Of a DNA stretch of 64,000 bases, positions 1 through 64,000 are shown one piece after another. The notes under the pieces are model-generated. The model saw only the letters and a program-made list of their open reading frames with translations. It was not told where the DNA came from and ran no database searches. Source of the stretch: Octopus sinensis (taxonomy: Eukaryota); contig NC_043008.1 in NCBI RefSeq assembly GCF_006345805.1, forward strand, positions 75,764,001 to 75,828,000, read 5' to 3'. Position 1 is the first letter of the stretch; each line of letters begins with the position of its first letter. The position numbers were made by a program, and so were the translations under genes.

Positions 1-179
1 CTCCGTCGGATTGGCAATTAGTAGCTGTATACTGGTCAAAAATAATGTTCTCATTTATAATTCTTAGATTCCTGCAAATTCTAAGCAAGTCTGCCTGTCT
101 CCACAGAAAGAGACTTTTCTGTGTAGGTGGATACCTGCGACCTCTTCCCTCTCAGTTATCCCAGTATACTCTATGTGGG

Positions 180-340
180 CGTTTTTTTCTTTTTTTTTTC
201 TTCTTCTTCTTTTTCTTTTTCTTTCTTTCTTTTCTTTTTTTCTTCTTCTTCTTTTTCTTTTTCTTTCTTTCTTTTCTTTTTTTCTTCTTCTTCTTTTTCT
301 TTTTCTTTCTTTCTTTTCTTTCTTTCTTCTTTTCTTTTCT
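180..340. repeat. TC-rich compound tandem repeat, ~42-bp period
   Basis: (TTC)n/(TTTTTC)n units; minus-frame translation repeats KKEKKERKRKRRRR (14 aa) about 3.5 times. Confidence 0.85.
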
Positions 341-344
341 TTGC

Positions 345-720
345 TCCACAAAATTCCTTCGGCCTTTAGAAATTCTAACATAGCAGTTTTGTGGTGTGAC
401 AAGTATCTTATCATATAGCATGAAATTATACCCACCTCATTGTGGATTAATCATGGATAGATTCATCGTCTGTGAGTATGAAATATCTCCTCATATCTCT
501 GATGAGTACGGGACACTTGCATTTGCTGCAATATTTGCAGCTTTTAATAAACCCTGTCTTTGTATGAAACAATTGTACTAAAAAACTAATCCATTCTTGT
601 TGCTTTTTCTCGTTTATAATCACCCCACATTATTGTATGGTTAATACCATATAGTTTTCTGGTGCATCTAAGTTAAGTACCGCATTCAAGTGAATTCATT
701 AGAACTGACTTGAATCTTAA
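345..720 (+). mobile_element. PLE terminal (pLTR) remnant with degenerate type I hammerhead
   Basis: CTGATGA-GTAC...GTAT-GAAAC-AATT-GTA at ~499-580; visibly homologous to 51076-51632; ends at (TA)n. Confidence 0.6.
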
Positions 721-727
721 TTGCTTT

Positions 728-761
<34 letters not shown>

Positions 762-765
<4 letters not shown>

Positions 766-1256
766 ATAATATTAAGGAATGGCGTTAATAGGCCATTCAA
801 CTCACTAAAACGAGCAGCTAAACTCAAACCGCTAAATAGTAGTAATTCAGAAATCAAATTTAGAGTATATATTCCCAAGGCATCGATGCTGTTGCCTCGT
901 GGAATATTTATTCCTCCTGGCTTCTTTGCCGATGAGATGGGCCAGTGGTCAATTGACTTGATTAAATTTAATTTATTTTAATTAGGTTGGTTTGCTAAAG
1001 TACGTCGAAACTATGCATAGTCCAAAGATGATTAGGGTAAATATTTTTAATTTTCCTTTGATTTCTGAATTACTACTATTTAGCGGTTTGAGTTTAGCTG
1101 CTCGCTTTAGTGAGTTGAATGGCCTATTAAGGCCATTCCTTAATATTATTGTTGAATGTACATTATATAGTCTGTTGACTATTTTTTCTTTCTCACTAGA
1201 CCGCTGGTGGCGAAAAAATTTCTATTGATTTTTTTGCTACCCTTATATTGATTAAT

Positions 1257-1258
<2 letters not shown>
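762..1258 (+). mobile_element. Short ORF-less PLE-type insertion: inverted segment plus hammerhead plus pLTR end
   Basis: ~95-bp inverted repeat 765-858 vs 1057-1150; hammerhead at 923-1028; (TA)n on both sides. Confidence 0.65.
923..1028 (+). ncRNA. Type I hammerhead ribozyme motif with long stem II insert (core CCGAUGA)
   Basis: Stem I TCTTTG/CAAAGA; core CCGATGA 929-935; stem II GATG/CGTC; GAAA 1007-1010; palindromic stem III ACTATGCATAGT; GUC cleavage triplet 1020-1022. Confidence 0.7.
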
Positions 1259-1271
<13 letters not shown>

Positions 1272-1300
<29 letters not shown>

Positions 1301-2322
1301 TGTATATATATATGTGTGTGTGTGTGCGTTATTGTTATAGTGCATGTTTGGATGACCTCTACTCAACTCCCGACTTCTAGACTTCTCCCTCTATATCTAC
1401 GTATTCGGCTAGTCTACTTCATCGTCTGGGGCCGTCCACACAACAGTTATATTTGAGGAAAGCAGAAAAGGCAGATAAAAATGATGAATAACAATTGATT
1501 TTCATCATTATCTTCTATTAATTAATACCAAAAAGACAAAATCTCAACCCACAGCTGTTTCCGTTAGCGTGATTCCCAAGCTTAATCACCACAATAATAA
1601 TGATAATTATTATTATTGTAAGTAATTAATTAGACCAATTTGAATCACGGACTTCGTGTGATGAAGTTCCTTGATTCACATTGGTATAATTAATTACAGC
1701 GATAACTACTATTGCTTTTGTTTTTGTTGTTCTTGTGGTTATTATTGTGGTGGTTAAGCCTGGGAATCACGCTAACAGAAACAGTGATGGTGTTACTAAA
1801 GGCATTGTTAAGTTTAATATTGTTTATTCGGTGCATCTGTTGCCCCATGGGTATGTGCTCATGAATAAAATTATCAATGAGCGTCTGTCTGTCTTTGCAT
1901 TGATTCTTTATGCGACTACTTGTCTATGCGACTGTCTAACCGATAAAATCTCTCAATACAGCAGAACTTAAATGTAAATCCCGCACCTTAAAACCATATT
2001 ATCCTATCTGAGGAGTCCTCATGCGCTGTGCGTTGCATTTGATGTTATTGCATCGTTCCACGCCCACAAAGGAGCAGTGTACTTTGAAGATGAAACAATT
2101 GTTGTGGTAATAATAACGTTTTGCTACATTCCGTCTTCTCTATTAATCTTTAATATGTGTGTGTATGTGCATGCGCGCGTGCGTGCGTGTTTCTGTATGT
2201 ATATATGTATAGAGAGATGCGTGGCTGTGTGGTAAGTAATCTGCTTCCCAGATACGTGGTTCCAGGTTTCGGGCGACTGCATGGCTCCATGAGCAAGTGT
2301 CTTCTACTCTAGCCTCTATATC

Positions 2323-2383
<61 letters not shown>

Positions 2384-3432
2384 GTGTGGTGTGTGTGTGT
2401 GTGTGTGCATGTATATATATATGTGTGTGTGTGTGCGTTATTGTTATAGTGCATGTTTGGATGACCTCTACTCAACTCCCGACTTCTAGACTTCTCCCTC
2501 TATATCTACGTATTCGGCTAGTCTACTTCATCGTCTGGGGCCGTCCACACAACAGTTATATTTGAGGAAAGCAGAAAAGGCAGATAAAAATGATGAATAA
2601 CAATTGATTTTCATCAATTATCTTCTATTAATTAATACCAAAAAGACAAAATCTCAACCCACAGCTGTTTCCGTTAGCGTGATTCCCAAGCTTAATCACC
2701 ACAATAATAATGATAATTATTATTATTGTAAGTAATTAATTAGACCAATTTGAATCACGGACTTCGTGTGATGAAGTTCCTTGATTCACATTGGTATAAT
2801 TAATTACAGCGATAACTACTATTGCTTTTGTTTTTGTTGTTCTTGTGGTTATTATTGTGGTGGTTAAGCCTGGGAATCACGCTAACAGAAACAGTGATGG
2901 TGTTACTAAAGGCATTGTTAAGTTTAATATTGTTTATTCGGTGCATCTGTTGCCCCATGGGTATGTGCTCATGAATAAAATTATCAATGAGCGTCTGTCT
3001 GTCTTTGCATTGATTCTTTATGCGACTACTTGTCTATGCGACTGTCTAACCGATAAAATCTCTCAATACAGCAGAACTTAAATGTAAATCCCGCACCTTA
3101 AAACCATATTATCCTATCTGAGGAGTCCTCATGCGCTGTGCGTTGCATTTGATGTTATTGCATCGTTCCACGCCCACAAAGGAGCAGTGTACTTTGAAGA
3201 TGAAACAATTGTTGTGGTAATAATAACGTTTTGCTACATTCCGTCTTCTCTATTAATCTTTAATATGTGTGTGTATGTGCATGCGCGCGTGCGTGCGTGT
3301 TTCTGTATGTATATATGTATAGAGAGATGCGTGGCTGTGTGGTAAGTAATCTGCTTCCCAGATACGTGGTTCCAGGTTTCGGGCGACTGCATGGCTCCAT
3401 GAGCAAGTGTCTTCTACTCTAGCCTCTATATC
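1272..3432. repeat. Near-identical tandem duplication, ~1110-bp period
   Basis: Identical ORFs at 1735-1971 and 2845-3081; units bounded by TA/TG microsatellites. Confidence 0.95.
2218..2320 (+). mobile_element. tRNA-derived SINE 5' fragment (duplicate at ~3328-3430)
   Basis: GTGGCTGTGTGGTAAGTAA...GAGCAAGTGTCTTCTACT resembles the SINE head at 61691. Confidence 0.65.
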
Positions 3433-3496
<64 letters not shown>

Positions 3497-4099
3497 ATCT
3501 TATAGCTAAAACATTGCAACATGCAAAATATAACAAGTTGGTATTATTACCTGGTATTTCAGTATTCCGTAGTGTGCAATTATTTGAGAGAATATTATTC
3601 CTAACTCACAGGGAAAAATTCAATTCAGAAATACTAAATCAAATTTCACGAAATTTTATCAATTCAAAATGAACAATTAAGTTACACCATCCAGAAAATT
3701 ACATATAATAGAAATATTAAAATTAAAATAACAATAATTCTATTAATAAAATCTTTAATATTATTAATAAGTTTTAAAATATATTCCTTTCTAGATGGTA
3801 TAGGAATATCCTTCGAAGATGAATTCCAAAAGAGTGGTTCTATTTTACCTGTAAGTTCCATAACCGAATATAATGAGGGTAATTTTTCAGAAACGTTATT
3901 TAGAAATATAATAATAATAATTCTTATTATTTGAGGAAATATTATTCCTAACTTACAGGGAAAACTTCAATTTAGAAATACTAAATCAAATTTCACAAAA
4001 TATAATATATATATATATAAATTATGTATGTATGTATACATATGCATGAGTATGTGCGCGTAGGCATGTTTGAATATATATATATATAAATATACACAT

Positions 4100-4183
<84 letters not shown>

Positions 4184-4273
4184 ATATGTAGGTCCCGGGT
4201 TGATTCGGGGTTAACCACAGTAAATAAGGTACTCAATACATAGCAGAGTAAAATTAATTTATTATATAGAAGG

Positions 4274-4324
4274 AGCTTCTACAGGACTAGAACTGTTTCA
4301 TTCAAGAGAAATCTTCAGGAAGCT
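4274..4324 (-). ncRNA. Type I hammerhead motif in the inverted pLTR
   Basis: AGCTTC-CTGAAGA-TTTCTCTTGAAT-GAAA-CAG..CTG-TA-GAAGCT. Confidence 0.65.
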
Positions 4325-4644
4325 AGTTAACAAGAATTGTATTGGCATTTATACATTTAGGCAGGTTTAAAGGGGTGGTGGGGGACTTTTTGCGGGTAGG
4401 CATAGCGCAAAAATATTATACTTGGGGGAGTGGTCAAGGAGTCAGTGGTAAATTAGATAAAAGAATAAATAAAAGAATAAAAAAATATATAGAAGAATAG
4501 AGTTTTAGGTAAATAAGGAGATTCTCACTTATACCTATACACATATGTATACATATATACACACACACACATATATACATACACACATGCATACACACAC
4601 ACACATATATACATACACACATATATATACATACATATATCTAC

Positions 4645-4681
<37 letters not shown>

Positions 4682-5095
4682 TACACACATATATGCATAT
4701 ACATATACACACACACATGTATATATACACACACGACCACACATACATATACACACAAAAAAATATATACATACACACACATACACATACACACATACAC
4801 ACACATATCCACATACACACATGCACACACAACACACAAGTCCCTATATACACATATATACATATACACATATATATATATACATATATATATATATACA
4901 CATATGTGTACCTATACATACCTACACGTACACACATATACATACAGATACCAACCCATTCCCTAATTTTAATTTTATTATCTTCATTTATTACTTTTGT
5001 TATCTTTGACCGCTGGTCACAAGCATCTTGGCTACGACAGCAAGTCCATTTATCTTTCTACTTGAACACAAGCACTCACTCACGCACGCACACTC

Positions 5096-6600
5096 ATGGA
5101 CAGGATTTTACCAAAAATGCGTGAAGCTTCACCCCTTCCACTCTGGAATAGGACCTCCGAGGCAATAACCTGGTTCCAGGATTTACCTGACAAAAGCAAC
5201 ACCCGATTCCTACAACTGGATATCGAAGATTACTACGCCTCCATATCGGAGAGCTTGCTGATCGACGCGATTAACTTCGCCAGGATGTCCACCACCATCA
5301 CCGAGGCTGAGCAAGATGTGATCCTCCACGCACGTAAGACTTTTCTTTTCCATGACGGATCCCACTGGATTAACAAAAAATCTGTGACCCCCTTCGACGT
5401 CAGCATGGGTGCTAGCGACTCGGCTGAAATAAGTGACCTAGTGGGCCTTTTCATCCTCCATAGGCTGAAAACCCTATTCACAGGCCTCTCCGGTGGTCTT
5501 TACCGCGATGACGGCCTTTTCGCCCTCCACAAAATAAACCCCAGGACCACGGATGTGTTCCGGAAAAATCTTTACACCTTCTTTAAAAACTTAGGCCTTA
5601 GGATTACCTTAGAATCCAACTTAACCAAAGCTAACTTCCTTGACGTCACCCTCGACTTAAAAACCTCACTTTATTACCCGTACCACAAACCAATGAATCC
5701 CTTAGATATATAGATATTAATTCAACCAACCCCAAAAATATATTAGATAACCTAGTAAAAAGTGTCTCAATTAGAATTTCTAGCCTGTCCGCCACGGAAG
5801 ATATCTTAAGGCCGCGCCCCCTATTACAACGAGGCCCTGGCCCGCAGTGGCTTTAAAGATAGATTACCTATACTAGTATAGCCCCACGCCAACCCAGGGA
5901 AAATAGACGAAGACACATTAGCTGGTACAACCCCCCCTTCAACCGTGAGGTCGCTACACCTGTAGCTAAAATCTTCTTCACTCTCCTACAGAAACACTTC
6001 CCCACCCAACATAAGTACTACACTATCCTAAATAAGAACACTATTAGACTCCCTACTCTACCACGCCCAATCTAGCCAGGAACCTAGCCAACAACAATGT
6101 GAAAAAACTTAATATATCTACTTTTTCCGAGGCCCATCCAACGTCCGATAGCAATTGCAACTGCCCTGATAAAACCACCTGCCCCCTCAACAACAACTGC
6201 CTACAGAGGGACCTAGTATATACATTGCGAGGTAAGATCAGGCCCTGACGATAAAAGAAAATCCTACATCGGAATGACGTCAAACAGCTTTAAGACCCGT
6301 TGGTACGCCCACACACACTCGTTCCGGCGACCGGATAAATCCAACCAAACTACCCTCGCCGCCCACATCTGGTACCTTAAAAGGAACTCCATCCCCTTCA
6401 AGACCAAGTGGAAACTACTACAGAAGGCGCGTTCGTACACAGGAGGCCATACCTGCTGTGACCTTTGCATTTCGGAGAGCCTAGAGATCTTGTTCGCCAA
6501 AGGCCCTCTCCTTAACAAGATCTCAGAACACTCCCCAAATTGCATGCATAAGAATTATGCAAACTACAAGAACTATAGACCTACCCGGCAACCAGATTGA
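5096..6600 (+). pseudogene. PLE reverse transcriptase plus GIY-YIG endonuclease, frameshifted
   Basis: FLQLDIEDYYASI, FDVSMGASDSAEI, GLYRDD, NFLDVTL; linker CNCPDKTTCPLNNNC; YIGMTSNSFKTRW; CDLCISE...CMH. Confidence 0.9.
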
Positions 6601-6664
6601 TGACACCCCACCCACAACCCCCCCAATCCCACCGTTCCCCTAGCACCCCCGATTACCTTTTCTC

Positions 6665-6792
6665 CTAAGACCTTTCACATATTGTATGTGCACGCTTGTA
6701 TATGTGTATCGTATATATGTATAGAAATGTATGGGTATAGTAGGAATATACGCATGTATTATGTGTGTGTGTGTGTGTATGTATGTAAAAAA

Positions 6793-6824
<32 letters not shown>

Positions 6825-7143
6825 ATATGTATATATGTATATATGTGTGTATGCATATGTATGTGTATATGTATGTGTGTATGTATGTGTATGTATATAT
6901 AAAATATTATATAATTAGGGCTCAGTAAAATAAATTACTTTGCCACATACTGAACTTTCTAGAAATAGCAGCCAAAAAAGTTTTTTAGCCATTTGCACTA
7001 CTTAAAGAAAATTTTCTCTCAGACAATGTTTACTCAAAAAAATAATGGTCCTTTTACATACTGAATACTTGGTGAAATTGATTAATAACTAATTAACTTT
7101 ACCCTCAATTGTTGATATATATATATATATGTATATATGTGTG

Positions 7144-7176
<33 letters not shown>

Positions 7177-7623
7177 GTATGTGTATGTGTGTGTGTATAT
7201 ATATATATATATGTGTGTGTATATATATATTTGTGTATGTATATATATATAAGTGTACGCGAGTATGTCGATGTATATGTAGGTATGTAAAGTTATGTGT
7301 ATGTGCATGTATGTGTGTGTATATACAGATTGTAGATGGGTATATATATGTGTGTGTATATATACATATGTATGTGTATATATATATGTGTGTGTATATA
7401 TGTATATATGTATATGTGGGTATGTAGAGTTATACGTATGTGCATGTGTATGTGTATGTATATATATATATAAGTATGTGTATGTGTATGTATGTATATA
7501 TATATGTGTGTGAGTATGTGTGTATATGTATGTATATATGTATATATGTGTGTATGTGTAGGTGTGGGTATATATATATATATATATGTATGTATATATA
7601 TATATATATATATTGTGTATATG

Positions 7624-7687
<64 letters not shown>

Positions 7688-7846
7688 AATATGTGTGTGT
7701 ATGTGTACATATGTGTATATGTGTATATATGTATATATATGTATATATATATATATATATATAAGTGTGTAAGTGTGTGTATATGTATATGTAAGTGTGT
7801 GTGTGTGTATGAGTATTTATGTATGTTTGCACACATGTATATATAT

Positions 7847-7877
<31 letters not shown>

Positions 7878-7995
7878 TATATGTGTGTATGTATATGTAT
7901 GTGTGTGTATGTATATATGTATGTGTGTGTGTATGTGTGCATATGTATATGCATGTGTATGTATATGTATGTATATATATATATGTGTATATGTG

Positions 7996-8044
<49 letters not shown>

Positions 8045-8193
8045 GTATATGTGTGCGTATGTATATGTATGTATGTATATATGTGTGTGTATGTGTATGT
8101 GTATATGTACATATACGTGTACGCTCGTGTGTTTATGTATATGTAGGTACGTAGAGTTATGTATGTGTGTATGTATATGTACATATGTGTAAG

Positions 8194-8244
<51 letters not shown>

Positions 8245-8609
8245 AAGTGTATATGTATGTATCCGTCTGTATAATAGTTAACTGCACGTATATATACTTA
8301 ATATTTATTTTTTTATTTTTTGAGTATGCATGTATGTATATGAATAACTGCACGTATATATATTTTATTATTTATTTTTTGAGTATGCGTGTAAGTATGA
8401 ACATAAGGAGGCGTGTGTGTGTGTGTGTATGTGTAAGCATATGTATAGATATATGTATACTTTTACGCATGTGTGTACTTATGTGTATATATGGATGCCC
8501 GCGTGTGTGTGTGTATGGGTACGCATGTATGTGTATGTGTGTGTATGTGTATATGTGTATGTATGTGTGTGTGTATATATGTATATGTATGTATGTATAT
8601 GTATGTTTG

Positions 8610-8648
<39 letters not shown>

Positions 8649-8782
8649 ATATATATATATGTGTATGTCTATGTATGTGTGTGTGTATGCATGCGCGTAT
8701 ATGTATGTATATGTATACGTGTGGGTGTGTGTATGTGTATATATGTATGTATGTATGGGTGTATGTATGTATGTATATATAC

Positions 8783-8813
<31 letters not shown>

Positions 8814-9202
8814 AATATATACGTATGTATTTGTATGTAGGTGTATATGTATGTGTGTATATATATTTATCGGTGTATATGTAGACATGAATCTGTAGGT
8901 ACGCGTACGTATGTGTATATATGTGAATGTATGTAGATGTATGTATGTATGAATATAACGCGTACGTGCGTGTATGTGTATGAGTGTACGAATGAGTGAG
9001 TGTGCGTGCTAATGAGTGTGCGTGCGTGAGTGAGTGCTTGTGTTCAAGTAGAAAGATAAATGGACTTGCTGTCGTAGCCAAGATGCTTGTGACCAGCGGT
9101 CAAAGATAACAAAAGCAATAAATGAAGATAATAAAATTAAAATTAGGGAATGGGTTTGTATCTGTATGTATATGTGTGTACGTGTAGGTATGTATAGGTA
9201 CA

Positions 9203-9267
<65 letters not shown>

Positions 9268-9452
9268 ATATGTATATATGTGTATATAGGGACTTGTGTG
9301 TTGTGTGTGCATGTGTGTATGTGGATATGTGTGTGTATGTGTGTATGTGTATGTGTGTGTATGTATATATTTTTTTTGTGTGTATATGTATGTGTGGTCG
9401 TGTGTGTATATATACATGTGTGTGTGTATATGTATATGCATATATGTGTGTA

Positions 9453-9489
<37 letters not shown>

Positions 9490-9600
9490 GTAGATATGTT
9501 GTATATATATGTGTGTATGGTATATATGTGTGTGTGTGTATGCATGTGTGTATGTATATGTGTGTGTGTGTGTGTATATATGTATACATATGTGTATAGG
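6665..9600. repeat. Cryptic TA/TG microsatellite tract within the PLE 3' region
   Basis: Mosaic of (TA)n, (TG)n and (TATG)n. Confidence 0.9.
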
Positions 9601-9810
9601 TATAAGTGAGAATCTCCTCATTTACCTAAAAATCTATTCTTCTATATATTTTTTATTCTTTTATTATTCTTTTATCTAATTTACCACTGACTCCTTGACC
9701 ACTCCCCCAAGTATAATATTTTTGCGCTATGCCTACCCCCAAAAAGTCCCCCACCACCACCCCTTTAAACCTGCCTAAATGTATAAATGCCAATACAATT
9801 CTTGTTAACT

Positions 9811-9860
9811 AGCTCCTGAAGATTTCTCTTGAATGAAACAGTTCTAGTCCTGTAGAAGCT
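9811..9860 (+). ncRNA. Type I hammerhead motif in the 3' pLTR
   Basis: Same motif as 4274-4324 with a 1-nt deletion in stem I. Confidence 0.6.
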
Positions 9861-9871
9861 CCTTCTATATA

Positions 9872-9937
<66 letters not shown>

Positions 9938-9954
9938 TATAGGGTTTGTGGTCT

Positions 9955-12775
9955 GCTGCTAATGAGAAAGGGAAATATAAAGAGTTTGAAAACAAGGTAT
10001 GTCGGGCTCTTTATAAAATGACAGGCTCTACAGTAGAGAAACTGGGTAAATTATGAAGCTCAGTATATGATGCAGGAAAGGATTTATTTGGATTAAATAG
10101 TATATCCGATTAGAGAAAGGAAAGTGTGGACCAAGCAGGAGGATCAGGGAAATGCAGCAGTTGAGGAAGGAAATGACCAACCTGAGAAAGCGATAGAGAT
10201 GTGCTACACAAGATGAGAAACCTGGCCTGCTGTATAATGATTTGAAAAGGAAATGTCGTTATATGCAACGGCATATCTGCCGATATGAGCGTCGAAAGGA
10301 GAGTAAAAGGACTCGGGGGCAGTTTCTGAAGGACCCGTACGGGTTTACTAAGAAGCTGTTCACTGAACCGAAGAGTGGTTCTTTATCGTGCACAAAAGAA
10401 GAATTAGACGCTCATATCAAAGAAACCTACAGCGATCCGCACCGTAACCACACACTACCACCTCTGCTTGGGCTAAATCATCTCTCAGTACCTGATATCG
10501 AATTACAGATTGGGGGCATCAGGGAGTACCCCAGGAGGTGATGGCGTCTGATATAAGTTCTATAAGTATTGCAATCGTCTGCAAAAGAAGCTCTTCGTCC
10601 TACTCCGACAACTGTGGCGTGAGGAGACTATAGTAGAGGATTGGTGTAAGGCAGAAGGTATATACCTGCCGAAAGAGGAGGCCAATGCAAAGACCATAAA
10701 ACAGTTTAGGCCGATATCCTTATTGAATGTGGAAGGCAAGATCTTTATGGGAATTCTGTCGAGGAGAACAGTGACATATTTACAGAATAACGGATATGTT
10801 GATGAATCTGTTCTAAAGGCCGGAATCCCCAGGATCCCTGGATGCGTTGAACACTGTTTTTCGATTTGGAAAGCTATCCAGGACGCCAAACAGAACAGGA
10901 AAATCTGAACGTAGTATGGCTCGACCTAGCTAACGCGTATGGTTCAGTGCCAGACGAATTACTCATAAGAGCCATGGACCACTTCCACATTCCAGACAAA
11001 GTGATCAAAATAATGAGGATGTACAGTGTGGAAATGAGCTTTACAATTGGAAATTTTACAACAGATTGGCACCGATTGGAGATTGGCATTGCTGCTGGCT
11101 GTACAATATCTGTCACGTGGTTTATCTTAGTCATGGAGATGATTTTGAAAGCTGTAGATTTTTCGGAACAAATCGCCCATGTACAATCACCTAAGAAAGC
11201 CTTCATGGATGACGTGACACTACTATCAACAGACAAGCAAATCATGCAGAGTGCCCTCTTGAGATTAGACGAACTTGTGAGGTGGTCACGAATGCAATTT
11301 AGAGCAAAAAAGTCGAGTAGTCTGATATTTGTTAAGGGAGTGCAGAAAGAATTTAAGTTTCGAATAGCTGAGGAAAGCATTCCAACAGTCAAGGAAGAGC
11401 CCATCAAGAGCTTGGGGCGAGTATATACGTTGGAACATTGTCAGACAGAAGTCGTGGGATTGAAATTATGAAACAACCGAAGCTGATAACTCGAGATTAC
11501 CAGGTAACTGTAAAATTCGGTACTTGCAGTTCGGCTTGTACTCGCGACTTGCGTGGCCACTTTTAATATACGAGCTAGCCTTGTCACGAGTTCAGATCAT
11601 TGAACAAAAATGCAATGTGTTCATTAGAAAGTGGCTAGGCCTATCTCGTATGTTGAACAGTTCAGCTCTTTATCGTAAAAGAGGTTCGTTGCAGCTACCA
11701 ATAGCATCAGTAGTCGAAATATATAAATTGGGGAAGATACGGACGGTCATGATGCTGAGAGAATCGAAGGATATGGAAATCAGGCGTAACCCACGATAGG
11801 TGAAAACAGCCAGGAAGTGGAAAGCAGAAGCAGAAACTGACGACATCTTGTTTGCTATTATACACAGAGATATGGTAGGTGCAACGCAGAACCATCGGAA
11901 AGGACTTGGTTTTGGCGCAGATCAGTTCAGATCATTTGCAAGCATGATGCTGAGTGAACGCAGATCTGTTGTTAGCAACAGCGTCAAAACGAGAGAAGCA
12001 ACGAAAAGAGAGCTTCATTTGATCCGATATTTTCATGAAGGTCAGATGACGAGATGGGAAGAACACGTTGAGAGGAAAATAAGTTGGGATGAGATATGGA
12101 AGTGGACGACATCTCGGCTGAGTTTCCTGATTCGTTCATCTTATGATGTTTTGCCATCACCTACGAATCTAGTGAGATGAAACATCTCAGAGAATGACAT
12201 ATGCAAATGTGGAAGGGTCGGTACACTGAAACATATTCTTTCCAACTGTTCATTAGCATTGAACAAGTATACATGGAGACACAACTTGGTCCTTAAGGTT
12301 ATCTTCAATGCTATAAAGAACCAAATTCATCTCAACAACACAGAAAAAAACGTTAAAAGTACCATCTAGATATTTCGTTACCTTCGTGCAACCAGGTCAG
12401 CGTATCCGTTTTAAGAAGAAGATCAAGAAACTTCCTGTGAGAAATGAAAAGTGGGACGGCTATTGGGAGGTGACTGGAGATTTATCTGGGTGCCAGGGAT
12501 TCTTTACCATCCCAATTACGAAAAAAGCCCAGATATTTTGATGTGGTGTGAAAGAAGTAAAGTTGTAAATATAGTCGAGTTAACGGTTCCTCATGAAGAT
12601 AATATGGACGTCGCTCGGGCTCGAAAATTTAACCGTTATGTAAACCTTCTCGAAGAGGTAGGCCCCGAAACGGCGAAAATTCTCTCCTGATGACCCCATA
12701 CACGTGCTGGCTTCCAGTATGCGGAGTTTTTGACTGGTAGCACTTGCATGTGCAAGTTGTTTGCAAAACACTGAA
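9955..12775 (+). mobile_element. Decayed RLE-type non-LTR retrotransposon (HERO/NeSL-like)
   Basis: FRPISLLNVEGKIF, GCVEH, VVWLDLANAYGSVP, AFMDD; zinc knuckle CKCGRVGTLKHILSNC; PDILMW...ELTVPHE restriction-like endonuclease; many stops and frameshifts. Confidence 0.85.
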
Positions 12776-12822
12776 CTTACAGGGACAAATTCAATTTAGA
12801 AACACTAAATCAAATTTCGCAA

Positions 12823-12865
<43 letters not shown>

Positions 12866-13024
12866 ATATATAAAATTAGAAAAACAGCACCTTTTATCAA
12901 TTCAGAATAATCAATTAAATTACACCATCTAGAAAATTACATATAATAGAAATATTAAAATTAAAATAACAATACTATACCGATGATTAAATAAATTGCA
13001 AAATAATAATAAAAACGTATATAT

Positions 13025-13330
13025 TTGGTATGATGGTGTGTAGTGTGGTGGTGTTGGTTTGTGGGGTAGGGGTATGAGGAAGCGAGGATGGGGTGTGGAT
13101 TGGGGTGAAGGTGGGATGTGTGGGAGTGGAATGTGTGGGAGTGGAATGTGTGGGATGGGCTGGGAGTGGGATGGGATTTATAAGGATGGTGGGTGGGAAT
13201 GTGTAGGGATAGGGTAACGATGGAGGGATGACGATGAAGGGAGCGGTGGAAGGGAAAAGGTGGGTTGGAATGAAGATAGTAAGTAGGTGTCAGAGCAAGG
13301 AATGAGACGTGGGTGGGAGTGAAGGGAGGA
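13025..13330 (-). mobile_element. Fragment of the 3' region of the Neptune-like PLE (related to 14525-14790)
   Basis: Shared GGAAGGGAAAAGGTGGG...GTCAG.GCAAG.AATGAGA.GT.GGTGGGAGTGAAG. Confidence 0.7.
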
Positions 13331-13369
13331 TATATATAATATATATATATATATATATACATAATATAC

Positions 13370-13431
<62 letters not shown>

Positions 13432-13466
13432 TATATATATATATATGTATATATATATATAATATG

Positions 13467-13526
<60 letters not shown>

Positions 13527-13527
13527 A

Positions 13528-14128
13528 CAAAATTTAAAGGACTGACCACATGCAAGGCCACTGGTTTTAATTGATTAATATCAATTTCTACCCTTATTAA
13601 ATTTTAAATAATAAAAAATGTTCTCTAACCGGTAAATTGACTGCTGCTACTTATAGCCTGCAGGGTAGATTTCCGATCTCAGTGCGCGAAAGTGAAGGCA
13701 TTTGAAAGATACACAAAAATATAATCGGTTGGACTCTATGCATGCGGGACTCCGGTCAAACGTTTTGTATCTACTCCTGCAAATTGTATTTCTTTATGAC
13801 AGACTATGCTGAGGAGATTGCGGCTATCCACATGCGTGGATAATAACTTTCGAAACTGATCGGTACATAGGTAATCATTTTTATTTCGCATATTTTCATT
13901 TGTCTTGCTTATTTTTAGTGCTTTGGTTCGTGCTGAATTTTTATTTGAGAACATATTCTTTGTGGAAAATAGCGATTTGACGTCTATATCTAGCATGTTG
14001 ACCGTCCACTTTTAGTGGTCAGTCCTTTAAATGTTGTATGTAAAAATATTTTAATCTTCGGATTTTTTTAATATGTTAGGCCACTGGTTTTAATTGATTA
14101 ATATCAATTTCTACCCTTATTAAATTTT
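13528..14128 (+). mobile_element. Short ORF-less PLE-type element with direct and inverted termini and a hammerhead
   Basis: Direct repeat 13555-13605 vs 14078-14128; short inverted repeat ~13525-13549 vs ~14014-14038; (TA)n flanks. Confidence 0.7.
13804..13870 (+). ncRNA. Type I hammerhead ribozyme motif
   Basis: CTATG-CTGAGGA-GA...TATCCAC/GTGGATA...TC-GAAA-CTGATCG-GTA-CATAG. Confidence 0.75.
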
Positions 14129-14200
14129 ATATATATATATATATACAAATTCAAACATACTCACGCATATGTATACATACATACATACAACATACAAACA

Positions 14201-14236
<36 letters not shown>

Positions 14237-14251
14237 TATATAATATATATA

Positions 14252-14283
<32 letters not shown>

Positions 14284-14324
14284 GGCTGTGTGCATGTGTG
14301 TGTGTGTGTGTGTGTGTGTGGTTG

Positions 14325-16560
14325 GAATTTACAGAAAAAAAATAAAACAAAAGATGAAGACGAGTGTGTAATCAACAAGCAGATGTATTAGTTTAATGCT
14401 CGGGTAGTGAGAAAGTCTTAGGGGCTAGTGACCGTGACGTATGCGTGTGTGCATGTGTAGGTGTTCGGATGATGGTGTGGGAGCTGGGAAGTGGTCAGTG
14501 CTAGTGCGTACGGGGTGGTGTGATGTGGTGTGCAGTGGTATGATGGTGTGTGGTGTGGTGGTGTTGGGTTGTGGATTTGGACGAAGGTGGGGTATGTGGG
14601 AGTGGAATGTGTGGGATGGACTGGGGGTGGGATGGGATGTATAGGGATGGTGGGTGGAAATGTTTAGGGGTGGGGTAACGATGGAGGGGATGATGATGAT
14701 GAAGGGAGAGGTGGAAGGGAAAAGGTGGGTAGGAATGAAGAGAGTAAGTAGATGTCAGCGCAAGAAATGAGATGTAGGTGGGAGTGAAGAGAGGAAATAC
14801 GCGTGAGAGAAAGAGAGGAGAGAGTAGGGGGTTCGATGAAGGGGGTGGAGAGTTGATCCGATGTAACGCAAAGAAGTGAAGAGAGATTAATTTCTGCTCA
14901 CGGCGAAGACGGGAGTCCGGATGGCACCTGCGCAAAGACAATCCGAACATAAACAGGTGATGTAAAGAATGACCAATAGAGAGGAAATGGTGCGAGACCG
15001 GTGTCGTTGCCGAGTCTGATGTCTCGGAGGTGTTCCACGAACCGGTCAGCCAAGCGGCGTTCCGTTTCACCGATGTACAAAGAAGGACAGAGAGCAGCAG
15101 AATGCACTAGATTACGTTGCTAGAAGTGCAGTTGAAGGACTCAGTGATATGGTAGGGTGGATGATGGGTGCCGGTGAGGATAGTGGTGTTGGAGAGATAT
15201 GGGCAAGTGCGGCAGTGTGGACGGGAACAAGGGAACATCCAGGTTGGGAGGTTGGGTTAGGGAAGAAACTGTGGAGCAGGAGGTCACGTTTGATATAGGG
15301 GAGCGGTCGATTAGGGAAAATGTGTAAAGTAGAGGGGTCTGACTGAAATCGCCGGAAGGCTCTGAGAAGAATGTGTTGTAGAGGTAAGGTGGAAGAATGG
15401 TAGGTTAGGGGAAAAGGGAGACGGGTGACGGCGGTGCGGGTGCGGGGGGAGAGAGCAGATCCATGGTCCACAGAACATTCTCTGTAAAGGTTGGTGTCGA
15501 TGGTGGTGAGAGGATTTCTACGTAGGATGAAGTGGCGAGCCATGAGTTGAGACTGAGACTCAAAGTCAAGGTTGTCAGTGCAGAGCCTGTGCAGACGGGG
15601 GAATTTGGAATAGGTGATGAAGAGCTTGGTGTGTTTAGGGTGCGAGGAGGAGAAGTTGAGGTATGAGTGCGAGTCTGTGTGTTTGTAATGGATGGAGGTG
15701 GTGAGAGTGGAGTGATGAATGCTGACCGAAATGTCGAGAAAGGCGACAGAAGTGTCTGAAATAGTGCAGGAGAAATGGTGGGCAGGATAGAAATACTAGA
15801 CGGAAGAGGAATCTAGTTGTTCGTGGGAGAGTGAGGGCGTACCGATACAGTCGTCAAAATAACGTACATATAGTTCGGGAGTAGGACCAATGAAACTAGA
15901 GAATATTTGGGCTTCAACGTTGCCAACGAACAGGTTCTCATAGTTGGGAACCATTCTCTTCCCCATGGCCACTCCCGGGATCTCCTGGTAGAAATCACCC
16001 GCGAACGAGAAGCAGTTAAAGGAAAGAACAAGTTCGACCAGACAAAGAAGTGTGTATGTGTCAATTTGGGTGTTGGGTGAGTGGGCAAGTTATTGTTGGA
16101 GCGCACGAAGCTCCTTGTGGTGAGGGATCATCGTATATAGGCTCTTGATGTCAAGAGTGAAGAGAAGTTTAGAGGGGCCAGGAGAGTAGGAGAAAGAGTT
16201 GTACAGACGAAGAGCATGGTTGGTGTCATGGATGTGAGAGGGGAGGGAAGCCATTCGGGCGGCGAGGACATGGTCAAGATATGTGGAGATGAGTTCGGTG
16301 GGGCTGTTGCAGGCGGAGACAATGGGGCGGCCAGGGTTGTTAGGTTTGTGGATTTTGGGGAGAAAGTAAATTGTTGGAGTTGGAGACAGTGGGGGAGACG
16401 TGGAGGAGGAGATGAGGTCATGGATAGTGGAGGACACCGTCTGTTGGCGTGGGATCTTGAGTTGGCGGAGAGCTTACCGCTCGTGGAGGTCAGCGCGCCA
16501 CACCACCAGAGCCCCACCGTTGTCGACCGGGAGGCCGGCTGGGGAGATGTTCAGATATCG
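14325..16560 (-). mobile_element. Penelope-like element (Neptune-like), decayed RT plus GIY-YIG
   Basis: PTIYFLPKIHKPNNPGRPIVS, LFTLDIKSLYT, linker CSRPHCRTC in an alternative frame, YIGETERRLADRFVEHLR. Confidence 0.85.
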
Positions 16561-16576
16561 TAAATGTCAGCGCGCT

Positions 16577-16651
<75 letters not shown>

Positions 16652-16964
16652 ACTCACCAAGAAAACACGGAAATTTTCTTTTTCAATTGCATATAAATAA
16701 CGAGAAGAGGTAGAAAAGCATAGCGAATTTAAAGGAATTACAAACTCCAGAAGCTCAGAAGAAACTATATGCTGATGCACAACACAATACTCAGTTCTGA
16801 ATGCACTGCATCGTATCACAGAAATCGGTGTAAGCTAATGGAATTCATTGCATAATGACCGCTTCGTTTGTCATATATTTAATTTCTTAATGGAATTAAT
16901 AGAGCTTCTCCACTCACGACAGAATATATCCCTAACCAACTCACCTTTTTAGATATCCTAATAA

Positions 16965-17100
16965 TGCTTTCAAATTTGGCACAAGGTCAGCAAATTCAGG
17001 GAAGGAGCTAAGTTGATTACATAAACCTCGTGTTCAGCCGATTCTTATTTTATAGACCTCACAGTCATGAAAGGCGAAGTCGACCTCTCTGGAATTTGTA
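16965..17100 (-). mobile_element. Old SINE fragment (related copy at ~21190-21350)
   Basis: TTTGGCACAAGG...GATTACA...TTTTAT.GAC...ATGAAAGG shared between both loci. Confidence 0.5.
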
Positions 17101-17104
17101 GATT

Positions 17105-17600
17105 CCCTAAAAATGAAATTCAAAACCAAATATAGATGGACGCTTGTTATAAGCCTTCTGACATCAATAAATGTCTTCCCTTCTATTCATGCGCTGCGCG
17201 ACACACAGGAATAAATGTCTTTAATAACCTAACCAAAACGATTTGTACAATAGTATCCGTTCTTGACATTAAGTTTCGAGAACCGAAATATACTCTCACT
17301 TACACAATTCTTGATCTATAATGCAATTCAATGAGCCATCAAATTCAATATCCAGAAATTAAGACAAACAAAATAAATATAAGAATCGTAATTGAAGCTC
17401 CTAACATATATTCCCAACTAAAATCCTAAAGAGAACGTAATCTAAAATGTCATATTAAAAAACTTACAACTACAGAAAATAGGCCCCAGCCACAAAGAGA
17501 ACGAAATCCCCCCAAAACATATCATGATAAAGAGAAAAAGGCCACCTAAATGAATGAAAGAATTAGCAACAAAGGCCAAATTTCACAAATGCGTGCGTAT
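17105..17600 (+). mobile_element. PLE RT thumb remnant
   Basis: YKPSD...LPFYSC..RHT..N...NL...ICTIV resembles the PLE thumb motif. Confidence 0.55.
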
Positions 17601-17821
17601 TGTTTATAATTGGGACTAATTCTTGCAGCAAAATAATTTTAATCTTAATTGAAGACCATGTGTAATGAACATTACACCGCAAACGTTCACGATGAATACA
17701 TACACACATACATACATATTATGCATATATATATATATATATATGGATAGATAGATGGATAAACAAAGAGATACACATACACACACACGTACATGCATAC
17801 GTACATACATACATATATATA

Positions 17822-17903
<82 letters not shown>

Positions 17904-18584
17904 CATACACACAAATTCACAAAGACACATAAAATTTACAATCATGTCAACAGCCAAAGTCACAGAATTACATATAACTCAGAGAAACTCTCGCACGCAT
18001 GCTCATCCATTACCCTACATATGCTGCGTTTCTCATACACATTGACACAATATCACGTGCATTAATGAACAAGTACGAAACTAATGAGAGACCACCTACG
18101 TAGACTCACGATCAGATAGAAAGAGTAATCTTGTAATTCCGTCTTCAATTAGCTGAGTTGTCTACGCATAACATAATACAGGATAGTCACGGCTAGAAAG
18201 CTTGTGATCAAAGAATTGCTAGAGCGGATTTGACAACCTACTAAACAACAACAACAACTAACAAACAATAACAGGCATATAGAAGTAGAAAATCTGTTAG
18301 CAATCTTTGTTGACATGCTGCCTTCTTAGTGTTTTCCTCTTACACCAGGCACTGAATTTAAAATTCTGATTTGTCAGCTCTCAATACATCATTGCTAATA
18401 AATAAATATAAACATCAAGAGCAAACAAATTTCTACTCAGCATATTGTAACTATGGAATATGATGAATATTAATAGGCTCTGTTAACGTGCACTTAGCAA
18501 ATAGAATAGTAGGCTAAAGCATAGAATCAAAGTAAAATATTCCATCATTACAACACTGTATTAAACATCATATGTGACAGTAAC

Positions 18585-18800
18585 GTCTACTACAGCAAGA
18601 ACAACTACTTCTACTAGTACTGCTTCTACTACTACCAACAACACCATGACCACCATCACCTCTACTACTACTACTACTACTGCTACTGCTACTACTACTA
18701 CTACTACTACTAATAATAATAATAATAATAATAATATCAAAATACTAATGCTTCTACTACTACTACTACACTACTACTACTACTACTACTACCAACACTA
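18585..18800. repeat. (ACT)n/(AAT)n trinucleotide tract
   Basis: Direct reading of the sequence. Confidence 0.9.
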
Positions 18801-20841
18801 TACAAATCAATATCACCAAGCTGCAGTGATCTGTTGCCTGTCGTCTGTTATGCTCACTGTCTCTGAAAGAAATTTCACTACTAACGCAGTTTATTTGGAA
18901 GATCTATATAGGTGGTAATTCTCTCTGGTTTCTTTAATTTTCGGCTGGAGTTAAGCCCCTCGTTATAGTGTATAAAAGTGTTCTGGGCAACATGTTCAAT
19001 GATGTGAAATCGTTTATGACCTGTTTGAGGCATTGAAATTCACGGAGCCTAAAATATATACAAAATAACGCTACTGTGTGCAATCATAGTAGTTCGAACC
19101 GTGAAATATTTTTAATACTTCAAATGTGTATAAAGTTGAAAAGTAAGAAAATGTAGCGAGTTATCTTGTTATGACATAATATATTCAGGACATACAACTG
19201 CGTGAGTAGCAGCCGTTTATTGATATGAAATTATTCAACACTGTCTACATTGCAAAGGTGAGTAAATTTGTTAGACAACGAACAACACAAGAGTCTGCAA
19301 CTGAAATCAAATACAAAATATATATAGTCTTACTTCTACACCGCCAAAACTTCTGTTCTAGCAACATTCAAATGAAGTGCAGGTGGAAACGCTGCAAGTT
19401 ATCGATTGTTGTCCTATGTGGGCATAGATTTATCTCTCATTGTAAACCTGGACCAAAAGATTGGCTGAATTGCTCTCCGGGGACCCACTTGACATATATA
19501 GTTAGCTTGGTAGTTATCATCATTTAAACATTCTCAGTAAAGAATTTGCTATGAGAAGAGGAACTCAATGACGGCAATTGCCATACGTCAGAAGATTACA
19601 TTATCAACCAAACAGTTTTATTTGCTAAACCTTTTTACTGGAATTACAGTACATAAACGAGAGCACGAGTTAATTAAGCTTACGTGCACAAAGTGAAAAT
19701 CGGGAAAAGAATTATTCATCTAAATGTGTGATGTACACGTACTTTTAAAGCATAAAATATTTAGCCATGATTCAGGATAGTATTCTTAAAGTAAATATTA
19801 CGCTCAGGGTGGTAATACAGACCATATCTTAAATATAACATGTACACACATATCGGTTTATATTTAATCCTTCATTTAATGTTTTATTTCATGCTAAAAT
19901 TTTAGGGAACGTAAATAGAAAGTACATTCCATTGGGAAAACAAATATCTACTAGTCATGTTCTTTTTACTTTCAATCAATATTTTTCAAAACATTGGTAT
20001 ATGATTATAATCCAGTTTTGAAATTTTTAAACAAATTCAGAGAAAATTGTAGACATTACACATGCTATTCAATTTCGTAAAAACCTTATCACCATGGAAT
20101 TGAATGTGATTTTCCTAAAGTTTCTGCCGAACAATTTATCTTTAATAGAATCAGGAAAAATGGAATATTTAGCATGTATAAAACAAAAGATAGTATAATG
20201 AGCTATATTTATATGATCAAAGAAACAGATTTACCGAGTCTTTATTCAACAAGGTACACGACACAAAACAAAATATTTATATTAGTAATATTATAATTAT
20301 AATTTAAAGCATAAACTATAGTGATGTTGTTGATTAAGGAATTAATGACTATTGTTGTGTTTGAAGGAACATATCCATTCCATCTGTTGGAATCTGTATC
20401 GCCGATGAAAGAAACAACGTTAATGAACTGTAATAAAATTTAATGTAAGTCGATTGTTTCATACTACAAACAGCATAATTAGTAAATATTTTATAAAACA
20501 TCAGTTAATTAATCTGAAGATTATGCAAATAAGAATGGATCGATATTTGAGGGAGCTGGATTTGAAACAAGTATATTGTTTTTACAACCAAACTTTCTGT
20601 CTTTGAAGTTTAATTAAAGCTGACATATGCATGTTCTTTTTTTCACTTTTTGATTTATAATTTTGTTTCACTTAATTCATATATGTTGAAATAATGAGAC
20701 TATGAAAACGATGTGCATAATATCAGATAAAATTTCTTGAAGAATCTGTGGTTCTCTGGTGAAAAATCTATCGCCATATTTACACTCTGCTGAAGTTATA
20801 GTAATGTTAAATTTAGTAATGATATGTTGCCAAGTTTTTAT

Positions 20842-20875
<34 letters not shown>

Positions 20876-21845
20876 TGTGTCTAAGAAGGGGATCAAATAT
20901 AACTACAGAATACAATGTAGGATGGGCAAGTGTAAAAGAGATGAGTTAATTTAATAAAATTGTTACGCGTGTTGCAATATTTAACACCAACACGTAAACA
21001 TGTTTGGTCAAATCCCACTGAAATAAATTTTATCTTTAGCGCTCCATTGCTGGACCACTTACAGACATTTTATAGTTTATATATGCAACAAACACTACAA
21101 ATAATTATCATGAGGTAAATTATGGACCTGAAATATTACGGACGGTATTCGAACTCAAAGCATTTGGGACTCGAAATTTATCTCTGAATATTGGTTTCAA
21201 AGTTTGGCACAAGGTGAAGTGTAAGTCGATTACAATGACTGTCAGTATTCAAATGATACATATTTTATTGACAATGAAAGGGAGGAAATGAGAGGTCTTT
21301 CACCCCTTTCGGGGTCAAGAAGCATTTTTCTCGGTGTGCTAATGATTCTGCCAACTCACACACATGCTTAATTTCCAAGTGTTAACAATGATTATAAGCG
21401 TTGTATCATTTTGTTTACAGCTTGCTGATTATTATTAATTAATCTCTGGCATTTTATTCATCACCCATAGTTGAAATATGTATTGTCACATAGTCAATCT
21501 CCAATTATTGGATGGTGTAAGTAGAAATGCAAGTACACAATTTACTTGAAATATCTTATAACAGTGTCACGCTTCAGCATTTATATATTCTGTTATTTAG
21601 ATAGCCAAAGTTGTTTTCTATAGCTAATTTCGCATTTTTCAGTTCTTGAAATGCCATCCTATCACCGTATATGAATAATTATTTCATATGATAATTTCAT
21701 GTAAGTCTCTCTTAATCTCTCTGTTTATCTGTCATGCTCTCTATGTTGCGTATGCGTGTGTGTGCGTGTATTTATGCATGTATGTATATATATATATATA
21801 TAAACGAGTAACAAAGATGTATAAGTATGTATATATACATATGTA

Positions 21846-21913
<68 letters not shown>

Positions 21914-22114
21914 TAGGTGAATGAATTATCCTTGTATGGACAATTCGGTTAACCGATACCCGGGTAGCAAATTCACGTCAGAAAACACGGTTGAAGCTAC
22001 ATGCCAGCGGCAGACATCACGTGTTTTCTTGTGGAAATTTGTGTATTTTTTTAACTATAAATATAAATAAGTGAAAGAATGGAGCCGAACGACGATTTTA
22101 ACAAAATTCCTTTA

Positions 22115-22197
22115 TTCTCGACATATGTTTCGAAGACTGCATATTCTTAATTCCGAAGGAATAAAGGGTGCATTATGCCGTCTTTTCATCAGGAAAG
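22115..22197 (-). ncRNA. Type I hammerhead motif with extended stem II in the 3' pLTR
   Basis: TTTC-CTGATGA-AAAGAC.GCATA...TATGC.GTCTTC-GAAA-CATAT-GTC-GAGA. Confidence 0.7.
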
Positions 22198-22771
22198 ACA
22201 AGAAACCTATGTCAGCATCAGGACGAACAAAAACTTTTAGATGACTTCCCACATGGAGTCCACAGTAATAATGAGTGTTCCTTTAAAATATTTCGTTATA
22301 AGCAGTGACGTCAAAATTGGTTGGATGGAGAATGTTCTAAAAAGTTCAAGAGTTCAAAATTGGTTCGAAGGAGAAAGTTCTAAGAATAGGAAGGAGACAG
22401 AGTGCAAGTCGTATGTATGGGGATGCGTGGTTGTTTGCTTTTGCTAATGAGTTTGAGTGTCTATGTGTGTGTATGTATATAACTGCATTAGTGTCTGTGT
22501 GTGTGTATGTGTGTGCGTGATTGTATGGGGGGGACAAATGCCAAATACATCTAGAGGTGAAGTGACAAATTTGTGTCTGTGTGTTTGATTGTGCTTATGA
22601 TAGAGAGAGGGAGAGAGAGAGGGGGAGGTAGAGAGACAGAGGTAAAACATACCCCAACGAAATTTGGTAGTAGCTCTTCATGTAACAGAGTATAAGAAAA
22701 GATTTGTCTATGGCGGTGTTGTAAAAGTGGAACTAAATTATTAAATTCTAAGAGGTTATCTATATTAATCA

Positions 22772-25345
22772 TCATTCATATGAGTGGAAAGTGTGCTTCT
22801 GCCAGTGCATGCACTTATAGGATTTTTCTATTATTGTGTTTACCAAGGGGAATTTGGCGAAAAGAATATAGAAGAGCTCGGAATTACAGACGCCACAATA
22901 TTTCCTGCCCTTATCAAAAGGAAAGGATACGGACAATATGGACCAATCCAGCTTGAAAGTTATATTGCTGTCCTTAAGACGCCAAACTAATTTACTTAGT
23001 CCTGTACTTTGTTGTTTTCTCATATCTCGGAAAGTTGAATAATGATTGGAAATTCTCTGGGACAATTTAGAAGTAGTCGCCCCAATATAGAAGAAGACAC
23101 CGGTACCGGAAGAAATTTTACACTGGTAAATAGAATTTCTAATTTTGGAATTACTGGACAAGAACTTTAATCTGTAACGGTTTACCTCCGAGACTAAGAC
23201 GGAGTTTTTATTGTTATGATTGCTGTTAATATTATTGCTAGCATTGACCACTATACTAGTTCTATTATTGTTATTATTATTAATTGTACTATCGCCGGCA
23301 ATATCCCTGACTATAGAAATGCTGTCGTTGTTATCATCAACACTACCACTGTTATTTGAAATGCTGTCGTTGTTACCATCAACACTACCACTGTTATTAA
23401 TCCGACTAATATTACTATTAATATTACCATTGTTAATACCAACGCTGTTACGAATGTTGCTATTATCAATACTATTTCTATTATTATTATTGTATGTTTG
23501 GTTGGAATTGATAAGAATAGTGTCGTAACTCCCGGGTGAAGAATCCTTGTTGAGCAGCTTGTTATTATGGGAGGCAATAATTTGCGAAAGATTTCTAGTG
23601 TTAAAGAATGCAATCCTTACCTTATGCGAATTGATAGTAGAGTGATACCTAGAATTCCTGGGAAAGTTCCTAGCTACAGCTTCACGGAACTGTAAAGGAA
23701 GGTTTGACTTGATTTGTTTTCCGAAAGGTATGACAAACCAGATATAATTTTTTGTAGACTTAGAATTGCTGAAAGCGTTACTAGTTACATTAAAGGGAAT
23801 ATTTCTGTGCTGGAAAATTGGGGTTGGTTGCCTCCCCTGGTCCGTAAATTATTTTTCTTAAGTACAGTGGTGCTGACGTTGTTAGAGCTGAAATCATTAT
23901 TCTCACTATTTCTATTGTTATTAGTTTTCTTATCCTGAGAAGCATATATTGGTTTAGAATGGGCCAGGTCGTTGTATGATACATTATCTCTATAACCGGC
24001 TTTTGACAAGGCGGCGTTATAAAATTCCGCTTTCTGGTTAAAGATGTCGCCATTAGCAGATAATTTTGACAGTCTTAAAGAAATATTTTTAACTAAATTA
24101 TCGGTAATAGTTTTGGCATGTTTACTGAAAATGCTGATATATTTAAGATTAGTAGAAGGTTTATTATTATGGAAGTATGAATTATTCTGCAGATTTAGGG
24201 TAACGTCTAAGAAGTTGGCTTTAGATAATTCATCGTCAAAAACTATGCTTAAGCCCATTCTCCTAAAAAATTTAGCTAATCTCTTCTTAATCTTCTGTAT
24301 TCTATTGTTCGGAGCATTCTGGAGGTAAAGTAGACAATCGTCTCGATACAGACCGCCACAGATGTCCGGGAATTGGTCGGCCAATTCATAGAGAATATAA
24401 ATTCCGACCAAATCTGCGGACCCACAACTTATTATCGAACTGTATGAAAGATTTTCTAGCTGCTAATATCACATTAATTTCCTCCCTGGAGAGGCCTGTC
24501 TTATTATGTGCGTGCCATAGGGCCTTATTGAATACACTAGGGTTGATCGAAGGGTAGAAACTAGATATATCGAATTGTATAAATTTTGTGTTGTCCTTAT
24601 TAGTAATAGAAGTAAACCACTCTACGACTTGAGTGGAGTTAGACCATAAGCTGAGTTTTAACTTATTGATTAATATAGGTATGTATTTATCTAAAATGTA
24701 CTTACTAAGGGTACCGATGTCGGAACTAGAAGGGCATATGAGCCTTAATGCCGGGTTGGTATGAAAGTTCTGTTTATGGTCCTTAACGATGAATCTCGGT
24801 TGTCTGGGTTTCAGCGGTTGTGTTTTCATTTGTAATCCATACGTTTCCATGATTTTCTTAATTTCTAAGTTGGCCTGTCTGAGTGTATTCCTATTTGTTG
24901 TCCTGTAATTCTTATGTATTTCTTTTTTGAGCATTTCTAAATAATGGTTCTTTGCAAGCTTATATATGTTCCGGGTTTTATCCGATTGGACCAGGATAGC
25001 GTCTAATCTGTTTATATCTCTGGCGACTTTATCGAGGTATTTGAGGTGTTTATTACTAAGGGGTGATTTACGAAATTTATTGTTCCTTACGATGTCCCAC
25101 AGATCATTTTCAAATTTCTTCAGTCTGGGATTAGGTGGATGGGTTCCTCTCGACCTAAATAGTTTTTTATATTCAAAAGAGACGTCGTTACTTTTCCGTT
25201 TTATGTCCTCATTATCATGGAAGAAGGCGAACCATCTGATGCGGATGATAAATGCATTAGTTTTGTTAACAATTTCCTTAAGGAAGGTTTCTTTCGGTGG
25301 TATTGGTATGTCCTTAAGGGATGCGTTAATGTCGAACAACTCCAT
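22772..25345 (-). pseudogene. PLE RT plus GIY-YIG ORF, frameshifted, with internal RT deletion
   Basis: SLKDIPIP, IRWFAFFH, RLICPSSSDIG, QFDISSFYPSI, GGLYRDD, SIYQC...FYIGAT...RISNH, CGVCNSE...CMH. Confidence 0.9.
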
Positions 25346-25757
25346 TTGCGGTATCGGTTAAGATAGCAGGATCTCAAGGAGACTATATAAGAGTATTTAA
25401 GTAGGTGAATGAATTATCCTAGTATGGACAATTCGGTTAACCGATACCCGGGTAGCAAATTCACGTCAGAAAACACGGTTGAAGCTATATGCCAGGGGCA
25501 GAAATCACGTGTTTTCGTGTGGAAATTTTTTTTTTTTTTTAACTAAAAATATAAATAAGTGAAAGAATGGAGTCGAACGACGATTTTAACAAAATTCCTT
25601 TATTCTCGACATATGTTTCGAAGACTGCATATTCTTAATTCCGAAGGCGGCATAATGCACCCTTTATTCCTTCGGAATTAAATATATGCAGTCTTCGAAA
25701 CATATGTCGAGAATAAAGGAATTTTGTTAAAATCGTCGTTCGACTCCATTCTTTCAC

Positions 25758-25827
<70 letters not shown>

Positions 25828-25879
25828 TTGTATACACACACATATACATATACATATATAACGTATGTGGGTTCAGTGC

Positions 25880-26890
25880 GTAGGTGATGTAAACGATGAG
25901 GTACGCTAGATAAGTGTTGTAACGGATTACTGGGGCTGCAAATTTGTATCCGAGGCGGTAGTTATGGATCCATAGCAGATTTCCTATTTAATAATTATAT
26001 ACAGTGGTTAAACAAAATAATGGAAGCACTTTAAAATTTCAAGAAAATTTATTTTAATATACGGTAGGACCTACTTTGGCAGGAATTATAGCTTGAATTC
26101 TACGAGGTATAGACTCTTACTTGGATAAGATCTTCCAATGGATATTGTAACTGCCATCTTTATCTTCTAAGGACCAGATAATTTGGTCGTTTTACTTTTT
26201 TCCGAAACTCAAGCTGTGATTATTGTACCTGGCCTTGAAATTGCCCTCTGTAAGGCCCACGTATTTCTTCGTCGAAACCGTGTCCTTAGTAGATATAGAG
26301 TCCGCGGTGGCTTCATAAATGATGGTCTGGGAGAAACAAGCTCCGTTTAGCGGGCACAAATATTTATCACTGCATAAACAACTGGTTTGATATTGTGGTT
26401 TTTGTGTGATGTATGCGATTATATTTTTAAAATTAGTAGTTGAGCTGAAATTGATTTTTAAGTTATGTCTATTGAAGAGCTTTCTGTAATTATGGTTGAC
26501 TGGTAAATGTCTATCTATCAGTGCTAAGAAATACTTGCCTGTACTAAAGGTCACTTCGGGTGAGTAGGCGGTGTGAACCAAAAATTTTTCCTATTCCCAT
26601 GTTCCCTTTTCTTTATTATTGGACTGGTGGCAGGTATATAGGTTATTTCCTCGCTAAATTCACTATCTTGTAGAGCCTTATTATATACTGGGGCAACGCT
26701 ATTAAAAATGTCCCTATCGGAAGAGATACTATAAATTATTTTGCTAATGTTTTTAACTAAATTTTAAAACACTATGGGGGATGGCTGAACCCACATTAAT
26801 ATATCTAAGTCTATCGTTGGGCTTTCTAGAAGGTTTATAAATGTTCTTATTTAGATCTTAAAATACATATGAGAAATTGACAACAGTCAT
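25880..26890 (-). mobile_element. PLE fragment (thumb, linker, GIY-YIG)
   Basis: CLCSDKYLCPLNGAC, IIYEA...KYVGLTEGNFKARYNNH. Confidence 0.8.
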
Positions 26891-27813
26891 AAAATGAAAT
26901 GTTCTTATGCTTCTTTATAATATTAATCTAAAGATATTTTAATCTAAATTAATCATAAAATTTATATGATAAACTGTAAATATTTTGAGAATTTATGGTA
27001 GAGTAAGAAATATATTTCATCTAAAACATGAATCTATAGTTCACTCACTATATTCATTACAATAATTTTAATCAACGATTCATGAAATCAAAAGTTCCTA
27101 CAAAATACGCCAAGTTTAAACAAATTTGTATAGTTACGATTATTATAAGCTATACTATTTCTTACAAAAATGATAATATATGATTAAATAAATTATTAGA
27201 ATTTTACTTAGTTTTACAGAAATAAATAAATTAGAGTAAGCTAGTAGTTTTATTTTTCCATTGTTTTTATGTGTATATAAGTTAGAAAGAAAATAATATG
27301 ATGCTATATACTAAATATTATAGGGTCTGCAGGAAATATTCATATATGCAAACATATAATTATATTTAAGAATTATTCTAATCTATTTATGCGTACTAAT
27401 ATAAACATTATTCTTAGTTATTAACAAGTAAATACCACAAATTTTCTTAGTTTATCAGTGGAAAATACCACTGTAAATCAATGTTTATATATTTATACAT
27501 TCATTGCTTACGAAAATAGTTCCGGAAATCCATACTTACAATAGAAATGCTTTTAATCACAATAGAGCGTTTTATAATATCATTTATATACTATTATTAT
27601 TAAATTTAATTTAATAATAATAATAATAACTTATAATTATATTATATTTAGATGATAGCATAATTAAAACTTATATCTTAGCTACCAAATACAAAGGCAA
27701 ATACTTACGGAAAATACATTATGGTGTTTAATAATCTATTCATTAATCAACTGAAATAATATACGAATGCTTGCATACATTGGGAGAGAGAGAGGAGGAA
27801 AAGAAAAAAAGAC

Positions 27814-27828
27814 AAGAAGAAGAAGAAG

Positions 27829-27858
<30 letters not shown>
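27814..27858. repeat. (GAA)n microsatellite
   Basis: Direct reading of the sequence. Confidence 0.9.
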
Positions 27859-27859
<1 letters not shown>

Positions 27860-28446
27860 TTTCAATGAACTAAGCGAAACATGTCTGATTCTTTCAATTT
27901 CAGTAATGTTACTGCCACCTTTTTGGACATTAGGAACATGTAAACTATCTCATACTTTTCATATGTTGCTACATATGTTGCGGTGAATTTGACAGAACCA
28001 TGAAACTACTAAATATATTTTCAGATTATTATCTTACTATATAAATATACAGTGGTTAAACTTATGAAAAACAGTGACCTATACACTGCATAAATATTTA
28101 ACCTCCACTCAAATGATTATGATCCAATGTGATATTAAATAATTCATTATTCCTTGTCCGATAGTACAGTGATAACCTTATGATGAAATACTTAATTATC
28201 CTTGTTACAAAATTAAACTTCTCAATTTCTCTCTTTCTTTCTCTCTCTCTCACAGACACTTACACACACACACACACACTCTCTCTCTATATATATATGT
28301 ATACATGTATATATATATAATATAAACACACATATATACATGTATATTTATATGTATGTATATGCGCATATATATTTACATATATATGTGTGTATATATA
28401 TATATGTATGTATGTATATGTATGTATGTATATGTATGTATGTATG

Positions 28447-28503
<57 letters not shown>

Positions 28504-28627
28504 CGAAGACAGCTATACGCAATATCAAAACAAAAAGGAAAAATTCAATTGTAACTCATTGTGACGGACGGTATCGGTTTGCACATAAATAACTAGAAAT
28601 ATATGTTAAATACTGTTGTGTCTGGGG

Positions 28628-28762
28628 AGAGTCATTTTCTTTTCGTGCATTATAATGTAACACACTCACCGGTAAAATTTAAACTTACTTCTTATTTTTA
28701 TTTTCCAATTTTTATTTACCGGTGAGCGTGTTACATTATAAGGCACAAGAAGAAAATGACTC
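28628..28762. repeat. Short inverted repeat (~55-bp arms)
   Basis: GAGTCATTTTCTT..GTGC.TTATAATGTAACAC.CTCACCGGTAAA vs TTTACCGGTGAG.GTGTTACATTATAA.GCAC..AAGAAAATGACTC. Confidence 0.8.
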
Positions 28763-28902
28763 AGACACAACAGAATATGCTTCAACACACGAGCACATAT
28801 AAAGAATCTTGCAAACCAAATCCCAAAGCGAAATATAAGGTAAATGATTCAACTCATATTTCTAGTGATATAGGTCCTACACGCGGTACCTTCAGTCACA
28901 AG

Positions 28903-28955
<53 letters not shown>

Positions 28956-29399
28956 GTATGCATGTATAAATCACAAAGTGAGTATTTTCGAATATACCCA
29001 TGTGGTGAGTTGTAATGCAAAGAAAATATATATATAAAATGAAAGAAGGAAAATGCACACACTTAAGATAGTTTTGATATATTTTAAAATATATTTTATA
29101 TTATGTTTGTCGACCTGTTTTGCTTCGCTAATGATGACATTGAAATTATTGTAAATTCGTATTTTATTAAGAAGAATTTAGTGCATGCTGTGTGTGGAGA
29201 ACTTTTTATTAATAATTGAAAAAGAAAAAAAATCTAAGGAGAGGTAACTGGTGATCTTGTTATTGGGGACAAGCGAGGTAAGTTTTCATCTCTCGGTGTG
29301 GGGATAAATGTATACAAAGCTCAAAGATTAAGTACTAAGATAAAATACGTACAGTAATGGGTATGTGATTATGAATTAAAATATATACTGAGATCAAAG

Positions 29400-29770
29400 T
29401 TAGTTATGCGTTCATATTTAGACACGTTCTATATTTCTCGATGGGCAAATTTTCATTATTTAAGCATTCTTGTATAGAAATCGTTTCTTTGTACTGGTAG
29501 ATGGGGAAATCTGTGAAGTTTGGTTACTACCTGTATATCCCTGTATGTGTTCACTCAGATGAATCTGTCTGTATTGCCGGGACCGTGTCTGTTCCTTATG
29601 CAGTGTGGTTCTTCATCTCAGTGTCACATTTGTTTGTCCTATGTAGTTATGACCACAACCTGAGCAAGTTATAACATAAATTAGATTCTTGGAAGCACCA
29701 GTGGTTTTAATTGTGAACCTGTCTCCTTGTTCGAGTAGGAATCCCGAGCCTTGTTGTACGTTGGGGCACA
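29400..29770 (-). mobile_element. PLE GIY-YIG fragment
   Basis: SKNLIYVITCSGCGHNYIGQT. Confidence 0.75.
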
Positions 29771-31407
29771 CAAATACATACACACACACATATATAAGAA
29801 CGTATTTAAATTGTTTAAAAGAACCCACTAACCAACGAAATGAAAATATGAAACTTCAACATGTAAATGGGAAAACAAAGAAATGAAAACTGCTAAACAA
29901 ATAATTATTGAAGAAGACAATAAAGAAAATCATTAGCCTTGACGGGAACAATACTATAAAAATCTTGTTAGAGGATAAAAGCCATGTTAGAGGATAATAA
30001 TTCTATTTAAAGGCCTAAAATTGAAATCAATAAAATAATGTGAAGGCTTAGCGAATGGTTCTTAAAACTTTTTTTTTTTTGGCATCGCTGTTATTTTAAG
30101 TAGTTGTCCTACCTAGTGCCCACTTGAGTGTCTTGCAATGTATTACGACTACATTAACTTAACACGGATGATAATTTATAAAATTTACTCTAGAAATGGA
30201 TTTTATAAGCTTTTAATAGTGAAATGATAAAAAATTTATAAAAACAAGATTTGCAGATTGCAAGTTAGTGACTTCCTTTATTTGATGAAATCTAATCTTA
30301 TTTCAATAGCCATTATAAATTTTATCATGTAGAATATAATTACTACTTAGGTAAAATTTAGCATGTCAATTATAATACTTCACCGCCCCTCACTCCTAAC
30401 ATCCCCTTCTATATATCCAGCGCCTACATGAGGTCAGTACCTCCCACGTAAAAACTGGTGCCTTAAAATATAAATGAATTTATGTTGAAAGAGTTTCATC
30501 GACAAATATTATGACTATATTACAAGTTTCTGATGCATGACATACCAGAATTTCACACAAGTGGAAACATAAGTGAAGCATGCACATAACAGATAATATA
30601 TATTAATGCCACATCATCATATGATCTGACATGATGACCACTCTGACAATTACAAATCACATTCACTCAAACATACCCACACATACACAGATACACACAG
30701 AAACACGCAAATACACCCCCCATACGTATAGAGGCACACATGTGTACACAGACACACATAAAATCACAATACGCCCGTTCACCAGCAAAAAATCTTACAC
30801 ACTCAAAAGCAAAAATCACACACATATACACACAATACAATCCCAACATTCACAACAAACACTCACAAACACACAGACATACACACATACAACGAGATAC
30901 TACAATGATATATTGTTATATTAAGATATATTAAACACATTATCGTATGAATGGCTCACTAGCAATTAAAAACCAAAACGGAATTGATGAATAAAGGGTG
31001 CGAAATAGCACCAGTGATTGCTAAAAATAAGAGTCAAAATTAAATCTTAAAGCCACAGAAAGCACTAATCTCATTATATTTACGGGAAGCGGGCACAGAA
31101 AACACAATCGGTCTTTCACATGCGAGATAAACTCATAAAAAGAAATAGCTGGACAATACTTTATCAAATGATTTCGAAAATTATACCAATGTCTAATTTG
31201 TCTTCAGAAAAATCTACCGACTTCTCAGGGATAAATAGATAGTTTGCTTCGTAATAGTAAATGAGAATAGGAAACCGTTATTAAACAGCGCCAAGTTCGA
31301 ACAGTTAGCGTTATATATCCTCAATACAAGAAGATACATCAATGATATATTAATATATATTAAACACAATATATTATGAGTGGCTCTCTAGCAATTACAA
31401 AAATTAA

Positions 31408-31451
<44 letters not shown>

Positions 31452-31460
<9 letters not shown>

Positions 31461-31669
31461 ATCACGTGACCGACCACACCATCAAATGTTGTTACACATC
31501 GCTGGTCACAATGCGTTCGCATTGTTTTAGCTTTCGAATGACGCCACCCCGCTGGAGCTTTTAGGTGTTTTTGCTCAAGAAACACTCACAAGGCCCGGTT
31601 TGGGAATCGAAACCGCGACCCTTCGAGGGCGAGTTCACTGCCCTAACCACTGGGCCATTGCGCTACCAC
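31452..31669 (-). mobile_element. tRNA-derived SINE (second family)
   Basis: A box TGGCCCAGTGG, B box GTTTCGATTCC, then non-tRNA body; (TA)n flanks. Confidence 0.7.
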
Positions 31670-32623
31670 ATATATATATATATATATATATATATCAATA
31701 AATGGTGGGGTTGTGTTGACCGCACGTGGAGAAATGATAAGCAATGAAAAATTGTAAAAATGCAGAATGCTCGATTGAAAGAAAATTTTTATGAATTAAG
31801 AAAATGAAAAAGTATATAAATATATATTTATTCAAACCGGTTTTCGTCATAGTTTGACTTATCAAGAATAGTTAGGTGAAAAGATTTTTCAAAAATGAGA
31901 AAGGGGAAAAAAGTTGCATTGTTTTTTGCAAAAGAATAATAGTAGTAAATATGTACAAAAATTAAAAAACAAGTACTCCGATACATTGTGAGTTCGTTGT
32001 GTATCTTGAGTTCAATGATTGTTCATGAAAAAATTACCTTGAGGTATTAGGATCCAATGGGATTAAGGCCATGTGTTGTTTCGTTTAATTTAGGATGTTG
32101 GCAAAACAGGAAGTAGTAGCAATTGTGGTTCTTCAGTTCCTGTGTTGTGAATAAGGGGAGACAACTCTTTTGAGTTCTTCAATAAAAGCTGCTGATAAAC
32201 CCCAAATTATAAAATTGTCATTTTAGCTTCATTTGCATTATCTTTTTTATATAATTGTTTGTTAATTTAACTTTCAGATTTTAACACTTTATTTATATTA
32301 TTTTCTAATTATATAAATTTGCATAGACAATTGCATTTCAGATGGTTATATCATAAATAATAAAGATGATGGTAATAACAACAATAGTAAAAATGATATT
32401 TAAAGAGTATAAGTTTTTGCTTGAAGTGATGAATCTATGGTATCCTTATATATTTGTGTGAGTCCATCCATGAAGAATGAGGTAGAAAGGGGAAGTTTGA
32501 TCAACGAGGAGTTTGTATATTAAGTTGTGTTTGGAATTTTTCAATAAAGAGATTCTCCTTGTTAATTCTCTCCTGTGTGGTGATGCCGTCTTTACATTGG
32601 TAGAAGGGGAATATAGAAGGGGA

Positions 32624-32649
<26 letters not shown>

Positions 32650-32658
<9 letters not shown>

Positions 32659-34632
32659 TAGAGACAAAACCACTATTTTGCAAATCAAACAAGGAAAGAC
32701 TTAATCAATACACAAAAAAATTTTAATATAACGTAAATAAATCGCCACTACAATTGTTTCCTGTCTTCAAATGACATTCATCAGGTGGATTTCATATATA
32801 AAAATATCAATATTTTAAAAAATAAATTTAAAATGGCTAAAACTATAAATAATATAAATTTATCAATGAAAAAATATAAAAATATATAATCTATATATAA
32901 TCCATATATAATCTATATATAATCCATATATAATCTATATATAATATAATCAAGAACTAAAATAACCTCTATAAACAATTAAATATAAAGAAACCTATTA
33001 TTAAAGTTCTCATATTTAAAGATGAAGAATCTAATTTCAAAAAACAAAAAACAAAAAACAAAAATAAAAATAAACTATATATACACACATGCTCATACAC
33101 ATATATCTAAGTATATATAAACATATCTAAATACATACACTAACTCACACGCCCATATACATCTCTATACATACACATAAACATCTAGGCAACGATAAAT
33201 TAATAAAATAGCCAAATACTTCAACACATTACTTATTCATACTCCCTCACACACACATACAACCCTCATTCATAAACGCACTCACTCTACATGACGACCA
33301 CACAACCAGCATCCGCATATACTCAACCACAACAATATAAACATTTCATTCTTAGCAAGAAACTACCAAATACCAAATACCACATATATACCACAACAAT
33401 ACATAAATACTTAAACCAAACACACACACACATATCTAAATACCACATGCATGCAACAAACATACACAAATACGCAAACAAACACACACACACACACACA
33501 CATATATCCAAATACCACATGCATGCAACAAACATACACACACACATATCCAAATACCACATGCATGCAACAAACATACACAAATACGCAAACAAACACA
33601 CACACACACATTTACACATACATAAACACTCAAAAGAAAAACAACATTTCTACACATAAACAATGCACACCCACACACATTCACACACAATCACTCACAT
33701 ACAACCGCACTCCTACCGCCACTCCAACACAGATGAGTAACAAATTTAGCAGATACATACTCTCAGCCACTTACATACAGTAATATTCCCTACTCAGCAA
33801 TATACTATTAAAAAACCCCAACACCACTCTAAAACCAATTTATGAATGTGAATAATAACTTATATTGAGTTATTCTAATAATAAATCATTTAAAAACAGA
33901 CCTATCTATTTATCAAAATATGTCTAAATTATTGATAATTAATAACAAAGAAAATACGATAAATAGAACACTCCATAAGCAACAAGATTAACATAAGCAA
34001 CAAGATTAACATAAGGAGAAAAAAATACATACCTTCTATTCAATTTTAAAGTTATGAAGTGAATTTAAAGTCTAACCATTATAACGTTTACAAAATTACG
34101 TTACCATAGAAATAGAAATAGAACATATTTATAATAAATTCTCTCCGCGTTATGAACGAACGTTATTTATAAATTTTTTTTTTTTTTTTTTTGAAATTAG
34201 ATTCTTCATCTTTAAATATGAGAACTTTAATAATAGGTTTCTCTATATTCAATTGTTTATAGAGGTTATTTTAGTTCTTGATTATATTATATATAGATTA
34301 TATATAGATTATATATTTTGATATTTTTTCATTGATAAATTTATATTATTTATAGTTTTAGCCATTTTAAATTTATTTTTTAAAATATTGATATTTTTAG
34401 ATATGAAATCCACCTGATGAATGTCATTTGAAGACAGGAAACAATTGTAGTGGCGATTTATTTACTTTATATAAAAATTTTTTTATGTATTGATTAAGTC
34501 TTTCCTTGTTTGATTTGCAAAATAGTGGTTTTGTCTCTAATTAATATTATATAATATTTTACTATAAAATTGGATTCAATCCTAAATCTGATTTTTCCCC
34601 GTAAATTTGGATTTATTCCCTAATATTTATTA
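32650..34632 (+). mobile_element. Decayed PLE 3' end with ~390-bp inverted pLTR copy
   Basis: 32650-33040 is the reverse complement of ~34190-34548; GIY-YIG-like traces (IYECE...YI...SFKNR) at ~33835-33900. Confidence 0.7.
34410..34453 (+). ncRNA. Minimal type I hammerhead (inverted copy at 32745-32788)
   Basis: CCAC-CTGATGA-ATGTC..GACAG-GAAA-CAATT-GTA-GTGG. Confidence 0.7.
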
Positions 34633-34708
34633 TTATATATATATATATATGTATATATGTATATATATATGTATATATATATATGTATATATGTATATAT
34701 GTATATAT

Positions 34709-35038
34709 ATCTGTAAATGTAATATGTGGCAATTATTCGGTAGCCATGATAAAACTCTGAGTTTCGGATGTCGGGGTGGAAATCCACGCCGCCATCTCTT
34801 ATCCGGTCATCGGAAAAAATTCTATGGAGGTTTTAACGGTTTTAAGGGTTTTAACGGTCATTTTCATAGCATTTTTCCGATGGCCGAATAACTGAAGAGA
34901 TGGCGGCGTGGATTTCCACCCTCGCATCCGAGTTTTATCATGGCTGCCGAATAACTGTCACATGTTACATTTACAGATGAATCCCTCTATTTACATTATA
35001 TCAAGGTCTCTTTCCTCCTTTTGTTGACTTAACATTTC

Positions 35039-35089
<51 letters not shown>

Positions 35090-36741
35090 ATGTATATATA
35101 TCTGTAAATGTAATATGTGACAATTATTCGCTAGCCATGATAACACTTTGAGTTTCGGATGTCGGGGTGGAAATCCACGCCGTCATCTCTTATCCGGCCA
35201 TCGGAGAAAATGCTATATACATATACAGGACTAAGTACCTGGACTGTTGGCATAGTAATGCAGCTAAGGCACGCAGAGTGAAGCCGTTTGGCAACGACTG
35301 ACCATCACCTCTGCTGTTCATGCACACTAACTTTTAAAGTTCTACCGCACTTCAGCTGTTTACAGCAGTGCTTGGAAGGAACATTAGAATTTAGTGCATA
35401 TGCGCAAAAGAGTTCACTGTCAATTTGTGCCAAGCGGGTGTACAATGTGGGATTTAGCTTCATTAATATGGCAACAATCATATATATATATGTAAGGGCG
35501 GAATCTACCTGTTCTCTCAAAGCCTTACAGAATCGTGGCTTGATTATTAGATATGATTCTTTTACCAGGATTTTTCTAATCCTTATAGGGTAGAGCAACA
35601 TGTCCATTCCCTTCACTCCCCTTATTATCTAAACTAAAATTACTACTAGATATAACACTTAATTTCCTGTTACTTATTTTTAAATTCAAATTGATGGATT
35701 TGCTGGATGCTTTTCTAGGACTAAGAAAAGTAATTTCATTGTTGAATCCTGCCTTAGAAAAAGCAAAGTTATGGTGGTGGGAATGAGTACTGAAAATTTC
35801 TTTATTCGCTGATAATTTTGTAATACTCATAGAAATACTTTTAATCACTGATTTTAACTCATTAAGGGGTTGATTTGATAATTTGTTCACGTACCTCGTA
35901 CCTTCATCTGGTTTCCTATAGGGGTGGTATAATACTGAGTTAATGTCTAGTGTAGTGTCTAAGAAATTTTCCACTTTTGTGCCATAATCAAACGTAATAA
36001 GTAAGTTGAAGCTTGTGAAAAATTTTTTCTAATTCTCTTCCTCACTCTTTCTATGATCGGTTTATTATCGCTAGGGATAATGAATACAGCATCATCTCTA
36101 TATAAACCTCCTTCCAATTCAGGGATTCCACCTTTGAGGCACCTTAAAAGATATGCACCAACTAAGTTAGTGATTTCAGCCGAATCACTCGAGTCCATTG
36201 CTATATCGAAAATAACAGGGGTATCGAGCCTTGCCCATAGCTTACCCTCAAATTCTATGATAGGTTTCCTAGCTAAAAGAATAATGTCCATTTATAAGAG
36301 AAAGGTTTTTTGCGAAAATTAGAAATTTGTTAAGAAGAATAGGATATATACTAGAATAATAACTGTTAATATTGAATAAACGAATAATTACATGGATGTA
36401 AACGAATATATCACTTCATCCGTATCAAACCATAGTTTGAGAGATAGATTAGGGATTATTCGGGGTATTATAGTATCCAGAATTGATTTGCTAAGTCAAC
36501 CTATATCGGACTTCGTCGGGCAAATTAGTATAACAGCAAGATTATCTTGGAAGTTCTTTTTATGGTCCTTGAGTTTAATCCTTAGTTCATTTGGTATTAA
36601 GGGGTCAGTCCTGTCTGCCAAGTCATACTCCATCATAATTTTCTTAATTTATAAGTTGGTGTCCAATAGATTCTTTTTCGTGGTTATTTTATATTTAGCA
36701 TTGAGTTCCTTGATTATTAGTCACTTATAGGTAATATTGTC

Positions 36742-36745
<4 letters not shown>
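34709..36745 (-). mobile_element. Decayed PLE (Hydra-clade-like) with three pLTR pieces
   Basis: FDIAMDSSDSAEI, GGLYRDD, NFLDTTL..YHPYRKP; pLTR copies at 34709-34826, 34866-34978 (inverted) and 35100-35216. Confidence 0.85.
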
Positions 36746-36812
<67 letters not shown>

Positions 36813-36816
<4 letters not shown>

Positions 36817-36952
36817 TTTCGACAACTAATCCACTCACCACGCTTTAATCCGCCCAAGGCTAAAGTAGAAAATATGGCACGCAGAGAGACTGGACTCTGA
36901 AACGTATGGTTGGGTAACAAGGTTCTTACCAAACAGCCACGTCTGCGCCTAT
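36813..36952 (-). mobile_element. SINE head fragment
   Basis: Reverse strand TAGGCGCAGACGTGGCTGTTTGGTAAG matches the head at 61691. Confidence 0.65.
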
Positions 36953-38221
36953 GTATATAGATAAACTATATAGTCATGTGTGCATGTGCGTGTGTGTGGG
37001 CGCAAGTGTTTGTATATGTGAATGGGAGAGAGAGAATGTGTGTGTGTATAAAAGATAACTATGTGTACGATGAGTTGAAATGCAAGGTAACTTTACGGGT
37101 ATTCTGTTAGATGTCATACAATATGGGTTCAATTTTAAATATAAGAAGTGCATCACTTATGTGTTGCAAGCAGGCGTCAGACAACCTTTCATATTCTCAT
37201 CAAAGATTGTTCTTAGTCCACCGAGAAGCACTTGTGTAGTAAAAAATTTCAAAATTTCACAAAACCCTTAATTTTGTGTCTATAATCAGAACTCGCTTAT
37301 GACATTTGCTTAAAATCTATACATGCAAAGAGTTACACACATATACCCAATAACAGCTATGCGTATATGTGCGTGTATTCATGCATATGTGTGCGGGTTA
37401 GTGTACACGTGAAAATATGTGAAGAATATTTATGTGTGCGTATGCGTGTATGTGTATGTGTACTTTTCCGTCTCTGCTACTTTATTAAAGCATATTTTTC
37501 TCACCATGCTACAATTTGTCAATGTAGAAACCTATTCAACTCTAGTTACATATAATGCTTCATTTCTTTTTTTATTCATTTTCAGCAATTTATTATAATT
37601 TCCTGAAGAGATAAATTGATTCACTTAATTTCACTTTGATACATGGGTAAATATTTTTCCATATCTCACTCATATTTTTGAGTTCATTTTTCCAATCTCC
37701 ATTTTATTTGATTTCTTTGCTATGTCCTGCAACACAGCTGCATACAATATATAGTGCAATTTTTGTTTTGTTTCAGTATAACAAAACACGGTTGTCAGAT
37801 TGACGTTGCACTGTTCTATTACCATAGTGACAAACAATATACACAATAATTATGGAAAAAATAGAAATAGAATGTTTTATTACTATTATTATGAAAAATG
37901 ATTAAAATAATTAATGAGTATTATGGAAAGAAAACTATAAAAGTTTTTCTATTCACCCAGGATCCAGTCCGCACAAGAGCGATTTCGCCATCTTTTCTTG
38001 GGGTTGCTAGGAAACAAAGAATTGTAATTAGAGCTGGTTTATAGTATTTCAAGCAGAAAGTGATGTGCGGGGATGATAGCAAACAATGATTACCACAACT
38101 ATATTCAAAACGTAGAGAAAATATTGGAAAAGTGAATCTTCTCATATTTACATTGCCTGATACAATCAGTAGTAAAATATCACCCAATTTCACCCTTAGC
38201 TTGGTAATATACATCTTTATA

Positions 38222-38428
38222 TCTTTTACTTGTTTCAGTCATTAGACTGCGGCCAACCTGGAGTGTCACCTTAAAAAAATTACTCGAACGAATCGACCCC
38301 AGCACTTGTGTTTTAAAACCTGGTATTTATTATATTGGTCTCTCTGTTGCCGAACCGCTATATACAGGGGATGTATTCTCACCAACATCAGTTGTGAAGC
38401 AGCAATGGGGACACAAATAGACACAAAG
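38222..38428 (-). mobile_element. SINE tail fragment
   Basis: TTTTACTTGTTTCAGTCATT.GACTGCGGCCA...GCCGAACCGCTA, as at 50722 and the reverse of the 61691-62097 tail. Confidence 0.75.
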
Positions 38429-41214
38429 CCACGTACATATAGATAATTATATATTTGAAAATATATCCATAGGGTGTCTCAGCATTAGTTTTCACACTTA
38501 TACGCACAGATACACACAAACCCACATATGCATGTGCGAGTGTATGCGTGTGTGCCTTTGTAAACCTATATGTAGGTGCATGAAGTGTTATTGATTTTGT
38601 TTTAAGCCAAAATGACAAAACAAAATGCGACAGGAGCAATTTTAATAGCGAAATGTAATATGTATCCCTACGTTAGCGTGGATGTTATGTTAAAACAAAC
38701 TGTAAGGGAATAGATTCCATTAGAGAAATTCTCATATTGACTTCTCAATAATTGACCTCGACCGATAGAGTTAGTAGAGACTCATGCCGCCACCAAAGAC
38801 ATATATTGAAAAATTGTTGCAGAAGAGGCAAAAAAAGGTCGAAATCACGTGACCTAAAGCTCTCGGCCCTGGAGATGGTGGGAATTATGTTCCTGCTTGC
38901 GATATATGCATCTTCCACGGTATCTTCAGCTGTATAGTTGTTATAACAGAACATCGACGTTTAAGTGGGAATAAATATTACCTCTCGGTATTAATTCTGC
39001 CTCTATTGCTTATATACATTTTTTAACAAGCTCAGTGGTTAATACCGTCGTTAGCGCCTGTTCTGGCAGTTTTCCCATATATCGCTAGCAAGTTTAGTGG
39101 TCTCGGAGCCAGAGATGTCAGGGATTGTTCCACCCGCTAGCGATATAAACAAGAGTGCATTGCGCACCAAAAGCGAATATGAGAGTTTCTGTCATGATAT
39201 CTACTGCAGTATAGTTTGTTCTAACAGAACAACCACGTTTAGTTTAAGATATATATTACCTCTCGTTAAGAGGAATGTATTTATCTGTCGTCCTGTATAT
39301 TCCCTAATATGTTTGAAGTAGGGCATCTAATATTTCATCAACGTAAGTTTATCATTTGATGTTACGTTTCAAATTGCAAGATGTGTGTTACTGCACCTAT
39401 CTCTCCGTAATTACGGATATCGCAACGAAATCATACACATTATAAATGATTCTGTTATACATGTTTAATTTCCTGCATAGTACTTAAAGGTTCATGCGTG
39501 TTAATGTTATACGAATACAGTGAGAGAACTTTTAAAGCCCGTTTATATGTTAAATGTTCGAAGGTTTGTCTTTACTTACATGACTATAAAAAATATTCTT
39601 CACTTTTAATATTTGAGAATTTTGGTGCTTTTCTATTTTACATTGCAATTTGACATTTGTGTCAACATGAAATATGCTTATCATTCAGAAACTTTCTTCA
39701 TTTTCTTTTTTTATCTTCTTTGAAGTTGCTGCTACAAACTCCAATTTCAATTATACAACTTAGCGATATCCAAAGTAGCAATTCTTGAATACTGATAATT
39801 CAACACCTTCTAAGATATATTGAAGATATCTAATCAAGTTAAATTTAAATTCTCAGTAATTCATAGCTTTTCCATTTCCTATTTTAACTGTATCGAGTAA
39901 TGTACGGGATAACTAATTGATAGGATAGTAAATTAGCTTCATATCCTGAATAATTTAGTACGTTATGAGATAAGAAAGAAAGCATTTAGTGCATTATGTT
40001 TAACTGTCATAAGTAACTCCTTAATTGCTGGAATAGTTTTAAAATAATTTATTCTGTAATTGTAAATACTTGATAAACATTGGTGATAACAAAATTACAG
40101 AAATTAAATATTTTAGTAACTGAATGCAATGTGGGTGTACTAACAAACATGGAAAGGCAAATCGAGTAGTCAATATGTTGTGTGGCTTTCCTCCTACGTT
40201 AACACACTTGATATCGATACTTAAGAGAGTTCCAAAGGGATATATGTTCTCATTCTTAATACTGTAATACACACGTACAATCTATATTAATATATTGTTC
40301 CAGCTGAGCTCGATACATGTTATACATGCCTATACATGAATTAAAGTTGTGTTTGAAACACAACAAGAAACATATATTTTGCTAATGACTCACACGTGTA
40401 ATAATCTGAAAATCTTTAGAACCCAATTTAAATTAGAATGTGTGAAGTTACCAAAAAGGGGCTAGAAATGGCTGTTTTTACTTTGAGCGTTTGGAGTGAA
40501 AGGAAAGAGAGCAATGATGCCACAGGAAACTTACACTGTAAAATGTAGCTCTATTAACTATGCATTGTCTTAATGAAAATAACATTCCTTGTTATATAAC
40601 GTTGTTATTGCCGTTTAGCCTGGCATGAAAAAGAGGCCATTTGCCATAACCTTCAATTCAATAATTCTGCGTGGCTTACAAGTGTACACTAAGAAAATAC
40701 TAAGCTCCTCTATTACAGTCATAATGTTAGTCTATTAAAGGGAGCCAACATATGTCAACCATATCACACAGAAGGGGGAGAAATATGACAGATTAATTAA
40801 CAGATAGTGTAAGGATATTTGATAACATTAAATGAAATATTGTATCCGGGTTTATAAATGTCGATTTATCGATTTATAAATGTTGATGTCTGCACTAGAT
40901 ACCTATTAAAACAGTCGAAGGAGTTTGTTCTAAATGATATTTAATCCATTAGATATCTGTAGCTGGAGAATTGGTATTTCTGTGCCAGACTATATATTTA
41001 TAATGAGGGATACAATCTCTGGAAACTGGTAATTGTATCTATCCAGAAACTGTAATGTGATAAATGGGAGATCAGTTCGGTTAATATTATAAACTTATAT
41101 ATTCAAATTATTTATGAAATTAAGATATTATAAATAAAATAAATATAATTACAAATGATATCGAAATATTGAACTATTCACATGCAATAATAAAATGGCA
41201 ATACACAAATATGC

Positions 41215-42125
41215 AGATGACTTCTACTCTAGATTTGTTGTGCCCTGTACTCACGTACACATATTTATATATGCATGTATATATACATGTAGATGTAGGT
41301 ACGTACATATATGTATGTATGTATGTAAAAATGTGTTTTATTTATTAAATTGCATGACGGAGCGCCCTCGCGTCGTTTCGTTTCCAAGTAACTTTTATAT
41401 ATAATTATGACGCGAAACTCTATAACCCTTTGCTTGATCTTCCCTTCCTTCCTATCTGTCTTCCTCTTTGCCTGTCTCTCTCCTTCGTATTTTTCACCTT
41501 TTCTGGTTTCCTTTCCTCTCTATCTTTCTCTCTCTTACTCCTCCTCATCTCTCTCACATCCGGGTCGACCAACTTCCTTTCGCTGGCGGCCTCCTACAAT
41601 TGAACACGCTTTTTTCCTGCGCTCTTGAATTTTTCCTCGTCTAGGCTAAAAAAGGCCCTCATTGTTTGTTTCCATATTTGTTTTTATTACTTGTACTGTA
41701 TTTTTTGTATTTGTATTTTTATTTTGTACTTGTTTTTTTACTTGTATTTTTATTTGTATTATTTTTACGTCCTGTTTTTGTCACACTTTTTTCTTTCCTT
41801 GTTTTTACCCCTCTGCAAAGGAATTTTATTTAATTCTTTCACAGGAAGGGCTAGTTAGACGAGTCGTGTTCTGTCCTTACCTTCGAAACACGCATGGAGT
41901 TGAACTAGGGACAGCTGATGAAGAGGAATTTTCCTTGTGTTTTTTGTCTAGTACTCTGTTTTTTCGTTGTTAAAAGAAGGTCCGTTTCCATGTTTGTTTT
42001 TACGTTTTCGTTTCTCGTTGAGTTCTACGTCTATTTGTGGTGTCCTGTACTCACGTATATATATTTATATATGCATGTATATATACATGTAGATGTAGGT
42101 ACGTACATATATGTATGTATGCATA
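41215..42125 (+). mobile_element. ORF-less element with direct terminal repeats carrying a permuted hammerhead
   Basis: Direct repeat 41244-41320 vs 42044-42120; homologous to 48401-49584 (shared TTTTTACCCCTCTGC and GTAGGTACGTACATATATG). Confidence 0.65.
41865..41926 (+). ncRNA. Non-circularly permuted hammerhead ribozyme motif (variant A)
   Basis: CGTGT-T-CTGTCCTT .. CCTTC-GAAACACG .. AGGGACAG-CTGATGA-AGAGG. Confidence 0.75.
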
Positions 42126-42134
42126 TATTTTATT

Positions 42135-42196
<62 letters not shown>

Positions 42197-43073
42197 ATAG
42201 GTATGACAGTGTATACACGGAGAGAAGAGCACCACGTGGACTTCTTACATGCTAGAAAGGCAGTCAAATCCCAAACCACGAAAAGAGCACTTTGCTTGTA
42301 AGCGAGATGGACACTTCAAGGAATAAAAATATCAGTTAAATCTACACCAATGAGTTTCCCCATTAATAATCAAATAAATCAATTAATTAGTCAATTAATT
42401 CATTAATTAAGCGTCTATGGCTCGTCAGTAGCGTCGCTGAAGAATGTATAATTATGAAACTACCGAAAGCATAAAGTAAACACATGTGCATTTAGTTCCA
42501 TCTTTATACTTCAAGAATTCAAATCTTACGCCATCAACGAAAGTGCCGAGTCAGAGTAGTACAGCAGTGAATAAATTCAACCGTGTATTATCTGTCCGAA
42601 GAATTTAAGTATATAACTATATAAATACAGGGTAAAAATATTAAATTAATAATTTTATGTCAGTGGTTAGCGTGCGTAATAAAAGATAGAAGACATAAAT
42701 ATCTTTATAATACAATAGTGTATAAGAATTTATATACGGAGAGAAGACAACCATGTGGACTTCTTGCAAGCTAGAGAGAGCAGTCAAATCACAACCACGA
42801 AAAACCATTCTTATAGCACGTTACATGTAAGTAAGCTGGACACTTGAATGAATAAAAATATACCCATGAGTTTCACAATTATACCCATGGGTTTCACCAT
42901 TAATAATCAAATAAATCAATTAATTGATTAATTAACCATTTGTTGCTCGTCAATAGAATCGCCAGAGAGATATTTACGTCTTCTAACTTTTATTACGAAT
43001 GTTAACCACTAGTACAAATTATACTAGTGGTTAGCATTTAATAAGTTTAACCCTGAATTTATATAGTTATATA

Positions 43074-43108
<35 letters not shown>

Positions 43109-43319
43109 AAACAAGTCAAGATAGAAAATGTTAAAATAACTTTATAAAGAACATTTCAGTACCGGTTTCAGTCATTTGAGACCTTTTAAACTGTAACGAT
43201 TAAATAATTAAATTTAGAAAAATTAAAAGAAAGGTTTTTTAAAAGAATATTTGTATAGTGTTCAAATATAAGTGGCATTTTCCTTGTTTCTGCCTTTCTC
43301 TGTCTCTCTTGTTTACACT

Positions 43320-44025
43320 TGTGGGTTCGAGGTCGAACAACGAAAGTTCATAAGGTCAATTACACAATATTCCCATGTGTCGGAAGGAACAATCAGAAAT
43401 GTTGTCCACGAAAATTTCCTGTAACTGTCATGGTTTTAGGTGTTGTCAGCAATGAAGGGCATGTGATGCCTCGTTACATCTTTCCACGAGCCCTTAGAGT
43501 TAACTCTGCTGCCTACATTGAGGTCCTGGAAATATTTGGTAAGCCCTGAATAGACAGTGTATGCAATAGAAGGCTATGTGTGTTTCTATAAGACTCTGCA
43601 CTGTCAGAGAGAGCTCTAGTAACACAGGAATGGATTGTTGAAAATGTTCATGATCGCATAGCTCCTAACATTTGGGCTAATAATTTCCCTGATCTCAATC
43701 CATTGGACTTTTACATGCGGAGCGTTATTAAGAGAGAGGTCAATGAACACGTCCATAACACCAAAAATTCTTTGAAAGCTGCTATAGTCAGAGTGATATC
43801 CAAAATGGAGCAGGGTCACTTGATTCGAGCATGTAGATGATTTGGATCTCTTATAGAACCTGTTGTTAAAACTGAAGGTGGCTTTATTGAATAACATTAT
43901 AGAAACGAAGGTTTATTTTTCTCCTCATAGCAGTTTTTGATAAATAATGTTATTATTTGTGATTATATATCTGTTTTTTTTATATAAACATAAAACTGTC
44001 CTCAAATATGTTACGCACTCTGTAT
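43320..44025 (+). mobile_element. Tc1/mariner-superfamily transposase relic (DD37D/maT-like)
   Basis: KFPVTVMVLGVVSNEG...YIEVL, WANNFPDLNPLDFY, ending EGGFIE. Confidence 0.8.
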
Positions 44026-45273
44026 ATATATGTGTGTATATGCATATACACACTTATATATATATATATATGTGTGTATATATATATATGTGTGTATGTG
44101 TGTATGTATTAATTCCAAAACAATCTACAATCACCAATATCAGACGTATGCTCATTTGGAGCATAATAATGCCAATACACTTAGATATTCTAGTAACTTT
44201 TACGATACATTACAAAACTATATTCCATGGACTACGTTGTATATTATATATAATTGAACATCTCTCAACTGTTTTTCTCCAGATTACTATTATTGTCTCT
44301 CAGTTATTTGTTACATCCATATTTCGCTTTTTTTGTTTTCATATGTGACACGTTTAACTAATGTCTGTAACAGGAGAGTCGCACAAATAATCAGTTCGTA
44401 TGCGATGTTATGTGATTTTTAAATGAAGACTCCTCCCATAATTGCCATGTGTTAGACATGGATATCTATGCAAGTAGCCATTCCATGCTACTTTTTTCTT
44501 ATATTGTTAGTAGTATTTATTTCTTGGAATCCTAATGGATATATTTCACTTAGTTCAAGACATCATCAGTTCCAAAAAGGTTATGCTTCACCATGTGGTT
44601 ATATGATAAACAGAAAGATAGAGATAGAGACAGCAATGCAATAAATGGTATTATATAACATGTAACTACAGCTAGACACCATAATATAATATTGAATGTG
44701 TATCACATGAAAGAAAAGTTTCAGAAATGACCATGTTTCACTACAGATGTAAAACACATTTGATATATTTAAAAAAACGTATACATATTACTCCAAACGT
44801 TATGTTATTGTATAAATATTCTTCATAAGATATCACATAACATATTTTCAAAGAGTAATATTTTTCATATCGTTTGCAAACGTTTTCCATTTTCTTCTTT
44901 CTCAGGCATTACCCATGGTTATTACATCCTGTCTTATTGTTTCAGTTGCTGAATATGTCGCAGACATTTTTCAGCAACAAAATTTCACGAAACTCTGTAC
45001 CAAATGTATAAATGATGTGTTAGAGGAAAACATCTTAACCTCAGAAGTGATGTAGTACTTTCCGCCATCCATTAAAAAAAAATGTTTCTCTGGTTTTCTT
45101 ACAACATTTCCTGTAATCTCATTTTTTATTGTGAGACTCGGTAAACTTGCATTCACTTTAGGTACCTTAAAGGATTACATAACACATACATTCTAATAAT
45201 AAATACATATAAACATGCATAATATGCACATTAACAGATATATGTATATGAATGTGTTTATATTTATAAGGTG

Positions 45274-45312
<39 letters not shown>

Positions 45313-45429
45313 TTTTATTAAGTAATGTCGAGTTTTACAATTCTGTAAATAATAATAGTAGCATTTTATACGATTAAAGCTGATAGCGATCACCGCGCAA
45401 TGACTAACAAAAATAGTCTATTAATGGGG

Positions 45430-46186
45430 AATGTAATCCCTCGACAGTGAAGAAACATATGTGTGGGAGACGAACACACATCCCTTTATTAACGCGACTA
45501 AGTGTGTTACCGATTACAAGCAAACTAACCTGTTAAATTTAAGAAGTATATTAGTATATTAGATGGCCGAAAATTGTTGATAGTAACGAATAATCTGGGA
45601 GACCTGCAATCAACAGTCCTGTGAAATACATCGCAGATGTGCATGCAACTGTGAGTGGAAATCGCCGAATCACCATCCGTGAGTTATCAGAGGATGTCCA
45701 GGTTAGTTAAGGTTTAGTCCAGTCCATTATCACTGACGATTTGGGTATGAGACACGTGTCTGCTAATTTTGTGCCCAAACTACTTCAGCTAACCAAAAGG
45801 ACACTCGAGTTTCAGTTGCACAAGATCTCCTTGATTGTATCGAGAACAACGAAGACTTTTCGAAAAGTTGCTGTAGGCCTCTAATCAGACATCGCCAAGC
45901 TTTTAGCACAATTTGAGGCAGATTTTCTGCTGAACTTTCTCAACCATTGTCAATGTGACTATCACACGATACACACCTTCCTTCCAAGCACTGCTGTAAA
46001 CAACAGAAGTAAGTTAGAACGATAAAAGTTAGAGAAATCAACCAACTGATTCGCATATTGGAAATACAAGTGGAACAGTAAAACCATGCAAGAATTTTCT
46101 TGGGGTTTAAAATTTGATATGGTTTTTATTATCCACATTCCAAAGATGGAACTTTGCATTTGCTAAAAAAAAAAACAGCCCCTTCT
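45430..46186 (+). mobile_element. Mariner relic (HTH/linker region)
   Basis: NRRITIRELSE...SIITDDLGMRHVSANFVPKLL at ~45660-45785. Confidence 0.65.
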
Positions 46187-46253
46187 TCAGATGAAGAATT
46201 TAAATGAGGAAATACATAAGAGGCACATACATGCATGCATACACACGCACATA

Positions 46254-46287
<34 letters not shown>

Positions 46288-46959
46288 TATTTATACATAT
46301 ATATATATATACATACATACACACACACGCACACACATGCACACACGTGCACACACGTACATATATACATATATATACATACATACATATGCGCATATGG
46401 AGAGAGAAAAGGGAAGAGAGATATATGGGAATTATAAAGATAAGGCATATCAATATTAGGACGGAGAGAGAATATTTTAAAAAGGACACTGACATTATAC
46501 ACACATACGGTACTATCACGGATATCTGATATAATGCACCGAGAAACTACAGTAAACTGAGATTGTCCCACTCTTTAGATTAAAATCTAACTTCCAGGAA
46601 TGTCAGGGGATCTATATAAGAATAGTTTAGCTCTCGATAAGTCTGTGTCTGTTTCATACCGTCTCGAAATCTATAAAATCGATCAAAAATCCTTATCGAG
46701 TCCTAGCATTTGACTCAGCTTTCTTTGATACTGTGGTGTATACATAGGTCGCTGAGGAGACGATGCCGAGTTGTCATTACAATATTACGATCGTGAATGT
46801 AGTACTCTAACCACTAAAGTACGCAGCAACACACAGGCAGACATACATACACACACAAACAGTCACACACACAGGCACACACACACACACACACACACAT
46901 ACACACACAAACACTCCACTCACACACAAATAAATATGATGACATTCTACTCTATGCTG

Positions 46960-47530
46960 TTTTCTTCCCCATTCTTTTCTAATTTACTTTTTCTCCCCTT
47001 CACCGTTTTCTATCTATCACCCCCCTCTTTCTCTTTTTCTCTCTCCCTCGTTGCTCACAAGTGACCATCGCCCATCTTTCTTTTCCTCCCATGAACTTCT
47101 TTCTTTTCCTGCACGACGTTCTAAGGATTGGGCGTCTTCTATCTCCCTCTTCTATCTTTTTTGTTTTTCAAAGAGAATATTTCTCCTAGCATTCATTATT
47201 TTCCTCTCGTTCTGGTCTAACGATGCTTCATCTTCGTTTTCGTCCGGGTTCCTTGTATTTCTCTACTGTCCTGTTTATGTTTCCAACTTTGACTCTCCAA
47301 AGATCCAAAATTTTATTTTTGAATTTATGGGAGTATCTGTCATTGAAATTTCATATTGTCGCTGAATGCTCGAAATGAGGAGTAGATAGACAGCCGACAA
47401 CTGATGAAGTGTCGTCCTCCGTGTTATTTGTCTTGTTTTCGATCTTTCCCTTCTTTGCGTATTAAACTCATTTGTTTCAGTACATTAGGTTGTTTACAAA
47501 GTTGGTGACGTCCTGTACCAATATATGCTT
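46960..47530 (+). mobile_element. PLE-like terminal region with permuted hammerhead (related copy at 59815-60180)
   Basis: Shared TATTTTCCTCTCGTTCT.GTCTAACG...CCAACTTTGAC...CAAAATTTTATTTTTGAATT. Confidence 0.6.
47349..47412 (+). ncRNA. Non-circularly permuted hammerhead motif (variant B)
   Basis: TTTCAT-A-TTGTCG .. ATGCTC-GAAATGAGG .. CGACAA-CTGATGA-AGTGT. Confidence 0.65.
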
Positions 47531-47551
47531 GTATACACACACACATATATA

Positions 47552-47656
<105 letters not shown>

Positions 47657-47761
47657 ACGAGGGTGAGAAAATGGATATTAATTCAAGTAACATCAATTTA
47701 ACAACAGTCGTCTAGCATATTAAAATCTGAAGGTAAATTGTATTATATACATATGAGAGGG

Positions 47762-48218
47762 ATGACCACTATGTGGAAAACCCTTATGCTAGAAGTAGAT
47801 CCGCTATTGTCTTACCACTAAGAAAATGTCTGAAGATAAATTTAGCAAACATCGGAACATAAGCGAGTAAGACAAATAAAAAATAACAAAAATATAGATT
47901 ATTCACATACATATTTCACTATTAACAGATAGTTAGAACTAGATACAAGTCCAACCTCGAGAGGACGTGCTCGTGTATAGTTCTGCAAATTATATTTGTA
48001 TTGACAGTCACACTGAAGATCTACGGACTAACTGCGTAAGTAAAAGTACGTAATCTGTTAATAGTAAAACATGTATGTGAATAATCTATATATCTGTTAA
48101 TTTTCATTTGTCTTGTTAGCTTACATTCTGATGTTTGCTAAATTTTCTTGAAAGCATTTCTTAGTTGTTGGACCATAGCGAATCTACTTCTAAGATAATG
48201 GTTGTCCACATAGTGGTC

Positions 48219-48220
<2 letters not shown>
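47762..48220. repeat. ~165-bp diverged inverted repeat between (TA)n tracts (probable PLE terminus)
   Basis: ATGACCACTATGTGGA.AACC... vs ...GGTT.TCCACATAGTGGTCAT; CTGAAGA in the spacer. Confidence 0.7.
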
Positions 48221-48252
<32 letters not shown>

Positions 48253-48596
48253 GCATAAAAATTTAATGGTTTACAACTAGTAACTTACTCACTTTTACGG
48301 TAATCGTTAGGTATTTAGGTATATGTCAAATGAAAGACGGAAGATGGAATATACGAGAATATATTATTAATCATTTGCCATATATATATATATATATATA
48401 TGTTAATAAAATAGAACATATGCATATATATAAACATATATGTACGTACCTACCTCTACATGTACATATACACGCATATATGTGTACAGGACACCAAAAA
48501 GACGTCGAACACATAGAGAGACGAAAAACATAGACACAAACCAAGGAACAAGACAAGCAAAAAAAAGAGATACAGGACAATAAGCACAACGAAAAA

Positions 48597-48658
48597 TCCC
48601 CTTCTTCAGTCGCTAATGTTTCATCTACTAAACGTTTCGAAGGATAAAAGCGAGACGT
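48597..48658 (-). ncRNA. Non-circularly permuted hammerhead motif (variant C, copy 1)
   Basis: ACGT-C-TCGCT .. TCCTTC-GAAACGT .. AGCGA-CTGAAGA-AGGGGA. Confidence 0.75.
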
Positions 48659-49428
48659 ATACTTCGAAGAAAACTTCCTTCCTGCGAAAAGCAAATCAAT
48701 TAAAATTCTGAGATCTTTTCGCAGAGGGGTAAAAAAAGCAAGACGGTAACGACAGTACAAACATATAAACAGTAAAAATATATATATATAAACAGTGGAA
48801 AAATAAATATATAACAGTGAGAGACAGGACAAGGAGAACAAGATAAGAAGGGCTGTTAACGCCAGACGAAAAAAGTATTGCAAACGCTGGATTATAGTGG
48901 ACGACGAGAGAGAAAGAATGTCGACCAGTAGCCTTAGAAGGCGGGCGAGAAAAGACAGGATAGCAGTTACGACGGAAGTATCGTCGCAGATGGACGACGG
49001 GAATGGGGGAGGAAGAGGAAGAGAGAGAAGAAGGGGAATGGTGCGAGGAGACCATGAAGAACGATGAGGGGGAGAGAGAGAGGAAGAGACAAGTTAAGTG
49101 AGGGAAAAAAGACGAAAAAGGGAATGGGAGAGAAAGAAGGAAAGATGCAGAGTCGCGTGAGAGTTAATATCAAGGCTAACTTGATAAACAGAACAATCTT
49201 ACTTAATAGGGTGCGTGCGTTTAGTCGTATAATGTGTTAATAAAATAGAACATATGCATATATATAAACATATATGTACGTACCTACCTCTACATGTACA
49301 TATACACGCATATATGTGTACAGGACACCAAAAAGACGTCGAACACATAGAGAGACGAAAAACATAGACACAAACCAAGGAACAAGACAAGCAAAAAAGA
49401 GATACAGGACAATAAGCACAACGAAAAA

Positions 49429-49490
49429 TCCCCTTCTTCAGTCGCTAAGGTTTCATCTACTAAACGTTTCGAAGGATAAAAGCGAGACGT
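49429..49490 (-). ncRNA. Non-circularly permuted hammerhead motif (variant C, copy 2)
   Basis: Same as 48597-48658 with one change in a linker. Confidence 0.75.
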
Positions 49491-49620
49491 ATACTTCGAA
49501 GAAAACTTCCTTCCTGCGAAAAGCAAATCAATTAAAATTCTGAGATATTTTCGCAGAGGGGTAAAAAAAGCAAGACGGTAACGATATATATATAATATAT
49601 ATATATATTATATATATATA

Positions 49621-49652
<32 letters not shown>

Positions 49653-50033
49653 GAGATGTGTGTCTGTGTATGCATATATCTAAGCATACATGTATGTGTG
49701 TACTGAACTTCATGCAGACAACTAGTTAACTTGAAATTCAAGGTAATTAAATTTTAATCGTAGCTCAATCTCGTTTTCATGAAAAATGATTTGTGTTTCT
49801 TTTCTTAATCTTGTCTTTTACTATCAAACGCTGCCATGTTCTATTCCCTTCTCATTTTATATTTAGCACTTTCATCTTGTTTCAGAAGTCACCAGGAAAG
49901 ATTCTTTTTATATATAAGTTGTAAAAATCTGACGTTGAATTGGAAAGGGAACATTGTGTGACTTTGAATGTATATGAGTGTGTGGTGTACCCACACACAC
50001 ACACTCATATATATCATATATACATATACATAT

Positions 50034-50110
<77 letters not shown>

Positions 50111-50929
50111 CGTGGGTGTATATGTGTATATAAGTATGAGTGAAGGATTTTACAGGCTTTGTCAGAGGGAGAAAAAGAAGAGGAAAGAAAGAAATGGGTC
50201 CTTTCTGGATGGCTGAAATTGCATCGTATTTTTTAATCAGTTCTATGCTACGTATCTGTCGAAAGGTGTCTTTTTCGGGGAGTGTTTAAATTTATGATAG
50301 TTCAAGAGGTCAATTTTCTTTAGTTATTGGTTTATTGGTTTTCGTGTGTGTCGGTTATGATGTTATCCAGATGTAGAGAAACATTTCGGAAGATTATTAA
50401 ATGATTGTGTGCTTAATCGCACCTGTGAGAAAGAGAGTGAGTATGTTTTGTGTGACTTAAGTGAAGTTTTCCAGTTATTTTATTAACAATAGCGCAAACA
50501 TTTTAATGAGGACTCCTCATGTATGTATTTTTTGTGTACGTTTAGCATACGTTAGAATTATTTTGATAAAATGTAATTCCATTGCCTTCCGGTACCTTGT
50601 CTCATAATTTGGGCATGTGTAGAAGGGAATGATCTTGGTATTCTTTCTACACATATTTTCAGATGCTTACTCAGCAGAAACCTTGCGTAATTCATTTTGT
50701 TGTTTGAAGATACTTGCATACTCTTTTACTTGTTCAGTCATTTGACTGCGGCCATGCTGGAGCACCACCTTTAGTCGAGCAAATCGATCCCAGGACTTAT
50801 TCTTTGTAAGCCCAGTACTTATTCTATCGGTCTCTTTTTGCCGAACCGCTAAGTGACGGGGACGTAAACACACCAGCACCGGTTGTCAAGCAATGCTAGG
50901 GGGACAAACACAGACACACAAACACACAC

Positions 50930-51002
<73 letters not shown>

Positions 51003-51033
51003 TACATATATACGACAGACTTCTTTCAGTTTC

Positions 51034-51064
<31 letters not shown>

Positions 51065-51068
<4 letters not shown>

Positions 51069-51632
51069 AAGAGCAATAAAGATTCAAGTTAATTTAAAAA
51101 ATTTACTTGAATATGGTACCTAACTTAGATGCACCAAAAAAAACTATACTGATTTAACAATACAGTAATGTGGGGTGATTATAAGCGAGAAAGAAGCAAC
51201 AAGAATGGATAGGTTTTTAGTACGATCGTTTCATACAAGGACAGGTTTTATTAAAAGTTGCAAAGATTACAGCATATAAACGAGTCCCGTACTCATCAGC
51301 TAAAATACATAAAATCCCTCATCATATCTATGGAAATTCATATGGATTAGGTCACCTTCTCTGTGATGCTATCAAAACTTTTTTAAAATTCTGTGATAAG
51401 ACTATACATCATCTTTAAGGAACTTTAATGAACTTTAGAAATCTGTTTAATTATCTACATTACTTCATGAGTATAGCCTCAAACACTAGGATGTCTAGAG
51501 AACTTACATGTATTTTAGCTGATGAGTACGGGACTCGTTTATATGCTGTAATCTTTGCAACTTTTAATAAAACCTGTCCTTGTATGAAACGATCGTACTA
51601 AAAACCTATCCATTCTTGTTGCTTCTTTCTCG
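51065..51632. mobile_element. PLE terminal insertion with perfect ~125-bp inverted repeat and two hammerheads
   Basis: 51186-51310 is the reverse complement of 51508-51632; SINE segment CGACAGACTTCTTTCAGTTTCCG is duplicated on both sides. Confidence 0.8.
51513..51603 (+). ncRNA. Type I hammerhead with long stem II (inverted copy at 51215-51305)
   Basis: TTTTAG-CTGATGA-GTAC...GTAT-GAAA-CGATC-GTA-CTAAAA. Confidence 0.75.
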
Positions 51633-51959
51633 TATATATATATATATATATACATATATACGACAGACTTCTTTCAGTTTCCGTCTACCAAATCCACTCA
51701 CAAGGCATTGGTCGGCCCAGGGCTTTAGCAGAAGACACTTGCCCAACATGCCACGCAGTGAGACTGAACCCAGAACCATGTGGTTGGTTAGCAAGCTACT
51801 TTATTTCATATAAGTTGCCATTTAGGCATTTACAAAGAGGGGACAAACAAGGACAGACAATTATAAAGGGTGAAGTAGTTTAACACAGTTAAAATTTTCG
51901 AATGAAATTACGGATAAGATTATAACCAATGAATATTACGAAGACAATGTTTAAAAATA

Positions 51960-54900
51960 TTACTTAATGATCATATCGAAGGACGGACACCCAGCCATCC
52001 GGGTAGAATGGCTGCCAAACATACCCAGCTTGCATGCCACAGGCTTCCATCTTTTCACAAACATATCTCGTGACAGACACCTCTTCTCCAGCCTGATTTT
52101 GCTACTGAGGTGGTAACTAAAAAAGTTAATCAACCCCTGGCCGGAGACAAAGGTGCCTGTCACTATACCTTTCGTACGCGTCTTCCATATTGTTTCTTTC
52201 AGTATGGCTACTACACAGAAAAAACAAGCCTTTCTTTCCCTGTTAAGGAAAGGAGGCGGCACAATCTCGATGATAGACTCAGCTGATAGCTGTACTGTTC
52301 CAATCACTGACAATAGTTGTTCGGCAAAAGCTATCAGTCCCGATAACTCCGGGCACTCCACGAATGCGTGCAAGACGGTTTCCCTATCCAGCTCACATCG
52401 CGGGCATGTCTGTGAGACGGCACTTCCGTGCCTTGACAGCTTGTCGCGAACAGGTAAAGCCGCACGGAAACACTGCCAGGCCAGGGATTTCTGGTAATTA
52501 TCCAGATACCCCGGCCCGAACGTCCTCCGGAACAGGTTGACCAGCTGATTTTCATCGTAGACCAGGGTCTACCACAAGGCGCCTTCGGACTTAACCTCCA
52601 CTAACCCGCTATAGAAATCCGTGGTGGAACTCCTGTTGCCGGTGTTGCCCGCCCGAGATAGTAGCTGGGGCGCCTGACGTTCCAAATGCCATTCAACCAG
52701 TTTAGGTCTCCGCTTGATCCATGCACCGATGTCCGTTAGGGATGTTAACTGGGGATGGTAGAACCGGACGTGCGGTGACCACACCTGCTCTCCATCCAGG
52801 TAAAGCCAGAGATGCCTTAAACTTAACGCGAGTTTTTGCATCCTCAGCCAAGGCATCCCTAGCCCACCCTTTAGCGGTTTCTGGCAGCAGACAGAGCACT
52901 TTACATGTGGCTTTCCTTCTTTCCACAAAAAGCGGAAAAGGATTCTCTCCAACTTGTTCAGCCACAAATCGGGGCAAGGCACCACGGTCAGACGGTAGGT
53001 GATTACTGATGCTATAAACATCTGAACCACCTCCGCCTTCCCTAGCAGGAATAACGCCCGCCCAGACCAGGTCTGGGTTAGAGCGGTCACCTTGTTGGCC
53101 ACCTCACTCCAATTTTTCTCAATCTGGAGGTCTGGCCCGAACCAGACTCCGAGCAGCTTAACAGGAACTTCCGTCCAACGCTCTACGACGCTATTGGACG
53201 GCATCGGTTTGCCCCTCCAGGTGCCGAGTTGCAAACCGACCGACTTGTCCTTGTTAACCTTTGCTCCTGCCACCGCCTCGTAGCTTTTGATGGCCTCTTC
53301 CACCACTGGAAGCTGGCCTTCGTCTGCCACAATGGTGGAGGTGTCATCCGCATACGCCGTAGCTCCTCTTCCACACCATAGATCATGCGGCGCGCAACCT
53401 AGTGCCTCCAACTTCCGCAGCAAAGGCTCAAGGGCCAATACGTATAGGAGCGAGGACAGGGGACACCCTTGACGAACTGAACGCTCGATCCTGAACGGCT
53501 TCGAAAAGAAACCGTTCACTTTGACTACAGACTCGATGAGGCTATACAAAGCAGCGATCCAACCTCGAAAGGTCGGGCCTAGGCCAGCCTCTCCGAGGAC
53601 CGCCGCCAAGTACTGATGGTCGACCCTATCAAATGCTTTGGACTGGTCTAAAGGTACCAGTGCTCACCTGTGCCAGAAAGCTTCCCCACCCTCTCTAAGG
53701 AGTAGCGTATAAGGTGGAAATTATCGTGGATCGGTCTGCCAGGGATAGCGCACATAAGGGCCTCATCATGATCCAGCGTCCCGCACCTCCCGAACAACTC
53801 GGCGAAGTGCTTGTGAAGTGCGTCACACATCTCGTCCCGCTTCTTGACCGTGCATCCGTTTTCATCAACAAGAGACCCAATTGTGGCATCGTTGCCACGC
53901 TCTGTTTCTATCGTACGGGCCCATCCGGCAACATTAATTCCCTCACGGCCCAATGCTCGTACTTTAGCCCAAACTCTACACCCCTCATGTTTGGTTTTGA
54001 GGTGACGGTCTAATGCCGTTCTCGCCGCTAAAGTGTGAGATGCAGAGCCCAACCTCAACGCCTCCTCTAAGTTCTTAACTAGTTGCCCTTCTATTCTAGC
54101 CCTATCTAGTCTTAGTTGTTTGCTAAATCTAATAGACTCGAATCGAATGGCTCTTTTGAGGGCGAACCACCACCGGTTATAAACCACGGCTCCGGTTAAC
54201 GCCCTCTGCACTAACTCCTTAATCCGGCTACGGTATGCATCGCGAGTCAAACTATACTTGTTCAGCTTCCAGTAGCCGGTTCCTATCTTAAGTGTGCTAT
54301 CTATGTCCAGTCTACACTTGACCATTCTTTGATCAGTATAAGGCACCTGGACGAGCTGTGGACAACTAAAACTAGACTTATCTCTAGTTCTTATCCCTAT
54401 CCTGTCTAGATAAGGCTTGAACCTTCCGTCGCCACTCATCCAGGTCCACTCTGGGACGTTCGGATGGTCAAGTCTGTAACGATCCGCCAGCTGAAACCGC
54501 TTAAGCAGATCCACGAGACGTGAGTTCACTTTCCTATAGATCGAGCCAACGCTATCGATGTGTACGTCAACGATAACATTAAAGTCCCCTAATATCACTA
54601 AAATCTTCGACGTCACGAGAAAGCCCTCTAGGCGCCGATAAAAATCAGTTTGGAAACCTCTAGCACAAGGTGCATAGAGTCCGATCAACCTGAAGGCCTT
54701 ACTGCTGTATGTCACATCAAGGACGACCAGCCCACCTTCTGGGTCCACATAGACTGTACTTGTCTGCAGAGCCAAGCCTTTACGGATCAGTACCACTACA
54801 CCCCCTCGCCCTCCGGTCTGGCCAGGAGACATGATTTTCTCGTAGCCATTCAGGAAAGGCGAGAAGGTTTGTAGCCTGTACAGATTGGTCTCTGTAGCAA

Positions 54901-55006
54901 CCATCACATGTATATCATGTGATCTGAGGTCGTCGAGGAAACAAGCCTGCTTCCACTTCGAACTCAGACCACGCACATTTAAAGAACCAAGGTTAAGAGA
55001 AGCCAT
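51960..55006 (-). pseudogene. Tx1-like ORF2 (AP endonuclease plus RT), frameshifted and internally deleted
   Basis: SLNVRGL, LGDFN, YLDRI, GYWKLN, SVRQGCPLS, AYADD, GGLGMP, CPRC...HAFVEC. Confidence 0.9.
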
Positions 55007-55027
55007 TACAAAAAGTAAAAAAGTTCT

Positions 55028-56470
55028 ACTTACATTTCGTTGGAGAGGTTGGGGCCGACCTCACCACACGTTTGTGGGCCCCTTCTTTCTCCTCCTTCTT
55101 CAGATAGTCCGGCAAGTTCGCGATACGCCGGATGGCGTTTGGGTGTCTGTCTTTTAATTGTTTGAACGTTGTTTCCGCAATCCACGCATATCTTTCGTTT
55201 CGATCTTTGTGTTTGTTGTACAGTCTTGCTGTGTGATGCGGAACTACAATATCGTTTATATATTTGTTTTGTGTGTCATATTCAATTAATATGCGTTCAT
55301 GTTTTTTGTCTTCTTTTTCTGGGCCAGGTGGGCGGGATTTTTTTTTTGTGTCTGTGGTGTGTCTTTGTGTATATTATTTTTTGTAGGGGGTGTGGACGGG
55401 GATGATGCACGAATTCTTTTACGAACTGTTGTAAATCCCCCCTCTGATACCTCCATGGTATCGTCTGGGGTAGCAATATTTTGTTCAGTAGGCGCCGCAG
55501 TTTTTAAGGGAGTGGGAGGTTTTAATAATGTAGGGGTTTGTGAGTGCAAGGGCTGGTTTTTTTTGTCAGTTTGTTTTGGGGTTGGCACCGTAACAGCAGG
55601 AGTGGGACTTTTTGTTTTTGTAGGGGTAGGTGAGTTTGCAAGGGTAGGGATTTTTTTATTATCTGAGGGGCCTGGTGTCTGCGGTTTCTTTTGCTTGTCT
55701 GGAGAATCTACACGAATGTGGCCCTTTTTGCCGCAGGCGTAACAGGTGGGCTTTCGGCCTTCGACCTGTACCCTGAGGGCCACATTCTCGCCCACGAGCA
55801 CCCTCTCAGGAAGGAGCTGCAGGGCCTCCGGTGTTCCTTGAATTATTATATTAATGTCTCGCCCAAGCCAATATTGAGGGGCACAGCATGTTACCTGTAG
55901 TATTTTAATTTTGTCCGTCCTTTTATATAACAGGGCGGCCACTACCTCTACCGGATCGACTTCTGGCGGTGCTTCTGCAATCCTGACCCGGGACGTCCTG
56001 CGTCCTCTATAGCTTGGCAGAAGTACCACCTCCTTGGTTTTTAGGGGATTCACAGAATGCCCGTGGGCCACCTCTTCCCCCGAGAAGCGGACCTCCACAG
56101 TGCCATATGCCCGTCCTCTGGCAACGTACACAATGTCCTTCCAAATCGGGGACAGGCATTTCTCGATAGTATTCTTTTCAAAGTGTTTGAACCTTCTGCT
56201 TTGTGGACAGAAAGTTTTAAACACTACGGTCCGCTTCTCGGTCTCCACGATACTGGCGGAGGGTGATATTTTAACATCACCACCCTCCTCTTTCATTCTT
56301 TTAAATAGCTCGACGAGCCGATTGACATTAATGACAATGTTCTCGGTAGCCAATGCGGCTACCGCAGAAATTTTTTTACTACAGTTATCAACATTGCTCT
56401 CCTCAAGAGCACTATTTTCGTGATTAATCTCAACAGACATTATTCTGTTGAAATTAGTAATAGACAACAC
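55028..56470 (-). pseudogene. Tx1-like ORF1 (zinc-knuckle protein)
   Basis: 394-aa frame with EGRKPTCYACGKKGHIRVDS and a P/T/K-rich tail; C-terminus continues in another frame. Confidence 0.8.
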
Positions 56471-56709
56471 AAAAATTACAAATATTGGTTTCCTACAAAA
56501 CTGGGAAACCTATAAAAAGTTTTTCTTCCAAAGCAGTTCAATGAGTGGTAAAAAGCAGTTCAAAAATTTCAATTCCCACCCCCATTCGGGGGAGGGGCAC
56601 GAAATTAGTCTGGCAAGACTATATACAGTCATGTAGATAAAAAAGCCACAATGGCTAACAGTTCAACAGTAACAAATTATCCAATTATTCCCCGGTAAAA
56701 TCGGAGAAC

Positions 56710-57943
56710 AAGGGCCTCACCATGATCCAGCGTCCCGCACCTCCCGAACAACTCGGCGAGGTGCTTGTGAAGTGCCTCACACATCTCGTCCCGCTTCTTG
56801 ATCGTGCATCCGTTTTCATCAACAAGAGACCCAATTGTGGGATCGTTGCCACGCTCTGTTTCTATCGTACGGGCCCATCCGGCAACATTAATTCTGTACT
56901 TTAGCCCGGACTCTACATCCCTCATGTTTGGTTTTGAGGTGACGGTCTAATGCCGTTCTCGCCGCTAAAATGTGAGATGCAGAGCCCAACCTCAACGCCT
57001 ACTCTAAGTTCTTAACTAGTTGGCCTTCTATTCTAGCCCTATCTAGTCTTAGTTGTTTACTAAATCTAATGGACTCGAATCGAATGGCTCATTTGAGGGT
57101 GAACCACCACCGGTTATTAACCACGGCTCCGGTTAACGCCCTCTGCACTAACACCTTAATCCGGCTACGGTATGCCTCGCGTGTCAAAATAGACTTGTTC
57201 AGCTTCCAGTAGCCGGTTCCTATCTTAAGTGTGCTATCTATGTCCAGTCTACACGTGACCATTCTATGGTCAGAATAGGGCACCTGGACGAGCTGTGGAC
57301 AACTAAAACTAGACTTATCTCTTGTTCTTATCACTATCCTGTCTAGGTAAGACTTGAACCTTCCGTCGCCACTCATCCAGGTCCACTCTGGAACGTTCGG
57401 ATGGTCAAGTCTGTAACGATCTGCCAGCTGAAACCGCTTAAGCAGATCCACGAGACGTGAGTTCACTTTCCTATAGATCGAGCCAACGCTATCGATGTGT
57501 ACGTCAACGATAACATTAAAGTCCCCTAATATCACTAAAGTCTTCGATGTCACGAGAAAGCCCTCTAGGCGCCGATAAAAATCAGTTTGGAAGCCTCTAG
57601 CACAAGGTGCATAGAGTCCGATCAACCTGAAGGCCTTACTGCTGTATGTCACATCAAGGACGACCAGCCCACCTTCTGGGTCTACATAGACTGTACTTGT
57701 CTGTAGAGCCAAGTCTTTACGGATCAGTACCACTACGCCCCCTCGCCCTCCGGTCTGGCCAGGAGACATGATTTTCTCGTAGCCATTCAGGAGAGGCGAG
57801 AAGGTTTGTAGGCTGTCCAGCCTGGTCTCTGTAGCAACCATCACATGTATATTATGTGATCTGAGGTCGTCGAGGAAACAAGCCTGCTTCCACTTCGAAC
57901 TCAGACCACGCACATTTAAACAACCAAGGTTAAGCGAAGCCAT
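56710..57943 (-). pseudogene. Second Tx1-like ORF2 copy (APE only, truncated)
   Basis: CLNVRGL, LGDFN, YLDRI, YSDH, GYWKLN. Confidence 0.88.
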
Positions 57944-57960
57944 TACAAAAAGTAAAAGTT

Positions 57961-59392
57961 CTACTTACGTTTCGTTGGAGAGGTTGGGGCCGACCTCGCC
58001 ACACGTTTGTGGGCCCCTTCTTCCTCCTCTTTCTTCAGATAGTCCGGCAAGTTCGCGATATGCCGGATGGCGTTTGGGTGTCTGTCTTTAAATTGTTTGA
58101 ACGTTGTTTCCGCAATCCACGCGTGTCTATTTCGATATTTGTATTTGTTGTACAGTCTTGCTGACTGATGCTGAACCACAATATCGTTTATGTATTTGTC
58201 TTGTGTGTCGAATTCAATTAATATGAGTTCATTTTATTTTTTGTTTTCTTTTTCTGGGCCAGTTGAGCGGGATTTTTTTTTTTCCGTGTCTGTGGTGTGT
58301 CTTTGTTTTTATTATTTTTTGTAGGGGATCTGGACGGGGATGCTGCACGAATTCTTTTACGAACTGGTGTAAATCCCCCCTCTGATACCTCCATGGTATC
58401 GTCTGGGGTGGAAATGGTTTGTTCGGTAGGCGCCGCAGTTTTTAGGGGTGTGGGAGGTTTTAATAGTGTAGGGGTTTGTGAGTGCGAGGGCTGGGTTTTT
58501 TCTTCAGTCTGTTTTGGGGTTGGCACCGTAACAGCGGGAGTGGGACTTTTTCTTTTTGTAGGGGTAGGTGTGTTTGCCAGGGTAGGAACTCTTTTATTAT
58601 CTGAGGGGCCTGGTGTCTCCGTTTTTTTTTTGCTTGTCGGGACAGTCTACACGAATGTGGCCCTTTTTGCCGCAGGCGTAACAGGTGGGTTTTCGGCCTT
58701 CGACCTGTACCCTGAGGGCTACGTTCTCGCCCACGAGCACCCTCTCAGGAAGGAGCTGCAGGTCCTCCGCTGTTCCTTGAATTAATATATTAATGTTACG
58801 CCCGAGCCAAAATCGAGGGGTAGAGCATGTTACTTCTAGTATTTTTTATTTTGTCCGCCCTTTTATATAATAGGGCGGCCACTACCTCTACCGGATCAAC
58901 TTCCGGCGGGGCTTCTACAATCCTGACCCGGGACGTCCTGCGTCCCCTATAGCTTGGAAAAAGTACCACCTCCTTGGTTTTTAGGGGGTTTACAGAATGC
59001 CCGCGGGCCATTTCTTCCCCCGAGAAGCGGACATCCACTGTGCCATATGCCTGTCCCCTGGCGACGTACACGATGTCCTTCCAAATCGGGGACAGGCATT
59101 TCTCGATGGTACTTTTTTCAAAGTGTTTGAACCTTCTGCTTTGTGGACAGAAAGTTTTAAACACTACGGTCCGCTTCTCGGTCTCCACGATACTGGCGGA
59201 GGGTGATATTTTAACATCACCACCCTCCTCTTGCATTTTTTTAAATAGCTCGACGAGCCGATTGACATCGATGTCAATTTTCTCGGTAGCCACTGCGGCT
59301 ACCTCAGAAAATTTTTTAACATTGTTCTCCTCAAGAGCACTACTTTCGTGAATAATTTCAACAGACATTATTCTGTTGAAATTAGACAACAC
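57961..59392 (-). pseudogene. Second Tx1-like ORF1 copy, frameshifted
   Basis: Homologous to 55028-56470; CCHC knuckle retains its final Cys. Confidence 0.8.
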
Positions 59393-60024
59393 AAAAATTA
59401 CGAGTATTGGTTTCCCACAAAACTGGGAAACCTATAGAAAGTTTTTCTTCCAAAGTAGTTCAAAAAAGCAGTTCAAAAATTCCAATTCCCACCCCCATTT
59501 GGGGGAGGGGCACGAAAATAGTCTTGCAGGACTATGTATAGTTACGTAAATAAAAAGCCACAGTGGCTAACAGTTCAACGGTAAGAAATTATTCAATTAT
59601 TTCCCGGTAAAACCGGAGAACAAGACAGTTCAGCAACGTTTAAAGGCAAATTTTCAGTAGTAGGAATTCAACAATTAACAACACAGCAAAACTCTTACCG
59701 GGAAGAAAACGCGTCCACACCGTAGTACGGTAAGCAAAGTCACTCTTCTGTCAGTGAGGTTAGCAAGCTACTTACCACACAGCCACCCCTGCACCTAAAG
59801 ATAATATAAATCATATTTTTTCTCTGTCTTCTAACTTTCCTCTCTCCAAAAGGAAATGTTTCTCCCAGCATTCACTATTTTCCTCTCGTTCTCGTCTAAC
59901 GCCCTTCATGTTTGTTTTCACTCAGTTTCCTTTTATCTTCGCTGTCATTTTCTTGTTCCCAACTTTGACCCTCCATAAATTCAAAATTTTATTTTTGAAT
60001 TCATGGGAGAAACTGTCATTGATA

Positions 60025-60088
60025 TTTCATATTGTCGTTGAATGCTCGAAATGAGGAGTAGATAGACAGCCGAAAACTTATGAAGGGT
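60025..60088 (+). ncRNA. Degenerate permuted hammerhead (variant B, copy 2)
   Basis: TTTCAT-A-TTGTCG..GCTC-GAAATGAGG..CGAAAA-CTTATGA-AGGGT; core mutated. Confidence 0.45.
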
Positions 60089-60224
60089 CCTTTCTCTGTT
60101 GTAACTTGTCCTGTTTTCCATTTTGTTTATGTATTTCATGATATTCGCACCGTTGATGATGTTCCGTACCCATATATACATGTATATTATTTATTATTTA
60201 TTATATATATATATGTGTGTGTTT

Positions 60225-60345
60225 CTCCCACCATCATCCCTTGATAACCAATGGTGATGTATTTACATCCCAGTAACTTAGCTTTTCGGTAAAATAAGTA
60301 CTAGGCTTACAAAGAATAAGTCCTGGGGTCGATTTGCTCGACGAA
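60225..60345 (+). mobile_element. SINE tail fragment
   Basis: AATAAGTACTAGGCTTACAAAGAATAAGTCCTGGGGTCGATTTGCTCGAC. Confidence 0.7.
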
Positions 60346-60489
60346 AGGTATACATTATCGAGTCATTTAAAAACTCAATTATGTATACCGTGCATCTAAT
60401 CTTGACTCTTTTTCTTTCACCAAAATATTGGTATACAAATCTCGTACCCACAGACCTTATAGAAATGATAACAACTAAACTATTCTGAG

Positions 60490-61506
60490 TGATTTTCTCA
60501 TATAAGTACAAACTGGATCACCCAGCCGCAGAAGCTCTACGGAATATCAATGTTTTTGTTGACATCAGAATAGTTCAGAGATAGTTTCAAAGCTCTCGTT
60601 TAGGAGTTGATAAATAAACCAAGGGGTAGGCCGAATCAGTTATTCAGCATGACGCATTAAATACTTTGGTTGAACAAAATCCGAGAACAAAGGTGTGAAA
60701 AGTTTCAGAACTCCAAGCATCTCGCACAACTGTTTGGACACCTGTAAAACATTGGAAAATTCAAGAAAACAACTGAACAAGATTCAAAGAAATAGACGCC
60801 CTTTCTATGCTCTTTCTTTCTTTCCGGATTGGATGAAGACCATTTTTGCAACATATCATTACCTGGGATGAGAAATGGATATTCTTTGAGAACAACAAGA
60901 GAAGAGAATAGTGATTAGATGCAAGGAGAGTCATCTAAACAATACCCAAATTCGCCATTGTATTGTAAAGAGTTAGTGATCACTGTAGAGTGGTTTGCAA
61001 AGGGAGTTGTTCATTATTCATTTTTCTAAAACTGAAACACTGTAACAGCAACACTGTATTGCCAGAAAATTTATTGTATGCATGAGGATTTGAAAAAGAA
61101 GCAACCCAGACTAGTGAATATAGATGACCCAATTTTGCTCCATGACAATGCACGTCCTCACACTCCTCAAGCTATGGACTAAAAGTCGCAAACCTGAATT
61201 ACGGGATTTTGAGATATACTCCCTATTCCCGTAATATCTCTTCAACTGATCATCACATATTTACGCATTTTGAGCTTTTCATAAGCAAGAAAACATTCTT
61301 AAATAACATAATCTAAGCATTCGGACAGTTTATCAGAGCAAAAGATGATTTTTTTAATAGATAGAATATATGACATAGAGAAACGTTTGATGAACGTCAT
61401 GAATGAACATGAATCATACTTTGATTAAATAAATCAGTCCTCTAACTCTTCTGAAACATTTTATTGTTACCTTCTAACACGACATTTCCTGTGAAACAAC
61501 CTATTA
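60490..61506 (+). mobile_element. Mariner (DD34D) transposase relic with 3' TIR
   Basis: IITWDEKWI, ILLHDNARPH, degenerate PYS..ISSTD; ends ACAACCTATTA. Confidence 0.8.
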
Positions 61507-61518
61507 TATATATATGTG

Positions 61519-61571
<53 letters not shown>

Positions 61572-61690
61572 TATATATATTATATATATATAATATATAT
61601 ATATATATATGAGACTGTCAGAATGTGGTAGAAGCCTCCGCTGATGAACCCAGTAAAGTTTAAAAATTGAATAAGGTTCTTTATCATTTT

Positions 61691-62097
61691 ATAGGCACAG
61701 GAGTGGCTGTGTGGTAAGTAGCTTGCTTACCAACCACATGGTTTTGGGTTCAGTCCTATTGCGTGACATCTTGGGCAAGTGCCTTCTACTATAGCCTCGG
61801 GCCGCCCAAAGCCTTGTGAGTGGATTTGGTAAACGGAAACTGAAAGAACCCCGTCGAATATATGTATTTATATATATATGTGTGTGTGTATGTTTGTGTG
61901 TCCATGATTGTTTTCCTAGCATTGCTTTACAACCGATGCTGGTGTGTTTATGTCCCCGTCATTTAGCGGTTCGGCAAAAGAGACCCATAGAATAAGTACT
62001 AGGCTTATAAAGAATAAGTTCCGGGGTCAATTTGCTCGACTAAAGGCGGTGTTCCAGCATGGTCGCAGTCAAATGACTAAAACAAGTAAAGAAGTAG
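61691..62097 (+). mobile_element. Full-length tRNA-derived SINE (octopus-type)
   Basis: A box GTGGCTGTGTGG, B box GGTTCAGTCC, central microsatellite, tail ..GCAGTCAAATGACTAAAACAAGTAAA. Confidence 0.85.
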
Positions 62098-64000
62098 AAG
62101 AATATATATATACATATACATATATATATATATATATATGTATGTATAATGTATCTAACCTCCTTGGCGAAGTTGCTAAAATTAATATTCATATGTACCA
62201 TGAAACTATCACTGAGGTGCAACTGGACTAACAGGATTTTAATGTTTGGTATTTGAATTTTTATACTAATGATCATTTTCAATATTTTCACTGAAGCAAC
62301 CTAGACGCGATTCGCAAGAATGGGGATGAATAAATTCATTTCTTGTTAAGGCTATTTTAGCGGTTAACTTTGTTGCATATATATTCATTTAAATATTTGA
62401 GTAGACGATAAGAATTCAGAATCACTGAATATACTTGGGAATGAATTAAAAGAAAAGTTATTGTCTTTTTATTTCTTTATTTTATATGAAATTAGTAATA
62501 ACAATTACAAAAGTATATATAAAAACAACATCCTGGTTTTTCACTGCTGCTTCTCATTTTTACATTTTCTGCACCTTTTAACACTTTCTTCATCACCTCT
62601 CTTTATTTGATTTTTGACCCTGTGTTCCAGAAACTTTATATTGTCCCCTTAATCTATTCTAGATCCTTCAGTTGCAACTTACTTATTTACATTATCGCTT
62701 ATGTAAAACAAAATAAACTATGTCAATCGCCTGCGTTCTAAATTGACTCTGTTTATTACAATGAGTTGAGCAAATGTCTCCCACCAGGATATTGCTTTAG
62801 AATTCTGTATGAAACCTAGTACATGGAAATTGAACAAAAGCTCGTCAAATGGATCTGATTTGTTTGTGTAGGATAGACATAAGCTGAGATCTGAGATCTG
62901 AGCGAATTTTGTAGAACCTAAACTGTGTTCAGATCTTACTTCTGGTCAAAAGAAGTTACCCAATATTTTGAGATGCTATTACTGCAGCAGAGTGTAAAAT
63001 GTTGTTCCATTTGCATGTCATTCAGCGAAGATCTCGACTTTCCTCTTCGCTAATTCATGAAATGAAATGCAATAGATAAGAGTTGATAGTTTGCAAAATT
63101 AAATGGCGTTACCCCAACATACGCATACATACACAAATCTTATATATGAGAAGGAGTTTAATCTTTGTTGTGAACTACATTTACCGAAATATCGCATCTC
63201 CTGATATACTCAACCACTACTGTTTTTCTGATATTTAATCACCCAACATTATTTCCGTTGCAGCAAACAACATAGTTCATATCCTACACTTAAACCTATT
63301 ATTTATTCATCTTCTCTGCTATCACAAAATGCTCTCACTAACAATGAGGTACCGATCTTCGATCTGATTTAACTACACCTCATTTACTCCACTACCTCCT
63401 TCTTTTTCTTTTCAAATACTTCTACAATATATCGTCATCGGACCTGAGACCTCAGTATTAAAACACCATTTATATATCTCTCGGGAATCCTGCAACTTCC
63501 ACAATATAGTACTGCTGAAATGGATTCTGTTTTACACTACTTTAGGTCTGTCTCCTTCACCGATATTGAGGCGTCAGTGGGTAGTTATTTCACATCTCAT
63601 TCAACGTGAACATTATAACTGGTACTGTAGGGACACCGTATTTTGTTATACAATCATAACATACAACAAATTATATTAAATATTGAAAGTCTATACTGTT
63701 TCTTACTGTGTTAGCAGTGCTATGAAATCACTTGTTAAGGTTTATTCTATATATTTTCTATAAAATTATGCTACTGATTTGTTTCAACGTTTGGTATCCG
63801 AATAGGTCTAATATGAAAACCAATGCTATCGAAGATGGGGAAATAAGTATTGGGTATATATGCCACATTTCAGGAGTTCTTGGTCCATCATCAACACCAC
63901 GGCCAACCACCTAATAATTCATTTACATTTATTCTTTTGTTCCTTATTCTTTGCCCTAGGTACTGGTACAGTTATTTAGAAATATTACAAAAAATGACGT

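Follow-up and report, generated by a model that had tools for sequence, protein, structure and literature searches.

What kind of element produces two near-identical repeats, each carrying a hammerhead-like ribozyme, inside a microsatellite of an animal genome, and how might such an element fold, cut and spread? The locus lies in a 64,000-nt stretch of Octopus sinensis DNA (contig NC_043008.1, positions 75,764,001 to 75,828,000), here called the window and analysed as a whole. A sequence-only reading had described direct repeats of about 350 bp, some 833 bp apart, within an insertion in (TA)n, and both points held on measurement. The repeats R1 and R2 aligned over 355 bases with 4 mismatches and one 2-nt indel (98.3% identity by BLAST), their spacing was 832-834 bp, and (TA)n tracts were present on both sides (Table 1). 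Two of the mismatches were internal (48617/49449 and 48715/49547) and the other two lay at the repeat edges; neither internal difference broke a ribozyme helix, and both cores were intact. The G+C content of the insertion was 458 of 1184 bases, with about 38% for the unit.

Table 1 Features of the main element and of related loci in the window. Helix names carry a prime for the second strand.
Feature	Position	Strand	Details
Whole insertion	48401..49586	-	about 1.43 units of an 832-bp unit; partial tandem, pseudo-LTR-like
Repeat R2, upstream (5' in transcript sense)	49232..49586	-	BLAST and alignment
Repeat R1, downstream	48398..48754	-	BLAST and alignment
(TA)n tract, element 3' end, putative target	48381..48401	.	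sequence
(TA)n tract, element 5' end	49587..49652	.	sequence; the (TA)n call spans 49584-49652
AU-rich hairpin, 17-bp stem, just before the element/(TA)n join	49250..49315	-	folding; R1 copy at about 48416-48481
Ribozyme copy 1	49430..49561	-	descriptor score 33; block coordinates counted by eye
Copy 1, upstream part		-	IV 49561-49557; hairpin V 49556-49548/49522-49514; II 49513-49508; P 49506-49502
Copy 1, S block		-	III' 49490-49488; UH 49487-49486, predicted cut after 49486; I 49485-49481
Copy 1, G block		-	II' 49476-49471; GAAA 49470-49467; III 49466-49464
Copy 1, remainder		-	P' 49454-49450; I' 49446-49442; CUGANGA 49441-49435; IV' 49434-49430
Ribozyme copy 2	48598..48729	-	score 34; layout as copy 1, 832 nt downstream; predicted cut after 48654
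Predicted 832-nt monomer between the two cuts	48654..49485	-	folding
11-nt body tract complementary to core strand 49439-49429	49027..49037	-	pair probability 0.89-1.00 in the nested model
Sister element e41	41218..42165	+	801-bp unit and 110-bp partial repeat; ends in (TA)n
Ribozyme of e41	41808..41926	+	score 29; main-copy layout, GUU triplet, predicted cut after 41870
Distant member e47	46940..47545	+	start approximate; ends in a CA/TA microsatellite
Ribozyme of e47	47290..47414	+	score 31; main-copy layout, AUA triplet, predicted cut after 47355
Truncated member e60	59820..60210	+	81% to e47

The same reading had seen no coding signal in the element. This was borne out with one caveat, a stop-free minus-strand frame of 231-240 codons (48371-49093) that drew no support from Pfam, the protein databases or Atlas. 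Frames of this length were equalled in 9, 3 and 1 of 500 local shuffles with block sizes of 60, 100 and 200, respectively, so that the frame is mildly unusual. The longest ATG-started frame in the main element had 119 codons; the longest frame in the sister copy e41 had 107, and the 231-240-codon frame was not kept there. Pfam returned 0 families for both long frames of the unit, no relative of the unit frames was found among 6645 longer and 3613 similar-length protein candidates, and comparison with Atlas (recognition 874, best score 0.80) lent no support. A tblastx comparison of the main unit with e41 gave short matches only, in several frames and with stops, and none of the Pfam, protein-database and Atlas comparisons found a remnant of a reverse transcriptase (RT) or endonuclease in the unit. 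We treat the main unit as non-coding on this sequence evidence, with a stop-free frame that is unexplained, unconserved and without relatives.

On the minus strand of each repeat the hammerhead blocks follow one another in the order S-G-C (49490-49430 and 48658-48598) with a GUC triplet, and the two predicted cuts fall 832 nt apart. The core was complete in R1, R2, e41 and e47, comprising CUGANGA, GAAA and an NUH triplet with A15.1-U16.1, and stems I-III were present. The S-G-C order is neither the C-G-S order of hammerhead types I-III nor a circular shift of it, and no Rfam hammerhead was matched, either over the whole window at the gathering score or over 41000-50500 at E<=5; the weak miRNA matches that Rfam gave were rejected as AT-repeat hairpins. 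A type GCS reading of the main copy was also rejected, giving stems with just 2-3 Watson-Crick pairs, and a core-like motif at 46752 fell outside the descriptor even with a relaxed G block.

Read from 5' to 3', the layout comprises six helices in the order IV, hairpin V, II, P, III'/NUH cut/I, linker, II'/GAAA/III, P', I'/CUGANGA, IV'. Copy 1 contained 5 Watson-Crick pairs in stem I, 6 in II, 4 in III, 5 in IV and 9 in V, and 4 with one G-U pair in P. The strand before GAAA has an upstream partner with 6 and 5 Watson-Crick pairs in the main copy and e41, respectively, and 6 pairs in e47. The strand after CUGANGA pairs further upstream instead, as helix IV; hairpin V comes immediately after the upstream strand of IV, with the stem II strand next in line. 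Helix P forms between the stretch that follows II and the stretch that precedes I'. Complementarity for IV, V and II, leaving no unpaired bases between them and the core, was seen in four loci. Because A9 leads into helix IV and not into stem II, helices IV, V and II and the core would share one junction. Judged from these sequences, the fold is probably other than the published type SGC, with a four-way junction at A9/10.1, and we are confident that a stem II drawn from the upstream strand is the conserved fold of the family. The 'swapped hammerhead' proposed earlier is right in its S-G-C block order and probably not in its fold, in which stem II most likely comes from the upstream strand.

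A plain pattern of G block followed by core matched the window 4 times against 0.53 expected, and 0 of 100 shuffles reached 4. The six-helix descriptor scored 34, 33, 31 and 29 in the window, and the next score was 16. Among 2000 block-shuffled windows 1 reached 33, 5 reached 31 and 19 reached 29, with two hits of at least 29 in none, figures that are flattering because the descriptor was written after the hits were known. Between the main copy, e41 and e47, two-sided changes that keep pairing affected 5 of 6 positions in stem I, 3 of 4 in stem III and 4 of 6 in stem II; these were counted by eye, as MAFFT did not bring the S and G blocks of different subfamilies into register. Helices IV and V appeared in the minimum free energy and centroid folds of R1, R2 and e60; in e41 and e47 the folds contained hairpin V. 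Nested folding did not recover stems I, II and P in the main copy, where competing hairpins appeared, and local ribozyme z-scores ranged from -0.8 to -2.5 overall, being weak for R1, R2 and e41 (-0.8 to -1.3). By its sequence the main RNA qualifies as a hammerhead and fits none of the six named permutations cleanly. By analogy with known hammerheads, the ribozyme of the main family would be likely to cleave itself in vitro. Against this stands a 2026 preprint by Li et al. (10.64898/2026.07.22.740005), where no cleavage was seen for 8 of the 9 retrozyme dimers that had been predicted.

Searching the 64-kb window by BLAST and with a profile derived from it located three further family members, e41, e47 and e60 (Table 1). 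Neither these nor the link to Naiad elements described below had figured in the sequence-only reading. The sister element e41 is itself a partial tandem (41218-41327 versus 42019-42127, 91%), and the sequences of stems I, III and P of its ribozyme differ from those of the main copy. Once each was opened at its tandem junction, the units of the main element and e41 aligned end to end with 541 identical of 706 aligned bases. Similarity in three internal segments was equalled by 1, 5 and 0 of 300 shuffles (first 100 nt: 1 of 300). The more distant e47 aligned to the main copy with 57% identity over 670 columns (E 8e-8). Helices IV and V are intact in e60 (59967-60089), and its core (one substitution) and stem I are mutated; the descriptor misses this locus, whose ribozyme, from its sequence, is probably inactive. 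Both e47 and e60 are shorter than one unit. The four loci are dispersed and occur in both orientations, all span the predicted cut site, and each gives way to a TA or CA microsatellite at a similar position downstream of the ribozyme.

Types SGC and CSG (Eckert et al. 2023, PMC10085705) share with the present motif the reversed S-G-C order, a full core, a short linker from I to II' (3-4 nt here) and a further helix that connects stems I and II at their distal ends, here helix P. They differ in that block C is probably split here, with stem II taken from the upstream strand and IV and V placed at A9/10.1; in type SGC, stem II is formed by the strand after CUGANGA. The article states that no known hammerhead has more than 1-2 bases between CUGAnGA and its stems. 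It also assumes that an interruption at A9/10.1, such as predicted here, does not occur, which counts against the proposed fold. It reports SGC only from RNA metatranscriptomes and CSG only from soil DNA metagenomes (5 CSG sequences), and, one GCS candidate aside, no motif from the genome of a known organism. The main motif, in contrast to these environmental sequences, resides in repeats of an animal genome.

Among mobile elements, metazoan non-LTR retrozymes (Cervera and de la Pena 2020, PMC7229834; Li et al. 2026 preprint) are likewise ORF-less repeats with one hammerhead per unit, dimeric ribozymes flanking the monomer, a GC content <45% and a proposed dependence on Penelope-like elements. 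Plentiful monomeric RNA, both linear and circular, is a further hallmark of these retrozymes. The main element shares their lack of ORFs and their tandem ribozymes and does not share their type I hammerhead. Their units measure about 150-450 bp (PMC7229834) or 51-972 bp (2026 preprint), whereas the main element has an 832-bp unit, a partial tandem and a non-circular ribozyme. Its circle is predicted to be 46% paired, in contrast to the high degree of self-pairing ascribed to the circles of animal retrozymes (PMC7229834). Plant LTR retrozymes, as portrayed in passages of PMC7229834 and the 2026 preprint, are similar in having direct repeats of about 350 bp, each with a hammerhead, and a monomer of 600-1000 nt. 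They possess a type III hammerhead, PBS/PPT, a 4-bp target duplication, a GC content >55% and a Gypsy helper, unlike the main unit, which has about 38% GC, is not type III, looks like a partial tandem and sits in (TA)n, where a target duplication is unreadable.

In the full-text literature covered, which was mostly non-subscription, we found no report of a non-circular hammerhead in an animal genome, of a Naiad ribozyme fold or of an A9/10.1 junction; Weinberg et al. 2015 is cited for additional-helix variants, which may bear on novelty. None is described in the available parts of PMC7229834, PMC13159263, PMC13725137, PMC10162972, PMC6765202, PMC3088659 or the 2026 retrozyme preprint. If the RNA cleaves, it would represent a hammerhead topology beyond the six held possible by Eckert et al. 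and, as far as we found, would be the first case of non-circularly permuted hammerheads residing in a cellular genome. The motif escapes both Rfam and type I descriptors, so invertebrate genomes may contain an entire class of retrozymes that has gone uncounted.

Naiads are Penelope-like elements that, according to Craig et al. 2021 (PMC8557442), prefer (TA)n, form partial tandems and are devoid of canonical hammerheads; many, Octopus Naiads among them, have core motifs that fit no hammerhead descriptor ('HHR_core', 'HHR_half_core'). Naiad consensi in File S5 of that article were searched for two of the four core spellings, and the matches were judged by eye. With the first spelling, 60 of 62 supplement matches were judged, 19 being in the Naiad file: 9 had the six-helix layout, 2 were of type CSG and 8 were neither. 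The second spelling gave 23 matches, 16 in the Naiad file, comprising 3 CSG, one S-G-C variant that has helix IV and forms stem II as a local hairpin, and others that were unresolved or within ORFs. Further reading of File S5 added one more CSG consensus. By eye, the six-helix layout therefore occurs in at least 9 of 54 Naiad consensi and type CSG in at least 6 of 54. The nine six-helix consensi build these helices from unrelated sequences and make up about 6 independent lineages, Octopus included; they consist of three near-identical Acropora records, two near-identical Octopus records, one from Euprymna with one stem II mismatch, and three known by file position, the first of which, probably Beroe, has just 2 pairs in stem I. 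All six CSG-type consensi are in the nematode part of File S5 (parts 13-16).

The main element and Naiads (PMC8557442, File S5) have in common the (TA)n target, the pseudo-LTR partial tandem and, by eye, a six-helix core near the 3' end. They differ in that the main element has no EN-RT ORF and its unit is a quarter of Naiad length; PMC8557442 gives no Naiad ribozyme fold. The (TA)n target and partial tandem also characterise other Penelope-like clades and so are not diagnostic of Naiad dependence. By eye, the main unit and the 3' ends of the Octopus Naiad consensi in File S5 showed no sequence likeness beyond the fold. No Naiad RT was found in the 64-kb window, and an ORF with N-terminal GIY-YIG, CxC and RT, as in an autonomous Naiad, is absent from the element. 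With R1 and R2 about 99% alike, the insertion appears young, in contrast to cephalopod Naiads, which the same source describes as long inactive. Weighing these points, we lean slightly towards a Naiad as the helper of the main family. We are evenly divided on a broader proposition, namely that Naiads of ctenophores, cnidarians, arthropods, cephalopods and nematodes carry reversed-cycle hammerheads, of type CSG in nematodes and of a split-block four-way-junction topology elsewhere; that the family in the window is active, its ends clamped by four helices and efficiently self-ligating; and that the soil CSG sequences of Eckert et al. may be nematode Naiads. Cleavage by the main RNA would overturn the view that Naiads spread with no ribozyme, make hammerheads nearly universal in Penelope-like elements and bear on circular RNA as a Penelope-like transposition intermediate.

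The predicted monomer folded better than shuffled sequences (z -6.5 as a linear molecule, 20 shuffles; -5.2 as a circle, 25 shuffles). In the folding model, the 11-bp pairing of body tract and core strand could act as an off switch or block the second cut, and it may capture the core of the downstream ribozyme before the ribozyme folds. A 10-bp masking helix in e41 sits at another offset than in the main unit, so composition may explain such helices. We propose that the partial tandem is transcribed by read-through or internally and that both ribozymes, by analogy, would cut after the NUH triplet to release the 832-nt monomer. Helices IV, II, P and III would bridge its ends and favour self- or RtcB-type ligation into a circle, and the core strand is predicted to be masked once the circle has closed. 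The RT/GIY-YIG enzyme of a Penelope-like element would then nick (TA)n and prime at the AU-rich hairpin end, and copying of the circle for more than one turn could account for the observed insertions of 1.1-1.4 units with a fixed 3' end. A Naiad would be the most likely source of this enzyme, given that Naiads insert into (TA)n and have this ribozyme layout at their 3' ends.

On a linear monomer, copying from the TA point would run out at the cut site, about 250 nt in. For copies to extend past the cut, the template must be a circle or an uncut multimer, or the enzyme must jump between templates, alternatives that are not distinguishable from sequence. By analogy, we think it reasonably probable that the 832-nt monomer or circle exists in vivo. 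We give a comparable degree of preference to the full model of a non-autonomous retrozyme-like family with a unit of about 800-830 nt, a rewired hammerhead and Penelope-like mobilisation. Against it weigh the weak local folding scores, the modest pairing of the circle, the GUU triplet of e41, the mutated core of e60 and the failure to find a Naiad RT in the window. The retrozyme-like reading made from the sequence agrees with the anatomy and is partly supported, in that a diverged second unit of 801 bp shares the internal junction and the 3' end and all copies cross the predicted cut. Its swapped fold is probably wrong, and release of the monomer and mobilisation in trans would be expected by analogy.

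The copies might instead derive from the long 3' UTR of an autonomous Naiad or other Penelope-like element, as partial tandems that lost their 5' part, in which case the ribozyme would be real and there would be no independent retrozyme. Partial tandems and 5' truncation are usual in these elements (PMC8557442), Naiad 3' ends have this ribozyme layout, and the lengths of e47 and e60 fall below one unit. Yet two subfamilies that are about 65-77% alike, with units of 832 and 801 bp, begin anew at a homologous junction, a coincidence not expected of random truncation, and the Pfam, protein-database and Atlas comparisons showed no RT or endonuclease remnant in the unit; we regard this origin as unlikely. 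We attach even less weight to a purely DNA-based history, in which a decayed repeat was duplicated by slippage or unequal exchange between TA tracts and the ribozyme is a relic with no RNA cycle, and we consider it very improbable. The window is indeed rich in microsatellites and local duplications, e60 is degenerate, and nested folds lack an active core, but both cores of the main element are intact, the internal differences between R1 and R2 spare the helices, stem sequences change in a compensatory way, and the four dispersed loci occur in both orientations, each ending at a microsatellite at a comparable point.

A different doubt concerns the fold. The active structure could be the published SGC, with the strand that follows CUGANGA supplying stem II, one base being bulged, and with IV and V flanking or inhibitory. 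A downstream stem II of 4 pairs is possible in R1, R2 and e41 and, by eye, in e60, and the 3-4-nt linker from stem I to II' is as in SGC. However, 2 of these 4 pairs are G-U in the main copy (1 in e41), and e47 has a U-U mismatch (by eye). In the nine six-helix Naiad consensi of File S5, the downstream stem has 0-2 pairs as against 5-6 for the upstream stem in all but one (by eye). We consider the published SGC fold improbable here and retain the upstream-strand stem II.

The surroundings of the family are AT-rich and full of microsatellites and retroelement fragments. At 21906-25647 (-) lies a Penelope-like element with a frameshifted RT, a C-terminal GIY-YIG and 254-bp direct repeats (96%), with a type I hammerhead in its repeat near 22192 (by eye); from its motifs we take it to be Hydra-clade-like. 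Penelope-like ORF fragments at 5066-6600 (+) lie between 870-bp inverted repeats (95%) in the interval 4257-9877, where motifs resembling a minimal type I hammerhead also occur, at 4318 (-) and 9816 (+). The best named match of a Penelope-like protein neighbouring the family was from the octopod Argonauta hians (39% identity). The Penelope-like ORFs at 5066-6600 and 22772-25357 were rejected as a Naiad helper, the endonuclease being placed after the RT, as was an endonuclease fragment at about 29400-29800 with no RT after it.

Further hammerhead-like motifs were scattered over the window. A repeat family at 499-760 and 51037-51638 carries a type I hammerhead with a long stem II, with inverted copies at 51215-51305 and 51513-51603. 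An inverted repeat pair (32640-33057/34174-34557) has type I hammerhead-like cores at 32784 and 34414, and another such core is at 13809 (by eye). A broken RT of another non-LTR clade occupies 10197-12690 (+), and a GAAA block upstream of a CUGANGA core after it, at about 12640-12700, did not fit the descriptor. A 1.1-kb tandem duplication at 1244-3493 (99.2% identity) is a recent event or an assembly artefact. Next to e60, at 51960-59780 (-), lies a LINE that has endonuclease and RT domains and contains a tandem duplication of 2.95 kb (92%). The main element is itself adjoined by an inverted-repeat element at 47762-48220, whose arms measure 169 bp (84%) and whose centre contains a degenerate hammerhead core (48013).
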